Part shown: positions 1-64,000 of the stretch, piece by piece | Layout: each line of letters begins with the position of its first letter | Position numbering within the stretch: the first letter of the stretch is position 1 | Notes under the pieces: generated by a model | What the model saw: only the letters and a program-made list of their open reading frames with translations | What the model was told of the DNA's origin: nothing | The model's database searches: none | Position numbers and translations under genes: made by a program | Origin: a virus | Reading direction: 5' to 3' (one strand) | IMG/VR virus record: IMGVR_UViG_3300037424_001177 | Location: 1-64,000 of that record | DNA length: 64,000 bases

Positions 1-540
1 CACAGCGCGGTCGTCAGCCCACAATGGCGTGCTGGCGATCCAGGTTGGTAGCTTGGTGAGGGGCTTTGACCTCGGAGAGAACCACGATACGAGGCGGACT
101 GCCATGTCACGCAGATGTCTTCGTACGATACGGCTCAAGACCTGTCTTTTCCAGGCCTCAATGACGACGGCGCGACTTTCGGTCTTTGTCGCGGCCAGGG
201 TGTTATGACACGCCAGATTCCGGCAGGCTGAATCGATGATGGGCGTTGGATCGTCCCATAAATTGAGCGCACAACCCGCAAGATAGGTTACGAAAGCGGT
301 GTCGATTTCCAACGAGTCCCCCGTCATTGGGGACATTCGATCAAACAATGCTGTAGCCTTTTGTGTGGCTCTGGATGGTACTGTCGTGTAACCTAGTGTC
401 ATCCAGTGCGCCCCTTCATGTAAGACAAACTCGATCCGACGGAGGGGCGCGTCGTAGTAGGCCCCTGTGACGCCGCTCGTCGAGATTCCGTGTTTGCGCG
501 TCAGAAACGCGGCTCGCTTTTCCAACTGCTTGGGAGTCAT
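1..540 (-). CDS. Partial HExxH zincin-like protein (runs off the window edge)
   Basis: Not in the ORF track. Hand translation gives an open frame from ATG 540, which overlaps the upstream stop, to position 1: MTPKQLEK...EFVLHEGAHWM...DSLEIDT. Confidence 0.6.
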   Translation of the reverse strand, partial: MTPKQLEKRAAFLTRKHGISTSGVTGAYYDAPLRRIEFVLHEGAHWMTLGYTTVPSRATQKATALFDRMSPMTGDSLEIDTAFVTYLAGCALNLWDDPTPIIDSACRNLACHNTLAATKTESRAVVIEAWKRQVLSRIVRRHLRDMAVRLVSWFSPRSKPLTKLPTWIASTPLWADDRAV

Positions 541-1322
541 CGTGGGCAATTCGTGGACGCGACAGTGAACCGAGACAGAGGCTTTTGTTGGCGGTCCACG
601 ACAACGTAGTCCGTTTGGAAAGCTCCGCCAAGCTCGACAATCTCTTTGAACATGGGGGCGCGACAGAGATCGTTGAGCGTGCTCGCGACAGCTTCTGGTG
701 GGACTGCGTACGTATCGCCACGTCGAGTGTCAAGGTCATTTCGAATGAACATGATCTCTGCGTGGTAGGCCCGCGTTGCGCTATCGAACTTGGAACCGGT
801 GACGACCGATTCGATTTGAGGGTTGCCCGCCACGTTCGACGTGCGTTGACCCATTTCTGACGCGACGAACCGCTCAAGATCTTGTAAGTCGCGCGGACTG
901 AACGTGTGCCGAGCGAAGTTGTCTTGAACTTCAAGACAGTCTTGTGGACTGATCACACGTTCGTGGGTTTGACTGGTTGTCCGGTTGCGGTAGACGTGCT
1001 TCCACGTCACCTTGTAGCCTGCCAGTTTTTTGAGGTCGTCTTTGGACTGATCACGACAAGCCTCAACACGACTCATGAAGTCGTTGGGGATCCACTGCGC
1101 CGGCTTTTCTAGATCTGCGTGAATGACGAATTGACGTGAGGACCGCTCGTAGCGGGCAGACGTGATGACGCCTCCAACCATTTTGTCAGCCTCGGCTTCG
1201 AAGCTTCGGTGATCCGATTCAGTGATCTCGCCAGCATGCAAGTAGGCGAGGCCCGTACGAACCAATGCGAACGCTGCGTAGGCCGAGAACAGGTATCCGA
1301 TGATCTTCAGCAGTAGTTTCAT
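537..1322 (-). CDS. Membrane-anchored hypothetical protein
   Basis: Start MKLLLKIIGYLFSAYAAFALVRTG (hydrophobic N-terminus) overlaps the upstream stop as ATGA. Confidence 0.7.
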   Translation of the reverse strand: MKLLLKIIGYLFSAYAAFALVRTGLAYLHAGEITESDHRSFEAEADKMVGGVITSARYERSSRQFVIHADLEKPAQWIPNDFMSRVEACRDQSKDDLKKLAGYKVTWKHVYRNRTTSQTHERVISPQDCLEVQDNFARHTFSPRDLQDLERFVASEMGQRTSNVAGNPQIESVVTGSKFDSATRAYHAEIMFIRNDLDTRRGDTYAVPPEAVASTLNDLCRAPMFKEIVELGGAFQTDYVVVDRQQKPLSRFTVASTNCPR

Positions 1323-2440
1323 GTTATGTTGATGATGTGGAGACCGAGAATTTCTGCACACTCAGCAAGATGCTTCTGGTATTTTCGAACCATCTCTTCA
1401 GAACAGCGACACGCGCGGATCTCTGAACCCAAGTATCCACATGGACAGGGATTCGACGCAGCTATGACTGCGGCAGGTACCGCTGGCAATTTGACGTGGG
1501 CACCTGAGCGTGTAAACAACACAGCGTCTTGCCTTCGGAGAACGCTGCCAAGGCTGGTAAGCCGTGACAGTGTGTACTCGAGGACCTCATCGAGAAACAG
1601 AACGCCTCGGTGCGCGAGAGAGACTTCGCCAGGCCTCGGATTAATACCACCACCGATCAAGCCTGTCTCAGAAACCGTATGATGAGGCGCTCGAAACGGT
1701 CGCTGTTTCGTCAGAGCGTTCGCTAGGCCACACGCACTGTAGATCTTGGCGACTTCCAAGCCTTCTTCAGGAGAGAGTGGCTCCATACTCGACGCAATGA
1801 CTCGGGCAAGTATCGTCTTGCCGGCTCCAGGGCGCCCGACGAGCAAGAGACGCCTGTGTCCAATGCTAGCCTGATAAGCGACCTTCAATGACTCGGAGAG
1901 GTCTTCAAATTGTGGGGCAGTCCGAACAGCCCCGTCGCGAGTGTGGTCCTGTAATTGGTGCGGTTGGATACGGGCAAGTTCGCCTCTCAGTTGATGGACG
2001 TGTAGCAACGTGTAACACTCTGCTCCGGGTACGAGACCGGCCTCCCAAGCATTTTCGGCAGGTACAACGATCGGCCGTGTCGTGTCGACTCGACAGAGAA
2101 CCCCTGACACGGAACGAACTGCGCCGTCAGGCGCCAACGCACCTACGAAAATTGTTTCAGGGCCGGCTGCAACAGGTGTTCCCAAAGCTCGCATGATTGC
2201 AGCAGCGATCGCCAGATCCAGAGGAGCCGTAGACACCCCTTCCGGGAGATCGTGCACAACGACTTTGACGTTGAGTGGGTGAGCCACTACAGCCATGCGC
2301 AAACGAGTTTCACGCATCGCGGCTTCAGGCAATCCAATGATGCTCAGCGAACTGTTGGGTGTCGCTGTAGCTGTGATTTTCACCAAGCGGGCTTCAAGTC
2401 CGACAAGTACAGAACCGTAGGCAGTGGCGATGTTTTGCAT
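1319..2440 (-). CDS. comM: ComM/YifB Mg-chelatase-like AAA+ ATPase, C-terminally truncated
   Basis: IIGLPEAAMRE, LDLAIA, Walker A GRPGAGKT, RPFRAPHHTVS, RPGEVSLAHRGVLFLDE, AASNPCPCG. It ends before the usual SGPLLDRID segment. Confidence 0.9.
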   Translation of the reverse strand: MQNIATAYGSVLVGLEARLVKITATATPNSSLSIIGLPEAAMRETRLRMAVVAHPLNVKVVVHDLPEGVSTAPLDLAIAAAIMRALGTPVAAGPETIFVGALAPDGAVRSVSGVLCRVDTTRPIVVPAENAWEAGLVPGAECYTLLHVHQLRGELARIQPHQLQDHTRDGAVRTAPQFEDLSESLKVAYQASIGHRRLLLVGRPGAGKTILARVIASSMEPLSPEEGLEVAKIYSACGLANALTKQRPFRAPHHTVSETGLIGGGINPRPGEVSLAHRGVLFLDEVLEYTLSRLTSLGSVLRRQDAVLFTRSGAHVKLPAVPAAVIAASNPCPCGYLGSEIRACRCSEEMVRKYQKHLAECAEILGLHIINIT

Positions 2441-2527
2441 GGTTTGCTCCAAATTGAAAGTAGTGTTACTGGTTACTACGGATTGCGAAGCTTCGAAATC
2501 GAGTACTTTTTTGGACCGTTTCACATT

Positions 2528-2839
2528 ATGTCAAAATACGCCTTCTGTGAATCCCGGTACAGCTCGGGTACGTGGCACATACGCCCCCTCATTGGGACGC
2601 TCAAGTTGTCTGAGAAGCCCGCCTGTGGCGACGCAATCGACAGCCCTAGTCTGTGTGGAAAGCTCTTGCCAAAAGGAACACCGCATCCAAAAGGCAAGAT
2701 CAGCAAGAAGACCGGTGTTAAGGGTCAGGGTCGAGGCGGGCACGACCATCGTCTCGTGTTCGACTCAGAAACCTACCAGGCTTTCATTTGTCGCAAGTGT
2801 TGGAAGTTGTACAAGCGAGTGTCTGTTCAAGGAACGTGA
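2528..2839 (+). CDS. Small Cys-containing hypothetical protein
   Basis: MSKYAFCES...WHIRP...LCGK...CRKC; first gene of a rightward cluster. Confidence 0.55.
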   Translation: MSKYAFCESRYSSGTWHIRPLIGTLKLSEKPACGDAIDSPSLCGKLLPKGTPHPKGKISKKTGVKGQGRGGHDHRLVFDSETYQAFICRKCWKLYKRVSVQGT

Positions 2840-2840
2840 A

Positions 2841-3044
2841 ATGGTGACCTATTTTTGGATCGCATGTCGTCCCGGGGAGGAGCGCATCTACACAACAACA
2901 GCGGCTCCACGTTCAGAGTGGCGACTGTCTCTCGAGAGAGAAGGCTACACGATCTTCCGCATCAAAGTACAGCTGCCGGAGAACTGGGACAAGTCCAAAG
3001 AGCTCCCTGGAGAGGTGTACGAGTACGGATCAGACCGACTGTGA
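2841..3044 (+). CDS. Hypothetical protein
   Basis: ATG 1 nt after the previous stop; tiles with neighbours. Confidence 0.55.
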   Translation: MVTYFWIACRPGEERIYTTTAAPRSEWRLSLEREGYTIFRIKVQLPENWDKSKELPGEVYEYGSDRL

Positions 3045-3062
3045 CTGGGATTTGAGAGTCAA

Positions 3063-3758
3063 ATGACGACTGAAAACGAGACACCTGATTACGAGAAAAC
3101 CTGGAAGGAATTCTGGGAGCCTTTGGTCACTACCGAAGACGGTCAACTCAATCTCGACCAGATCAAGCGTGAACTACACGACGCTCGCGTGTTCATGTTG
3201 GAAGGCTGCAAGGTCTATGACCACATCACAGGTGGTCGAATTTCGAAAATAACAACGGAGGCGAGCGTTGTCTGTGCCGTCGCCGACGACTACTCCAATG
3301 AGTGCTTTGACGAAGAAGACCGGGGGATGTGTCGACTTCTTGGCGACGTTCGTGATTTCCACCAGGTAATGGGACAACCTGTTTTACGCTTCCCTGGAGT
3401 TCCCTCACTAGCTCGTGTCCAACTCCGTGGAAAACTGATCTGGGAAGAGTGTGATGAGGTCATGAAGGCTCTGGGTGGCCGAGAAGCTATAGGTGACTGT
3501 GGTAACTGGGAATTCCCAGATCAGGCCGATCTCATTGGTCTTGCGGACGGGCTCGTAGATTTGACTTACGTTGTTGTAGGAACCGCCTTAGAATTCGGGA
3601 TCCCTCTGGATCGTGTTTGGGACGAAGTGCAGCGCTCGAACATGGCTAAGCGAGGGCCGGATGGCGTTGTCAAATTTCGTGAAGACGGCAAGGTTGAAAA
3701 ACCGGAAGGTTGGACGCCTCCCGATATTTCCACAGCTGTTTTTGGGGACCTTGGGTGA
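3063..3758 (+). CDS. MazG-like (PRA-PH/DR2231-type) NTP pyrophosphohydrolase with an extra N-terminal domain
   Basis: VRDFH...LIWEECDEV...ADGLVDLTYVVVG...WDEVQRSNMAK...REDGKVEKPEGWTPPDI. Confidence 0.85.
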   Translation: MTTENETPDYEKTWKEFWEPLVTTEDGQLNLDQIKRELHDARVFMLEGCKVYDHITGGRISKITTEASVVCAVADDYSNECFDEEDRGMCRLLGDVRDFHQVMGQPVLRFPGVPSLARVQLRGKLIWEECDEVMKALGGREAIGDCGNWEFPDQADLIGLADGLVDLTYVVVGTALEFGIPLDRVWDEVQRSNMAKRGPDGVVKFREDGKVEKPEGWTPPDISTAVFGDLG

Positions 3759-3779
3759 GTCTGCCACACATTACCCAAG

Positions 3780-4091
3780 TTGGAGAAAGGTCACGCAGTG
3801 AGATATACTCCTATTGATGAACAATACAGGGTTGTTCTTAAAGTCGAGCAGGGAGGATTCACAGCTCGTCTTGATGGCGATCTTGGCGACGAGCAGTCAA
3901 CTCTTTACCATTCAACTCGCTACTTTACCTTGAAAGAGGTATCAGAAGTCGAACGATCTTTGGTTATGTTTGGTGCCAAATTTTGGTGGCTGACGGGATA
4001 TCATGACAACAAGTTTGGTCGTCGCAGTCGAGTGTCCTATCTGTGTTTCAAGGAAAAAATGTACCCTGCTACACTCAGTAGCATAGGTTAG
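3780..4091 (+). CDS. Hypothetical protein
   Basis: Fills the gap in a co-oriented cluster; start uncertain. Confidence 0.5.
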   Translation: MEKGHAVRYTPIDEQYRVVLKVEQGGFTARLDGDLGDEQSTLYHSTRYFTLKEVSEVERSLVMFGAKFWWLTGYHDNKFGRRSRVSYLCFKEKMYPATLSSIG

Positions 4092-4111
4092 AAAACGCTA
4101 GATCACATCCA

Positions 4112-5803
4112 ATGTCTAAGGCACTCACACTCTCACAAGACCTCAGCCTGCCGCTTGAGGCAGTCACTTCTACGTTTGGTCTGTTGGCGATTCGAGGCGC
4201 CGGCAAGTCCACAGCTGCGGCCGTGATGGTCGAACAGATGTACGCAGCAGGACTCGCGTTCGTTGTCATCGACACAGAGGGCAGTTGGTATGGATTGCGT
4301 GCGGATCGTTCTGGAAGGCCTGGCGGGATCAAAGTTCCGATCTTCGGAGGGCAACATGGGGACATCCCGCTTGAAGTGACGAGTGGAAAGCTGATCGCGA
4401 ATCTCATCGCATCGAAGAACCTTTCGTGTGTTTTGGACCTTGAGCTTTTGTCAAGTGACGGAGAGCGGCAGCGATTCCTACTCGACTTTGCCAACGAACT
4501 GCTCATCCGAAACCGCAATCCCATACACGTCTTTTGTGAAGAGGCTGACGTGTACCTGCAACAAAATCCTGATCCTCGTAACCGCCCGCTTGTAGGCGCT
4601 TGGCTGAATTTGATTCAACGCGGCCGTAAGCGAGGAATTGGTGTAACACTCATCACACAACGAAGTGCGCTCGTCAGCAAGACAGCGCTCAACATGTGTG
4701 AAACCTTGTTCGTACTACGTACAACGGGACCGCGTGACATCAAGTCGATCAAGGATTGGGTTCAATACAACCAGGTTGACGAAACGCTTGTAAGCTCCCT
4801 GCCCAGTTTGGAAAATGGTGAAGCTTGGGTATGGTCACCACATTTCTTGGGAGTGATGAAACGATTTCGTTTCAACCAACGAACGACGTTCGACTCTGGA
4901 GCAACTCCGAGTGTGCGATCAAAGCGTCAAGCCGCGACTCTCGCAGACATCGATCTCGGATCCATACGAGAGAAGATGGCTGCTACTATCGAGCGTGTGA
5001 ATGCTGATGATCCCAAAATGTTGCGCAAGCGGATCGCCGAGCTGGAACGAAGTTTGGCCTTGAAACCCAAGGCGAAACCCGTCGAAGTCGAAGTTGTTCC
5101 ACCAGAACTGTTGCGTGAGATCGAAGAGCAGTCGAAGAATCTGGTAGAACATCTAACACACATCGAGCAACGTCTCGCAAATCTGAATCTGTTCGCAAAG
5201 AAGGTGGGCAGCAAGACGGCTCGACGCCTTTTCACACCAACGACGAGCCACAAAGAGCCCACACAAAGAGCCCAGATGACGAACGGTAAGCTTCCCAAGG
5301 AGGAAGGCCCCGCAACTCAGGACTTGGATCGACAAACTGTCTCCAAGTGTGAGCGCGCAATCTTGTCTGTATTGGCACAGCACGGGCGTCTAACGTTGAC
5401 TCAAGCCACTATCATCGCTCGTTACTCGACGACGAGCAGCGGACCCGTCAACGCTGCGTCGAGACTGCGTACGCTAGGCTACATCAAAGGCTTCAACATC
5501 GACGGAGTAGAGATCACCGAGAAGGGTCGAGCAATCCTTGGAGACTTCGACCCGTTGCCAACTGGTCGCGCACTTGCAGAGTTTTGGTATCGTGAACTTG
5601 GCAAGTGTGAGGCCGCAATTCTGCGAGTTGTCGTCGACGCCTATCCAAAACCTGTTTCATTGAACGACGCCGCGTCGCTTTCTAATCCGCCCTATTCACT
5701 CGAGAGCAGCGGGCCTGTCAACGCAGCATCCAAGCTTCGAACGCTTTGTTTGGTCAATGGGAAGAATACCGGCATGATCGCAAACGAGAGATTGATCAGT
5801 TGA
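4112..5803 (+). CDS. HerA/DUF87-like P-loop ATPase with two C-terminal winged-helix-like repeats
   Basis: AIRGAGKS, VIDTEG, EEAD, RGRKRG, ITQR; duplicated KCExAIL...SSGPVNAASxLRTL. Confidence 0.85.
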   Translation: MSKALTLSQDLSLPLEAVTSTFGLLAIRGAGKSTAAAVMVEQMYAAGLAFVVIDTEGSWYGLRADRSGRPGGIKVPIFGGQHGDIPLEVTSGKLIANLIASKNLSCVLDLELLSSDGERQRFLLDFANELLIRNRNPIHVFCEEADVYLQQNPDPRNRPLVGAWLNLIQRGRKRGIGVTLITQRSALVSKTALNMCETLFVLRTTGPRDIKSIKDWVQYNQVDETLVSSLPSLENGEAWVWSPHFLGVMKRFRFNQRTTFDSGATPSVRSKRQAATLADIDLGSIREKMAATIERVNADDPKMLRKRIAELERSLALKPKAKPVEVEVVPPELLREIEEQSKNLVEHLTHIEQRLANLNLFAKKVGSKTARRLFTPTTSHKEPTQRAQMTNGKLPKEEGPATQDLDRQTVSKCERAILSVLAQHGRLTLTQATIIARYSTTSSGPVNAASRLRTLGYIKGFNIDGVEITEKGRAILGDFDPLPTGRALAEFWYRELGKCEAAILRVVVDAYPKPVSLNDAASLSNPPYSLESSGPVNAASKLRTLCLVNGKNTGMIANERLIS

Positions 5804-6114
5804 TCAGTTTTTGGATCCACCCACACGATTTTGAGTACCTAACACGAACAGTGCAGGCCGCTACACCGTCGTCACTGGTTCCGTGGAGCGGACAAATCAC
5901 ACTCTACAAATCTCGGTGGGTATCTCGAGGTGAACTCATACCGCACGACTTGTACAGCGCACGAGTCGTTTACGAACTCAATCGTTGTAATCCCGGCTCG
6001 GCCGATCGCGCCGATGGTCACGACGTTGTGGGCGACGATGTACTTCGGGGTCTGGCGGCGGTTGTGAAAATTCTTTCCGAGTCCTTGGCTTCTGGACAGC
6101 TTCCTGAACAATGA
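5800..6114 (+). CDS. Possible hypothetical protein, overlapping the RRM gene tail convergently
   Basis: TTG start overlaps the upstream stop (TTGA); no recognised motif. Confidence 0.35.
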   Translation: MISFWIHPHDFEYLTRTVQAATPSSLVPWSGQITLYKSRWVSRGELIPHDLYSARVVYELNRCNPGSADRADGHDVVGDDVLRGLAAVVKILSESLASGQLPEQ

Positions 6115-6331
6115 GGGGCCGACCTCCGAAATTGGACTTGTGTAGAGATGTCACACAGTCTGCGGCGGCTTGATCAGTTGTGAACTCTGCGAACCCGAAA
6201 CCACGGCTTTGTCCGGTCTCACGATCAGTGACTATGTCCACCGAACGTAGTGTGCCGAATCGCGTGAAAAGAGTCCTGAGTTCGTCCACGCTAGTCGCGT
6301 ACGACAGGTTTCCAACAAACAATCGCTTCAT
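5978..6331 (-). CDS. RRM RNA-binding protein
   Basis: RNP2 LFVGNL, RNP1 RGFGFAEF, DRETGQSR, Arg-rich tail. Confidence 0.95.
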   Translation of the reverse strand: MKRLFVGNLSYATSVDELRTLFTRFGTLRSVDIVTDRETGQSRGFGFAEFTTDQAAADCVTSLHKSNFGGRPLIVQEAVQKPRTRKEFSQPPPDPEVHRRPQRRDHRRDRPSRDYND

Positions 6332-6400
6332 TTTTCCTAAATTCCCTTTCAAATAGTGGTGTGCAAAGCACCGGCAAGCGTCCCTCTGGGACTTGTGATA

Positions 6401-6411
6401 TACTACACCAA
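6401..6411 (-). promoter_or_regulatory. GGTGT-class promoter-like motif upstream of the RRM gene
   Basis: TTGGTGTAGTA, identical to 31186-31196 upstream of ssb. Confidence 0.55.
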
Positions 6412-6429
6412 GTTGAGAAAAAGAAACGT

Positions 6430-6729
6430 ATGCCACGACGACACTCAGCGCTTGTTTTCCTAGCCGCAGTCTTCTTAGGATCCGTTGCGTCCGCCGAAAC
6501 CTTCCGGCACGTCACAGTGACTCGTGACAGACCAAATCTCTACGCTGTCGACGGTGACCAAATTCTGCTCGACACAATATCGTGTCATCCAATCGGATCC
6601 CGACTTCCTGCGATCATTCGTTGGCGCCGCAAAGGCTCCTCTGAAAATGAGATCACCTTCACAGACCAGGACGGCAAGGTGCAATCAAAATGTCGGATTC
6701 GACGAATACTGGTGGAAGGGGACCTGTGA
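6430..6729 (+). CDS. Secreted or periplasmic hypothetical protein
   Basis: Signal peptide MPRRHSALVFLAAVFLGSVASA|ET; two Cys. Confidence 0.7.
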   Translation: MPRRHSALVFLAAVFLGSVASAETFRHVTVTRDRPNLYAVDGDQILLDTISCHPIGSRLPAIIRWRRKGSSENEITFTDQDGKVQSKCRIRRILVEGDL

Positions 6730-6962
6730 AGATCTTCGAACTCAGTTCGACTCTAAAGTTTAGAGCTTCCGCGGATCCGAACGGATTGCTCAGACTAGAG
6801 ATCCGTCAGCCTTGGGCGTGGGAAGTCGTGAAAACTGCCGATTTGATTGCCGTCGCCACCAACGCTCTTGCACTAGCTGCCGTCGGTGAGCCGATCAAAG
6901 GATTCAAGTTCACGAGTGATGATCGTTACGTCGATCCACCGCAGCTCGTTGTTCGACGGTGA
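6726..6962 (+). CDS. Hypothetical protein
   Basis: GTGA overlap with the previous stop. Confidence 0.55.
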   Translation: MKIFELSSTLKFRASADPNGLLRLEIRQPWAWEVVKTADLIAVATNALALAAVGEPIKGFKFTSDDRYVDPPQLVVRR

Positions 6963-7243
6963 TGTCCCACCATTCAATTCCCAGTCGATCCGAAACGACA
7001 AAAACTAATTCGGCGTTGCATCGACGACACTCACCAGCAGTAAGAGGGGGGACACCAACTGCTAGAGGCCGTTCGACGCAACGCCGAACGGCCTATGATA
7101 ACAAACGCGCGAGGCTCGTCAACATTTCAATTTCTCCGCCATCCTGAGACGACGGAAAGCCCAACCTAGCAGGGATCCAAGGCTCCGCCTATGAACCAAA
7201 TAGGCTAGTTATCCCTGGATCTTTTACTGACTTTGCCTTGTTT

Positions 7244-7582
7244 GTGGCTGCTGAGGGATACGTTGGTTTTGCGGGGCTTCCTTTTTGGATCGAACTCACA
7301 CGAGGGGTCGTGCTTGAAAAGTTTCGGGAACTGACTCAAACAGAACCTGATCCAGACTCACTCACTTACGACGAGACCTGGCGCGCAGAGTTGTCGCAGT
7401 TGATTCTGTCTTGTTCGTTTCGTGCTAACGATGGACGGGTCGGCTACGGACAAGTCATCGTCACACCACGTGCACTCGAAAAGGAAGGGATCGGGATCTA
7501 CGTCACAGCCGTCTTTCTCGGTTACACCGAAACCCCACAACGTTTGTCGTTGGTCACAAATCCCAAGAAAGCAGGCGCCTAA
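7244..7582 (+). CDS. Hypothetical protein
   Basis: GTG start 26 nt after a late-type motif, GATCTTTTACT. Confidence 0.6.
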   Translation: MAAEGYVGFAGLPFWIELTRGVVLEKFRELTQTEPDPDSLTYDETWRAELSQLILSCSFRANDGRVGYGQVIVTPRALEKEGIGIYVTAVFLGYTETPQRLSLVTNPKKAGA

Positions 7583-7587
7583 CCCCT

Positions 7588-7597
7588 GGTGTTGTAG
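7588..7597 (+). promoter_or_regulatory. GGTGT-class promoter-like motif (dcd)
   Basis: GGTGTTGTAG begins 18 nt before the ATG; no Shine-Dalgarno sequence. Confidence 0.55.
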
Positions 7598-7605
7598 TCC
7601 GCCAT

Positions 7606-8181
7606 ATGGATACAATACCGTCAGTGCCTGTAGGACCGTTGTGTGATCGTGATATTGAAAGACTTGCTGAGCTAGGTTACATCAAGCCCTTCAATCACGA
7701 CCAAATTCAACCTGCAAGTTACGATGTCACGTTGCACGAAACTCTGTTGCTTCCGCCTCTTTGGGTGAATGCAACAGACCTCATTGATTTGAGACGACCT
7801 GAGAAAAAACCAGTTTTCGAGCGCCACGACATGAGTTCTTCGGGTTGGGTCCTCCAACCCAAGTATTGTGTGTTGGGAGCTCTCAACGAGAACATCACCT
7901 GTCCTGCCAACGTTCTAGCTAGGGTCGAGGGAAAGTCGACCTGGGGTAGATGCTTCCTAGCGGTTCATGTGACCGCAGGATTTGTTGATCCTGGGTGGGA
8001 CGGACGCCTGACCTTGGAAATCGTCAACCACGGGCCGTGGCCTATTCAGTTGTGGCCGGGAATGAAGATCGCACAGATCAATTTCACGAAGCTCGCAACC
8101 GCGTGTAATCATCCATACGGCTCGGACGGGCTCAAGAGTCACTACCAAGGACAAGACATTGTGACAGGTCCTTCGGTCTGA
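7606..8181 (+). CDS. dcd: dCTP deaminase
   Basis: IQPASYDVTL, EGKSTWGR, TAGFVDPGWDGRLTLEIVN, KIAQI, YQGQ. Confidence 0.95.
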   Translation: MDTIPSVPVGPLCDRDIERLAELGYIKPFNHDQIQPASYDVTLHETLLLPPLWVNATDLIDLRRPEKKPVFERHDMSSSGWVLQPKYCVLGALNENITCPANVLARVEGKSTWGRCFLAVHVTAGFVDPGWDGRLTLEIVNHGPWPIQLWPGMKIAQINFTKLATACNHPYGSDGLKSHYQGQDIVTGPSV

Positions 8182-8210
8182 GTTTTTATTTGTGCCGCTG
8201 TTGAATAGAG

Positions 8211-8579
8211 ATGGAAACATCACTGACTCCTGCCGAACGTAAGACTGCGAACGAGCTCATTGCGAAGCTTGGAATCACACAAGGCAAGATTCTGCGGCTT
8301 CAGGCACTGCCGTACAATACAGCAGTGCAAGAGCTTGAGGCTTTGAAAGACGAGGTGTCCAAGACACACCGACAGCTCGCTAAGAAATATCATCCGGATC
8401 AAGGCGGAGACGTTGTGATCATGCGCCTCCTGAACGTCATCGTTGCGGAGTTCAAAGATTTGAAAATCGTACCGATACGCCCTACACCACCGCCGACAAT
8501 CATCTTCTACAGCGGCTCGTCCACGACCTCTTCGACCTCAGCAACAGGGTTTGGTTACACGTACGTCGTGAACTTCTGA
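8211..8579 (+). CDS. J-domain (DnaJ-like) protein
   Basis: HRQLAKKYHPDQGGD...MRLLN (HPD motif). Confidence 0.85.
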   Translation: METSLTPAERKTANELIAKLGITQGKILRLQALPYNTAVQELEALKDEVSKTHRQLAKKYHPDQGGDVVIMRLLNVIVAEFKDLKIVPIRPTPPPTIIFYSGSSTTSSTSATGFGYTYVVNF

Positions 8580-8980
8580 GGAGGGATCCACTCCCAGATG
8601 CGTTGTCCGCCTCGAGCGTGGATGGGACGCTCAAAAACATCGAGAAGCTGTAGCTTCCACGCGAACCTATTCGGGCTGTAATCTCCGAACAGTCGTTCCT
8701 CATCCGAAATCAGGTCTTGTTGAAGTGCCTCACTTGTCGAAATACAGTCGACGAGTTCCACGACGCAAAGGACTGCGCCGGCTGGTAGAGGGAACTCGTC
8801 TCGCAGAGCTTTGAAAAACGGAGCCGTCACGCTGAGCGCCACGTACTGACGTGGGAAGGCTTTGGTCGCATGGATCGCTAGCGGACCTCGGTACTTGGTC
8901 TCCCAACTGCGTGTCTCAAACTTTTTGGACCCGATCCTGACTAACGACGCATGCGGTTGGTACAGGCTCAAAGCTTTCAC
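8555..8980 (-). CDS. ASCH domain protein
   Basis: MKALSLYQPHASL..GSKKFETRSW..YRGPLAIHA..RGGQRIW. Confidence 0.9.
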   Translation of the reverse strand: MKALSLYQPHASLVRIGSKKFETRSWETKYRGPLAIHATKAFPRQYVALSVTAPFFKALRDEFPLPAGAVLCVVELVDCISTSEALQQDLISDEERLFGDYSPNRFAWKLQLLDVFERPIHARGGQRIWEWIPPQKFTTYV

Positions 8981-8998
8981 TGCATATTGGACACCGGC

Positions 8999-9373
8999 TC
9001 ACAGTTCTAGGACACCTGTGGACAACTCGCCTCGGTAGTTCGCGCCAAGCCTCTCCAAAATCTTGGCCAGAACTGTTCGGTGGCAGCGTCGTTCGTCAGA
9101 GCAGTAACAGGTCAGGACGACGCGTTTCCTTGAGAGTAAAGTCGACCACTCCGCCCGACGCTCTCGGTAGGAAGCCGTCATCTCTGCTAGGTAGCCCTCT
9201 ACGTAGGCTTTCCACCGATCCCTGCTCAGAGGTACACCACGACGACGATCGTCAAGCAGCGGGCAGAGCAGAGCCCAAGACGGAGCAAAGGCGAAGTGAC
9301 CTGTCTTACGAGTCACGTCAAATACATCAGGATCCCTCGTGGAGACGCGGGCCGTCCAAACCTCGAGCGACAT
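8999..9373 (-). CDS. DUF488-like protein
   Basis: FAPSWALL...Y...YLAEM...VVLTCYC...CHRTVLA. Confidence 0.7.
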   Translation of the reverse strand: MSLEVWTARVSTRDPDVFDVTRKTGHFAFAPSWALLCPLLDDRRRGVPLSRDRWKAYVEGYLAEMTASYRERRAEWSTLLSRKRVVLTCYCSDERRCHRTVLAKILERLGANYRGELSTGVLEL

Positions 9374-9386
9374 CGCCGAACCAAGA

Positions 9387-9707
9387 CTAAGCGATAGCCT
9401 GACGCGGGAACCGAGCAGGACCCCACGTGGTTTCGATTCTGGGAGGCTTTCGAACGCTCTGCCACACTGGCGGAGGTCCTGAGGCTTCGACGCTCAGAAG
9501 CTGCCGTGAGAGGCCTTTCTGAGCGTCGAAGCCTACCTGTGTGACACGGAAGATTCCTACAACGTCGAGTCGCCACCAACGTCGATCAACCTGACGGGTG
9601 ATCTGGAACTTCAACGCAAGGCTCTCCGCTACGCGAAGCGGAGCGGGTAACTCGATGAGCACGGTGGGATCCCACTTAACATCCGACAGCTTCATTCGAC
9701 TGAGCAT
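9387..9707 (-). CDS. Hypothetical protein
   Basis: Co-oriented with the ASCH cluster; GGTGT motif 17 nt upstream. Confidence 0.55.
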   Translation of the reverse strand: MLSRMKLSDVKWDPTVLIELPAPLRVAESLALKFQITRQVDRRWWRLDVVGIFRVTQVGFDAQKGLSRQLLSVEASGPPPVWQSVRKPPRIETTWGPARFPRQAIA

Positions 9708-9759
9708 CTTCACTCACCTACACCAACAGAAGTCCAAACCTCTTCCGACCATCCGACCA

Positions 9760-10370
9760 AAAAGATCTCCTTGTCCAACAGGTCCGAGCCGGTGTAGTGG
9801 TCCTCTAGGAGTTAACAGGATCTCCTATCAACCGTCAGCTGTTTGAGAGCACAATGAACGTCGGGTCACTTCATCACACTAAGGACGTCAAAAAAATCCA
9901 ACTGACCGAAGATCCATCCATCCGATGGATCATGAGTGGATTGGGTAATGTGTCGATCCCACAGACTCCCAACCTAAGCTGTTCACAAGGACGAGATCAA
10001 CTGACAGCTAGTACTCAAGTAGTGGAGCATGATCTATTGCTATCTCTCAGCAACAGATCATCAAGATCAAATGAACAGAATCCCTGTAGGGATTCTTCCA
10101 TGATCCTAGATCATGGTCCATGCTCACTCAGATCATGATCATTTCGATCTTCGGATATTCTCTCACGAAGTTCGGTACCCCGAAAATAGTAGCAACTCAA
10201 ATCATACTAACTCAATAACTACTGCTTCAAATCATACTGCTGCAAATCATACTAACGCTTCAACAATCAATAATGAAAACTCAGTAAATCCTGAAAGCTC
10301 AAATCCAGAAACTCGTAACTCAGCAAGTAGTAGCAATCGCAATCCTCGTACTAGCAATCCTCATAGTAGT
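9760..10370. other. Non-coding GATC cluster plus A/C-rich direct repeats; candidate replication origin
   Basis: 14 GATC sites between 9764 and 10149; CAAATCATACT x3; TAGCAA(T/C) x3; G-poor + strand. Confidence 0.5.
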
Positions 10371-10410
10371 GATGCCGGTGATGAAGACGGAGCCCGTTGG
10401 GGACAGAGAG

Positions 10411-10926
10411 TCAATGACCTCTCATGGATGGAGAGACAGACTTGGGTGGTGAAGAGAGAGTGTGTGGAAGGTAGCTGATCGCAAGTGTAGGAAAGGAGGC
10501 AACAAACGACCAATGAATGCTGTTGGTGGAAGGTAGCTGATAGCTTGAACTAAGCAGAAGGGCCCGTTGGAAGCACAGGAAGGCTTCCTGGTTGGACGAT
10601 AGTGCGTCCTGGTTGATCGGGAATTGAATGGATGATCGAGCCAAAGCTTGAATGGCTCGCTTCCAGTGATCGAGAGCCATGAGGTGGAGTGCTTTACCTG
10701 CTTCGTGGGGTTTTCCTATTTTGTCGATGGTAGGAAGAGGGTCAGAGCCTGCTGCCCAAAGGATCCAAGCTTTGGCGAGCAGACCGAAGACCTTCTGATC
10801 GTGAGGACTCGAAGGGATCAAGAACGCAGGCTGGTCCACCTGTGTGGTGAAGAGTTTGTTCTGAGCCGCTTGGACTAGTTCTCGTTGAGCTAGCTCGAAT
10901 CGTGATTCACTTGGGCTTGTAGGCAT
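10411..10926 (-). CDS. Hypothetical helical protein
   Basis: ORF with an SD-like AGGTGAG before MPTSPSES. Confidence 0.6.
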   Translation of the reverse strand: MPTSPSESRFELAQRELVQAAQNKLFTTQVDQPAFLIPSSPHDQKVFGLLAKAWILWAAGSDPLPTIDKIGKPHEAGKALHLMALDHWKRAIQALARSSIQFPINQDALSSNQEAFLCFQRALLLSSSYQLPSTNSIHWSFVASFPTLAISYLPHTLSSPPKSVSPSMRGH

Positions 10927-11109
10927 TTTCTCACCTGTTGATGAAGAACAACTCCTGTGGGATTTCTGTGGACAGGACATCAACCCTGTTTAATGAAATA
11001 GTGTGGTTCATCGATTTTGGATTGACGTTGTCAGTCACTGTCCTGTAACTCGAAAACCCTGTCGGAGACTGCACACTCCGACTAGCTCTTGCTCTCAGGG
11101 AATTTTCGA

Positions 11110-12288
11110 ATGGCTGGGATTCCACAAAACTACTCGGAACTGAAGGCTCTACATGGTGGTTGGTTAGAAGAAGAGGCACGCAAGATAGGGTGCTCGCTCG
11201 ATTACTTGATCAGTGAGCTTGAACGGCTTCAGACCTTGGAGCGTTTTGACTCTTCTCGGCACCTTCCTCGTGCCATGTCACACACCGAGACGATCAACTA
11301 CCTGGGGCTGTCGCCGCACCAGTGGTTTCGTTTGACTCAAATGACTCTGCGGGACCCTGATTGGACCGAGGTCCGACCCAATCTCGTTGAGGGGGTGAGA
11401 CTCTGTTCGAGGCAGACCATCTATTGGGGACCGGACATCGTTCGCATCGAAAGCCGGATCCACCTCTCAAGGCTCCCTAGAAGGACCCGGATCTTACCAG
11501 GAGCCGTTCTCGAGGCTTTTTGTCGCCACGTGAGGATCAGGCTGTTCCTGGTCTGGAAGTGGCCCTCTGGGCTTCCTAAGAACAATACTCAGGTGGTTTC
11601 GTCGTATGGTGGGTTCGTCAAGTCGTTGGTAGCCAAGATGACCCGGGCGTGTGGGGAGTCATTGAACGAGTTTGTGCAGGATGTCTGGTGCCGACTCCTG
11701 AGTGCGAAATGCTTGGATCGCTATGTCGATGCTATCAAGGTCAGACCAAGCAGGACGGTTGGCGTCGCCGAGATCCTTTCTGCGTTGTCAATCACTCGGA
11801 TCCAATGGCGTCAGGCTCTCTGGAAGTCGAAGCGGGATCCAACGTATTGGATCCCGCGACCGGTAGAGGGTCGCCTCTTTTCTTTGAAAGCCCGTTACTT
11901 GGTGCTCGACATTGAGACACTTGCCAAGTCTTCCTATTTTGTTCGCGACTTCAGTCCCAAAGCGCCTCTTTGGGTGGCGAAGCAGGACAATTCGATCATT
12001 CAAGGTTTCAGGAGCTACCTGTCACGAGCTGTGATAAATCATCTGAAGAACGTTTTTCGGACACGAGATCGCCGTCACAAAGAGCGACCGTTGTCAGGGG
12101 ACGCGTTGGTTGTGTTGACAGATCAGGGAACACACGAAACACGTCTTGAAGACTCCTCTTCGTCGTGGGACCAACAATTTGCTGACAGAGAGGATATTCC
12201 GTCGGACGTCTACCTCTCTGCCATCGAAGAGGTCCAGAACCGCGTTGGATGCGAACGGCTTGAGGATCTTGTTGTGTCCTTTCGGTAG
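11110..12288 (+). CDS. Sigma-70 region-2-like protein, internally duplicated, no region 4
   Basis: EFVQDVWCRLL and FRSYLSRAVINHLKNVFR resemble ECF sigma regions 2.2 and 2.3-2.4; an approximately 150-aa unit occurs twice. Confidence 0.65.
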   Translation: MAGIPQNYSELKALHGGWLEEEARKIGCSLDYLISELERLQTLERFDSSRHLPRAMSHTETINYLGLSPHQWFRLTQMTLRDPDWTEVRPNLVEGVRLCSRQTIYWGPDIVRIESRIHLSRLPRRTRILPGAVLEAFCRHVRIRLFLVWKWPSGLPKNNTQVVSSYGGFVKSLVAKMTRACGESLNEFVQDVWCRLLSAKCLDRYVDAIKVRPSRTVGVAEILSALSITRIQWRQALWKSKRDPTYWIPRPVEGRLFSLKARYLVLDIETLAKSSYFVRDFSPKAPLWVAKQDNSIIQGFRSYLSRAVINHLKNVFRTRDRRHKERPLSGDALVVLTDQGTHETRLEDSSSSWDQQFADREDIPSDVYLSAIEEVQNRVGCERLEDLVVSFR

Positions 12289-12290
12289 TT

Positions 12291-13058
12291 GTGACGACTC
12301 GGCTACTCATTGCTCGGGCTTCGCGCGTAAGCGTTACGCTTTACCGAGCACTACCGTGGGGGTATCGAGTCGCTCAGGTCTTCCTGGTCTTTGCTGCGGA
12401 TCTGGCTGACACGATTGGCCGAACTACGTACGCTCTCTTTTTGAATAGCGGCGTCGTGATGGATCCACCGCCCAACGTAACTTTTGGCACCAAGGTCGAT
12501 CCCACGCGACTACCCTCTGGCTATGGACGTAGCTTCGGTCAACGCGTTTACAAAATGTTGTTGATGAAGGCAAAGGATCCAGAGCTTGTCCAAGAAATTT
12601 TGTCACAGCTGTTGTTGAGGATATCAGATGGTCGTGTTCAGCCGAGAGCTGGCGTCGAGCTACGTGAAGCAGAGTCTTTCATTTTCAAGATTACACACAA
12701 TCTCCTAGTGGATGCGATTCGCAGCGGAAGAAGTCGGCGGGAAGAATCGATGGACGCGGTTCACGGTAGACGTCGGTGGAAAGACCCTGACGTAGACGTG
12801 GCCATCGACATCGATATCAATGATACTACAGATGCCTTTCAGGCTCTCGACAATTTGCTTCCTCGACATGTCGTCAAGGGGATTTTGGATGACCTATCTA
12901 AGATCAACAAACGTGCGCCAGAGTGGTTTCTTGCGAAGCTCGATGGTCTGACTGATCAGGAACTCGCTGAGGTGTGGGGTATGGACCGGTCGTATCCTCA
13001 CCAGTGGTTGAAAAAACATCAACCACGGATCGAGAAAGTGATTCAACGTCACATCTAG
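12291..13058 (+). CDS. ECF-like sigma-70 family factor
   Basis: DPELVQEILSQLLL, FIFKITHNLLVDAIR (region 2); DGLTDQELAEVWGM (region 4 HTH). Confidence 0.8.
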   Translation: MTTRLLIARASRVSVTLYRALPWGYRVAQVFLVFAADLADTIGRTTYALFLNSGVVMDPPPNVTFGTKVDPTRLPSGYGRSFGQRVYKMLLMKAKDPELVQEILSQLLLRISDGRVQPRAGVELREAESFIFKITHNLLVDAIRSGRSRREESMDAVHGRRRWKDPDVDVAIDIDINDTTDAFQALDNLLPRHVVKGILDDLSKINKRAPEWFLAKLDGLTDQELAEVWGMDRSYPHQWLKKHQPRIEKVIQRHI

Positions 13059-13061
13059 CTG

Positions 13062-13613
13062 TTACCAGGTGAAGTTGTGTTCCGCTTTGCGGGTACGCAT
13101 CCGAGCAATGATCCAAGGGCCGTGCATGTGTGAGCAATACACTCCGCCGGCCCAACGCTTGCGATCATAATCTGAGAGATCGTGCTTAGCCCGATCTTGT
13201 CGACATTTGATGTTGAACGACGCAGCGGACTTCATCGCAATCTGGTGTTCACCCCAGGTCGGTGCGTGGGACATCACCCAGACCATGTAATCGACAAAAC
13301 CTTCCTCGTAGAACATGTCACCTTCAGGGAAGTCTGCGAGGCTTGCGTGTGTCAACTCGTGTGTCAGCTTCTCGAGCGTGATCCCAGGTAAATGATCCGT
13401 GACGGATCGTGAAAGACAGATCTGCCCTGTGTCGGGATGGAACGACGCATTGGCTCCGCTTGCGTGCAGAGCGTCTGACAGGTTGAGGATTTCAGGTAAC
13501 GGTTCCTTCTGATAAGGTCCAAGGGCGTCTCGTACGAAGTCGTAACATGTGGAGGCCCATGTCGAGACGAACGAATCCCAATCATTTCCGTAGATGCGGC
13601 AGACGAATTTCAT
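13062..13613 (-). CDS. Zincin-like metallopeptidase
   Basis: LTHELTHASL followed by EEGFVDY. Confidence 0.75.
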   Translation of the reverse strand: MKFVCRIYGNDWDSFVSTWASTCYDFVRDALGPYQKEPLPEILNLSDALHASGANASFHPDTGQICLSRSVTDHLPGITLEKLTHELTHASLADFPEGDMFYEEGFVDYMVWVMSHAPTWGEHQIAMKSAASFNIKCRQDRAKHDLSDYDRKRWAGGVYCSHMHGPWIIARMRTRKAEHNFTW

Positions 13614-13640
13614 CTCGAGAATTTGGATTCGACAAGTGAA

Positions 13641-13892
13641 TTAGACGAGAACACCCGTCTTTGGACTGTGGAGACGCCAGTGTCGTAGTTGCCTTACTGA
13701 GGCATCCGCTATTTTGATCGCTCTAGCTGTGAGTTCAGGTCGTGTTTCTTGGTCGAGACTTTCAAGCACATCATCTAACGTTCGACTGTTTTCGTTTGAG
13801 ACGGCGTAGACTTCTTTTACGAACGCGATCGTAAATGCGGTGTCCCATGAGTACTGCTCTTCGCGTGTGAGCGGGAACTGTGAGGGCGGCAT
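13641..13892 (-). CDS. Hypothetical protein
   Basis: 83-aa ORF tiling upstream of the zincin gene. Confidence 0.55.
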   Translation of the reverse strand: MPPSQFPLTREEQYSWDTAFTIAFVKEVYAVSNENSRTLDDVLESLDQETRPELTARAIKIADASVRQLRHWRLHSPKTGVLV

Positions 13893-13914
13893 TTCTAGTT
13901 TTGATGAGACAGCA

Positions 13915-15204
13915 ATGGATTACGAAAATCAAATCGTACTCGGTGAATGTCTGCCGACTCTTAAGGGGCTTCCTAGTAACACCTTCGACTCGGCGGTTTT
14001 CGATCCGCCTTACGGTTTAGGTAAGGAGCCGAGCCCGGAACAGATCCTTGCTTACTTAAAAGGAGCGGATCTCAAGACGGGTGACTTCGCAGGTCGCAAG
14101 TGGGACATCCCGTCAATCCCTACGTGGCACGAGATCTTTCGAGTCGTGAAGCCGGGCGCTCACGTTTTATTTTTCGGTGGTTCACGAACTTGGGACTTGT
14201 TGTCGATGGGCGCTCGCTTTGCAGGGTTTCAATTTCGAGACACGATCGCTGACCATTCTAGCGGGCTCGTGTGGATCCAGAGTCAAGGAATGCCCAAAAG
14301 CAAAACACTGCCAGGCCACCCTGGTCTTGGCACAGGATTGAAACCTGTGTGGGAACCGATCTTGGTTTGTCGCAAGCCTCTCATCGGCACACTTGCCGAG
14401 AACGTTTCGGAGTACGGCACGGGCGGGATCAACATCGATGCTGCCCGTGTTCGTCACGCGAGTCGCAAGGACTTTGAAGAGCATCGCCAACAGGTCGAGG
14501 AGATCAAACGACGTGGCGGAGTACGTCGAAACTCGTGGAAGAATTCGTCTGATTTGTCAGGAGCCAATGATGTCAAGGAAGAGGGGCGTTGGCCTCCTAA
14601 TTGTTTGTTTGAACATGCTCCAGGCTGTGAACAGACAGGAATGACGGAAGTCGCTCCTCATGCACAAGGAGCTGCACGTTTTCAAAAAACGTCGGGCGGC
14701 ACGTTCTCGTCAGCTTACGGCAACCAGATGGCTTCAGATCAACCTGAGACATTGATTGTTTGGAAGTGTGTTGAAGGTTGTCCCGTTCGAACTTTGGAGG
14801 AGCAACGACCGACGGAAGAGAAGACAGGCTCCTTGTCTTATGGTGATGCCCCTGTGTCGCGGTTCTATCACCAGTTCGAGTCCCCATTGCGTTACGTCCC
14901 CAAGGCGTCTGATCGTGAAGCAACGCTTGACGGTCAGGTTGAGAACCTTCATCCGACGCGAAAACCTGTCAAATTGATCCGTTGGTTGGTCAAGTTGTCG
15001 ACGCCGAAGCACGGTTTGACGCTAGACCCGTACTGTGGATCGGGGACGACATTGGTTGCGGCCTTGGAAGAAGACGTACGATTCTTCGGAATTGAACGCG
15101 ACAAGGACTCCTACATGACAGCGTGTGGGCGAGTGCGATTGACTCGTGAACGTCTTGAAGCGACAAAAGCCCAAGAAGTTGATTTTCTTAGCCTCATCGG
15201 TTGA
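13915..15204 (+). CDS. N6-A/N4-C DNA methyltransferase (beta class)
   Basis: DPPY, LKPVWEPI, GRWPPN, HPTRKP, LDPYCGSGTT. Confidence 0.93.
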   Translation: MDYENQIVLGECLPTLKGLPSNTFDSAVFDPPYGLGKEPSPEQILAYLKGADLKTGDFAGRKWDIPSIPTWHEIFRVVKPGAHVLFFGGSRTWDLLSMGARFAGFQFRDTIADHSSGLVWIQSQGMPKSKTLPGHPGLGTGLKPVWEPILVCRKPLIGTLAENVSEYGTGGINIDAARVRHASRKDFEEHRQQVEEIKRRGGVRRNSWKNSSDLSGANDVKEEGRWPPNCLFEHAPGCEQTGMTEVAPHAQGAARFQKTSGGTFSSAYGNQMASDQPETLIVWKCVEGCPVRTLEEQRPTEEKTGSLSYGDAPVSRFYHQFESPLRYVPKASDREATLDGQVENLHPTRKPVKLIRWLVKLSTPKHGLTLDPYCGSGTTLVAALEEDVRFFGIERDKDSYMTACGRVRLTRERLEATKAQEVDFLSLIG

Positions 15205-15214
15205 TCTGTTTTTG
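15203..15214 (+). promoter_or_regulatory. Late-type promoter-like motif
   Basis: GATCTGTTTTTG begins 26 nt before ATG 15229. Confidence 0.45.
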
Positions 15215-15228
15215 AACATAGCTTGTTG

Positions 15229-15957
15229 ATGTCCCAGTTGCAAAACGCTTCAGGTCTCTCAGCACAATTCGACCTTGGAACGCCGGTTTCTCCTGGCACC
15301 CCTTGGTCGACACCAACGTGGGCTGGCTCTAGGGTTGGATCAAATCAAGCGTTTCGGGCTTTACCTGGTGTGATTGAAAATCGTGAGGGTGCTGGCGTAT
15401 TTTCGCTGCTTGGTCGTTTCGCAGGATCACGTGGCACCCTTTCGGTGAACTTCGTAGTGGGTTCTCCAGGGGTCCAACGTTTTGTTGCGTTCTTGACGGA
15501 CGTGCCTTCTGCGCCGGTCAACTATTTGGGTATCGGGCTCACCACGGACAATCGACCGTTTGCTCGGATTCGAAATTCAGCGGGTGTCGAAGTCGCTAAC
15601 GTCGTTGCGCCTTTGATCTTCGAAGTGGGGGCGGTTGTGTCTGCGACATTGTTTTGGAACTCGGCTGCTGCTATTTCTGGAACACGCTTCGCAAGCTTTT
15701 TGGTCGGCCCCTCCACGATGTCTGTGTGGACTACTGATCCTCAATCATTGTGGACGCCATTCAATGCTGCCAATTTGATTTCAGGTGGACGCAGTTTTGG
15801 TCCCTACTCGGATTACAACGGACAAGTCTTGAATGTTCAAGTTTCGAGCAATGTGGTTCTTCCAAGTGGTGCTTCGGTGATCGGTTCTTTGCCACTTGAT
15901 CGTCAAGCTTCAGATAGTGTGTCCATAGCGGAGAGCGTGACGCCGCTTATTTCTTGA
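15229..15957 (+). CDS. Beta-rich probable virion protein
   Basis: S/G/V/T-rich, low charge, lectin/LamG-like pattern. Confidence 0.55.
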   Translation: MSQLQNASGLSAQFDLGTPVSPGTPWSTPTWAGSRVGSNQAFRALPGVIENREGAGVFSLLGRFAGSRGTLSVNFVVGSPGVQRFVAFLTDVPSAPVNYLGIGLTTDNRPFARIRNSAGVEVANVVAPLIFEVGAVVSATLFWNSAAAISGTRFASFLVGPSTMSVWTTDPQSLWTPFNAANLISGGRSFGPYSDYNGQVLNVQVSSNVVLPSGASVIGSLPLDRQASDSVSIAESVTPLIS

Positions 15958-15958
15958 G

Positions 15959-16177
15959 ATGGTACGCACCTACTTGTTGTCTGGTGGGATCGCGCTAGCT
16001 GTGTACTATCGCGGCCTCGATTTCAATGATGTGGTTGCTCATCAGTACTACTTGGGTCGTGCCTACGTAGTGACGATGGATCCGCCACCTGAATCGCTTG
16101 TTCAAATGTCGTTTGACGGCGTGGAATTGGCTTTGGCTGGTCGTTGGTTGAAAGGCGAGGACATCGACTCGACTTAG
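15959..16177 (+). CDS. Hypothetical protein
   Basis: Tiles between neighbours. Confidence 0.55.
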   Translation: MVRTYLLSGGIALAVYYRGLDFNDVVAHQYYLGRAYVVTMDPPPESLVQMSFDGVELALAGRWLKGEDIDST

Positions 16178-16182
16178 ATTTC

Positions 16183-16192
16183 GGTGTTCTGT
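16183..16192 (+). promoter_or_regulatory. GGTGT-class promoter-like motif (groEL)
   Basis: GGTGTTCTGT begins 18 nt before the ATG; no SD. Confidence 0.55.
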
Positions 16193-16200
16193 GTCTTGTT

Positions 16201-17808
16201 ATGCCTATTCGCTTTGGGTCAGATGCGCGTTCGAAGTTGTTGAGTGGGATTGACCAGCTGGCGAGAGCTGTCGCAGTAACGCTCGGTCCCAGGGGTAGAA
16301 CAGTCTGTCTTCAGAAGACGTTTGGTCTTCCTCTGGTGACGAAGGACGGGGTGTCGGTTGCCAAAGAGATCTCGTTACCTGATCCGTGGGAGGAGATGGG
16401 CGCTCGGCTTCTCGTGGACGTCGCGTCACAAACCAGTGACGATGTCGGGGACGGGACAACTACTTCCATTGTCTTGGCCCAGTATTTGTGTAAACGCGGT
16501 GCGGCGTTGGTAGCTGCCGGAGTGGCTCCTGTGTCCCTAAAGCGTGGAATGGATTGTGCGTTGGAGGCAATTCTCTGGGCACTTGCAGAGCGAACACGAT
16601 CCGTTGAGGGCCAAGAAGACATTGAAAAAATTGCAACGGTGTGTGCAAACGGCGATCACGATCTCGGACACATGGTGGCCGAAGCTGTCGTGAAAGTTGG
16701 ACAGAACGGGATCGTCAACGTCGAAGAGGGGCGAGGGACCAAGACTGAACTTGTCACTGTTGACGGTACTCAAATCGATCGTGGTTGGGCGCACTCAGAG
16801 TTTGCAGTAGACGGTGCGGATATTGTTTATGACAACCCGTACATCTTGGTGACGGATTGGGGTGTCTCAGCTTGTCTTCCGTTGCTGCCGCTTTTGAATG
16901 CCGTCATCACTGAGAATCGTGCATTGGTAGTCTTTGCTCCTGATTTCACAGGTGAAGCATTGCCGCTGTTCTTGCAGAACTTCAAGTCAGGTCAGCTCAA
17001 GGCAGTTTTGGTCAAGGCTCCGAGTCACGGCATATTTCAATCCGATGCACTCGAGGACCTTGCCATCATGACTGGCGCAACTTTCATTTCCAAACAACAA
17101 GGAATGACATTTTCCTGTTTCAAGAAGGACCCTTTACAATACGTCGGATCTGCTAGTCGTGTGACTGTGACTTCGAAGGTGACCACCATCTTGTGTGGTG
17201 AGGGCAAGCCCGAAGTGGTCGACAATCGAATCGCGACGCTGCTTGCGGAGGCGGATCGTTGCGGTTCGGAGTATGATGCAGATCGTTTGCGCGAACGTGT
17301 AGGTCGTTTGCAAGGAGGTGTCTGCATCATCAAAGTGGGGGCCTTCACCGAGTACGAAATGAAGGAGCGAAAGGCCCGTATGGAGGACGCACTTTCGGCG
17401 GTTCGAGCCGCGATTGACGGTGGTGTGGTTTTGGGCGGGGGAGTTGCACTATTCCGTGCTGCATCGGCGTGTGATATATCGACGAAGGCCATGAATCTGC
17501 CTGAGGAACAACTGTTGGGTTATCGCTTGGTCATACGTGCGTGTGAAGCACCTCTTCGCAAACTCAATGAGAACGCTGGTGGTTCAGGTTCTGTTGCGGT
17601 TGCTCTAGTCCGAGACAGTGCCGATCCTCTCGGCTTGGACGTTACGGATGGTGTGTTGAAGGACTTTTGGGAAGCAGGTATTGTGGACCCTACACAAGTC
17701 GTTAGGGCTGCGTTGACGAACGCGGTTTCAGTGGCCGCGACTTGTTTGATGTCGGAAGTCCTTGTTCGAAAGCGTGTCGCTAAGCCATCTGCGACACCGT
17801 CGACGTGA
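16201..17808 (+). CDS. groEL: Group I chaperonin (GroEL-like)
   Basis: VTLGPRGR, TKDGVSVAKEI, GDGTTT, EDALSAVRAA, GGGVAL, GIVDP. Confidence 0.97.
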   Translation: MPIRFGSDARSKLLSGIDQLARAVAVTLGPRGRTVCLQKTFGLPLVTKDGVSVAKEISLPDPWEEMGARLLVDVASQTSDDVGDGTTTSIVLAQYLCKRGAALVAAGVAPVSLKRGMDCALEAILWALAERTRSVEGQEDIEKIATVCANGDHDLGHMVAEAVVKVGQNGIVNVEEGRGTKTELVTVDGTQIDRGWAHSEFAVDGADIVYDNPYILVTDWGVSACLPLLPLLNAVITENRALVVFAPDFTGEALPLFLQNFKSGQLKAVLVKAPSHGIFQSDALEDLAIMTGATFISKQQGMTFSCFKKDPLQYVGSASRVTVTSKVTTILCGEGKPEVVDNRIATLLAEADRCGSEYDADRLRERVGRLQGGVCIIKVGAFTEYEMKERKARMEDALSAVRAAIDGGVVLGGGVALFRAASACDISTKAMNLPEEQLLGYRLVIRACEAPLRKLNENAGGSGSVAVALVRDSADPLGLDVTDGVLKDFWEAGIVDPTQVVRAALTNAVSVAATCLMSEVLVRKRVAKPSATPST

Positions 17809-17812
17809 GGCC

Positions 17813-18193
17813 ATGGACAATCGGCTCTTCAAGATTGTCGATCGCCCAGTGCGACTACGGCAGTCTGATCTGCCGCTGTTGGCTCGCGGCTTGATGGCAG
17901 TCTTTTTGAAGAAGGGTACTGTCAAGACTGGGCATGTTCGCAATTTGAGTTACGTTCGCCTGGAGTTTGGCGGGCAACACATACAAATACTGGCTGAGGA
18001 CTGGGCCAAGATCGAACCTTACCTTGTTGACGACTCTTTCAGCCAACTGGTAGTCAAGTCACAGGCGGATGTGATTCGAATCAATCCGGAAGCGGTAATC
18101 CAGCCACCATTGTTGGATGTCGTCGACAGGCAATACTACTTGCGGGTGCTTGGTGTCTTACAGGGACTGTTCAATGAACCGATTGGGAATTGA
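17813..18193 (+). CDS. Hypothetical protein
   Basis: SD GAGG before the ATG. Confidence 0.6.
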   Translation: MDNRLFKIVDRPVRLRQSDLPLLARGLMAVFLKKGTVKTGHVRNLSYVRLEFGGQHIQILAEDWAKIEPYLVDDSFSQLVVKSQADVIRINPEAVIQPPLLDVVDRQYYLRVLGVLQGLFNEPIGN

Positions 18194-18231
18194 AGGCCCG
18201 AAACATATCCACAAACATCGTGAGGACACCC

Positions 18232-18447
18232 ATGCCTATTGACCCTGCTGGTACTACCCCTGGTATTGTGACTGAAAACCAAGAACCGGAAACCATTTCT
18301 GTGAAATGTCCGCGCGGTGGGTGTGATTCACAGGCGGCTGTGGAAATCAAGGTTGCAGCACCTGAGTACGTAGGCCGGCGCATGTATCGATGTGCGAAGT
18401 GTGGCCACACCTGGGGACTTGCTGTCGGTGGCCAGCTGAATATTTGA
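18232..18447 (+). CDS. Zinc-ribbon protein
   Basis: CPRGGC...YRCAKCGHTW. Confidence 0.65.
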   Translation: MPIDPAGTTPGIVTENQEPETISVKCPRGGCDSQAAVEIKVAAPEYVGRRMYRCAKCGHTWGLAVGGQLNI

Positions 18448-18452
18448 AGAGG

Positions 18453-18653
18453 ATGTCCGACCAGCAATTGATGTGTTTGAAGTGTCGTTGTCGTGACCTG
18501 GATCGATCGGGTCGTGAGCCCTATCGATTTATCTGCCGCGGGTGTGGACAGAACTACTTTGTGGTGTTGCAGATGGTTCCTGTCGACTCCGATGACGCTC
18601 GAGTTTTAGGTAACACATCACATGTCCCTGAACTCGGTACTCGAACAGGATAG
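18453..18653 (+). CDS. Zinc-ribbon protein
   Basis: CLKC...CRGCGQNY. Confidence 0.6.
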   Translation: MSDQQLMCLKCRCRDLDRSGREPYRFICRGCGQNYFVVLQMVPVDSDDARVLGNTSHVPELGTRTG

Positions 18654-19554
18654 CGCAGTTCGATTCCTGCGTTGTGTCGTAGACGGTCGTTGGGTTTCGC
18701 CTCTTTTGTTGGTAGGCGATGACGGCGTTGGCAAGAGGCTGTCGGTTACTGAAGCCTTCCTAGATTCTGTCGGGGACGATCCCGTACAGCGTCGACAGCT
18801 TGCTCACAACGCACATCCAGATTTCGTCGTAGTCAGTGCAGAAGCTGATCAAGAGATCGGCGTCGAAGCTGTGCGTGACACTACATCAGTTGTTTGCAAC
18901 TATCCGTTGCTAGCCCCACTGCGTTATGTCGTGGTCGACGGTGCTGACAGACTGACGATCGCAGCCGCTAACGCGTTTCTCAAGACGTTGGAAAGCGCAT
19001 CTCGAACAACGCGCTTTTTCCTTCTGGCAAATTCGGTGAAACAGGTCCTTCCGACCGTGCGCTCTCGTTGTGGGCTTGTTCGGTACAATCGCTTGAGCGA
19101 CACCCTTCTAACCGGTGTCTTGAGATCATTCGTTGATGAGGATCACAAAGCTCTTTTGTACGCACGCTTAGCGGAAGGCTCAGTGGGCCGAGCTGTGCAG
19201 CTTGCTAGCTCCAATCGCTTGAACCTTCGTGACCGTGTCGTCGAGATCTTGCGCGCCGGGATTCGTCGCGACTTGTCCTCATTGTTTTCGATTGTTGATG
19301 AGTTAGGTGATGACTTGATTTTGGGTCTGAGATTTCTTGAGCTTTTGGTGCAAGATCTTTTGGTCGTGTCACACGCACCTGCGAAATTGATCAATGTTGA
19401 TCTGGCTTCCTTGTTGTCTGAGTTGTCCAACACACTTGGACCGAAATCTGAAACCCTCTGGTTCGAGCTTCGTCAGGTGAGATCGAGTCATTCGGCGGCT
19501 CGTATTAACTTGACGTTTCATCTCAAGGCCGCACTGGCAACTGTATTTTCGTGA
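18622..19554 (+). CDS. holB: Clamp loader subunit delta-prime
   Basis: GDDGVGK, HPDF, IGVEAVR, AANAFLKTLE, LPTVRSRC, AEGSVGRA. Confidence 0.9.
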   Translation: MSLNSVLEQDSAVRFLRCVVDGRWVSPLLLVGDDGVGKRLSVTEAFLDSVGDDPVQRRQLAHNAHPDFVVVSAEADQEIGVEAVRDTTSVVCNYPLLAPLRYVVVDGADRLTIAAANAFLKTLESASRTTRFFLLANSVKQVLPTVRSRCGLVRYNRLSDTLLTGVLRSFVDEDHKALLYARLAEGSVGRAVQLASSNRLNLRDRVVEILRAGIRRDLSSLFSIVDELGDDLILGLRFLELLVQDLLVVSHAPAKLINVDLASLLSELSNTLGPKSETLWFELRQVRSSHSAARINLTFHLKAALATVFS

Positions 19555-20528
19555 TGGCTGCCAGAAAAAAGACGCGTCCGTTCCTCCTAGTTTATGGAGA
19601 CGAGGACTACCTGATCGACAAGGTATTCGAGACCAAGCGGTTTCTGTGGAAGAGCAAAAACAGGGTCGTTACTTACGTGGACGGATCCACGACGACGAGT
19701 GAGTCTCTGCATACTTTGTGTGAGACTCCACCTCTCTTTGAAAGTGGATCCCGCATTGTCGTTGTCGACAATGCGCAGGAATTGAAGCTCGGCAAAGAGT
19801 TCGTTACGTACCTGTCAGGGGCGTTTGACTCCACCTCGATGTCATTGGTGGCTTTCTACAGATCCGACAAGTTGACTGGGGGTTGGTCTGAAGTTGCAGC
19901 TCTTGCTGAGAAAGTGGAGATTTCAAAGTTCAAACCATGGGAGCGCGACAAGACAGTTCAGCGCATCACAGATGAAGCGACAGATCTTGGTTTGAAATTG
20001 GCAGATGGTGTAGCGCACAAGCTGTTTGCGTTTCATGGTGACAACCTTCGTGCTGTCGTGAATGAATTGAAGAAACTGCAATACCTCGTACAGCCCAAGG
20101 AAGTTGTCAGTCTACGCCAAGTCATGTTGGTGGCGTCTCCTGCGATACCTGTTGAACCTTATCAGGTCGCAGACGCCGTGATGCTGAGAGACGCGGGCAA
20201 GGCGATGAATCTGATCTCCAGACTCTACCTCCACATGGGGGATTCCGCTTGGGTCCCTGTTGTATTTTCTTGGATGAAGCAAGTTGAGCGCTTGCTTCTG
20301 GCGAAACACTTGCTTGATCGCAACGACTCTATTTCTGTGATTGCGGCACGTTTGGGCCAAAAAGAGTACGCCTGCAAAATGAACGTGATTCCGTTAACCA
20401 GTCGACACACTCAAGGTGTGTTGGTTGGTCAAATGAAAATCCTATGCAAACTCGAATCCCAAATCAAAGGGTCGGCCCGTTCCAAGAGAACGTTGGTCGA
20501 ATTGGCTGTACTTTCGGCGACTGCGTGA
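19551..20528 (+). CDS. holA: Clamp loader subunit delta
   Basis: LVYGDEDYLI, PPLF..RIVVV, NELKKL, IKGS..LVELAVL. Confidence 0.85.
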   Translation: MMAARKKTRPFLLVYGDEDYLIDKVFETKRFLWKSKNRVVTYVDGSTTTSESLHTLCETPPLFESGSRIVVVDNAQELKLGKEFVTYLSGAFDSTSMSLVAFYRSDKLTGGWSEVAALAEKVEISKFKPWERDKTVQRITDEATDLGLKLADGVAHKLFAFHGDNLRAVVNELKKLQYLVQPKEVVSLRQVMLVASPAIPVEPYQVADAVMLRDAGKAMNLISRLYLHMGDSAWVPVVFSWMKQVERLLLAKHLLDRNDSISVIAARLGQKEYACKMNVIPLTSRHTQGVLVGQMKILCKLESQIKGSARSKRTLVELAVLSATA

Positions 20529-20535
20529 GGACACG

Positions 20536-23500
20536 ATGGAACCACAAATTCAAATTGCAGATTCGAACGTTCAAACACAGATGTGTGTCGTCAAGCGCGA
20601 CGGCACGGCTGAGCCTGTAGACGTAAACAAGATCGTTCGTGCCGTCACACGATCCGCAACAGGTTTGCCTTCAGTGGACACGTTGCGTGTTGCACTCAAG
20701 ACCATAGGTGGTCTGTACGACCGTGCAACTACACAGGAGCTTGACGAGCTGTCGATTCGGACAGCAAGCAGTCTTATCGTTGAGGAACCGGAGTACTCCA
20801 AGCTGGCCGCTAGACTGTTGTCAGTTTACATCGACAAAGAGGTAACCGGTCAAGACATCTCCTCGTTTTCCCAATCCGTCTCAATTGGACATCAGTTGGG
20901 GCTGATCAGTGACCGTCTGGTCAAGTTTGTTGATCAGTCGAAGCGCAAATACAACATGAACATCGTGCCGGAGCGCACGGCAGAGTTTGAGTACTTTGGG
21001 CTTCGCACGTTGTACGACCGCTATCTGTTGCGTCATCCGGAGACACGTAAAGTCATCGAAACCCCGCAGCACTTCTTCATGCGCATTGCGTGTGCCCTTG
21101 CTAAGTCGACCGCAGAGGCTCTCGAGTTCTACCGCTTGTTTTCGACGCTGTCGTATCTGCCCAGTTCTCCGACTCTTTTCAATGCAGGTACGTGCCACGA
21201 GCAATTGTCGTCATGCTTTCTTCTCGATTCACCTCAGGACTCCTTGCAGAGCATTTACGATTCCTACGCTGCTGTGGCACAGCTGAGCAAGTTCTCTGGC
21301 GGGATCGGAATCTCGTATACGAGAGTACGGTCTCGTGGAAGCTTGATTGCGAGCACGAACGGCTATTCGAACGGCGTCATTCCGTGGCTGAAGACACTCG
21401 ATGCCTCGGTTGCAGCCGTGAATCAGTGTTTTGCGCCGGACACACTTGTGTTCACAGCTGATGGCGTCAAAGAGCTAAAAGATATCGCGGTGGGTGATTT
21501 GGTTTTGGGGCAACGAGGCTCTTACCGTGAAGTTTTGGACTGCTTGTCTTACCCACAATCCGGGCCAATGGTCGAAGTAGATGTGAAGCATTCCGTCAGG
21601 CCTTTACGTGTGACGTCGGGTCATCCATTTTGGGCAATACAGGGGATACCGCTTGAGCAGGGCTTGGATCGTACCATGTCGCAATTGCAGCGAGGTCTTC
21701 ACAAGATATTGTGGGTGGAAGCAGGTGATTTGAAGAAGGGGGACTATGTGGCGCAAGTGATCCCTACTGAGACTGTGCCTGTGGAGGCGTTCACCGAGGA
21801 TGATGCCCGTCTCTATGGGATCTTGTTGGGGGACGGACACATGTCGAAGGACGGCCTTGAGTACGGTGTGACAGGGAATCCGTCGGATGCCCATATGGAT
21901 TTTGTCCGTGGTTACCTAACTAAAATTGATGTTCATTTTTGGGAAACACGTGTAGCTAATCTGACTTGTCGCCAGATTCGGTGGGCTTCTGGTCGCGGTG
22001 TGCAGAGGAGTACTGAGAACGGACAATTTGTCTGTGCAGGATCGCCGACGCTACCTTTCACGTATCGAGATCTCTATGATGAAAATAAGTACAAGCGCAT
22101 CAGTCGTCGTTTTTCCCATTTACCGCCTGCGCAAACGCGTGCGCTCATTCACGGTCTTCTGGAAACCGATGGTTGTGTGAGTCGCGGCGCTGAGATTACT
22201 TTCACCAACACATCTCGTTCTTTGGTGGAGGGCCTGCGCTACCAACTTGTTCGTTTGGGAGTTCCATGTTCCGGACAGTATCGTGAGCGTGATCAGAATC
22301 ATTCGTTCATTAGCGGCAACGGGGAATTGACGTCGGTTCAAGGTGTTTCGAAGACCTATGATTTACGTATTCCCGCAGTGCCTGAGATTGCGGAGCTAGT
22401 TGGTTGTGTTCCTGTTATCAAACGTAATTGGTTTCAGTTGAACGGTTGTTTGTGGACACGTGTGCGGTCTGTTGGTGTGATTGTGCCGTTGCCTGTTGTG
22501 TATGACCTCAAAGTGGATGGGGATGAAACGTACATGACGTCGGCCGCATTGGTACACAACGGCGGGAAGCGCAAGGGAGCCTGTGCCGTGTATTTGGAGT
22601 CCTGGCACGCAGATATTCTCGAGTTCCTCGAGCTACGCGATGGCACTGGGGATCCTTCGAGGCGGACTCCGAATTTGCATTTGGCGAATTGGATCCCTGA
22701 CCTGTTCATGCAACGAGTCGAGGAGGACCTTGGCTGGAGTCTGTTCGACCCGAAACGCGTCCCTCATTTGACGGACTTGTGGGGAACGGAATTTGATGCC
22801 GCCTACGTGATAGCCGAGATGGACGGTTTGGCTTTGAAGACCGTCAAAGCCCGGGATCTGTACACTCGAATGTTGCGTACGTTGGCTGAGACGGGGAACG
22901 GATGGTTCACGTTCAAAGACAAGAGCAATCGCGCTTGCAATCAGACTTACAAGGGCGGGACTGTGCACCTTTCGAATTTGTGCACAGAGATTTTGGAAGT
23001 GACTTCAAATGACACAACTGCGGTTTGCAATCTCGGATCGATCAACCTGTCACGTCATTTGTCGGCGGGTGCGTTTGACTTTGAAGCTTTGGGCCGAACG
23101 GTCCGCTCAGCTATCCGTCAGTTGGATCGTGTGATCGATTTGAATTTCTATCCTGTTGAGAAGGCCAAAACATCCAATCGACGTTGGCGACCTGTGGGGT
23201 TGGGATTCATGGGTTTACAGGATGTCTTTTTCTCGCTTCGTTTGCCGTTCGACTCCCCTGAAGCCTTGAGCCTTTCGACCAAGATCTCGGAAGAGATCTA
23301 TTACCACGCCTTGTCGGCGTCGGCTGATTTGGCGGAGGAACTTGGACAACATCCGGCCTTTTCAGAGACTCGGACTTCGCAAGGGGAGCTACAGTTTGAC
23401 GCTTGGGGAGTCACGCCGTCTGATCCTGCTCGGTGGAGCGCTCTGTCTCAGCGCATCCAGAAGGTCGGGCTACGAAACTCGTTACTGATTGCTATTGCTC

Positions 23501-24096
23501 CGACTGCCACGATTGCATCGATTGCAGGGTGTTGTGAATGTTTGGAGCCTCAAGTCTCCAACCTGTTCAAGCGGGAGACCTTGAGCGGAGAGTTTTTGCA
23601 GGTCAACGCTTACTTAGCGTTCGACCTCAAACGCCTCGGTCTTTGGACCGAGGATATACGGGATCGTATCAAGGCTGCTGACGGGTCTGTGCACGACATC
23701 GCAGAGATCCCGAACGACCTGCGAGTGCTCTATCGGACGGCTTGGGAACTCTCACAGAGATCCCTGATTGATCTCGCCGCTGCACGGGGCCCCTACATCG
23801 ACCAGAGCCAGTCTCTCAACCTGTTCATGGAGAACCCGGACATAGGTCGAGCGTCGAGTATGTACATGTACGCTTGGAAGTCAGGACTCAAGACCACGTA
23901 CTACTTACGATCTCGCCCGGCTACTCGGATTGCGAAAACAACAACAATCCCCCCCAAAAACGGGAATGGCCACAGCGGCGGTAACGGCCACACAAACGGG
24001 CACGGCGGTAACGGCCATATTGCGGACGTAGAGCCCAGTGTTTTGTCGTGTTCCATCGAAAACGCCTACAGTGGCTCTTGTGAGGCTTGTCAGTGA
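20536..24096 (+). CDS. nrdA: Class Ia ribonucleotide reductase alpha subunit with ATP cone and intein
   Basis: VVKRDG ATP cone, SPTLFNAG, QLSSCFL, SNLCTEI, APTATIA, KTTYY, C-terminal CEACQ. Confidence 0.97.
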   Translation: MEPQIQIADSNVQTQMCVVKRDGTAEPVDVNKIVRAVTRSATGLPSVDTLRVALKTIGGLYDRATTQELDELSIRTASSLIVEEPEYSKLAARLLSVYIDKEVTGQDISSFSQSVSIGHQLGLISDRLVKFVDQSKRKYNMNIVPERTAEFEYFGLRTLYDRYLLRHPETRKVIETPQHFFMRIACALAKSTAEALEFYRLFSTLSYLPSSPTLFNAGTCHEQLSSCFLLDSPQDSLQSIYDSYAAVAQLSKFSGGIGISYTRVRSRGSLIASTNGYSNGVIPWLKTLDASVAAVNQCFAPDTLVFTADGVKELKDIAVGDLVLGQRGSYREVLDCLSYPQSGPMVEVDVKHSVRPLRVTSGHPFWAIQGIPLEQGLDRTMSQLQRGLHKILWVEAGDLKKGDYVAQVIPTETVPVEAFTEDDARLYGILLGDGHMSKDGLEYGVTGNPSDAHMDFVRGYLTKIDVHFWETRVANLTCRQIRWASGRGVQRSTENGQFVCAGSPTLPFTYRDLYDENKYKRISRRFSHLPPAQTRALIHGLLETDGCVSRGAEITFTNTSRSLVEGLRYQLVRLGVPCSGQYRERDQNHSFISGNGELTSVQGVSKTYDLRIPAVPEIAELVGCVPVIKRNWFQLNGCLWTRVRSVGVIVPLPVVYDLKVDGDETYMTSAALVHNGGKRKGACAVYLESWHADILEFLELRDGTGDPSRRTPNLHLANWIPDLFMQRVEEDLGWSLFDPKRVPHLTDLWGTEFDAAYVIAEMDGLALKTVKARDLYTRMLRTLAETGNGWFTFKDKSNRACNQTYKGGTVHLSNLCTEILEVTSNDTTAVCNLGSINLSRHLSAGAFDFEALGRTVRSAIRQLDRVIDLNFYPVEKAKTSNRRWRPVGLGFMGLQDVFFSLRLPFDSPEALSLSTKISEEIYYHALSASADLAEELGQHPAFSETRTSQGELQFDAWGVTPSDPARWSALSQRIQKVGLRNSLLIAIAPTATIASIAGCCECLEPQVSNLFKRETLSGEFLQVNAYLAFDLKRLGLWTEDIRDRIKAADGSVHDIAEIPNDLRVLYRTAWELSQRSLIDLAAARGPYIDQSQSLNLFMENPDIGRASSMYMYAWKSGLKTTYYLRSRPATRIAKTTTIPPKNGNGHSGGNGHTNGHGGNGHIADVEPSVLSCSIENAYSGSCEACQ
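21427..22560 (+). mobile_element. Intein (378 aa) with LAGLIDADG homing endonuclease; Gly at +1
   Basis: NQ|CFAPDT..., block B TSGHPF, GILLGDG and GLLETDG, VYDLKV, LVHN|GGKRKG. Confidence 0.93.
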
Positions 24097-25111
24097 CCGA
24101 ATATCGACGGCCGGCCCGGTTGTTGGACCCCGGCTTGTGTTTGACCCTGCGGCCGATGGTGTACCCGCGGTTTTACGACCAGTACCGGGACGCTATCAAG
24201 AACACCTGGACGGTCGAGGAGGTTGACTTCGCTGGGGACGTGGATGTCCTGGGACGCCTCTCAACTGGGCAAAGGCACATCGTGGAGCGCCTGGTAGCGT
24301 TTTTCGCGACCGGGGACGCCATTGTGTCCAACAACCTGGTCCTAGCTCTGTACCGTCACCTGAACGCTCCTGAGGCCCGCCTGTACCTGTCCCGCCAGTT
24401 GTACGAGGAAGCCCTCCACGTTCAGTTCTACTTGACCTTGCTGGACACCTACATTGCGGACCACGATGCCCGGGCCCGAGCGTTCGCCGCAGTGGAGAAC
24501 ATTCCGTCTATTGCAAAGAAGGCGGAATTTTGCTTTCGCTGGACAGACTCCATGGCGTCCGTCCAGAAGTTGTCCGACCGTTCGTTGCGCCGGCAGTTCC
24601 TTCTGAACTTGATCGCTTTCGCTGCGTGCGTCGAAGGGTTGTTCTTCTTCGGTGCGTTTGCGTATGTTTACTACCTTCGAGACCGGGGCCTGTTACACGG
24701 ACTCGCGACAGGCACCAACTGGGTGTTTCGTGATGAGAGCTGCCACATACAGTTCGCGTTCGACATCGTCAAAGTCATACGGGAAGAGGAACCCGAACTG
24801 TTCGATACTGAGCTGGTAGCGTCAGTCCGGACCATGGTTCAGGAGGCTGTAGAAGCTGAGTCCCAGTTTGCCCATGACGTCCTGGACTCAGGTGTGGCTG
24901 GGTTGTCCTACCGAGACGTGCGGGGCTACTTAGAGTTCATGGCTGACCAGCGGCTCACACAGCTTGATCTCGCACCTCAGTACGGGACCAAAAACCCGCT
25001 CGGCTTTATGGCTCTTCAGGACGTTCAGGAGGTCACGAATTTTTTCGAGCGTCGCGTAGCGTCGTACCAAGTTGGTGTCACGGGCACCGTGTCTTTTAAG
25101 GAGAGTTTCTG

Positions 25112-25112
<1 letters not shown>
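24093..25112 (+). CDS. nrdB: Ribonucleotide reductase beta subunit
   Basis: FFATGD, EEALH..FY, VEGLFF, RDESCH, NFFERRV..Y. Confidence 0.97.
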
Positions 25113-27236
<2,124 letters not shown>

Positions 27237-27269
27237 GTCCTTGGTTTCTGAGCTGGTGTTGGGTCTCCC

Positions 27270-28202
27270 ATGACCACCTCAGACGAAGTCAAAGGCAAAT
27301 ACTTTCCGGTTTTGAACCACGGGTTCGTCGCTCTCGTCGATTACATGGGCGGGGATGCTGCGGTTGTACAGGCTGCTCGGGTTTCTTATGGGCCAGGCAC
27401 GAAGACTGTAAGTGACGATCGCGGTCTGATCCGGTATTTGGTTCGACAGAGACATTCCACACCACTAGAAATGGTGGAGTTGAAGTTTCACGTGAAACTG
27501 CCGATTTTCGTTGCGCGACAGTTGATCCGACATCGGACAGCCAACGTGAACGAATTCTCAATGAGATACTCGTTGGCGCCTTTGCAATTCTACATTCCGG
27601 AGTTTGAAGTTTTTCGAAAACAGAGCAGTGCGAATCGCCAGGGACGAAGTGAGCAGACCGATCGCGAAACCTATGATCGTCTGATGTCGACGTGGAAAGT
27701 GCTCTACAGCCACGTTAGTTCTGGGTACGTTGATGCCCTAACCGAGGAGATCGCTCGGGAGTTGGCGCGTGTTCCTCTCAGTCTGGGCTTGTACACAGAG
27801 TGGTACTGGAAGATCGATCTCCACAACCTGCTTCATTTTCTGACTCTGCGGACGGACTCACACGCTCAGTGGGAAATACAGGAATTCGCTCGGATCAAAG
27901 CAGGCCTGGCTCGTTGTGTTGCTCCGCTGGCTTTTGAGGCTTGGATCGACTACGCCCGTTGTGCTGTTACGTTCAGTCGTATGGAGATGAATTGTCTCAT
28001 CGGAAACATGGGACGAGTGACCTCGATGACCGACGCGGAGATAGCCGTGTACGGTTTGTCTGTTCGTGAGCTTGGCGAGTTCAAGGCCAAGCTCACTGCC
28101 CAGACTGTAATTCCAAATTTTGATTTGGATTTGACGACGGCTAAGGATCCTACACATTTTCACACGCTGGCGATGGCCGCGGTTCCTAGCATAGATCGAT
28201 AG
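27270..28202 (+). CDS. thyX: Flavin-dependent thymidylate synthase
   Basis: AARVSY, HSTPLE, RQLIRHR..NEFSMRY, LRTDSHAQWEI. Confidence 0.97.
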   Translation: MTTSDEVKGKYFPVLNHGFVALVDYMGGDAAVVQAARVSYGPGTKTVSDDRGLIRYLVRQRHSTPLEMVELKFHVKLPIFVARQLIRHRTANVNEFSMRYSLAPLQFYIPEFEVFRKQSSANRQGRSEQTDRETYDRLMSTWKVLYSHVSSGYVDALTEEIARELARVPLSLGLYTEWYWKIDLHNLLHFLTLRTDSHAQWEIQEFARIKAGLARCVAPLAFEAWIDYARCAVTFSRMEMNCLIGNMGRVTSMTDAEIAVYGLSVRELGEFKAKLTAQTVIPNFDLDLTTAKDPTHFHTLAMAAVPSIDR

Positions 28203-28205
28203 ACA

Positions 28206-30434
28206 GTGTTCGAGGACGAGTCTTCGAAGAAGGAAGACAGCGTCATTGATGGCGTTGTCAACTCGATTATTTTCAATCGAGAGTCCTACTACATTTTGTC
28301 GCTAGACGCAGGTACTGGGAGACCAGTGAAAGCCAAGGGCAACCTGTACGGGCTTGACACCGTTTACGAGGGGATCCCGATACGTTTGGTTGGCAAGTGG
28401 ACGCGGAACAAGCGCTATGGTGACGCGTTTTCGTTTCGTACGTGGGATTACTTGAGCACGCCGAATTTGCAAGAGATCGTGCTTTTTCTACGCTGCATCG
28501 ACGGGTTGGCAGATTACCGCGTCGTCAGTCTGATTGCAGAGCGGTACAAAGCGTCAACGTTTGACGCTTTGTCCGAAAAAGTGTCCGAGATCTCAGACTT
28601 GGCCAACAACGTTGTCACGCGTGAGGCCTTGAACGGCGCCACACTGGCTTGGGATCTGGCGCTACAACGACGAGATCTGTCTGTGTTGTTGAGGGACGGC
28701 GGACTCAGTCCTACGGAAACTCAAGCGGCTATGATCCGTTTTGGATCTGAGGCCCCTCGAGTGATCTTGGAGAACCCGTATCGGTTGACGGAGATCGGCT
28801 TCTTGCCTTTCGCACGCGTTGACCGCGTGGCACTACATCTGGGAGTTGCACTATCAGACCCTCGACGTGTGCAAGGAGCTGTTCTGTGGGCTTTGCAGGA
28901 GGGCTCCCGACGGGGACATCTCTACCTAGGTCGCACAGGGTTGTCCCGGATCCTGGAGACGCTCCCACGGCAAGAGGAAGTGGAACCGTTGGAGTATACG
29001 CCCGATGAGAAGGGCGCGATTGACGCAGCGGTGAAGGCCCTATCTCGTCAAAAGGCTGTGACAATCGATCGTGCGGGCCTCTACTTGAACGACTTGTACA
29101 AGTACGAGCGCGAGACTGCAAAGCACTTGGTCTCGCTGGTTACATCTTCGACGATCAAGGTGGATCTCGATCCATTTTTGGTTGCCTACGAAAAGTCCCA
29201 TATGACGCTGTCGGCGTCACAACGACAAGCAGTCGAGACCTTGGCTCGGGAACACGTACTGGTCATCACAGGGCTGCCTGGAACAGGGAAAACACAGACG
29301 ACTCGAGCGATCGTACACTTACTCGAGGAAGCCAAGCTCAATGTGAAATTGATGGCCCCTACAGGGATCGCGGCTAAACGATTGTCCGCGATGACTGGAC
29401 GTCCAGCGTCGACGGTACACAGAGCGCTTGGGTATGACGGCGAGTCCTGGGGTTTCAATGCCTTTCGTCGCTACACCGCAGACGCCGTTATTTTGGACGA
29501 GATGTCCATGGTCGACCAGGAATTGCTGTATCGTCTCTTGGTTGCCCTACACCCTGGGACGCGGCTGATTCTGGTCGGTGACGACGCCCAGTTGCCGAGT
29601 GTTGGACCGGGCCATGTTTTGTGTGAGCTGCTTCGTTGTAGTAAGATCCCACAGGTCAGACTCACGGAGGTGTTTCGCCAGTCCGTGAAGGGGGAGATCG
29701 TTTCGGCGGCGCACGCGATCCACGGTGGACAATTGCCTAACTTGCAGCAGGCGACCACCTCAGAGTTTCGGTTCAAACCCCTCGAGAGTGAAGACGCGAT
29801 CCTGAAACTGATTGTTAGTATGGCTGTGAAACTGAAGAATCAGCATGCCAATTTTCAGATCCTGTCACCCAAGTACAAAGGCACAATAGGCGTCGACAGT
29901 TTGAATATGAGTTTGCGGGACGCCTTGAATCCTGAAGGACCACCCGAGTACAAACACGGAGCTACACGATTTCGAGAGGGTGATCGAGTAATGGTGATCG
30001 CGAATGACTACCGTCTCAACGTTTACAATGGGGATGTCGGAACGCTGAGAACGATTGGACGTGACGGTACGATGTCGGTTCGCATACACGACACGAATCC
30101 GGACGGACCCGTTTTCTTGGTTGACTTTGAGCCTCATGAGGCTGCGAAGAAATTGAAGCTGGCTTACGCAGTCACCGTGCATCGCTGTCAAGGCTCGGAA
30201 TTCGACCACATCATTCTTCCCATCATGCCTTCACAGGGTATCATGTTGCAGCGCAACCTTTTGTACACAGCAGTTACGCGGGCTCGGAAGCGTGTTTGGT
30301 TGATCGGTTCAGTGCAGGCTGTTCAGCGGGCAGTAGACAACAACCAAGTGGTCAATAGGAACACGGTTTTGTCCTCGGTTTTGGAGTCTGCGCTCACCGG
30401 TGTTGTATCCTCCGGTGAGCCCCGAGCGAATTGA
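28206..30434 (+). CDS. recD2: RecD2-like SF1B helicase
   Basis: ENPYRL, GLPGTGKT, DEMSM, GDDAQLPSVG, YAVTVHRCQGSEF, LYTAVTRA. Confidence 0.95.
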   Translation: MFEDESSKKEDSVIDGVVNSIIFNRESYYILSLDAGTGRPVKAKGNLYGLDTVYEGIPIRLVGKWTRNKRYGDAFSFRTWDYLSTPNLQEIVLFLRCIDGLADYRVVSLIAERYKASTFDALSEKVSEISDLANNVVTREALNGATLAWDLALQRRDLSVLLRDGGLSPTETQAAMIRFGSEAPRVILENPYRLTEIGFLPFARVDRVALHLGVALSDPRRVQGAVLWALQEGSRRGHLYLGRTGLSRILETLPRQEEVEPLEYTPDEKGAIDAAVKALSRQKAVTIDRAGLYLNDLYKYERETAKHLVSLVTSSTIKVDLDPFLVAYEKSHMTLSASQRQAVETLAREHVLVITGLPGTGKTQTTRAIVHLLEEAKLNVKLMAPTGIAAKRLSAMTGRPASTVHRALGYDGESWGFNAFRRYTADAVILDEMSMVDQELLYRLLVALHPGTRLILVGDDAQLPSVGPGHVLCELLRCSKIPQVRLTEVFRQSVKGEIVSAAHAIHGGQLPNLQQATTSEFRFKPLESEDAILKLIVSMAVKLKNQHANFQILSPKYKGTIGVDSLNMSLRDALNPEGPPEYKHGATRFREGDRVMVIANDYRLNVYNGDVGTLRTIGRDGTMSVRIHDTNPDGPVFLVDFEPHEAAKKLKLAYAVTVHRCQGSEFDHIILPIMPSQGIMLQRNLLYTAVTRARKRVWLIGSVQAVQRAVDNNQVVNRNTVLSSVLESALTGVVSSGEPRAN

Positions 30435-31194
30435 TCAGGTCTACAAAGAGCTTGCGACCTTGACGGTCGATCTGGTTTCCGATCCAGCGTCCCTCGGTCC
30501 TCCGTATTTACAGGACCTGATTTTCAAAATACGCGGTTACCTGAACCGTGTGAGCCTCTTTACATCCGAAGTCTACTGGGAACTTCACCAGCTCGAGATG
30601 GACCTGGCTGCGTATGAGGCCGCGTATCAAGTCTCAAGCGATGATCTTCTGGCAACCGATAAGCGTGTAACCATGCTGCCCAATCTTCGAGATCGGGTAG
30701 CCATGATCAACCACATCTTGAAGGAAGATCGTTCCAAGATCACAACATGTAGTCGTGCGATCAAGGAACTCAAACTTGTCAATCGTGTGATCCGACATCG
30801 ACATCAAGAACTCGAAAGCACAGTGTCGTCTATTCGTATGCAACGGAGCTTGATAGTCTCTTCTATCAAAACAGGTTCGTTTTATGGCGATGAGGGGGAG
30901 GAGCCGCGAAAGGGAACTAAATCTTTGAAGCCTATGCCCGATGACGACGAGAGCCTCTTGAATTGGTTGGAAGGCGGTCCGGTTTCAATTTCTCCGCCAC
31001 AAAATGAAGGTGACGGAGAGACGGAAACCGAAGAGTCTGTAGACGCGGAAGAAGCACCTGAAATTGAAGAACCGCAAACCGCAGAAGAAGCGTTTGATGA
31101 CTTGTTTGCGACGCCTGAACCTAAAGAGGCGGAGGACGCGCCTACTGATCCTGACGAAATTGCCATGCAAAAGTTTTTGGATGATTTGGTGTAG
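30415..31194 (+). CDS. Coiled-coil protein with acidic tail (possible recombination mediator)
   Basis: Helical N-terminus and D/E-rich C-terminus, next to ssb and recA; GGTGT motif 16 nt upstream. Confidence 0.55.
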   Translation: MSPERIDQVYKELATLTVDLVSDPASLGPPYLQDLIFKIRGYLNRVSLFTSEVYWELHQLEMDLAAYEAAYQVSSDDLLATDKRVTMLPNLRDRVAMINHILKEDRSKITTCSRAIKELKLVNRVIRHRHQELESTVSSIRMQRSLIVSSIKTGSFYGDEGEEPRKGTKSLKPMPDDDESLLNWLEGGPVSISPPQNEGDGETETEESVDAEEAPEIEEPQTAEEAFDDLFATPEPKEAEDAPTDPDEIAMQKFLDDLV

Positions 31195-31270
31195 TAGAGG
31201 ATCGGGGTGGCGGAGACTGTCCTTGAAACAAACCACTTGTCAGTTCTCCGCTCCCCACTAAACCCCTCTA
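31195..31270 (+). promoter_or_regulatory. Structured 5' leader of ssb
   Basis: TAGAGG/CCTCTA, GGGG/CCCC, GCGGAGA/TCTCCGC and CTG/CAG nested stems ending at the SD GGAG. Confidence 0.65.
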
Positions 31271-31280
31271 GGAGTGAAAA

Positions 31281-32165
31281 ATGTCAGAAGAATTTGAGGT
31301 AGAAGTTCCAGATGTTGGTGATGCAGACATTGGTTTGTCTGACGACGAAGTGTCCAAGTACACGACACGATCCTCATGGTTCAAGGGCGAAAAAGACCAC
31401 CGCTACCGCGTGGCCTTGCTGTACTTCAGCCCGCTCAAGGTAGCGGTGACGCGTGCATTGAGGCTGAAGAAGCCGGATATCACCGAGGCTGAGCTGAAAG
31501 CTGGAATTCTTAAGGCACTCACACGTCGCGCTGAGGAGCGCAACAAGCCAGTCGCTCAGTTGCAGCCCCATGAGGTGCTGGACACTTCCCAGGTCAGATT
31601 CGTGCCGACCACGGCGTACTACAAGGAAGGTGTCGGGTACGTTATGCGTACGGGCAAGGAGGGTCCGGAAGCCGACAAAATTTGGGAGAAGATGGGAGAC
31701 TCGAAGGTCTACTTCACGACAGTCTTGGTGGTCTATCCGACGGATCGTCAAGGCAATCTCATGAAGGACCGCGTGCAGAAAGATTGGTATGTTGTCCCAT
31801 GGCGGCCTAGCTCTGCGGTGTATCAGCGGCTCAATGAGCTGCAAAAGTCGTTGAAGGAGAATGACCTGTCGTTGGCCACACAAGATCTGATGTTGGTGTG
31901 TACAAATAGCGGGTACCAGAACTTCAACGTGGATCCTGCCGGTAAGGCCTTTTGGACAGCCCGTGATGAGAGTGGAAAACTTCGTTGGCCGGACTTGCAC
32001 TACGAGATTTTGGAGAAGGCTTATGCATTCTACGGGAAGAAACTGGTACCGTTCCGTACAATGACGACTCTGGAGTTGAGCGAAAAGTTGGGGCTCGACG
32101 CCTCTTCTTCTGTAGCTGCTGACACAGGGTCTGATGACTTCTCTGATTTGATTGACGCCGTTTGA
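31281..32165 (+). CDS. Probable single-stranded DNA-binding protein (gp32-like)
   Basis: Size, position in the recombination block, acidic-hydrophobic tail SDDFSDLIDAV. Confidence 0.65.
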   Translation: MSEEFEVEVPDVGDADIGLSDDEVSKYTTRSSWFKGEKDHRYRVALLYFSPLKVAVTRALRLKKPDITEAELKAGILKALTRRAEERNKPVAQLQPHEVLDTSQVRFVPTTAYYKEGVGYVMRTGKEGPEADKIWEKMGDSKVYFTTVLVVYPTDRQGNLMKDRVQKDWYVVPWRPSSAVYQRLNELQKSLKENDLSLATQDLMLVCTNSGYQNFNVDPAGKAFWTARDESGKLRWPDLHYEILEKAYAFYGKKLVPFRTMTTLELSEKLGLDASSSVAADTGSDDFSDLIDAV

Positions 32166-32851
32166 TCACACTAGGTGTTGATCCGTCGTTGACCGGCTTC
32201 GGTTGGTGCGTACACGATTCTAGAATGTTGGGTTCTGGTCGTGTACGTGCCAAGGGAGTCTTTCGTACTTCGGCACAAGAAGTATTCCTTGTTCGATACC
32301 TTCAGCTCCGATCTTTGTTGGTCAAGTTGATTTGTGATCATCCGGAAATTGAAGCTGTCGGTGTCGAGTCCCCGCCTTTTGGTGAGTCCTGGAGCCCGGG
32401 CCTCTACGCATTGTTCGTGTACGTCAACGAAGCTGTCTATTTGTGTCGCCGAGATGTCGTTTTTTTCGATCCTTCGACAGTCAAGATGCTAGCCAAGTTG
32501 GATCCTTCCGTCCGACGAGGCAAGATGGATAAACAGGACATGAAAGAGGCCGCGAAGGCCGATACAGGTGTGCGACGCTGGACTCACGATGAGGCTGACG
32601 CCTATTTGATAGCGCGTTCCGCTGCTTGGTTTTGGTCCGTTATCGACGGCTCTTTGAAGGTGGCGGACCTGACGCCGTCTGAGAAGAGTTCGTTTTTTCG
32701 TATGGGCCCTCAAGAACAAGATCTGCAACCGCATCATCGAGGTTTGGTGTCTAAGGAGGGACAGCGCTTTTTCAGGTTCTCCAAGGTTCCAGTCGATCCA
32801 AATGAAGAGGGTCTCAAGCAATGGCTGCTAGGAAGTTGTTCAGCACTGTGA
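32162..32851 (+). CDS. ruvC: RuvC-like Holliday junction resolvase
   Basis: LGVDPSLTGFG, VGVE, PSTVK, DKQDM, HDEADA. Confidence 0.9.
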   Translation: MITLGVDPSLTGFGWCVHDSRMLGSGRVRAKGVFRTSAQEVFLVRYLQLRSLLVKLICDHPEIEAVGVESPPFGESWSPGLYALFVYVNEAVYLCRRDVVFFDPSTVKMLAKLDPSVRRGKMDKQDMKEAAKADTGVRRWTHDEADAYLIARSAAWFWSVIDGSLKVADLTPSEKSSFFRMGPQEQDLQPHHRGLVSKEGQRFFRFSKVPVDPNEEGLKQWLLGSCSAL

Positions 32852-34281
32852 GGGGTTCGTCGGTCCCTGTTGAGACCGTTCCCCATAAGGAAGTGAAATT
32901 GGAATCAGTAAATGTTGCGAAGAAACCTGTGAAAGTCGCAGGGCAGGAGGTAGTCGACAAGAAACCTGTGCCGGCTAAACCCAAAAACACACGTTCGTCG
33001 TCGCCCGATCAGGTGGTATTGACGGATCAACGTAAGCGTGCCGCGGAATCAGCGAAGCAGGTTGCTGCTGCACGATCGGAGATACTACGTCGGATGCAGC
33101 TGAAGGCTGTAGTCAAACACAGTGACAATTACGCTTCTGTTTCTTCTGGTTCATTTCTTCTGGATCACTTGATTGGCGGCACGCTAGCGGAAAACGGAAA
33201 GCCCATTTGTCTCGGGTATCCGCGACGCAAGATCACTGAGATCTTTGGGCCTGAGGCGAGCGGTAAGACAACCGCTGCGCTCGAAGCTATTGCTGCGTGT
33301 CAACGACAGGGGGGTTGGTGCCTGTATCTGGATCACGAGCACGCGCTCAATCCCAGGTACGCTCGAAAAATAGGCGTCAATCTCGAGGAGCGACTTCTGC
33401 ACTACGAACCAACTTCAATGGAAGAGAGCTGGAAGTTGTTGGCAATGGCCATGCGTCAGGGTTGTGATTTGGCCGTGATTGACTCTGTTGCAGCCATGGT
33501 TCCGAAGTCCGAACTCGAGAAGGGACTCGACGAACACGCTACCATCGGTGCTCGCGCGAGAGGACTTTCAGACACGTTACCAAAACTCGCAGCGTTGTTG
33601 GGCAGCACTAAGTTGTCTCCAACGGGCATGGCACTCATTCTGGTAAACCAAACCAGATCGTTGATTGGGGGCGGTAGCTACGGGGCCCCGCAGATGGATA
33701 CCAACACAGCTGGTGGGAAAGCGTTGAAGTTCTACGCCTATTTGCGCTTGAGTTTTAATCGCACGAAATCAGAGCGCATCAAACGCCGAGACAAGGTGAC
33801 GGGCAAGGACGTGTACTACCCGTACGGAAACCACACACGGGTGCGTGTGGTTAAGTCGAAGCTAGACGCTATGGAGGGACGCGTCGCAGGAGTCTTCATT
33901 CGATTCAACCATGGTTACGACGACCACTACAGTTTGATCGAAGCTGCGGTGGTCAATCGTCTTGTCAAGAAGGCGGGATCTTCATACGTGTACGCCGACC
34001 ATACTTTCAGAGGACGCGAGCAGTTGCGGGAGTACTTGATTCAGAATTCTGCCTCTTTTGAGAAATTGAAAACCTTGGTTCTTGCTGCGATTCGTGACGA
34101 CGGTGACAACATGTTAGTGCCTGAACCAGAAGACACTGTTGTGAGCGAGGAGGATACTCTCTTGTCGAGCCTTGGCATGGATGCCGATGTGGACGACGTG
34201 TCAGATGCGGAGGTGGAAGTTGAAGAGGTCGCGGACGCAGTTGACGAGGATGATCTGTTAGCGTCTGTAGAGGAAACTTGA
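32821..34281 (+). CDS. recA: RecA recombinase with basic N-terminal extension and acidic tail
   Basis: EIFGPEASGKTT, DHEHAL, IDSVAAM, NQTR, GGKALKFYA. Confidence 0.95.
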   Translation: MAARKLFSTVRGSSVPVETVPHKEVKLESVNVAKKPVKVAGQEVVDKKPVPAKPKNTRSSSPDQVVLTDQRKRAAESAKQVAAARSEILRRMQLKAVVKHSDNYASVSSGSFLLDHLIGGTLAENGKPICLGYPRRKITEIFGPEASGKTTAALEAIAACQRQGGWCLYLDHEHALNPRYARKIGVNLEERLLHYEPTSMEESWKLLAMAMRQGCDLAVIDSVAAMVPKSELEKGLDEHATIGARARGLSDTLPKLAALLGSTKLSPTGMALILVNQTRSLIGGGSYGAPQMDTNTAGGKALKFYAYLRLSFNRTKSERIKRRDKVTGKDVYYPYGNHTRVRVVKSKLDAMEGRVAGVFIRFNHGYDDHYSLIEAAVVNRLVKKAGSSYVYADHTFRGREQLREYLIQNSASFEKLKTLVLAAIRDDGDNMLVPEPEDTVVSEEDTLLSSLGMDADVDDVSDAEVEVEEVADAVDEDDLLASVEET

Positions 34282-35633
34282 TCGAAGTCGAGGTCAACAA
34301 TTTCCAGTCCATCACACATGTCTGTTTGGTGGTACAAGGATTCGTCTCGATCGTTGGTCGCAGCAACACAGGCAAGAGTGCGATTGCTCGCGCCTTGCGG
34401 TACGCGTTGACAGGCGCTGTGGGGACCTCCTTCGTCAGGCATGGCCTGACGTGTGAACGACGTCTACGTGGCGCCAAGAAGTGTCACTGCTTTGCGTCGG
34501 TTCGAGTCAAGACCTCTCAGATCGAAGTGGTTTGGGCCAAGGGGGATACAGAGAACCGCTATACGGTGACACGGAACGGTCGGACGGATGTGTATGAGGG
34601 CTTGGAGCGCGGCACGCCCGACTTTTTGTTGCCAGACTTTCGCACCGTTCGTATCGGGACCGGCAAGGAGCTGATCCAGATTGCTAAACAGTTTGAGCCG
34701 GTTTTCTTGCTGGACCAGTCTGGACCTGTGGTCGCGGATGTCTTGAGTGATGTGGCTCGTTTGGACGGAATCAACTCGGCGTCATCTTTGGTTTCTAAGG
34801 ATCGCAAGTCGGCAGTCTCAGAGCGGCGCGTCCGATGCGAGGATCTTGCGGACTACAACGGAAGACTCACACGCTATGTAGGCCTCGATCAAGTACCTGT
34901 TGAAGCTGTGCGAGAACAGCAGCAGGCAGCAAATACTGCACGTGAACGTGTCAGGGTCGTGGTTTCGTTTCTGGATCGTGCTTTGATTTTGAAGCGTTGG
35001 TACGAAGCGATCACGAAAGCTTTGAGACCCAAGGTTCCTGAGTATTCTCAGGTCCGAGATCTTGATCAGGCGGTTCGACAGGTCCATGACTACTTGATTA
35101 GCTCAGAGCGATTGGTCAGTTTCGTTGGCAACGTTGAACGCGCACTGTCTCCTCGCATTGAGGCTCCAGACGCTATACGTGAAGCTTCGAGGTGTTTGCG
35201 TCTTGTGGTTGGTTTCGAAGCTTTTCATACGACTCTGACGTCGACGGTTGCTGCGGCCGAGGGTCCAGCTACGTGTGATTTGCCGGTTTACGACGGTATC
35301 CAACAGCAAGCGCGAGAACTGACTCAAGTTGGCAGGTTTTCGGAAACGTTGAGTTTGCGTGCACAGACCTATCGCCGATTGTTGTCTACGTCGAATCTGA
35401 CTATTCCTCCAGAACCGTCGGCTTTGGTAACTGAAGCCAGACAACTGCAAGACCTTGGTCGCATTTTGATCAAGTTTAGCGAGTTTACTGAAACGATCCA
35501 TAAACTGTCACAAGAGCTGTCCAACCTCGAGTCGGAGTTCCGTCGGCTTGATCAGGAGACGAAGGAGCTTGGAGTTTGTCCGACGTGCGGACAAATCATT
35601 ACGGTCGTGCACGTTCATAGCGAGGTCGCATGA
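34278..35633 (+). CDS. SbcC/Rad50-like ATPase, N-terminal half
   Basis: NFQS, Walker A GRSNTGKS, Q-loop, coiled coil ending at a CPTCGQ zinc hook; no Walker B. Confidence 0.88.
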   Translation: MIEVEVNNFQSITHVCLVVQGFVSIVGRSNTGKSAIARALRYALTGAVGTSFVRHGLTCERRLRGAKKCHCFASVRVKTSQIEVVWAKGDTENRYTVTRNGRTDVYEGLERGTPDFLLPDFRTVRIGTGKELIQIAKQFEPVFLLDQSGPVVADVLSDVARLDGINSASSLVSKDRKSAVSERRVRCEDLADYNGRLTRYVGLDQVPVEAVREQQQAANTARERVRVVVSFLDRALILKRWYEAITKALRPKVPEYSQVRDLDQAVRQVHDYLISSERLVSFVGNVERALSPRIEAPDAIREASRCLRLVVGFEAFHTTLTSTVAAAEGPATCDLPVYDGIQQQARELTQVGRFSETLSLRAQTYRRLLSTSNLTIPPEPSALVTEARQLQDLGRILIKFSEFTETIHKLSQELSNLESEFRRLDQETKELGVCPTCGQIITVVHVHSEVA

Positions 35634-36601
35634 GTTTGGTCTTTGTTTTTCGTACCGACGTACACGCGGCTGATCGGGCTCCTCCTAGCTGGAAAGGAGA
35701 TTACTTGGCCGAGATCCTGTCTAGCCTCACACAAATTGGAGAGATTGCTAAGGCACGTCGTGCTGTGGCTGTTTTGGATGGCGGAGACTTTATTCACGTT
35801 AAGACCGCGTCCAGGACGTCACACGCACTTGTTGTGAAGGTGTTGGAGTTGCACGCGAACTACCCGTGTCCTGTCTGGTGTGTCGAGGGTAACCACGATG
35901 TCGTCGGGGACAATTTGGACACGATATCGCAGCAACCGTTGGGCGTCTTGTATCAGACCTGTTTTCGACATCTCCGTGACGTTGTCTTCGAGGACGGGGA
36001 CTTGAGGGTGCGTGTAGTGGGCGTTCCGTACAGTGCCCATAGGACGGTGGAAGAGATCCAGGCAATACGAAAACAACCGGGGGACACACATTTGATTGCT
36101 TTGGTCCACGCGTTGGCTGGCGAGAATCCGCCGGCACACGTCGAGGAGTTTTTTGGCGAGCCAGTTTTCCGGTATCAAGCTCTCATCTACGAAGGCGGTC
36201 CGGATGCATTTTTATTTGGCCATTGGCATCGGGATCAAGGCATTGTGCGTTTGAATGGTCGAATCTTCGTCAATCAAGGCGCTGTGTCTCGAGGCGCGTT
36301 GACACACGAGAACATCAACCGTGTGCCGAAGGTAGCTGTCTTGACGGTTACACAGGACGGCATTGAGGTGGAGGACATTCCTCTGTCTGTGGCACCTCCT
36401 GAAGAGGTTTTTGACTTCGATCGGAAGACCAGAGAAGACCAACAGGTTGTTGTGATCAATCAGTTCGTGAAACAACTTGAGACGGAGCTTGAAACGTCTG
36501 CGGATGATGACTTCGTGACTAGCGTCGAGAAGCTAGACTTTGCACCAGAGGTACGGGTACGTGCGTTGGCTTACCTGGAACGGGCTCGCATTGCTTCATG
36601 A
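35630..36601 (+). CDS. sbcD: SbcD/Mre11-like metallophosphoesterase
   Basis: TDVH, GGDFIH, GNHD, GHWH, NQGA. Confidence 0.9.
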   Translation: MSLVFVFRTDVHAADRAPPSWKGDYLAEILSSLTQIGEIAKARRAVAVLDGGDFIHVKTASRTSHALVVKVLELHANYPCPVWCVEGNHDVVGDNLDTISQQPLGVLYQTCFRHLRDVVFEDGDLRVRVVGVPYSAHRTVEEIQAIRKQPGDTHLIALVHALAGENPPAHVEEFFGEPVFRYQALIYEGGPDAFLFGHWHRDQGIVRLNGRIFVNQGAVSRGALTHENINRVPKVAVLTVTQDGIEVEDIPLSVAPPEEVFDFDRKTREDQQVVVINQFVKQLETELETSADDDFVTSVEKLDFAPEVRVRALAYLERARIAS

Positions 36602-37509
36602 TCAGACCTGACAGTCTTTGGGACGGGTACGTCTCGTATTCCGGTCGAAAGCTGTACGAGAACTGTCCCTACGCCTATTGGCATCGTTACGTGAACTGTA
36701 CGGTTTTGCCTGGGTTGCCAGACACACTTGCAACCCTTTATGGGGACGCCGTGGGCAACCTGTTCGGCAGATTTTATGTCGATGAGGGTTGGCGGGACGA
36801 TGATGCCACAGCTTGGTTGTTGGCACGTGTTGACGAGACTGTGACGCGTACGATACGTTATCGCACACAGAACAAGGATGGGAGTCCTAAGGCGTATTTA
36901 GGTTGGCAGGACGCTGAGCATCCCAAAGCGCTCTACGTTGACCGGAATGAACTTGTGTCGGATGTGCGGGCCACAGTCGCTCGTGGTCTCCAGATAATTC
37001 GGCACTACAGGTTACTCGGCAAAGAGGTTCTCGTTGAACACAAGTTGGACTTGCGTCTCCCGGCCGCGACCCTTGCAGGACGGTCTGATTTCATGATGCG
37101 TAGGACCCGGCCCAACAACGATCGTGTGATCTTGGATGGCAAGGGATCTCGCTGGCGGGGGAAGTACGAAGACCCCAAACAGCTGGCTTGGTACGCAATG
37201 CTCTGTGAGCGTCGCTATGGTTACGTGCCAGATCGTCTGGGTTTTGTTTTCTGGAGGTACTGGCCGCCAGAAAGTGTCGACTGGTATGAGCCTGTAAAAA
37301 ATGATCTAGACGACCTCTACGAGGCCACTCTTGGTGTTGTTGTAGAGATTCGTGGACTGTTACGCCGTCTAGCCGACGGCGAGGACCCTGATCAGGTCTT
37401 CGAGCCTAAGCCGACGCGTCAGCAGTGCCAGTTTTGTGACTACTCGTTTGGGTGCAAGAAAAAATATGACGCCAGAAATGATTCAAGCCAAGGTCGAGGA
37501 GCTGAGTAG
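36598..37509 (+). CDS. PD-(D/E)xK nuclease (RecB/Cas4-like)
   Basis: SYS..YENCP, GRSD, ILDGK, QLAWY, CQFCDY..C. Confidence 0.85.
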   Translation: MIRPDSLWDGYVSYSGRKLYENCPYAYWHRYVNCTVLPGLPDTLATLYGDAVGNLFGRFYVDEGWRDDDATAWLLARVDETVTRTIRYRTQNKDGSPKAYLGWQDAEHPKALYVDRNELVSDVRATVARGLQIIRHYRLLGKEVLVEHKLDLRLPAATLAGRSDFMMRRTRPNNDRVILDGKGSRWRGKYEDPKQLAWYAMLCERRYGYVPDRLGFVFWRYWPPESVDWYEPVKNDLDDLYEATLGVVVEIRGLLRRLADGEDPDQVFEPKPTRQQCQFCDYSFGCKKKYDARNDSSQGRGAE

Positions 37510-37744
37510 ACGTTACGCCACTGCTTCGGAGAAGCGGAGCACCTTGGGCGGACTCTTAGCTGCCAAGAAACAGGAGCTGATTGCCCTGACTCAGGAAATC
37601 GAGAAGGCAGGGTACAATCCGAAGACGCTGAAGGAGACCCGGGAGAAGCTACAAGCGGATCTCGAGGAGCGATTGAAAGACTTTGAAGGCAAACTACAAG
37701 AAGTAGAGAAGGCGCTAGCTGCGTTTGAAGGGGAAATGAAATAA
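37466..37744 (+). CDS. Small coiled-coil protein
   Basis: Heptad-rich, 92 aa. Confidence 0.75.
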   Translation: MTPEMIQAKVEELSRRYATASEKRSTLGGLLAAKKQELIALTQEIEKAGYNPKTLKETREKLQADLEERLKDFEGKLQEVEKALAAFEGEMK

Positions 37745-37746
37745 GG

Positions 37747-38901
37747 ATGATCCGAACCTTTCGTTACCCTCTCCGGCCTACCAAGGCTCAGGCCACAACT
37801 ATCGAAGATTGGCTGCGGCATTGTCGTTGGTTGTACAACGGAGCGTTGGAAGAGAGGATCTCATACTACAGGAAATTTGGTAAAGGGCTCACAAGGATCG
37901 ATCAGCAAAAATCTCTCACGGAACTGCGCTCGGATGACCTCTCCTGGACACAGATCCCGCTGAACGTTCTCCGATCTTCTCTTCGGAAGCTCGAGTTAGC
38001 CTACCAAGGCTTCTTTCGGCGTTTGAAGAAGGGCGAGACGCCCGGCTTCCCACGCTTCAAAGGAGCTAATAGGTTTCGTTCGTTTTCTCTTCAAAAATCA
38101 ACTAAGGTTGAGCACAAGGTCAAAGGATCTCAAGCCAAGGTTTGGATCCCAAAACTTGGATGGGTGCACTTTCACGAATACCGACCTATCCAAGGTAAAC
38201 TTTTGGATGTCTCGCTCCGTAAGGAGCATGACGACCGATGGTTTGTTTGCTTCCAGTGTGATTTAGGCAAGGCACCTGAAGTTTCAATTGATCCAACGAA
38301 GTCGGTAGGGATCGATCTAGGACTCAGACATTTTGTGACCCTCTCAAATGGTGAGACAATCGAGAATCCTCGATTCTTTCGAAAGTCGGAGAAGGTGCTT
38401 GCCGAACGGCAGCGCACTTTGCAACGCAAGCGCCGTGGCTCCAACTCTCGAATAGTGGCCAATAGACTCGTTGCTAAGGCACATCTTTGGATCCGAAATC
38501 AACGACTCGATTTCTCTAGGAAGCTGTCTAAACAATTATTTACAAGATTTGATGTGATCTTCCACGAGGACCTCAACATCAAAGGGATGACACGATCCCT
38601 GAATTTTGGAAAATCAGTCAACGATGCTGCTTGGGGTATTTTTCTCCGATCCTTAGCTTACAAAGCGGAAGAAGCTGGTAAGCTCTTGATCGGAGTTGAT
38701 CCAAGAGGAACCACACAACGGTGCAGTGGCTGCGGTGAGCACGTCCCAAAGGGACGTGCTCACCGCAGCCACCTGTGTCCCTCGTGTGGGCTCAACTTGG
38801 ACCGGGATCACAATGCGGCCCTAAACATTCAAACGCTCGGCTTGAGCGTGGTACTAGAACACACGAGGCCGGTGAAGCTTGCTATCGGTGTTCTATCTTA
38901 A
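37747..38901 (+). mobile_element. tnpB: IS200/IS605-family TnpB RNA-guided endonuclease (no TnpA in window)
   Basis: FRYPLRPT, GFPRFK, RuvC motifs GIDLG / HEDL / DRDHNAALNI, Zn finger CSGC..CPSC. Confidence 0.95.
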
Positions 38902-38962
38902 GTCCAAGGAGTGCTGGTCAATTGTGGCCTAGTAGTTATTTTGGGCAAAGTTGAGAGATGAA

Positions 38963-40237
38963 ATGAAGGTCAGAGTACAGCTGAAGGATCTGAATGAGGC
39001 TTTGAACCGTGTCTCGGTAGTCAAGCCTTTGAGTGTGGACCACGAGAAAGCCTACCTGTTCACTACACAGGATGACCAGATGTTGGTTCATTCTCAGGAC
39101 CGCTTTCACTACTCTCGAGTGTCCATACCGTGCGAAATGGTTGATGGTGAAGGCGCCATGATGTTTTCGTGGCCGGCTGATCGTGTCGAAGCTTTGAAGC
39201 ATTTGAACGGTTGGATTGAGATTGAGCCTGGCAAGGACGGAGACCGCCATTGGGTAAAGTATCGTACCGAGGAGGGCGTCACTGCTGACCGATCGTCACA
39301 TGATCCAGATTTCTATAAATCTGCATTTACGAGTATCAAGAGAAGCGCACAGGATACGGACTACGTGTTCTCGACAGTACTCTTGCGGGAAGCCTTGTCA
39401 CAGGTGGCGGACTACTTGGCACCTGACGGCACCGATGAGTCGAATCCGTTGCGTGTTGCACAGTTGTTCGACAGTGCTCGTCCAGAGTACGCATCTGGTA
39501 ATGGTACCTTTTTTGCGGCGGACGGACAACGTGTTTGTCACTTCCATAGTCCGTCACTGAAGGACAAAGGGTTTGGCGTTCACGCGCACCATGTCCCTAT
39601 GTTGATCAGTTACTTGTCAAAATGTTCTCCGACAGTCCGTGTACAGGTTGAAGAGCGGATGTGTTTCGCGAAAGACCAGGTCCCCGGCTCGTCGGAGATC
39701 AAGTCAGTATTTGGTTGGACGAAACACGTTCAAGAGCATAGTCGCTACGGCTATCCGCCGGACGAATACGCCAAGTTCATTCTGCGTGTGCCTCGAGATC
39801 AGATTGTTCGAGCGCTGCGGCAGATGATTGCAGAGTTCGGGGACCGTCCACAAGACAAGGTGCGCATCACGTACGAAGATTCAAAGCTGCTGTTTCGTTG
39901 CAGTTTGGATTCGGATGTCGTGACGAGCATGCCCGTCGAGACAGACCCTGTCCGGCAGGCGGATAAACCTGTGTTTTCTGCAAACATCAACATTCGTAGT
40001 TTTTTGGCCTTATTTGACAAGTCCAAGAGTCATTTGGTGGAGCTTCGTGCATTGTTGATACCCTCCAAGGCTGCTGCTACCGCAGGCGGTGAGGAGAAAA
40101 AAAGCTCGACTCGTTTGGCCTTTTGTACAGTGGACGAATATCACTTAACGGAATCAGGAAAATTGGTGGTTCCTACTGAAGGACAAGAGGGAGCACACCT
40201 GTGTCAAGTGTCGCGCTTCACAACGTCCATGACGTAG
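38963..40237 (+). CDS. dnaN: Beta sliding clamp-like protein
   Basis: Three-domain pattern, LNEALNRVS, FAADGQR, YP motif; full clamp loader present in window. Confidence 0.75.
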   Translation: MKVRVQLKDLNEALNRVSVVKPLSVDHEKAYLFTTQDDQMLVHSQDRFHYSRVSIPCEMVDGEGAMMFSWPADRVEALKHLNGWIEIEPGKDGDRHWVKYRTEEGVTADRSSHDPDFYKSAFTSIKRSAQDTDYVFSTVLLREALSQVADYLAPDGTDESNPLRVAQLFDSARPEYASGNGTFFAADGQRVCHFHSPSLKDKGFGVHAHHVPMLISYLSKCSPTVRVQVEERMCFAKDQVPGSSEIKSVFGWTKHVQEHSRYGYPPDEYAKFILRVPRDQIVRALRQMIAEFGDRPQDKVRITYEDSKLLFRCSLDSDVVTSMPVETDPVRQADKPVFSANINIRSFLALFDKSKSHLVELRALLIPSKAAATAGGEEKKSSTRLAFCTVDEYHLTESGKLVVPTEGQEGAHLCQVSRFTTSMT

Positions 40238-40884
40238 CGGATCTCACGCGGCGCACAGATCTGGTCGTACAGAAAGCCGTCAAGCTACGCACTTTGCGGG
40301 ACTCCGCACAGTCTGATGCAGATTCTTGTGCGAAAAAAATTCGCGATCTGGACGCAGAGATCGAGATTCTGTCCAAGGTCGGTGAGCTGTTTCACATTTT
40401 GATGGATCAGCTCGTCAACCAACAAGTTCGTTCTGTAGAGCGTGTGGCGACGGAAGGCTTACACACAGTGTTCCACGATCTGAATCTCAGTCTGGAGTCG
40501 GAGGTCGGTCCGAAGTACAACAAGATTTCAGTCGAATTCGCCGTACGTCGAGGAACTCTAGACGATCCTTTTTCACATGTCGGACCTCCTCTGGACTCAT
40601 TCGGAGGAGGCCCTAGTTCCGTGGTATCTTTGATCCTGAGAATCTTGGCGATCAAGAAATTGAAGCTTTGGCCATTTCTGATCTTGGATGAGTCGTTGGC
40701 GGCTGTGTCTGACGACTACGTAGACGCCGCGGGGCGTTTCATTCGAGATTTAGCGGACCGTCTCGGTTTCGACGTCCTTCTGGTCACACAGAAGACCGCT
40801 TTCCTGGATCACGCACACTCGGCTTACCGGTGTCAAGAGGAAGAGGTCTCTGATGGTACCCATCTCGTTTTGCGTCGAGCGTAG
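40201..40884 (+). CDS. SbcC/Rad50-like ATPase, C-terminal half
   Basis: Short coiled coil, signature SFGGG, Walker B LILDE, switch LVTQ. Confidence 0.85.
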   Translation: MSSVALHNVHDVADLTRRTDLVVQKAVKLRTLRDSAQSDADSCAKKIRDLDAEIEILSKVGELFHILMDQLVNQQVRSVERVATEGLHTVFHDLNLSLESEVGPKYNKISVEFAVRRGTLDDPFSHVGPPLDSFGGGPSSVVSLILRILAIKKLKLWPFLILDESLAAVSDDYVDAAGRFIRDLADRLGFDVLLVTQKTAFLDHAHSAYRCQEEEVSDGTHLVLRRA

Positions 40885-40890
40885 TTAGCG

Positions 40891-41415
40891 ATGCGATCAC
40901 GACAAGAAGTCGAGGCTCGTGTCCGCTACCTTGTGAATGAGGAGTTGGTCAGACGACTAGCTGAGATCGAGCAGTGTCAGCCACATCATTGCAAGCACAA
41001 CTATCGACATCCTCTTGACACTCGCCGTCGGATCGGTGAGACAGCCAATCCCAACTACAACAGGATTGCGTTGGCGGGTGAAGCGACGATCGGTTTGTGT
41101 ATGTTAGGGTCGGAGGATGTCGTGTCGTGGCCCGGCACGATTTGTGAAGACGTTGAGATGGCACTGGCGTGTCCGTACTACACTTCGAAAACAACCAGAG
41201 GTGATGTTTTAACAACATATCGCGACCAACTACAAGACCTTGCTTGGCTTGAGCAAAACTTGCCCCAAGTATTTGAACTTGTGTGGGTACTGCAAGCTGT
41301 TTCTGCACCAACCCTGACTTGGTGGCAAAGCCTTATTTTAGTGTGGAGGACCAGACGGAGCAAGTGGTTGAGGGCAGTGTCCAGACGCTTGAGCTTGCAA
41401 CGATTAGGTGAGTGA
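40891..41415 (+). CDS. Cys-containing hypothetical protein
   Basis: Co-oriented 174-aa ORF. Confidence 0.65.
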   Translation: MRSRQEVEARVRYLVNEELVRRLAEIEQCQPHHCKHNYRHPLDTRRRIGETANPNYNRIALAGEATIGLCMLGSEDVVSWPGTICEDVEMALACPYYTSKTTRGDVLTTYRDQLQDLAWLEQNLPQVFELVWVLQAVSAPTLTWWQSLILVWRTRRSKWLRAVSRRLSLQRLGE

Positions 41416-42035
41416 AAATGTTGGTGTCCGCTCTTCGATGCTGCTTGCAGTTTGAGCGTATTGGGCGTCGGATGGGGCCCGATGGTGATTTCGTGGCTCC
41501 TATTTGTGGGGCCCGTCAGGTTCGTGAGAATGACACCCCTGTCGTCGTTTCATTGACTAGCGGAAAGTTCACCGTCACTCGACCTCTTGAGGGTATGGTG
41601 CGTCACGCTTTCACTGTTTGTGAGATGGAAAAAGAAGCCTCTCTTTTGAGCGCGTTGTACAGTGAGCTGGACAAGCTGTCGACTTTTCACTCGTGGGGAA
41701 ATCGCTGCACTTCTTTTCGACCAGCGTACGATAAAGTCAGAGAAGCAGGTTTGTACCCAAGCTCTCTTGTCTTGCCATACAAACTCTTGCACCTTGTTTG
41801 CGAGGGAGGTCTATCCGAGAGCGATGCAGATCATTTGATGCTGACGCGCGGCTGTGTCACGACTGTCCAATCTCTCAAAGTAGTTTGTGCGGGGGATGCT
41901 TTGGCTGACAATGCTGCTCTCATGTTCGCGGAGCCGAAGGATGCGGGCTTCTACTTCCGTTCTGATGACCATGTGTCCGTGTGTTTGACCAAGGCCGATC
42001 GTGCTGTGGTTGTGATTCATGACTTGGCTAGATGA
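41412..42035 (+). CDS. Hypothetical protein
   Basis: GTGA overlap with the previous stop. Confidence 0.65.
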   Translation: MKMLVSALRCCLQFERIGRRMGPDGDFVAPICGARQVRENDTPVVVSLTSGKFTVTRPLEGMVRHAFTVCEMEKEASLLSALYSELDKLSTFHSWGNRCTSFRPAYDKVREAGLYPSSLVLPYKLLHLVCEGGLSESDADHLMLTRGCVTTVQSLKVVCAGDALADNAALMFAEPKDAGFYFRSDDHVSVCLTKADRAVVVIHDLAR

Positions 42036-42714
42036 CCTTGTCCACCATGCTCAGGGCTTAGACGGAACACAGGCACAGGAAGCTCTGTGGGCACGAGGAG
42101 CATCAAGCGAACAGATCGCTCGACACCAAGTGGGATTTTTGAATTCCCCTTTGCCTTCTCTCGTGCCGAAGGAGTTTCAGTTGTGGTGGGCGGGTCGAAA
42201 GCTGGACAACGCTTTCCTCTTTCCCCTAACGGACGCTCTTGGGTGCGTGCGAGGACTTCAGTTTCGAAGCATCGACCAAGCTGTTCGCGGGTACCACGAC
42301 TATGTAGTGGACCGCAACGTGCTGTGCTCGTTTGGCCTAGGGGCTACGGCCCCGATAATTTGGGCAGCACAACGCGCCGTGTTGGTTGAGGGCGTCTTTG
42401 ATTTCTTCCCTGTTGAGCGTGTGTTCCCGGAGACAGCTGCGGTTCTTGGCTTGTCTCCGTCGCGCCTGATGCTCAGATTTCTCCGACGCATGGTTTCGGA
42501 CATAGTTCTCCTAGCTGACGCGGATTTGGAGGGTAGGCGGGCTGTGCGGCGATTTCAGGATCATTACGGCGCGGAGTTCCGGATACAGGACGTCTGTTTG
42601 CGCGTGGCCAGAAAACGAGGCGGGATGACCAAAGATCCCGGCGAGTTGTGGGAGGAACTTGGTGACGCCGAATTGCGACGACTTTTTGTTGGTGCCGGTG
42701 TTGTGGCGATTTGA
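42019..42714 (+). CDS. DnaG-like primase core (TOPRIM), no zinc-binding domain
   Basis: LWARG, FPLTD..G..RS, LVEGVFD, DADLEG, KDPGE. Confidence 0.88.
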   Translation: MTWLDDLVHHAQGLDGTQAQEALWARGASSEQIARHQVGFLNSPLPSLVPKEFQLWWAGRKLDNAFLFPLTDALGCVRGLQFRSIDQAVRGYHDYVVDRNVLCSFGLGATAPIIWAAQRAVLVEGVFDFFPVERVFPETAAVLGLSPSRLMLRFLRRMVSDIVLLADADLEGRRAVRRFQDHYGAEFRIQDVCLRVARKRGGMTKDPGELWEELGDAELRRLFVGAGVVAI

Positions 42715-42729
42715 AGGAGGTCCCAAATT

Positions 42730-43239
42730 ATGTCGAAAGTCTGGTCTGAAGGTGAAGCTGTGCAAAAGGTCGCGGTGGCGTTGATTCCAAAATACCACTC
42801 TGAGTTGGCGGATGCTCGTTTGATGTACGTCTTTGTAAGTGAAGCATCGACCGACAAGAATGGACGTCAGGTCCCAGGGAAATCCCGGCGGATCACTGGC
42901 TTCCTAGAGTGGGCTCTGGATTGCGATTTCGTCATCGAGATCGCGGCCGATGTGTGGAAGACGCTCGATGCGGATCAACGCACCGCGTTAGTTGACCATT
43001 ACTTGGAGCGCTGCACAGGTGAGGAGGACGAAGAGACAGGGGAGATGACCTGGAAGCTTCGGGAGCCCGACGTCTCCGAGTTCCAAACGATCCTGGAGCG
43101 GCACGGTGCCTGGCATGATCAGCTGACAGGGTTTGTGTCCGTTGCGCAGAAGATCGACATTTCGTTCTTGTCGACTGATAGCTTGCAGGAAGCTGATCAA
43201 GAGACAAACGGTAGCAGCGACCTCTTACAGTCCACCTGA
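42730..43239 (+). CDS. Phage metallopeptidase-like protein, degenerate motif
   Basis: DFVIEI..W..L..QRTALVDHYLERC..PDVSEF..RHGAW. Confidence 0.7.
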   Translation: MSKVWSEGEAVQKVAVALIPKYHSELADARLMYVFVSEASTDKNGRQVPGKSRRITGFLEWALDCDFVIEIAADVWKTLDADQRTALVDHYLERCTGEEDEETGEMTWKLREPDVSEFQTILERHGAWHDQLTGFVSVAQKIDISFLSTDSLQEADQETNGSSDLLQST

Positions 43240-43251
43240 TCGCTGTCAGCG

Positions 43252-44649
43252 ATGTGGGATGTTAGGTACAGGCCGCTGCGGTTCAGCGACGTGCTCGGCC
43301 AAGAGGGAGCCGTCCAAGTCCTGAAGTCGCGTTTGCGTCGAGGCACAGGGCTCGACACGAGCTACATTTTCAGTGGAGGAGCTGGACGCGGCAAAACAAC
43401 CCTGGCCCGCATCCTGGCCCGCGCTTTGTTGTGTCAGGCCCTAACTGAGGACTCTGAGCCGTGCAATCAGTGTGAAAACTGCCTCGATACACTGAATGAG
43501 ACTGCCCCGGCTTTGCAGGAGATGGACGCCGCTAGTCGAGGCACTATCGACAATGTCAGAGCCATTGTCGATAGCTTGCCGTTTTTGGTCGCAGGCGCGA
43601 CGAAACGAATTTACATTTTCGACGAAGTCCATCGCATGAGTCGGGACGCCCAGGATGTGCTTCTGAAGCCGTTGGAAGACAAACTACTAGTAGGTATTTT
43701 CTGTACTACGGAACCTGACAAGATACGGACACCGATCCGTTCCCGTTGTGAGGAGCACCAGATTCGGAGGATTACTCGGGAACACGTGTTTGCACGTCTT
43801 ACGTTGGTTCTTACTCAAGAGGGCGTGACGTACGAAGACGACGCTGTGTGGACGGTGGTGGACCACTCCTTGGGGCATGTGCGTGACGCTCTAAACACGT
43901 TGGAGATGCTAGCCCAGTTGGGTCCTGTCACGCTGACTTCGGCACGTGAGCACTTGAATCTATCGGATGTTGCACGGTACTATGAGATCCTATTGGCTCT
44001 TGGCGACACTCCCACAGCAGTACAGTTGATCGAGGAGATCTGTGATCGTGTTTCTCCGGAGACAGTTTCTGAGGGCTTGGCTGAGGCTGCGATGAACAGC
44101 TTTCGTCTGGCCAACAACATGGTAGCCGACTACTCACGTGTCGATCGTGACTTGGCGGCTCGTGTTTGGACTAAATACCAAGCCGGCGTGATCCGTTTGG
44201 TTGAATACTTGATGAAGCCTGGACGTGTTACACGATCAAGTTTGATCTGCGATGCTGTCTTGTGTGCTTCTGGCGCTCCTGACAGACCGACTCAGCCTTC
44301 AATTCCCAGTCTATCTGCCGTTATATCACCACAGGTCCCCCCGCTACAACACAATCCGGACAAGCTTGTCGTAGCGGCACCTACAGTGCTACAACACAAT
44401 CCAGCAAAGCTTGTCGTAGCGGCACCTACAGTGACTGGGTTGCGTGCAGACGGGATCGGAAATTTGGGATCCCCTGATGTGCAGGCGTTGACATCCATGG
44501 ATGTGGTGGCCGTTCCTCGAGAGGCGTCACGAGGACAGAAAACGGATCCAGTACCGAAGCCTAAAGTTCTCTCACGAGAAGGATTTTTGACGCCTCCGGA
44601 ATGGCGACTGAAATTTTGGCAACTCCACACCACTCTGGCAGGCGCGTAA
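43252..44649 (+). CDS. dnaX: Clamp loader gamma/tau subunit
   Basis: YRPLRFSDVLGQ, GRGKTT, PCNQCENC, EMDAAS, DEVHRMS, IRSRC. Confidence 0.95.
   Translation: MWDVRYRPLRFSDVLGQEGAVQVLKSRLRRGTGLDTSYIFSGGAGRGKTTLARILARALLCQALTEDSEPCNQCENCLDTLNETAPALQEMDAASRGTIDNVRAIVDSLPFLVAGATKRIYIFDEVHRMSRDAQDVLLKPLEDKLLVGIFCTTEPDKIRTPIRSRCEEHQIRRITREHVFARLTLVLTQEGVTYEDDAVWTVVDHSLGHVRDALNTLEMLAQLGPVTLTSAREHLNLSDVARYYEILLALGDTPTAVQLIEEICDRVSPETVSEGLAEAAMNSFRLANNMVADYSRVDRDLAARVWTKYQAGVIRLVEYLMKPGRVTRSSLICDAVLCASGAPDRPTQPSIPSLSAVISPQVPPLQHNPDKLVVAAPTVLQHNPAKLVVAAPTVTGLRADGIGNLGSPDVQALTSMDVVAVPREASRGQKTDPVPKPKVLSREGFLTPPEWRLKFWQLHTTLAGA
44343..44432 (+). repeat. 45-nt tandem repeat x2 in dnaX; each unit is an imperfect palindrome
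   Basis: LQHNPDKLVVAAPTV / LQHNPAKLVVAAPTV; GCTACAAC...GTCGTAGC. Confidence 0.9.
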
Positions 44650-44682
44650 TTTGTGGGCGAGCGAGACCCTAAGGTTCAGACA

Positions 44683-44763
44683 ATGATCCGAACCTTCCGT
44701 TACCCTCTCCGGCCTACCAAGGCTACAACACACAGGCAAGTTTTGCACGTCTGTGTGTTGTAG
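44683..44763 (+). pseudogene. tnpB: tnpB remnant: 5' 42 nt fused to a 13-bp hairpin
   Basis: 44683-44724 matches 37747-37788 at 41/42; followed by CTACAACACACAG...CTGTGTGTTGTAG. Confidence 0.85.
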
Positions 44764-44777
44764 TCGAAGTCTGGTTT

Positions 44778-46634
44778 ATGGACAAAGCCGGCGAATGGGT
44801 AGTCCTTGAGTTGAGCTCTCGTGGTGAGCAAGAGGACCCCAAGATCCTTTCGGACGCTATTACACGATCACTGAAGGGCGCTGAGGTATTTGTCCCGGCT
44901 GCTGTGTCTGTAGTCGGTGGCAGCCGAACCTATCAGTATTTGGTGGACGGCTACGCATTTGTCAAACTTGACGGTCGCCGTCGAACTGACGATTTCTTCA
45001 AACTCGAGGGCACCAAGTTCGTGACTTCCGTCCTGGTGAAACCCGGACACAATAGGACTTTGTCAACTGTAGGCGATGACGCTATACAGAAATTACAAAA
45101 TCAGATACACACGTTCACGGATCAGGGCATAGGTATTGGCGATGTCGTCGTGATCACTACAGGCATATATCATGGTTTGCAAGCTGACGTTTACGAGGAG
45201 ATACCGGAACGTGACATGGTACAAGTTCGTCTCAAGTTGAGATCCAAGGAAGCCTTGTTGACGATTCCTCGATCTGCCTTGCAAGTTGTGGAGCGAGCCA
45301 CGTGGTCCAATCAGCGCGATCGTATTGATCTTTTGCTGAAGTGGACTCGTGACACCCAAGTGATTTTCTGTTGGAACTCTTTGACGCCGGATCTTTTGGT
45401 GAGTGTCTATCGGGATTTTCGATCTGTCAATCAGTGGTACGTTTCTGGTCGTTATTTGTGCGGATTCTTGGCTTTTGATACCACGATTCGGCAACAATGG
45501 CAGTTGTTGAATCGTGATTGTGTCGGCTACAACCGTCTCCATCGTCTGGAGAGTCGTGGACATTTGTTGTGTGCGTTTGTTGTCGCGTATCGTTTGTCCG
45601 AGACTGGCCTGCGAACGATACGTCAGTGGTGGCGCCACCTAAAACATGTGGCGAGCATAGTTGAGCGTTTGCAGAGACTTTGGGAAGAGGTCGACAACTT
45701 GTCACGACAGTTTTCGTCACAACAAGAGGATGGAGGGAAGTTGATACACAACGTCATCGTAGACGGTCACGCTTTGGCGTACCGTTGCTTCTACGCTAAA
45801 GGCCTGAACACTCTGACACATCAAGGGGAGCCGTCCGGAGCCGTCCTCGGATTTTTTCGCAGCTTGGCTTCGCTCCGAAAGCGTTACTCGACTGCGGCCT
45901 TGCGGGTGGTGTGGGATGGGTCCTCTGCACGTCGCAAGGCCCGATATACCGCCTACAAGGCCACGAGGAAGTCTCAGGACATCTCGTGGGTGGTTGCTAC
46001 GCTGCGCACACTGCTACCAGTTGTAGGGGTCAGACAACACTGGAACCCTGCTGAGGAGGCGGATGATGTGATTGCGACTTTGGTGAGGCACGATCTGGTT
46101 GATCAGAACAACCTCATCTTTTCGTCGGACCGGGATTTCCTACAGTTGGTTACTGACCGTACACATGTTTTGGTGCCAGCTACGGGTGCACGTAATGAAG
46201 TGCTCTTTGATCCTGCGGAGGTATCTCGTCGCTTTGGGGTACCACCTGGAAAGATGCTCGAATTGCGAGCTATGTTTGGTGACTCGAGCGATAATTTGAC
46301 CGGTGTCTGTCGAGTGCCGAAGAAAGTGCTCACGGATCTCTTGAAAGCCTACGGCTCTGTTGACAGGGTCTATCAGTCCGGGCTGGCGTCTGTGACAAAG
46401 GCGCAGTATGCTCGTTTGCAGACTGCGGAGTCGACAGTCAAGTTGAACCTGGAACTGATGTCCCTACAGGACGTGGACGTAACAACGATCTCTGCGGAGC
46501 CTGATCAAGCCTCCGCCACCAGACGTTTGCAGTCCATTGGCATACAATCTGAAGGTTTGTTGTCTGCATTTTTTCCGCAGTCGGATGTCGTAGTTGGTAA
46601 CGACTCGCAGGACTACATGTCACTTGCGATTTAA
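44778..46634 (+). CDS. NusG-like (NGN+KOW) domain fused to a FEN/Pol I-type 5'-3' exonuclease
   Basis: WVVL..EVFVP..DGYAFV, KOW IGDVVVITTGIYHG; IVDG, VWDG, YKATR, EADD, SSDRD, GDSSDN. Confidence 0.85.
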   Translation: MDKAGEWVVLELSSRGEQEDPKILSDAITRSLKGAEVFVPAAVSVVGGSRTYQYLVDGYAFVKLDGRRRTDDFFKLEGTKFVTSVLVKPGHNRTLSTVGDDAIQKLQNQIHTFTDQGIGIGDVVVITTGIYHGLQADVYEEIPERDMVQVRLKLRSKEALLTIPRSALQVVERATWSNQRDRIDLLLKWTRDTQVIFCWNSLTPDLLVSVYRDFRSVNQWYVSGRYLCGFLAFDTTIRQQWQLLNRDCVGYNRLHRLESRGHLLCAFVVAYRLSETGLRTIRQWWRHLKHVASIVERLQRLWEEVDNLSRQFSSQQEDGGKLIHNVIVDGHALAYRCFYAKGLNTLTHQGEPSGAVLGFFRSLASLRKRYSTAALRVVWDGSSARRKARYTAYKATRKSQDISWVVATLRTLLPVVGVRQHWNPAEEADDVIATLVRHDLVDQNNLIFSSDRDFLQLVTDRTHVLVPATGARNEVLFDPAEVSRRFGVPPGKMLELRAMFGDSSDNLTGVCRVPKKVLTDLLKAYGSVDRVYQSGLASVTKAQYARLQTAESTVKLNLELMSLQDVDVTTISAEPDQASATRRLQSIGIQSEGLLSAFFPQSDVVVGNDSQDYMSLAI

Positions 46635-46654
46635 CTCTTCGTGGAGGTAAGCAC

Positions 46655-47317
46655 GTGAGCACTGCTGGATATGTGATCTCGATTGACCCGATGAGATTGG
46701 CTACCCGATTCTCTTCTGAAGACGACGCCTTTTTTGCTGACGACACAGGTGACAGTGTCGATGCTGATTCTATCGAAGGCGTCAGTACCGAGGATTTGGA
46801 AGAGTTCTTTGCCACTAGTTCGTACGAAGAGAAAATCATGCCACTGTTGGACCGTATCCCGGGGCGTGAGGCTGACTTGATTTTGCTTTACTACATTTTG
46901 CGGAAGAAGCAGGCCGACATTGCAGCGATCTTCGAAGTGACGCAGGCGGCTGTCAGCTACCGACTCGCTCGCGGGATCAAACGACTGAAATTCTTGTTGA
47001 GCATACCGCAGGTCACGGAAGAGGACATGCGCACTGATTTGGCATCACTGTTCAGTCCTCGAGACACCAACATTTTGGTGGGCATGTGGCAGACCACCTG
47101 TCAGTCTGAAGTGGCTTTGCGCTTGCATATTCCACAGAGTGGTGTGCGACACTATTTTTTTCGTGCTGTTGATCGCTTGAAAAGCGCAGCCGGAGAAGAT
47201 CCAAAGTACGTTCCGTATGAGAAGATTTTCAGCACTATTGCTGCGAAAAATTTTAATATCTTGCGCGCCGTATCGTTGCCCCAGTGGGCAAATAGGGGTG
47301 GAAACGTTTGTGAGTGA
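46655..47317 (+). CDS. Protein with two sigma-70 region-4-like HTHs and an acidic N-terminus
   Basis: IPGREADLILLYY..QADIAAIFEVTQAAVSYRL and SPRDTNIL..QSEVALRLHIPQSGVRHYF. Confidence 0.8.
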   Translation: MSTAGYVISIDPMRLATRFSSEDDAFFADDTGDSVDADSIEGVSTEDLEEFFATSSYEEKIMPLLDRIPGREADLILLYYILRKKQADIAAIFEVTQAAVSYRLARGIKRLKFLLSIPQVTEEDMRTDLASLFSPRDTNILVGMWQTTCQSEVALRLHIPQSGVRHYFFRAVDRLKSAAGEDPKYVPYEKIFSTIAAKNFNILRAVSLPQWANRGGNVCE

Positions 47318-47588
47318 CGTGATTACTGCTGATTCTGTGGAAGCTGTCAGTATCCGAGTTGCGAAAGCTCTCGACGTTGCAGTGAACGGTCCGCGCATTT
47401 TTTACGGACAAGGCTGTTTTGTTGTCGCTAAGTGCAAGACAGGTAAGCACATTCTCAGGGGGGGTTTGGGTGCGCTTGGGGTTGGTCAGATGTGGTTCGA
47501 GACGACTGACGACGACCGTAACGCCCCAGAATTTGACCACTTGCCGGTCACGCTCTGCGAGGACTGCTCGGCTGACGCCGTTGCGTAA
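47310..47588 (+). CDS. Hypothetical Cys-containing protein
   Basis: SD GGGGTGG before GTG; C..GKH...CEDC. Confidence 0.55.
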   Translation: MSDVITADSVEAVSIRVAKALDVAVNGPRIFYGQGCFVVAKCKTGKHILRGGLGALGVGQMWFETTDDDRNAPEFDHLPVTLCEDCSADAVA

Positions 47589-47595
47589 TCACACT

Positions 47596-47607
47596 AATTC
47601 GTTTGTT
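47596..47607 (+). promoter_or_regulatory. Late-type promoter-like motif at the start of the structural block
   Basis: AATTCGTTTGTT begins 26 nt before GTG 47622. Confidence 0.5.
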
Positions 47608-47621
47608 CATTTGCCGAGTTT

Positions 47622-48527
47622 GTGGCGATCTCGGCAGCCAGTATCAGCGTTCAGGACGTAGGATTTAGCACTACTGTCGCAGGACGCGTCTGGCGTTGGA
47701 AGACCCGACTGGATGTCACGGGCGCATATCCTGTGTACGCCGTTGTTGAGATCGTGACACCGTTTGGGTTGTTTCGCGACACTATACCTTTGCCTGGTGA
47801 GGTGGTTCAAGCGATGAGCGAGTCTATTGACACGCTCAAGGCGACCTACAAACCGAGGATCTTGGTCGGGCCTCCAACGTCCCTTGGGTTTGCTGTTGAT
47901 GAGGGTCGCGGACTGTCAGTGACCCAAACGGTCTTGGTCGCCAACAACGGCACGTTTGGTTCGTTGTTGAACGCCGTCCTTACTTCGTCGGCACCGTACA
48001 TTCAAGCCACGCCAGGCTCGGTAGGAAATTTAGCGTCCAATGAGTCAGGGTCGTTCAGTGTGGCTGTCGATTCCACGGACTTGGTGGCCTCCAGTAGCCC
48101 CTATTCCGGGATGATTACTGTGCAGGACCCCACAGCTCTAAACACGCCACAGACGGTTCCTGTGCTCATCTCTGTGAGACCCAAGGCTGTCATCGTATTG
48201 TCGACGCCGTTGGTTCAATTCAGTGTCGTACGTCCGATAAGCGGACCGTTCCCGGTCGTCCCCAGTCAGCAATTCAATGTGTCGAACACAGGGGCATCTG
48301 GTTCGGTTCTCGAGTTTCAAGTAGCTCGACTGACGGGCCTGTCACTCTCGTGGCTTTCTTCATTCACGCCTGTGTCTGGTACAGTGACGACAGGGGTACA
48401 GGCCGTGAGTATTTTGGTTGAGCCTGTTGATGGGTTGTTGCCTGGGACGTACGAAGAGACACTTCGTGTTTCGGGGTACAGTTTGAACAACTACGTGGAC
48501 GTTTCGGTTCGACTGGTGGTTACATGA
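47622..48527 (+). CDS. Virion protein with two Ig/BACON-like domains
   Basis: Repeated VxNxG..GSxL..W/Y..PxSG..GxY..(I/L)xV pattern. Confidence 0.65.
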   Translation: MAISAASISVQDVGFSTTVAGRVWRWKTRLDVTGAYPVYAVVEIVTPFGLFRDTIPLPGEVVQAMSESIDTLKATYKPRILVGPPTSLGFAVDEGRGLSVTQTVLVANNGTFGSLLNAVLTSSAPYIQATPGSVGNLASNESGSFSVAVDSTDLVASSSPYSGMITVQDPTALNTPQTVPVLISVRPKAVIVLSTPLVQFSVVRPISGPFPVVPSQQFNVSNTGASGSVLEFQVARLTGLSLSWLSSFTPVSGTVTTGVQAVSILVEPVDGLLPGTYEETLRVSGYSLNNYVDVSVRLVVT

Positions 48528-48769
48528 GGATCGAATTTTCGACTACAAGCTTCGACAGCTTTCTTGGCGCACCGTGTGTGACATCAATACGGAGACGGGT
48601 CAAAGTCGCGACGATTCCTGACTTGAACGGTTTTCGGCGAGTATCAGCCGACACACTGGTCAATTTAGCGTCACGCGATTTGTGGGGGATCCGACGTGAC
48701 GGCGGAGACTTGTATATTGAGCGTCTATTTCAGGACAACGGATCCCCACTGAAGGAATCGAATGCCTGA
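48524..48769 (+). CDS. Hypothetical (head-associated) protein
   Basis: ATGA overlap in the structural operon. Confidence 0.65.
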   Translation: MRIEFSTTSFDSFLGAPCVTSIRRRVKVATIPDLNGFRRVSADTLVNLASRDLWGIRRDGGDLYIERLFQDNGSPLKESNA

Positions 48770-49736
48770 GCAACCTCCGCCTCCGACGGCGCTGAAACGG
48801 CAGATCCCCAAGGACTACCCGTTTGCTTCGCGGTCCCTCAAACCTCTCGCAAGGACGTTGTGGGCGGCCAGCGTTGGTCTAGGCCACGCACTGTCGGCGT
48901 ATCGACATTTTAGCCGAATCAAGAGTTCCACAGTCAGTCCAGACGGGCTGATTGGTGGACGTGGCTACGTCTCGAGCGTGCAGGACATCCGGCGCATGTT
49001 GAACCAGGCGTGTGAGAACTTGAGCGCCGCTACGGACGTCCTGCACGACGAGATCAATGCTCTTCATTGGAAGACTGAACTGAAGGAGCTTCCAACGGAT
49101 GACCAGAAAGACATTGAGCTGTTCGTAGAAGAGTCTGAAGACCTTCGTAAGCGACCTGAAAGATCTGAGAAAGTTTTGCAGGACACGGAGAATTCCAACA
49201 ACAAGTCGAGATCTAAGGAGTCATCATACCGTTACGATTGGACCGCCAGTTGTGGGGATCCTCTTTCGGAAGATGATCAGGTTTGGTCCAGTTTGGATTT
49301 CGCCACATCGACCGTTCCTGATGACGCGTGGGACGAAACTCCAACTGACGCGTGGGATTTTGGTATGGGCTATGGTGCTCGAGGACAAGGAATTGACTAC
49401 GGCTACTGGGGCCCTGTGTCGCAGCAGCCAGGTCAAGATGTCCCTCCTACACATGAATCCTCACCTATGAGTGATAGTCGACATTCGTTCGGCCTTCTTC
49501 CGAACGACAGCGAGAGCCCTGTTGCGCGGGCTGATTACTATCGGGGTGACGGAGGTAACTTGGTCAACACACAATCTCAGCTGCCAGATCATGAGCCCAG
49601 TCTGTCGGTTATTGATCGGGATTTGATGAACACGAGTTACAGCGAGCAAGACGTGACCACTCCTTACGTGCGTTTTTCGCCGACTACTGTCGAATACCGG
49701 CCAGATCCACTCTACGATTGGCCCCAGGAGACCTGA
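48762..49736 (+). CDS. Hypothetical (head-associated) protein with acidic C-terminal half
   Basis: Operon context. Confidence 0.65.
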   Translation: MPEQPPPPTALKRQIPKDYPFASRSLKPLARTLWAASVGLGHALSAYRHFSRIKSSTVSPDGLIGGRGYVSSVQDIRRMLNQACENLSAATDVLHDEINALHWKTELKELPTDDQKDIELFVEESEDLRKRPERSEKVLQDTENSNNKSRSKESSYRYDWTASCGDPLSEDDQVWSSLDFATSTVPDDAWDETPTDAWDFGMGYGARGQGIDYGYWGPVSQQPGQDVPPTHESSPMSDSRHSFGLLPNDSESPVARADYYRGDGGNLVNTQSQLPDHEPSLSVIDRDLMNTSYSEQDVTTPYVRFSPTTVEYRPDPLYDWPQET

Positions 49737-51004
49737 TGAACCTTTCGCGCATGATCAAAGATAGCAGCCTGGTGGATTTGTCCTGGCTGAGGAAGCGAGA
49801 CACTGCACTTCCGAAACAGAATCTGGACACTGTTCCGGATCTACAAGTTTTGTGGGGGTTGAAAGATGGCCCTTCGGAGCGTTTGGTTCCCAATCTCGGT
49901 GAACCCAAAACGATGGGGGATCTCTCTACAGCTCACGGGAAGCTTCGGTCCTCACCAGAGGCGACGATTCGTGAAGTTGTTCGTACAGCACGTTTGGCTG
50001 TCATGCGCACAGCCAATTCACAAGAGATCCGGACCGCTTTGTTGTCACACCACGATACGACAAGCTTGCTGCTCGCGAAGAGTGAAGTGTTGCAGACACT
50101 TGCAGAGCGCGGACTTTTGGGTCGTCTCTACATCGCGGCCGAAGACTTCCCCAACTGTGCCAACCGATCCGCCAACGAGATCGATTTCGTACACCGTTTT
50201 GCGAGCACTAGTAGGTACTTGGTTGCAAAGACCGCGTGTCAAGACTGTTGTCACAAGCACAACAACCATTGTGGGGTTTTCCACAAACAGCTTGTTCTCG
50301 ACGTTCCTTACACTCCCGCCTTGGCAGAGAGCGTGGAGCAGTCTCGTGGGGTTCGAGGAAGTGCTGAGTCAGATCCGAAAACGCGTATCCGAAACGCATT
50401 CCTACCTACGCCTCCCTCCGCACCCTCACGTACTAGTTTTCCGAAAGTGGTAGAGGGAAGCACTCTGATCTCTCCGGATCGTTTGGTCCGCAAAGATCCC
50501 CCTCGTCTGACGCCAGTAGTTCGTGTTGCGTCTCAGTTGGTGAACACGGGGATGCAAGGCAACGCGCTGCTGTCTTCTTTGCAGTCTAAGTTTTTGCCTG
50601 CGGAATTGAAGGCGGAGGCTGTTGCGTTGCGCGAGTTACTTGCGTCGGGTCAAGGACGGACCTTCATTGACCCCACTGTCTACGATGATTACGGATCCTG
50701 TCGTACGGCTGCTCGTCAGTTTCGAGCAAAGACAGAAGTCGTGCGTGTGAAACAAGGTCCGAAGTGTGCTTCCTGTGTTCACCGAGCCGCAGGAACGGAT
50801 CTCTGTTCGGTTTTCAACAAGAAGATTTCGGCAGATCCTCCGAGGCCCGAACCAGTACTTGTTCAGAAGGTCGCTTCCGGGGCTTCTACACCCCCTTCGA
50901 TTGTGAAGGAATACGGGTTGACACAAAAGCCAATCACGATCACAGCGGAGAAAGACTCGAGTGTGTCGAGTGCTTCGATACAAATAGGTAGACAAAACTT
51001 GTGA
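49736..51004 (+). CDS. Cys-repeat (head-associated) protein
   Basis: Two C...CxxCxH...CxVFxK modules. Confidence 0.7.
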   Translation: MNLSRMIKDSSLVDLSWLRKRDTALPKQNLDTVPDLQVLWGLKDGPSERLVPNLGEPKTMGDLSTAHGKLRSSPEATIREVVRTARLAVMRTANSQEIRTALLSHHDTTSLLLAKSEVLQTLAERGLLGRLYIAAEDFPNCANRSANEIDFVHRFASTSRYLVAKTACQDCCHKHNNHCGVFHKQLVLDVPYTPALAESVEQSRGVRGSAESDPKTRIRNAFLPTPPSAPSRTSFPKVVEGSTLISPDRLVRKDPPRLTPVVRVASQLVNTGMQGNALLSSLQSKFLPAELKAEAVALRELLASGQGRTFIDPTVYDDYGSCRTAARQFRAKTEVVRVKQGPKCASCVHRAAGTDLCSVFNKKISADPPRPEPVLVQKVASGASTPPSIVKEYGLTQKPITITAEKDSSVSSASIQIGRQNL

Positions 51005-51369
51005 GTTCGGAATCGGCACGGAGAGTCGTACGGGCATACTTACGCCTGGCGGATCAACTGCCTGGCGGTCGCTCTCGTGCGCGGAAGAACACACAACCCG
51101 TCAACAAACCAAAGGGGATCACGGTCCCTTTGCAGCGTGAACAGGGGGCTGATTTGTCAGGGGACAATCCGGAGGCTGTGGAGCCCGATCGTCGAGACAT
51201 ACGCCCAAAGGATGTGTTCTCCCCGTCACCAAAGAACCTAGCTGTGCAAAACTTGTATGAGACAGGCCGTGATTTGGAACGGGCGATTGAGAGACAAGTT
51301 CCAAAGGATCGTGGGTACGGTTCTGTTTACAACTTGTCTCAGTATTTGATCAAGACGGAGGATTTGTGA
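51001..51369 (+). CDS. Hypothetical (head-associated) protein
   Basis: N-terminal ARRVVRAYLRLA. Confidence 0.65.
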   Translation: MSSESARRVVRAYLRLADQLPGGRSRARKNTQPVNKPKGITVPLQREQGADLSGDNPEAVEPDRRDIRPKDVFSPSPKNLAVQNLYETGRDLERAIERQVPKDRGYGSVYNLSQYLIKTEDL

Positions 51370-51962
51370 AGCCGTTAGACGACCAGCCAAATGACGTAGT
51401 TGGAACACGCGAAGCTTTGGAAGCTGCTCGGGCAGCGGCTGGCGGAGACATCATTCCAATTGCTCAAGGTCGACGACAACGCGGGCTTCGCACGGCGGCT
51501 AAAAAGATTCTTGATCAAGATTCGACAAATGAGCAGGTAGACGTCCAACGCAAGCACTATCTGAAAAACAACGATCTGATACGTTACGCTGAGGAACGCA
51601 AAGGTGGAGCGACCCTCGATTTGTTGTACACGGTCCGTCGTGAGATAGCCGAAGAGGTTTCGGCTATGCATTTCAATCGAGAGCTGTTGGACCGGAACGG
51701 CTACGACTCGACGACGGTTTCACGAACTCGTGTTATCGCGTTACGCGAGCTGATGCGATTGGAAGTCGAACTGCAACGCATGAATGGTGGATCTATCAAC
51801 TTGCGCGGAGACAAGTTCCAGAAAGTGTTCTCACATTTTATTGACGTTATCCGCGACGCAGCTCAAGCGACTTTGGCTCCTGAACAGGTGAACGTATTTT
51901 TCAATGCCCTGGAGAACAGGTTGGTAGGTTGGGAGGAACGCGTCGACAGCCTGGCTCGTTAA
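51366..51962 (+). CDS. Putative terminase small subunit
   Basis: Helical 198-aa protein immediately upstream of terL; positional call only. Confidence 0.45.
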   Translation: MKPLDDQPNDVVGTREALEAARAAAGGDIIPIAQGRRQRGLRTAAKKILDQDSTNEQVDVQRKHYLKNNDLIRYAEERKGGATLDLLYTVRREIAEEVSAMHFNRELLDRNGYDSTTVSRTRVIALRELMRLEVELQRMNGGSINLRGDKFQKVFSHFIDVIRDAAQATLAPEQVNVFFNALENRLVGWEERVDSLAR

Positions 51963-51967
51963 ATGCC

Positions 51968-53953
51968 ATGGCTGCAAATATCGACACTCCCGCTGGGTCG
52001 CTTGCGGCACTCATACGACAAGCTGGTAGGGATATTGCCAAGGTAGATGGCGACAACAACGTAATAGCTCCGATTTTTGATGTGCTCACGTATGCCGAGA
52101 GTTCTTGGGGACTCGGCATGAAGCTCTACCCGGTTCAGCGATTCATCATCAAGCTCTACTACGGACTCGATCTGTCGGATCGTTTGCCGGATGACCTGCC
52201 GGATCGGATCGTCATCACGGACATGTTCAAAACTCGTACGTTGTATGAGTTTACGGAGGTAGAGTACCTTCACTATTTGTACAATGAGGGTCGTTGTAAC
52301 ATCAACGAGCCGTCATATGACCGACGTGAATTGGTTTTGGCTGTTGGTCGACGGTCTGGCAAGACTGCCATGGCAGGGATTTTTGCAAGCTACGAGGTCT
52401 ATCGGCTACTGAATCTGTATGACCCTCAAGCATACTACGGACTCATTGACGGCAGTCGGATCCAGCTGACGTCCATTGGCACGGACAAGGAACAAGCTGG
52501 ATTGTTGTTCAATGAGGTGGCAACACATGTTGGGAGATGTTCGTACTTCAAGCCGTTCATCGCCAACAACAACCTCACGTTCATGAACTTTCGCACACCG
52601 CGTGATCTCGAGAAACACGGGGTCTCTACTCGAGAGAGTGATGGTAAGTACACGACGTTTTCTGGTAAAGCGTCGATTCGTGTGACTTTCAAACCTTGTG
52701 TCGCACGGAGCCTGCGCGGTCCAGGTAACATCTTGGTTGTGCTGGATGAGGTCGCGCATTATTTGACGAAGGGCGGGAGGTCAGCTGAAGAGATTTACTC
52801 GGCATTGACACCTTCGACCGCGGCGTACACACGAAAGGACCCGATTACAAAACGAATTCTTATTGATTCAGTGACACAACAGGAAGCCCTCGTTGAGTCG
52901 AGAATCATTCTGATCTCTTCACCTTTGGGTAAGTCAGGGAAGTTTTTCGATCAGTACGATTTGGCGATGCGTAACGACCCTGGTGCTGCGTACACCTTGG
53001 CGATTCAAGCTCCGACCTGGGAGGTCAACCCAACAGTCTCTGGTGCTTACTTTCGGACTGAGTACCACAAAAACGCCGTTGTGTTCATGACGGAGTATGG
53101 TGCCAGATTTTCCGATCAAAGCGTTGGGTGGATTGAACGCAAGTCTGATTTGTTGGCTTGCGTCGACCGTGACTTGAGGCCTAAGTCCCGTGCTCGTCCT
53201 CGTGAACCTCACCAGATGGGGTTAGACGTAGGTTTGGTCAATGATGGTACAGTGATTTGTATCACACACCCGGAGCGCAACACTGTCGTCCTGGACTACC
53301 ATGAGGTTTGGCGTGCAGGGTGCCAGTGGAAAGACCTAAACCCGCATTTGGAAGGCCGCTATTCGACCGAGTTTGCAAAGTCTTTGCAGGATGTGGAACG
53401 GCTAGATTTTGACGAGATCGCCAAGTGGATTGAGCTAGTCTGTTCGTGGTTTCACGTCACAGCTGGCTTGTTCGACAGGTGGAACGGTTTGCCTTTGGAG
53501 CAGACGTTACACAAGAAGGGGCTCAAGCAATTCACGTCACAGTTTTTCACGCCTGATCAACGTAGCAAGATGTTCCAAAACGCCAAGATGTTGATGTACG
53601 ACGGTCGACTTCGGCTCTACGACTACCCTATTCCAGAGCGGGCTCGTGATGGAGAGCGCCACTCGGACCTCATCCTCGAGCTGTTTGCTTTGCAAGCTAC
53701 TTTGAAGACGAAGTACATGGTGAACGTCCAAGCACCTCAGAAGCACGGTTCTTTCGACGACTCTGCTGACGCATACGTACGAGCTGTGTCTCTCTCTTCA
53801 GAGTTTCTCGAAAATCAGAAACATGCGGCCACCGGCTCGTTGTTTTCGCGAGATCCTACCTACACGACTATGACGCCTCGTCGATACCAGATGATGCGGG
53901 CACGTCGCCACGGGGTTTCTCCGCGGTTCGTTCCTCGACGTGCCAGGTTCTGA
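51968..53953 (+). CDS. terL: Terminase large subunit
   Basis: LYPVQ, Walker A GRRSGKT, Walker B VVLDEVAH, ISSP, nuclease GLDVG..ND and DDSADA. Confidence 0.92.
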   Translation: MAANIDTPAGSLAALIRQAGRDIAKVDGDNNVIAPIFDVLTYAESSWGLGMKLYPVQRFIIKLYYGLDLSDRLPDDLPDRIVITDMFKTRTLYEFTEVEYLHYLYNEGRCNINEPSYDRRELVLAVGRRSGKTAMAGIFASYEVYRLLNLYDPQAYYGLIDGSRIQLTSIGTDKEQAGLLFNEVATHVGRCSYFKPFIANNNLTFMNFRTPRDLEKHGVSTRESDGKYTTFSGKASIRVTFKPCVARSLRGPGNILVVLDEVAHYLTKGGRSAEEIYSALTPSTAAYTRKDPITKRILIDSVTQQEALVESRIILISSPLGKSGKFFDQYDLAMRNDPGAAYTLAIQAPTWEVNPTVSGAYFRTEYHKNAVVFMTEYGARFSDQSVGWIERKSDLLACVDRDLRPKSRARPREPHQMGLDVGLVNDGTVICITHPERNTVVLDYHEVWRAGCQWKDLNPHLEGRYSTEFAKSLQDVERLDFDEIAKWIELVCSWFHVTAGLFDRWNGLPLEQTLHKKGLKQFTSQFFTPDQRSKMFQNAKMLMYDGRLRLYDYPIPERARDGERHSDLILELFALQATLKTKYMVNVQAPQKHGSFDDSADAYVRAVSLSSEFLENQKHAATGSLFSRDPTYTTMTPRRYQMMRARRHGVSPRFVPRRARF

Positions 53954-53959
53954 GGTTGT

Positions 53960-54208
53960 ATGGATTCTGTTGAGATACCAGACGTGATCTTCGCGAATCG
54001 TGTGATTCGTCAGTTCGTGGACCACTTATGTGGAGAAGACCTTGTGACGTCTACGCAGGACTTTGCCGCGATTCGAAATGTGTTTCGGAGATGTCGGGGA
54101 AACTGGGAGGCGCTGGTTAGCGGATCCATGTTGCAGCTCAGCTTGTTGGAAAAAGTAATAGCTGCGTGGAGCAAGATGCCAACACGTACTCGAACACCCA
54201 AGGACTGA
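53960..54208 (+). CDS. Hypothetical protein
   Basis: SD GAGG; operon context. Confidence 0.6.
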   Translation: MDSVEIPDVIFANRVIRQFVDHLCGEDLVTSTQDFAAIRNVFRRCRGNWEALVSGSMLQLSLLEKVIAAWSKMPTRTRTPKD

Positions 54209-54211
54209 GAC

Positions 54212-54730
54212 GTGTCAGAGCAATTTCGCACGCGAGACTGCGTGATCTTGTTTCGTAGTGACGAGTACCCCGTCATTGTATCTGAAGCGTTGGCCGCGGG
54301 AGGATGGCCTGGAGGCCAAGGAATTCGTTGGGTTCCTTCTACGAGAGATGAGTTTTTGGTCACCTATTCTGATGGTGAGCCGGGTGGTTTCATTCTTTGG
54401 GGTTCTAACGAGATCTCAGATCAGTTCACATCGATGACTCGTAACCAGCCGTTTTATCGAGTTTCGACCATGGCCGTAGGGTCGTGGCTTATCATGACCT
54501 CGACTTACGAGCGCTACACCTACGCCTCTCGAACAGCAGGTCCCCTTGTACCGCTGGCGTACAACGCTTCAGATCGTTTGCGTTTCTCTCTTCGTGGTTT
54601 TTGGACAGTGGAAGACGAGTGGACGCTCTCGGCTGATCCACGGGCTCCAAACACAAACTACACAGGTCTTGTTGTTCAAGCACCAACCGCGGTGACCGAG
54701 GACTACTTGACCGTCCAGACGACCTTGTAA
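54212..54730 (+). CDS. Virion protein paralog 1 (decoration-like)
   Basis: RTRDCV, GGWPGGQG, WGSxE, ERYTYASR shared with the next two genes. Confidence 0.7.
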   Translation: MSEQFRTRDCVILFRSDEYPVIVSEALAAGGWPGGQGIRWVPSTRDEFLVTYSDGEPGGFILWGSNEISDQFTSMTRNQPFYRVSTMAVGSWLIMTSTYERYTYASRTAGPLVPLAYNASDRLRFSLRGFWTVEDEWTLSADPRAPNTNYTGLVVQAPTAVTEDYLTVQTTL

Positions 54731-55251
54731 TGACTGAACTGTTTAGGACTCGGGACTGTGTCGTCTTCCACCGAAGCGATGCCTATCCAGTTGCGATCAC
54801 GCCTACGGCTCAGGTTGGAGGATGGCCTGGCGGTCAAGGATTTCAGTGGCAGGACTCTCTGCAAGATGAATTTCTTACGACGTACTCAGACGGTTCTTTC
54901 GGAGGTTTTGCTCTCTGGGGGTCAGATGAATCTTCGGATCAGTATATCTCGCTCGTCGGCAACCAGGTTAGGTACGGCGCTGTCATTTTGTGCATTGGCA
55001 GTTGGCTGATCGCTACGACAACTTTTGAGCGTTACACCTACGCCTCACGCATTGGTGGCGGTCCTTTGGTTCCCTTGGTCTACGTGGAAGGTTCAAAGCT
55101 GCGTTTCTCTCTTCGTGGTTTTTGGACAGTGGAAGACGAGTGGACCTTGTCAGCCGACCCTCGAGCCCCAAACACAAACTACACAGGTCTTGTTGTTCAA
55201 GCACCAACTGTCATTACGGACAACTATTTGACTCTTCAAACGATTCTGTGA
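54730..55251 (+). CDS. Virion protein paralog 2
   Basis: Same shared motifs. Confidence 0.7.
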   Translation: MTELFRTRDCVVFHRSDAYPVAITPTAQVGGWPGGQGFQWQDSLQDEFLTTYSDGSFGGFALWGSDESSDQYISLVGNQVRYGAVILCIGSWLIATTTFERYTYASRIGGGPLVPLVYVEGSKLRFSLRGFWTVEDEWTLSADPRAPNTNYTGLVVQAPTVITDNYLTLQTIL

Positions 55252-55256
55252 TCTTC

Positions 55257-55775
55257 ATGTTGGACACGCTTCGTACACGGGATTGTGTCGTCTTCTACAA
55301 GGAAGACTCGACGACCGTTACCGTTCAACCAACCATGGTTGTTGGAGGATGGCCTGGCGGCCAAGGGATCCGTTGGTCCAATGTGCCGATTGATGATCGG
55401 ACGGTAGACTACTCTGATGGGCGAGCTTGTGGGTTTTTGATTTGGGGATCGGATGAACCAGGGGACGACTTTGCTTCGACGACTCGGCAACAACTTGTCT
55501 ACCGATATGCAACCATGCTTTTTGGTGGATGTCTTATTTCTACCTCGACTTACGAGCGTTACACCTACGCCTCACGCATTGGTGGCGGTCCGTTGGTTCC
55601 GTTGATCTACACAGTCAACCAACTCTTGTATTTCTCAAGTCGCGGTTTCTGGACATCTGAAGACGAACTGACACTGTCAGGCAGCTTATTTGCTCCGGCA
55701 GCGCTGGTTGGACGTGTTGCACAATTGCCGAAATCTGTGAACAGTGCGTTTCTTGGCATACAGGTGTCTATCTAG
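55257..55775 (+). CDS. Virion protein paralog 3
   Basis: Same shared motifs. Confidence 0.7.
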   Translation: MLDTLRTRDCVVFYKEDSTTVTVQPTMVVGGWPGGQGIRWSNVPIDDRTVDYSDGRACGFLIWGSDEPGDDFASTTRQQLVYRYATMLFGGCLISTSTYERYTYASRIGGGPLVPLIYTVNQLLYFSSRGFWTSEDELTLSGSLFAPAALVGRVAQLPKSVNSAFLGIQVSI

Positions 55776-55777
55776 CT

Positions 55778-56194
55778 ATGCCCACCGTGCCCGTCCCATC
55801 CAGTGCCGAAGTTGACTCTGATCGGGAGTTGCTTTCGATGCACGATACCCACAAGGGTCTGGTGGCGGATTTGGAGCGTGTGACTCGCGACGTGTACCAG
55901 TCGTCGGTGAATTTGCGGGAGACAGCACGTAGGTTGTCACCCTCATCGTCTGTGGCGTCTGGATACCTTATTTTTGCCAACGCTTACGTGAGATTTGCCG
56001 GAGCAGTCGCTCAAGGTCTCCGTCGAACCAGCGTGGTGGAGAGAATTGTAGAACACGCTAGGGCAGAGGCTGAAGAGGACCGTGTGCGAAGAGAGCAGCA
56101 GTCTAGAGAGAAGCAACAGAAACCCACACGCCGTTTGGCTCCTGTTTCCGTGCCTGACACCTTAGACGACCTGTTCGGTGAAATCGAAGCTTGA
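55778..56194 (+). CDS. Hypothetical protein
   Basis: Operon context. Confidence 0.65.
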   Translation: MPTVPVPSSAEVDSDRELLSMHDTHKGLVADLERVTRDVYQSSVNLRETARRLSPSSSVASGYLIFANAYVRFAGAVAQGLRRTSVVERIVEHARAEAEEDRVRREQQSREKQQKPTRRLAPVSVPDTLDDLFGEIEA

Positions 56195-58029
56195 TGGCCT
56201 ACTCAAATTTTCCGAGACGATATTCTGCTGTGATTCAGGTTCCAGATTCGCGTAGCTTGACCAAGCCCTACGTGTCTGGGGCGTACAGTAGCCAGCTGAC
56301 GTTCAAGGAGCGTCTTGCCCGTCGTGTTCAGTCGAGTGGGGCTTTGGGTGGGTTCGGACTCAGCAGCATGGGTCTTGGAGGCGGAACAGGGATTGGTTTG
56401 GGTGCTGCTGGTGGGACCATGCAAAGCTCCCAGAGCAACTTCTACAGCCCCCAGCTATCCACGGACTTCCTCGAGCTGCCGCAAAGCGTTCGTGAGCGAC
56501 GAGAGATTTTCCGGCACTTCTACAACTCGGATGAGATAGTCGGACAAGCCATTGACATCCACACAGAGCTTCCTCTCTCGAAAGTTCGACTGACTGCCCC
56601 GAAACCCCTCAAAGCACCAGAGGGTTTCAGCTCACCGGAGAATTACGGGAAATACATTCTCAGTCGTTTCGAGCGCATGTGCAAGAAGATCAAGTTGTTC
56701 CAACGACTGATCACGATCGTACATCACTACTGGCTCGATGGCGTCACGTGCATTTTTGCCGAGGACTCGTCGGTTGAAGTCCCGGAAGACGTGGGTCGCA
56801 CAAAGAAGACGATCAAGGAAGCTGTCTTGCGTGAGGATGGAACTACATTCGACCAAGACAAGACAATTTGGGAAGACACCCCCGAGACGGATGCGGCCGA
56901 ATCAGCTTACTACAAGAAACACTATGTGGGGTGGGATCGACTGATAGTAATACCTATTGATAAAGTGAAAATCACCACGTTCAGCTACAGTGATCGTCCT
57001 CTTATTGAGTTGATTCCGTCTGAGCGCGACCGTCAAATGATTGAGCGCGCGAAAACCGGAGATGTCGACGCGAAAAAATTGGTTGAACAAATTCCGAATG
57101 AGGTCCGAAGTTGTCTCGAAGCGGGCAAGACAATACCGCTTGGCACCGATCCAGACAAAGGATCGTTCGGTTACATTTTGACCGGCAGCAAAGACGCTGA
57201 CATCAGTATCGGTCAACCAATATTGGGGAGATGCCTTAGATCCTTGATCTATATTGATAAGCTCCGACAGGCTCAGACGTCCATCGCGTCTCGGGCAATG
57301 ACACCTAAGCGCATCGTATGGGCCGAAGGGTTGAGCGACATCGATACTGACGCGTTGCGTGAGCAGGTGGATCTGGCGCTCGTCGATCCTGACTACTCGA
57401 TTGTCGCCAATTACGAAGTCCACTGGGAGGAGATGGGGGCCCGAGATCGTCTCCTGGATTTGTCAGCGGAGTACGAACAAGTCCAACGTAGAATCTTGGC
57501 AGGTCTCGGCGTGACGGAAAGTTTGATGTCTGGGGAGTCTTTGTACTCCGGTGACCGTCTTAAGCTTGAAGTCATCAATCAACGTTACTTGCATCTTCGG
57601 GAGATCTTGCAGGAGTACGTCGAGGAGTACCTTTTCCGCCCGATAGCAAGGCGCATGGGATTCATTGAGGAGGACGAGTGGGGGCAGGAAGTCGTGTTGT
57701 GTCCGAAGCTGTCTTTCACACGCTTGCCGTTGAGGGATAGCCAAGACACATTCAACGACCTCTACAATCTGTACTCGAAGGGGTCGATCTCAATCGACCT
57801 CATTCTTGAGACGTTGAATATCGACCCTGGCGATACGAAGTCCAAAATCGAACGTGATCTTTTCACGGTCAACGACGCTATATTCAACGAGGTCTTGCGT
57901 TCGCTTTACAACGAAGTGGGGCGTCTCTTGGTCGACAAGACAGACGTCTTGGAGCGTATTTCCAAGTACCTGAAGCTCGAGATGAACTCCAAAGATGAAG
58001 CCCTACCGGAAGAAGGTCGGTTCGGGTGA
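56194..58029 (+). CDS. Portal protein
   Basis: About 610 aa, FY..DEIVGQAID.HTELPLS, G.PIL.R, ILAGLGV; lies between terL and the protease. Confidence 0.8.
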   Translation: MAYSNFPRRYSAVIQVPDSRSLTKPYVSGAYSSQLTFKERLARRVQSSGALGGFGLSSMGLGGGTGIGLGAAGGTMQSSQSNFYSPQLSTDFLELPQSVRERREIFRHFYNSDEIVGQAIDIHTELPLSKVRLTAPKPLKAPEGFSSPENYGKYILSRFERMCKKIKLFQRLITIVHHYWLDGVTCIFAEDSSVEVPEDVGRTKKTIKEAVLREDGTTFDQDKTIWEDTPETDAAESAYYKKHYVGWDRLIVIPIDKVKITTFSYSDRPLIELIPSERDRQMIERAKTGDVDAKKLVEQIPNEVRSCLEAGKTIPLGTDPDKGSFGYILTGSKDADISIGQPILGRCLRSLIYIDKLRQAQTSIASRAMTPKRIVWAEGLSDIDTDALREQVDLALVDPDYSIVANYEVHWEEMGARDRLLDLSAEYEQVQRRILAGLGVTESLMSGESLYSGDRLKLEVINQRYLHLREILQEYVEEYLFRPIARRMGFIEEDEWGQEVVLCPKLSFTRLPLRDSQDTFNDLYNLYSKGSISIDLILETLNIDPGDTKSKIERDLFTVNDAIFNEVLRSLYNEVGRLLVDKTDVLERISKYLKLEMNSKDEALPEEGRFG

Positions 58030-59126
58030 TAAGGCATCCTGACCACGTTTCGGGGTCGCTGATCTTAGCTCCGAAGTCGATGACCAAGAGGGCCATACGT
58101 ATTTCTGGCAACCGACACCTCGTTGTAACGGACGTTTACGACCTGTATTGGTTTTTCGCGTACGCTCGTCAGGACATCTTTTATCGTCGAGTCGCCGGAG
58201 AGGATCCTCCGTGGACTACGAACCCGATCTTCAATAGGTACCGTTTTTGTAATGTGTATCGAGTGTCGGACCGCGTGAGCCAGTACTTGATCCGACACGT
58301 GATCTACGAAGGGATCCAGTCGCCTGAGGAGATCCTTTTCCGAATCATGCTTTTTCGGGTGTTCAACAAGATCGAGACTTGGGAATGGTTGGTTTCACAA
58401 CACGGTGAGTTGACGTGGAAAACTTTCTCATACCAATTGTACGCAAGGTCGTTGGACTTGTTGAAGGTCTATGGAGAGCCCGTCTACAACCATGCTTACA
58501 TACTCCCGTGTCCAAACATTGACAATTTGAGGTGCAAGCACCATGCACATTTGCGGCTGTTGGAGCAGTCGATGTTGGGTGAGCTGCCGATGCTTGTGTA
58601 CACGGCTGACACGTTTGAAACCCTTTACCGAAGGATTCATGCGATCCCGTCGTTTGGACCGTTCCTCGCTTTCCAGTTGGCCATCGACATCAACTATAGC
58701 CCGATCTGTAATTTTTCCGAGAACGACTACGTCGTTGCGGGGCTTGGCGCCAAAGACGGGATCCGGAAGTGCTTCACAGACATTGGGGACTTGTCGGAAG
58801 CGGACATCATCAAGGTCGTCTGTGATAGAGCCGAAGAGGAGTTCCATTCCCGAGGCCTACTCTGGAAGGGCTTGTGGGGACGCCCCCTGCAACTGATCGA
58901 TTGTCAGAACTTGTTCTGCGAGATCGGTAAGTACTCCCGGGCTTCACATCCCGCTTTCAAAGGGATGCTTAAGCGCGTCAGAATCAAGAATCGCTACCGT
59001 CCTAAGCCATTTCCTGTACCTCAGTGGTATCCGCCGAAGTGGGGTCTTGTGCCTGATCCGACGAACATGATGCGACAAGGTTCCGCTGGATACCTGCACG
59101 AGCAGCTGGCACCGCGTTCTGCATAG
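58026..59126 (+). CDS. aGPT-Pplase1 / 5-hmdU DNA kinase-like protein
   Basis: RQ.IF.RR..G..PPWT.NPI...YRFCNVYR..DRVS, FR.FNKIETW, GPFLAFQ..ID, QN.FCE..KY. Confidence 0.85.
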   Translation: MIRHPDHVSGSLILAPKSMTKRAIRISGNRHLVVTDVYDLYWFFAYARQDIFYRRVAGEDPPWTTNPIFNRYRFCNVYRVSDRVSQYLIRHVIYEGIQSPEEILFRIMLFRVFNKIETWEWLVSQHGELTWKTFSYQLYARSLDLLKVYGEPVYNHAYILPCPNIDNLRCKHHAHLRLLEQSMLGELPMLVYTADTFETLYRRIHAIPSFGPFLAFQLAIDINYSPICNFSENDYVVAGLGAKDGIRKCFTDIGDLSEADIIKVVCDRAEEEFHSRGLLWKGLWGRPLQLIDCQNLFCEIGKYSRASHPAFKGMLKRVRIKNRYRPKPFPVPQWYPPKWGLVPDPTNMMRQGSAGYLHEQLAPRSA

Positions 59127-59133
59127 GCCCGTG

Positions 59134-59145
59134 AATTGTTTGTTC
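59134..59145 (+). promoter_or_regulatory. Late-type promoter-like motif
   Basis: AATTGTTTGTTC begins 25 nt before GTG 59159. Confidence 0.5.
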
Positions 59146-59158
59146 GCCCGTCTCTTTT

Positions 59159-60094
59159 GTGGAGTTGCGGGCGACTAAAACTGTCGGTGAGCGTGAAGAG
59201 GACGAAGAGGCTCGTCTGGTTAGGGAGTCCCCTCGAGACAAGCCCCCGCGGCACGACAGGCAGCGCAACCAAGTCGATCCTGAACCTGAGCGGGATCCAG
59301 ATACGGATAGCGACCCGGACCGCAGCAAGAACTACAAATCGATTGGCGGATCTTCTTATGATTTCCGAAAATCGATGAAGTTGGTTGAAGCTGTTTACCA
59401 CGGCGTCGATCCTAAGGATCACAAGCCCCCGGCCGGAGCTACGTGGGAGCAACGTCGGGACCCCGATGAGAGCTTGATCCTTAGGCTTGCGCGTGAGCAC
59501 TTGGATTCAGAGCTTCTGCGTCTGATGGATCCTGAGACCAAGTACCGAGCAGCTTTGGACCTGGCGATATGTGGTGCTGGTCCTACGACCAGCACGGACT
59601 TGGATCCCATGGTCTACAACCGCTTGCTTGCCAAGTTGTCTGGTCGATCTGAGCCAGGGGTTGGGAAGAATACTCTTTTGACAATTCAGTCAAGTACGAG
59701 AGGAACAGTTATGACGAAAGAGCAGAAGACAGCAGTCGATACGGTTTTGAGCAACCTCGATACAGCTGCAAACACAATTCAGGAGCGACACGCGTCTTGG
59801 GGCATGCCGTTTGAAACGGCCAAGGGGCTTGTCAATCATTTGGACAAAGTCGCGGATCGCGTCGAAGCAGGTATGTACGGGCGGGGCTCGTTGGTGAGAC
59901 GTCAAGTTGAGACTCTGAAGAACGCTAAGGTCTTGAAGAGCGATTCCGACGAGCCGTACATGTCGACGTTCAATTCCCCTTCGAAGCCCATACAGACCGA
60001 CGCTGACGAGCCCTACATGGCGGCTTACGCTGACGACCAAACACAGGCGGTTCAGGACGGCAAGTCATCTACAGGGCGCGCTCTCGCACCGTGA
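59159..60094 (+). CDS. Head-associated protein with a DxDEPYM tandem repeat
   Basis: DSDEPYMSTF / DADEPYMAAY; possible internal start at 59711. Confidence 0.7.
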   Translation: MELRATKTVGEREEDEEARLVRESPRDKPPRHDRQRNQVDPEPERDPDTDSDPDRSKNYKSIGGSSYDFRKSMKLVEAVYHGVDPKDHKPPAGATWEQRRDPDESLILRLAREHLDSELLRLMDPETKYRAALDLAICGAGPTTSTDLDPMVYNRLLAKLSGRSEPGVGKNTLLTIQSSTRGTVMTKEQKTAVDTVLSNLDTAANTIQERHASWGMPFETAKGLVNHLDKVADRVEAGMYGRGSLVRRQVETLKNAKVLKSDSDEPYMSTFNSPSKPIQTDADEPYMAAYADDQTQAVQDGKSSTGRALAP

Positions 60095-60098
60095 GTGC

Positions 60099-60761
60099 AT
60101 GTCTGACTACTGGGACTACGCCCGCTCGTTCGGCCCCGGTGACTTGGTCCAGAAGTTCGGGTCGCACGGTTTGTCACCCTACGTTGGGCGAATCGTAGAG
60201 GTCTCTCCTAACATCAAGGTCGCGTGGCCATTCGGTCAGCAGTCGACAGAGGAGTTCCTAGCTAAGGTAGGAATCACGTTCGCGGTGTGCCTGCCGTCGT
60301 CGGTGAATGGGTTTGGAACGAAGTCAGCCGCAGCTTGGTGGTTGGTCGAAAACCCGGAGTTCTATCGCGAGCTGGCCAGATCGTTTCATGCAGGTTTGTC
60401 TGAAGTTGTTTCTTACGATGACCAGTGGAGGCGGTACGGATCTGAAATTGGGGACACAACCATACGACAGGAAACCGCGAAATTCTACCGCTTTGCCGCT
60501 CTTGCGGAGTCCCTCTACTGGTCCGGTTTTGCTGACAAGCACGCTACGTATTGGTTTTCGCAGAATCGACAACATCGTGCAACACGTTCGGAAGTTGAAA
60601 CCGGTCGCCCGAGTTGCCCCAAGTGTGGAACGAGCATGCGACGTACGACATACAAGATGAGCAAAGGGCAGAAAGTCAAACTGTTCGCTTGTCCTCGAGA
60701 CCTCTACTTGATTCGACAAGCTGACATTTTGGGACCGGAAGGCGCCCCTGTTGGGTGGTGA
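60099..60761 (+). CDS. Hypothetical protein with a C-terminal zinc ribbon
   Basis: CPKCG..M...ACPRD. Confidence 0.7.
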   Translation: MSDYWDYARSFGPGDLVQKFGSHGLSPYVGRIVEVSPNIKVAWPFGQQSTEEFLAKVGITFAVCLPSSVNGFGTKSAAAWWLVENPEFYRELARSFHAGLSEVVSYDDQWRRYGSEIGDTTIRQETAKFYRFAALAESLYWSGFADKHATYWFSQNRQHRATRSEVETGRPSCPKCGTSMRRTTYKMSKGQKVKLFACPRDLYLIRQADILGPEGAPVGW

Positions 60762-60766
60762 TTGGC

Positions 60767-61015
60767 ATGACGATGAACAAACAAGCCTTGCTACAAGCGG
60801 CGCATGCCTACCAGGAGTGTGTAACCGCAGGCAGCATCCGTCCCGAAGTGCTCAATGACTTGCAGCAGATCCTCAAGTCTGATGACAGTAAACGTTTTAA
60901 GATCTTTCTTGACAGTTTCAAAGGACACGTCGCAGCCCGGTATCTTTGTGAAGCCCTGTTGGTAAGCGGTCACGGCCAAACACTTCGCTCTACGATCAAG
61001 TTGTTGGAGGGCTGA
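60767..61015 (+). CDS. Hypothetical protein
   Basis: Tiles in the operon. Confidence 0.55.
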   Translation: MTMNKQALLQAAHAYQECVTAGSIRPEVLNDLQQILKSDDSKRFKIFLDSFKGHVAARYLCEALLVSGHGQTLRSTIKLLEG

Positions 61016-61017
61016 AC

Positions 61018-61221
61018 GTGTCGTTTTTGAAGTACGGAGATGCCGTTGAAGTCAAGCCTGACTGCCCCAGTGGGGCAGTCAGGTCAGGTGCCGTACTTCG
61101 TCCGACGCTTCGCGTGATCTGTCCAGAGTGTGGTGCGGAGATGTTTTGTGTGGCGCGAGACATGTACAAGTGCCCTGTCGATGGTCATGTGACGCAGCAG
61201 GAAAGCAATGGCCTTTCTTAA
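61018..61221 (+). CDS. Small zinc-ribbon protein sharing its N-terminus with the protease
   Basis: MSFLKYGDAV vs MAFLKYANAV; CPEC..CPVDGH; SD GGAGG. Confidence 0.65.
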   Translation: MSFLKYGDAVEVKPDCPSGAVRSGAVLRPTLRVICPECGAEMFCVARDMYKCPVDGHVTQQESNGLS

Positions 61222-62629
61222 GTACGCCAATGCAGTGGTTGCTGAGCCTTTGGCGTCAGTTGACGTGTGGCAGCGCCGCGTCACCGCTGGACGCAAGGTT
61301 GCTGTACAGAGCACTGTGTTGCAGAAATACGATCCTGCACAGTACTTGTTGAGTCACGCCACGATCATGGCGTCAGTGGACACTGAAAATGGTCCAGGTC
61401 CGCTAGGTCGTCACTTGCAAGGCAGCTTTGAGGTCAACCGACGTTTTCTTGATTACTACATCACGCCGGAGACGACACGTTTTATCAACAATAATTTCGA
61501 CGCATGGTCTCGACCGTTGTTGTTGGCTACGTACCGTACGTTCATTGGTGCTCAGAATTACATGGAGCACCTGCAAGTAAAGGAACTCTCCAAGGGACGG
61601 ATCATTGATGCTGTAGCTCGTGACACAGGTCCGAGTGTCTACATTGACATTTTGGTAGCGACTGAACGGAAGCATCGATCTTTGGTTGCTGGGATCGAGT
61701 CTAGGAAGATCAATTCTCTCAGCATGGGTTGTTCGATTCTCTATAGTCAGTGCTCGTTCTGTGGAAACGTTGCCACTGACGATACTGAGCTTTGCGGACA
61801 CATAAAATATGCGAAGGGAAACACGTTCAAGGACGCTTTCGGGAAGACGCACAGAGTGGCAGAGTTGTGTGGCCACAGCTCAGAAAATGATAGCGTTAAA
61901 TTTATCGAGGCATCTTGGGTTGCGAATCCTGCATTCAAGGGAGCCGTCGTTCGTAACCTCTTTCCAGGCGAAGCCGCCGCGTCCCAACTCAACCAAGTTT
62001 TGCCCCTGCGTCCACCAACGGCGACTCCTGGTGCTTTGCTCAAAGCCGCACAAGATCAGAACCCCTTCGTTGATCCGTCAAACGAGGTGACACCTTCTGA
62101 CTCCCCGAGCGATATTGATACCGCCGTTGATGAAGTCGCTAAATTGATTCGACAGAAGGCTTTGGAGAAAGTTCGAAGTGACCTGAACGATCCTGTTCCA
62201 CCACGTGCAACTCTGCGAGACGACACGAATGGAGGTCTCACACATGAAGCTTCCCTTCAATTCCCAATCGACAAGTCAGTCGAGCGTTACTTGTCCGCTC
62301 GAATACGGAATCCGGACTGTGTGCAACGAATCTTGACAGGTCTTGTCCTACATCGACTCGGCGGTTGGCAACGTGTCGCGGACAACAAATCTTTGTCAGG
62401 TCCAGAAGTACTTGTAATCTCTAGGATTTTGGACCAAATGGGTCGAATCAAGCAGGCGGGGACTGATCGGATTTATCGCACTGTTCTTGGAGCAGGCGGT
62501 CTGCGTCGACATGGTGGAAATACCGCATTTTTAGCGGTTTGTCAGAGGGTTTTGGGCCGCGTGCTCACAGCGGCTGAGCAAAAAGCTTTGATCGAGAAAG
62601 GTCAGCTCTTTGACCTGGGAACTACGTGA
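61208..62629 (+). CDS. Prohead (capsid maturation) protease
   Basis: N.N.D.W, YMEH..KGRIIDA, SLSMGC, CSFCG..CGH, FIEASWV.NPAF; lies upstream of the scaffold. Confidence 0.8.
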   Translation: MAFLKYANAVVAEPLASVDVWQRRVTAGRKVAVQSTVLQKYDPAQYLLSHATIMASVDTENGPGPLGRHLQGSFEVNRRFLDYYITPETTRFINNNFDAWSRPLLLATYRTFIGAQNYMEHLQVKELSKGRIIDAVARDTGPSVYIDILVATERKHRSLVAGIESRKINSLSMGCSILYSQCSFCGNVATDDTELCGHIKYAKGNTFKDAFGKTHRVAELCGHSSENDSVKFIEASWVANPAFKGAVVRNLFPGEAAASQLNQVLPLRPPTATPGALLKAAQDQNPFVDPSNEVTPSDSPSDIDTAVDEVAKLIRQKALEKVRSDLNDPVPPRATLRDDTNGGLTHEASLQFPIDKSVERYLSARIRNPDCVQRILTGLVLHRLGGWQRVADNKSLSGPEVLVISRILDQMGRIKQAGTDRIYRTVLGAGGLRRHGGNTAFLAVCQRVLGRVLTAAEQKALIEKGQLFDLGTT

Positions 62630-62703
62630 TTCCTTTTTTACCGGTGATCTGGGTGATGACCAAGTTTTCTGCGGGGGACGAAAACGGACGGAGAAGTTAA
62701 GCT

Positions 62704-63879
62704 ATGCGTGAACGATCTACATGGGACCGCGAGAGAATTGCCAAGTTGGCGGCTGATCCTGACTCGATGCGACCTGAGAATTTGCAGGCCCAACCTGCTG
62801 CCGACGCATATGTGATCGGTACACCCTCAGACTTCGCGGAGGATGTATCTCCGAGTCGGTGGAAGGACGAGTACGACTCTACTGGCTACACTCGTGTGAA
62901 CGAGATCGGGATGCCAGCGTTCAGGCCTGACACTTTCAAGACCGCTGCCGAAAAACAAGAAGAAGATGAGAAGCTCGAGAAGAAAGCTGAGGTCTGCCTC
63001 CAGCTTTCCAAGCATCTCCTCAAGAATGCTTCAACGCAGCTCCTAGAGGATCAGGCTCTCGGATTCATGCACCTGCCTGACAGTGTTTTGATCGACACTG
63101 TTCGACGTCTCGCCTCTGACGAGGATCAGCAAGACGACGACGACAAAGACAAGGGCAAGCAAGCTCAGGATCAGCAGCAAGACCAAGCTGACGACGACAA
63201 AGACAAGGGCAAGCAAGCTCAGGATCAGCAACAGCAAGACGAGGATCCTGACAAGAAGAAGCAAGCTCAGGATCAGCAACAGCAAGACGACGCTGACAAA
63301 GAGAAGAAGGAAGCTCGTGAGAAGCTTGCCGCAAAAGCTCTCGTGGCCATGCAGCAGGGTGATATGGCCACTGCTAACCAGATGGTTCAGCAATTGGCCC
63401 AGCAACAAGTTCAGCAACAGCAGGTACAGTCCCAGCAGCAGCTAGAAGCTCAGCTCCAAGACATGGTGCAACAAGCTGTGCAGCAGCAGCTGCAACAACA
63501 GCCTCCGCAGCAACAAGCTCAGCAGCAGCAACCCATGCAACAACAGCCACAGATGGAGATGGCTAACGACGACATGGGTTTCTTTCAGGACATGGGCCCG
63601 TCGATGATGGTCGATGACGTGGCAGTGGACCCTGATCTGCAACAGATCTTCGCTTCAGCACCTGAAGCCCAGAATGCTCAAGCAGCTTTCGGTATCACAG
63701 CCAGTGCTGCTGATCCAGGTACCCGGACCAAGACTGCTGCAAGTCGTACACTTGGAACAAAACCTCCAGGTGTGAGCCGTATCGGCGGTACCCCAGGTTC
63801 GGACCTTCCGGCAACCGGATCTGACAACCTCGCAAATCTGTGGGACGCCCCACCCGACGTGCGACACGCTTTTCGTTAG
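62704..63879 (+). CDS. Probable scaffolding protein (Q/D-rich)
   Basis: Low-complexity acidic and Gln-rich protein after the protease. Confidence 0.65.
   Translation: MRERSTWDRERIAKLAADPDSMRPENLQAQPAADAYVIGTPSDFAEDVSPSRWKDEYDSTGYTRVNEIGMPAFRPDTFKTAAEKQEEDEKLEKKAEVCLQLSKHLLKNASTQLLEDQALGFMHLPDSVLIDTVRRLASDEDQQDDDDKDKGKQAQDQQQDQADDDKDKGKQAQDQQQQDEDPDKKKQAQDQQQQDDADKEKKEAREKLAAKALVAMQQGDMATANQMVQQLAQQQVQQQQVQSQQQLEAQLQDMVQQAVQQQLQQQPPQQQAQQQQPMQQQPQMEMANDDMGFFQDMGPSMMVDDVAVDPDLQQIFASAPEAQNAQAAFGITASAADPGTRTKTAASRTLGTKPPGVSRIGGTPGSDLPATGSDNLANLWDAPPDVRHAFR
63121..63300 (+). repeat. Imperfect tandem repeats encoding KQAQDQQQ(Q)D
   Basis: AAGCAAGCTCAGGATCAGCA x3. Confidence 0.9.
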
Positions 63880-63890
63880 TCCAAATCCGA

Positions 63891-63953
63891 CTAGCGCCTC
63901 AGATGGAATGAATCGTGGCCCAGCACCTTCTGGGACGAATCCACCCCAGCTAG
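63891..63953 (+). promoter_or_regulatory. Structured 5' leader of the next head gene
   Basis: CTAGC/GCTAG, TGGA/TCCA, TCGT/ACGA and CCCAG/CTGGG nested stems overlapping the SD AGGAG. Confidence 0.55.
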
Positions 63954-63962
63954 GAGAAATCT

Positions 63963-64000
63963 ATGCCTTTGAGTATCGGTCAAGGCTCGGGTGACTTCAG
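63963..64000 (+). CDS. Start of the next head gene (partial)
   Basis: AGGAG SD, MPLSIGQGSGDF; position suggests a capsid or decoration protein. Confidence 0.55.
   Translation, partial: MPLSIGQGSGDF

What the first reader, a model, noticed from the sequence alone, without database searches (positions are those of the whole stretch)
44778..46634. NusG (NGN-KOW) fused to an intact 5'-3' exonuclease: possible phage torpedo or co-transcriptional nuclease
Seen: one 618-aa ORF has an N-terminal NusG-like NGN and KOW module, a roughly 150-aa helical linker, and a FEN/Pol I-type 5'-3' nuclease with its acidic motifs present (DG, WDG, EADD, DRD, GDSSDN). An in-frame GGAGG-N4-TTG at 45741 could also yield the free nuclease. 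Known: NusG/Spt5 rides on elongating RNA polymerase. In eukaryotes Spt5 helps recruit the related-fold 5'-3' exonuclease Xrn2/Rat1 for torpedo termination, and the T4 RNase H/T5 D15 family removes primers. Inference: the phage tethers a 5' nuclease to host RNA polymerase for termination, host mRNA decay or R-loop/primer processing. I do not know this architecture from the literature.
Basis: partly seen in the sequence, partly recalled or inferred. Interest (0 to 1): 0.85.

Follow-up and report, generated by a model that had tools for sequence, protein, structure and literature searches.

The report
Huge-phage NusG fused to flap nuclease
A family of uncultured phages with genomes of roughly 450-500 kb joins an RfaH-like copy of NusG, the factor that rides on RNA polymerase, to their only DNA-replication flap nuclease in one protein; this suggests an undescribed and testable physical link between phage late transcription and DNA replication.

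Summary
ORF 44778-46634 (618 aa) has four parts: a NusG-type NGN-KOW module, a coiled coil of about 145 aa, a complete Pol I/FenA-type flap nuclease, and an in-frame GGAGG-N4-TTG at the junction. The NusG assignment rests on a PDB profile search that hits only NusG chains and on a fold search whose top 28 hits are NusG, RfaH or Spt5.

It is not an assembly artefact. Of 84 loci, 72 are fused, 4 are split into coupled adjacent genes, and 8 distant ones carry a stand-alone NusG-like gene in the same slot. All lie between a clamp-loader gene and a double sigma-region-4 gene, at the border between replication genes and head/packaging genes. Complete relatives (437-529 kb) encode no RNA polymerase, a family A DNA polymerase, and exactly one 5' nuclease, which is this one.

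The NGN carries the RfaH-type Phe needed for polymerase binding. The KOW lacks NusG's Rho-contact loop.

My best reading is a specialised NusG paralogue that leashes the phage's flap nuclease to host RNA polymerase on replicating DNA. The torpedo idea is possible but not favoured. No paper I searched describes this architecture. This scan has met the same family before on at least six other genomes.

The parts
44778..46634 (+). Whole NusG-coiled coil-FEN gene (618 aa, P0001)
   Evidence: conserved as one ORF in 72 of 84 related loci
44790..45074 (+). NGN domain (residues 5-99), with invariant W7, F38, P40, L55, Y59 and F61
   Evidence: AF2 and Foldseek hits to NusG/RfaH/Spt5; PDB profile hits only NusG; F61 aligns with RfaH F56; mean pairwise identity 0.51
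45075..45125 (+). Connecting helix between NGN and KOW (residues 100-116, Q109 invariant)
45126..45293 (+). KOW domain (residues 117-172), the most conserved part of the protein; the loop L154-R155-S156 replaces NusG's I164-F165-G166
   Evidence: identity 0.61
45300..45737 (+). Helical coiled-coil linker (residues 175-320), poorly conserved and variable in length
   Evidence: helices 175-197, 204-272 and 275-317; identity 0.21 and length 77-191 aa across the family; no structural relatives; stays with the NusG half in split relatives
45732..45743 (+). In-frame GGAGG-N4-TTG (codon 322), a candidate internal start for a free nuclease
   Evidence: homologous to the GGAG-N6-GTGA start of the separate FEN gene in L007; start-type codon at this position in 41 of 58 fused genes, but no SD signal beyond synonymous shuffles
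45750..46238 (+). FEN catalytic domain (residues 325-487) with the helical-arch motif RRK..Y..YKA.R and all metal-binding acidic residues
   Evidence: Pfam PF02739 E 2.7e-31; invariant D329, D380, E426, E427, D429, D430, D451, D453; FenA 6c33 TM 0.78
46239..46472 (+). H3TH / SAM-fold DNA-binding domain of the nuclease (residues 488-565), with GDSSDN
   Evidence: Pfam PF01367 E 4.9e-11; D502 and D505 invariant
46473..46577 (+). C-terminal extension (residues 566-600) with the conserved (I/L)LxxFF
   Evidence: pLDDT about 88; inside the alignment that covers nearly all of FenA (313 of 317 columns), so probably part of the fold and not a free clamp-binding tail
46578..46634 (+). Disordered, unconserved tail (residues 601-618) plus the stop codon
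   Evidence: pLDDT 34-41; identity 0.12
46655..47317 (+). Downstream partner gene: a 220-aa protein with two sigma-70 region-4 stretches and no region 2
   Evidence: Pfam; PHROG sigma-factor families; FliA regions 3-4; TIGR02937 above its cut-off; present in 84 of 84 loci
43252..44649 (+). Upstream DnaX-like clamp-loader ATPase, part of the conserved cassette
   Evidence: present in 82 of 84 loci
44683..44724 (+). 42-nt copy of the 5' end of tnpB (37747-37788) within the 128-nt leader of the gene
   Evidence: 41 of 42 identical; in most relatives dnaX and the fusion gene abut or overlap

Best explanation
The gene encodes a specialised, RfaH-like NusG paralogue of a huge phage, joined by a variable coiled-coil leash to the phage's only Pol I-type 5' flap nuclease. 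The proposed mechanism has four steps.

1. The NGN domain docks on the beta' clamp helices of host RNA polymerase elongation complexes. This is inferred from fold, profile homology, the RfaH-type Phe, and the constant pairing with a sigma-like gene.

2. Together with the adjacent double sigma-4 protein, it serves transcription of the long head/packaging (late) operons that start just downstream. This is inferred from gene position.

3. The leash keeps an active flap nuclease within roughly 100 Å (from helix lengths) of the polymerase as it travels on replicating phage DNA. Nuclease activity is inferred from the intact catalytic residues and fold. There the nuclease would remove RNA or 5' flaps: R-loop RNA behind the polymerase, and unprocessed Okazaki primers or flaps that the polymerase meets. 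Late transcription and lagging-strand maturation would thus be physically coupled. The substrate is inference.

4. A free nuclease may also be made from the internal start at codon 322 for bulk primer removal. This is plausible but unproven.
For: NusG identity: a PDB profile search hits only NusG (5.9e-9). Foldseek's top 28 hits are NusG, RfaH or Spt5 across both NGN and KOW. The deep HMMER search grades into stand-alone NGN-KOW proteins of 165-190 aa, some of which pass the Pfam NusG or KOW cut-offs.

RNAP link: F61 aligns with RfaH F56, the residue required for RNAP binding. NGN-KOW is fused to a full sigma factor (regions 2 and 4) in another phage. A sigma-4 gene lies next door in 84 of 84 loci, and in L084 it overlaps the stand-alone NusG-like gene by 4 nt. 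Five complete genomes have no RNAP beta' domain.

Specialised paralogue: the Rho-contact loop I-F-G is replaced by invariant L-R-S, much as RfaH has L-I-N.

Active replicative nuclease: all catalytic acidic residues and the arch motif are invariant. FenA TM is 0.78 and the Pol I N-terminal match is E 2.5e-48. Each complete genome has exactly one PF02739 match, at this locus, beside a family A polymerase and with no RNase HI, DnaE or PolB. The gene sits in a replication cassette of primase, clamp loader and ligase.

Selected linkage: 72 fused loci at 35-95% identity. The 4 split forms keep order, adjacency and translational coupling. The fused and split forms together make one clade. The KOW (0.61) and FEN (0.55-0.59) are equally well conserved.

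Position: large terminase, portal and head protease follow downstream.
Against: There is no direct evidence for RNAP binding, and the host is unknown. The Pfam NusG score is below the gathering threshold. The covalent link was lost at least twice, and a sister lineage has the NusG-like gene but no FEN at all, so the tether is not essential to either function. Linker length (77-191 aa) and sequence (21% identity) are loosely constrained. That fits a leash, but it also fits a neutral connector. The substrate (R-loop, primer or flap) is pure inference. If most nuclease is made free from the internal start, the fused isoform could be minor.
Confidence: 0.45

Rival explanations
1. Reverse (T4-like) coupling. 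The FEN domain recognises nicks and flaps that exist only on replicating DNA. It thereby concentrates the NusG module, the sigma-4 partner and host RNA polymerase on replicated templates, so that late gene expression depends on replication. T4 achieves this with its sliding clamp, gp33 and gp55, and Mu with the beta clamp.
For: The cassette is clamp loader, NusG-FEN, then the sigma-like gene, exactly at the border between replication and late genes. Published precedents exist for clamp-dependent late transcription (PMC7892883, PMC2988020, PMC12867686). The split-sigma-like neighbour recalls gp33/gp55.
Against: NusG-family proteins act on elongation complexes, not at promoters. I found no free clamp-binding peptide: the conserved C-terminal (I/L)LxxFF seems to be part of the FenA-like fold. 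No sliding clamp was detected in complete genomes. All catalytic residues are invariant, which a pure DNA-structure sensor would not need.
Confidence: 0.2
2. The two functions are independent, and the fusion only ensures co-expression. An elongation factor and a replication nuclease that happened to be neighbours were merged, and no mechanism depends on their being linked.
For: At least two independent fissions were tolerated. The sister lineage keeps the NusG-like gene without any FEN. A conserved Met or start codon sits at the junction. The linker is poorly conserved.
Against: A coiled coil of about 145 aa appears only in FEN-bearing lineages, while stand-alone forms are 183-190 aa. In split forms the coiled coil stays with the NusG half, and the two genes remain adjacent and translationally coupled. 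The fusion has persisted down to 35% identity in at least 56 distinct fused sequences.
Confidence: 0.15
3. Torpedo or nascent-RNA nuclease. The RNAP-tethered 5'-3' nuclease degrades nascent RNA to terminate transcription or to destroy host transcripts. This would be a single-polypeptide analogue of Spt5-FttA or Spt5-Xrn2.
For: Spt5 bridges the termination nuclease FttA to the archaeal elongation complex (PMC11616081), and that complex's Spt5 chain (9bct_G) is among the fold hits. The KOW has lost the Rho-contact loop, so a Rho-independent route to termination would be useful.
Against: The nuclease is a Pol I/FenA-type structure-specific flap enzyme with an arch that threads free 5' ends. It is not an Xrn- or beta-CASP-type RNase. 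By established knowledge of this family, activity on single-stranded RNA is poor. It is the only replicative 5' nuclease in the genome. The variable linker length argues against a fixed path from the RNA exit channel to the active site.
Confidence: 0.1
4. The NGN-KOW module has been re-purposed and does not bind RNA polymerase. It might, for example, anchor the nuclease to a replisome or ribosomal partner.
For: The Pfam NusG score is below threshold. The KOW partner surface differs from NusG's. The gene is embedded in the replication module.
Against: The RNAP-binding Phe is conserved. The module is fused to sigma in another phage. The sigma gene is an invariant neighbour. Fold matches are exclusively to RNAP-bound factors.
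Confidence: 0.07

Closest known systems
Specialised NusG paralogues (RfaH, LoaP, UpxY, ActX/TaA)
   Same: NGN plus a single KOW. RfaH-type Phe at the RNAP-binding position (F61 aligns with F56). NusG's Rho-contact loop is lost. Encoded beside the genes it presumably serves. Weak sub-threshold NCBIfam hits to RfaH, UpxY and nusG.
   Different: Carries a coiled coil of about 145 aa and a complete nuclease at its C-terminus. Encoded by a phage and paired with a sigma-like gene. No ops-like recruitment element is known. The main review of NusG diversity mentions no fusion with a nuclease.
Pol I 5' nuclease domain and stand-alone bacterial FENs (M. smegmatis FenA, E. coli ExoIX/Xni)
   Same: Same fold (FenA TM 0.78, RMSD 2.9 Å), the same catalytic acidic residues, the same arch and H3TH. 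Likely the same role in removing RNA primers.
   Different: Attached to an RNA-polymerase factor and not to a DNA polymerase. Most members have RVPKK where the H3TH normally has GIGxKTA.
Archaeal Spt5-FttA and eukaryotic Spt5-Xrn2/Rat1 termination complexes
   Same: A NusG/Spt5 factor physically links a 5'-3' nuclease to the elongation complex (PMC11616081).
   Different: There the link is non-covalent and the nucleases are RNA-specific (beta-CASP or Xrn). Here the link is covalent and the nuclease is a DNA-structure-specific FEN. No termination role has been shown.
T4 gp45-gp33-gp55 and the phage Mu beta-clamp late-transcription systems
   Same: A replication component is used to tie late transcription to replication. 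Sigma function is split into small proteins. The genes sit at the border between replication and late genes (PMC7892883, PMC2988020, PMC12867686).
   Different: The coupling part here would be a flap nuclease on an elongation factor, not a sliding clamp on an initiation factor. No clamp or clamp-binding motif was found.
Phage replicative 5' nucleases (T5 D15, T7 gp6, T4 RNase H)
   Same: A separate 5' nuclease serves a phage polymerase that lacks one. These are more distant fold matches (T5 1.7e-12, T4 RNase H 1.5e-8).
   Different: Those are free-standing enzymes, and none carries a transcription-factor module.

Membership tests
NusG/Spt5 family | NGN fold followed by a KOW beta-barrel | tested here: met
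   AF2 pLDDT 89. Top 28 Foldseek PDB hits are NusG, RfaH or Spt5 over 172-186 columns.
NusG/Spt5 family | Significant sequence homology to NusG | tested here: met
   The single sequence is below the Pfam cut-off (17.4 against 22.2 bits). The family profile hits only NusG chains in the PDB, best 5.9e-9. Some relatives pass the Pfam NusG or KOW cut-offs.
NusG/Spt5 family | Hydrophobic RNAP (beta' clamp helix) binding surface | tested here: inconclusive
   One key position could be tested: F61 aligns with RfaH F56, which is required for RNAP binding, and it is nearly invariant. The full surface could not be mapped because no model coordinates were available and no complex could be predicted.
NusG/Spt5 family | Binds elongating RNA polymerase | not testable with these tools
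   Needs biochemistry or a prediction of the complex with the (unknown) host's RNAP.
Housekeeping NusG | KOW loop I164-F165-G166 that contacts Rho | tested here: not met
   It aligns with invariant L154-R155-S156. The residue roles come from PMC7593976.
Specialised NusG paralogues (NusG-SP, RfaH-like) | Rho contact lost, together with a high-affinity Phe in the NGN | tested here: met
Specialised NusG paralogues (NusG-SP, RfaH-like) | Sequence-specific recruitment (ops-like element) and fold-switching autoinhibition | not tested
   No candidate element was sought. The model shows a beta-barrel KOW.
Pol I-type 5' nuclease / FEN (PF02739 + PF01367) | Both Pfam domains above their gathering thresholds | tested here: met
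   108.9 bits (cut-off 34.3) and 43.4 bits (cut-off 40)
Pol I-type 5' nuclease / FEN (PF02739 + PF01367) | Complete set of metal-binding acidic residues and the basic/aromatic helical arch | tested here: met
   D329, D380, E426, E427, D429, D430, D451, D453, D502, D505, R386, Y393, K394 and R397 are invariant in 35 sequences.
Pol I-type 5' nuclease / FEN (PF02739 + PF01367) | FEN fold | tested here: met
   FenA 6c33 E 3e-16, TM 0.78, RMSD 2.9 Å over 313 columns
Torpedo termination nucleases (Xrn2/Rat1, FttA, RNase J) | Processive 5'-3' exoribonuclease activity on single-stranded nascent RNA | not testable with these tools
   The fold class differs (FEN, not Xrn or beta-CASP). Activity needs an assay.
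Clamp-tethered FEN (PIP-box or beta-clamp motif) | Free, disordered C-terminal clamp-binding peptide | tested here: not met
   (I/L)LxxFF is conserved. However, it has pLDDT of about 88 and lies inside the FenA-like fold alignment. No clamp was found in complete genomes.

The most novel reading that the evidence does not exclude
The full-length protein is a true co-transcriptional nuclease. Riding on host RNA polymerase through its RfaH-like NGN, it would cut RNA or flaps at the elongation complex, either clearing R-loops or primers or terminating transcription. That would make it the first covalent NusG-nuclease machine, and a bacterial-virus counterpart of Spt5-FttA and Spt5-Xrn2.
Probability: 0.3. 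Interest if true: 0.9.

Novelty: new variant of a known kind. Interest (0 to 1): 0.68.

Why it matters
NusG/Spt5 is the only transcription factor conserved in all domains of life, and its KOW end is known as an adaptor for non-covalent partners such as Rho, the ribosome and FttA. Here a whole clade of huge phages has hard-wired an active DNA-replication nuclease onto it, and has moved the 5' nuclease that normally belongs to DNA polymerase I onto an RNA-polymerase factor.

If the tether works as proposed, it offers a simple and tractable system for studying how transcription and replication are coordinated on one template: R-loop removal, Okazaki maturation ahead of RNA polymerase, or replication-dependent late gene expression.

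Nature has also supplied controls: split forms, stand-alone forms and sigma-fused forms. The practical weakness is that no cultured member is known.

Tried and rejected
1. C-terminal clamp-binding (PIP-like) motif. The conserved (I/L)LxxFF looked promising. It is confidently modelled and lies inside the FenA-like fold alignment, and no beta clamp was found. Rejected as a free motif.

2. Codon-level selection for an internal Shine-Dalgarno sequence. Anti-SD pairing upstream of codon -3 averages -4.90 kcal/mol, identical to synonymous shuffles. There is no independent RNA-level signal, so the SD-like sequence may simply follow from the G/E/D-rich junction.

3. The neighbour as a small terminase. 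PHROGs and the PDB give sigma factors only.

4. The linker as a known domain. There are no Atlas or Pfam relatives.

5. The fusion in deposited phage genomes. tblastn found only the nuclease part, and no record covered 80% of the query.

6. Cellular genomes. One MAG contig among 185,579 species genomes.

7. Phage-encoded RNAP, DnaE, PolB and RNase HI. None was found in complete relatives.

8. Literature. There are no papers with 'NusG' plus 'huge phages'. The six papers with 'NusG' plus 'flap endonuclease' do not look relevant from their titles and abstracts. The jumbo-phage survey and the NusG review are both silent on this architecture.

9. Promoter and terminator scan of 44400-47700. Nothing above shuffled expectation.

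Full report
**Observation.** The window holds an uninterrupted ORF at 44778-46634 on the + strand (ATG start, 618 aa). Pfam places a Pol I-type 5'-3' exonuclease at residues 326-487 (E 2.7e-31) and its SAM/H3TH domain at 488-565 (E 4.9e-11). The NusG match at 6-106 scores 17.4 bits, below the 22.2-bit cut-off. The in-frame GGAGG (45732-45736), 4 nt, then TTG (45741-45743, codon 322) is as described.

**Is the N-terminal half really NusG?** Yes, on three grounds.
- A HMMER search of 1.84 billion representative proteins with residues 1-325 found 232 hits. The best were full-length fusions, grading into stand-alone proteins of 165-190 aa that cover query residues 6-170. Some of those pass the Pfam NusG or KOW thresholds.
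- A profile of the module (A4) hits only NusG chains in the PDB, the best being Thermotoga NusG at 5.9e-9, spanning NGN through KOW.
- An AF2 model of residues 1-322 (pLDDT 89) shows an NGN (6-99), a helix (100-114), a five-stranded KOW (123-172) and then three long helices. Its top 28 Foldseek hits in the PDB are all NusG, RfaH or Spt5.

**Residue-level tests.** I fetched E. coli nusG and rfaH by reference and aligned them with the family (A5). PMC7593976 states that RfaH F56 (Leu in NusG) is required for RNAP binding, and that the NusG loop I164-F165-G166 makes the key contacts with Rho and was lost early in RfaH.
- The family's nearly invariant F61, in G-Y-A-F-V, aligns with RfaH F56.
- Its invariant L154-R155-S156 aligns with the Rho loop.

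The module therefore looks like a specialised paralogue. It is built to hold RNAP tightly, and its KOW has a partner other than Rho. That KOW is the most conserved part of the protein, at 0.61 mean pairwise identity.

**The nuclease.**
- The full-length model (pLDDT 82; nuclease 92-97) superposes on M. smegmatis FenA (TM 0.78, RMSD 2.9 Å, 313 of 317 columns). ExoIX, Taq Pol I, T5 FEN and, more distantly, T4 RNase H follow.
- NCBIfam's best match is the N-terminus of DNA polymerase I (E 2.5e-48).
- Five complete or near-complete relatives (437-529 kb, three with terminal repeats) each have exactly one PF02739 match, at this locus.
- In a second set of five relatives, overlapping the first, four have a family A polymerase and none has DnaE, PolB or RNase HI.
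- The window's own record is a 159-kb viral contig rated 33% complete, and it also has just this one match.

The domain is therefore the replisome's 5' nuclease, detached from the polymerase.

**Conservation and context.**
- Word-indexed and exhaustive protein searches found dozens of clusters of 590-690 aa with both halves, at 35-93% identity.
- A pattern scan of IMG/VR found 114 contigs with a relative, many of them 230-530 kb.
- I classified 84 loci: 79 from that scan, four from other assemblies, and the window itself. Of these, 72 are fused, 4 are split, and 8 carry a stand-alone NGN-KOW gene of 183-190 aa.
- The cassette is nearly invariant: Toprim primase, phage metallopeptidase, DnaX-like clamp loader, [NusG-FEN], sigma-like gene. 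The sigma-like gene is present in 84 of 84 loci and DnaX in 82 of 84.
- Only one of 185,579 species genomes has a relative, on a MAG contig, and no deposited phage genome holds the fusion.

**The neighbour.** The protein encoded at 46655-47317 has two sigma-70 region-4 stretches and no region 2. It matches phage sigma-factor PHROGs and regions 3-4 of FliA, and does not match terminase families. Downstream come the large terminase, portal and head protease. The pair therefore sits at the border between replication genes and late genes.

**Natural variants that inform function.**
- Split forms. In L007, which is seen on three contigs from two samples, a 312-aa NGN-KOW-coiled-coil gene ends in GGAG-N6-GTGA, and that GTG starts a 289-aa FEN gene. 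The start falls immediately before the conserved N-V-I-V-D-G, at the position homologous to the window's GGAGG-N4-TTG.
- Tree. A quick maximum-likelihood tree of the NGN-KOW module puts all fused and split genes on one side of a 100%-supported branch and the stand-alone genes on the other. The splits are nested in at least two separate supported places (the careful search did not finish). The fusion is thus ancestral to the clade and was undone at least twice, always keeping order, adjacency and translational coupling, with the coiled coil staying on the NusG half.
- Stand-alone forms. In the 497-kb, 94%-complete relative, the NusG-like gene overlaps the sigma-4 gene by 4 nt, and that genome has no Pol I-type FEN at all. 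The conserved core is therefore NusG-like plus sigma-like, and the coiled coil plus FEN is an addition.
- Sigma fusion. In an unrelated phage contig the same module is fused to a complete sigma factor with regions 2 and 4 (P0102). This is an independent Rosetta-stone link to RNA polymerase.

**Internal start.** Exactly 3 codons before N-V-x-V-D-G, 41 of 58 unique fused genes carry ATG, GTG or TTG, and 33 of those are Met. An SD plus start occurs near the junction in 43% of genes, against 12.7% of control windows. The SD-like pairing is fully explained by the amino-acid sequence, however: observed and synonymous-shuffle energies are both -4.90 kcal/mol. This is either a fossil of the FEN gene's original start or a working internal start, and sequence alone cannot decide.

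**Linker.** It is predicted to be helical but is poorly conserved (21% identity), varies from 77 to 191 aa, and has no structural relatives. That fits a leash or spacer better than a precise docking device. It also argues against a fixed path from the RNA exit channel to the nuclease active site, of the kind seen for FttA (PMC11616081).

**Interpretation.**
- Shown: a real, conserved, phage-restricted architecture; a NusG-family NGN-KOW with RfaH-like hallmarks; a catalytically complete flap nuclease that is the only one in the genome; invariant pairing with a sigma-like gene; and no phage RNA polymerase.
- Inferred: the NGN binds host RNAP, the pair serves late transcription, and the leash brings the nuclease to RNA-DNA or flap structures on transcribed, replicating DNA.

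**Novelty.** JGI's automatic annotation already names some members '5'-3' exonuclease/transcription antitermination factor NusG'. I found no paper that describes the architecture, and NCBIfam has no model for it. Earlier notes of this scan report the same family on at least six other genomes, with similar verdicts. I did not use them as evidence.
- the placement of the split forms as secondary fissions;
- the stand-alone sister lineage that lacks a FEN;
- the sigma-NGN fusion;
- the two residue-level tests;
- the synonymous-shuffle control;
- the rejection of a clamp-binding motif.

**Limits.** The host is unknown. No complex prediction and no model coordinates were available. The IMG/VR loci were retrieved through two peptide patterns, so the counts are lower bounds and are biased towards close relatives. 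The tree is the quick version.

Noticed in passing
window 44683-44724 (and 37747-38901): The 128-nt leader of the fusion gene holds a 42-nt copy (41 of 42 identical) of the first codons of the tnpB gene at 37747. In relatives, dnaX and the fusion gene abut or overlap, so this looks like a local insertion or footprint of the IS605-type element.
   Followed up: partly
window 46655-47317 and 11089-12288: The neighbour has two sigma region-4 stretches and no region 2. A 399-aa protein at 11089-12288 gives only a weak, sub-threshold Sigma70_r2 match (E 0.0024).
   Followed up: partly
L001:3612-5237 (P0102): In an unrelated phage-like JGI contig that also encodes Ku, a complete sigma-70 (regions 2 and 4) is fused to the same NGN-KOW module. 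Sigma region 2 and the NGN both use the beta' clamp helices, so this could be a hand-over in cis at promoter escape.
   Followed up: partly
window 18622-20528 and 43252-44649; complete relatives G006-G010: The phage encodes a full clamp-loader set (delta', delta and a DnaX-like ATPase). Yet no beta-clamp domain was found in the 159-kb record or in five complete relatives, and the replicative polymerase is family A, not DnaE. The clamp is either very divergent or borrowed from the host.
   Followed up: partly
window 20536-24096: The large subunit of ribonucleotide reductase (1186 aa) is interrupted by an intein with a LAGLIDADG homing-endonuclease domain (Hint, Intein_splicing and LAGLIDADG_3 matches at about 298-675).
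   Followed up: no
window 44343-44432: Two tandem 45-nt copies (93% identical) lie inside the 3' end of the DnaX-like gene, giving a 15-residue in-frame duplication.
   Followed up: no
window 58026-59126: A 5-hmdU DNA kinase (PF18723, E 2e-97) lies among the head genes, which suggests that this phage's thymidines are hypermodified.
   Followed up: no
G006:C1:296443-298908 and G001:C1:166128-168671: In two relatives the family A polymerase match is split into two pieces within open frames of more than 1400 aa, which suggests an intein or a large insertion in the polymerase.
   Followed up: no
A1 alignment, P0001 residues 509-516: Most family members have RVPKK where Pol I-type nucleases have the GIGxKTA hairpin of the H3TH motif, while a sub-clade keeps the canonical G-x-G-x-KTA. 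This may mean altered binding of the downstream duplex.
   Followed up: no
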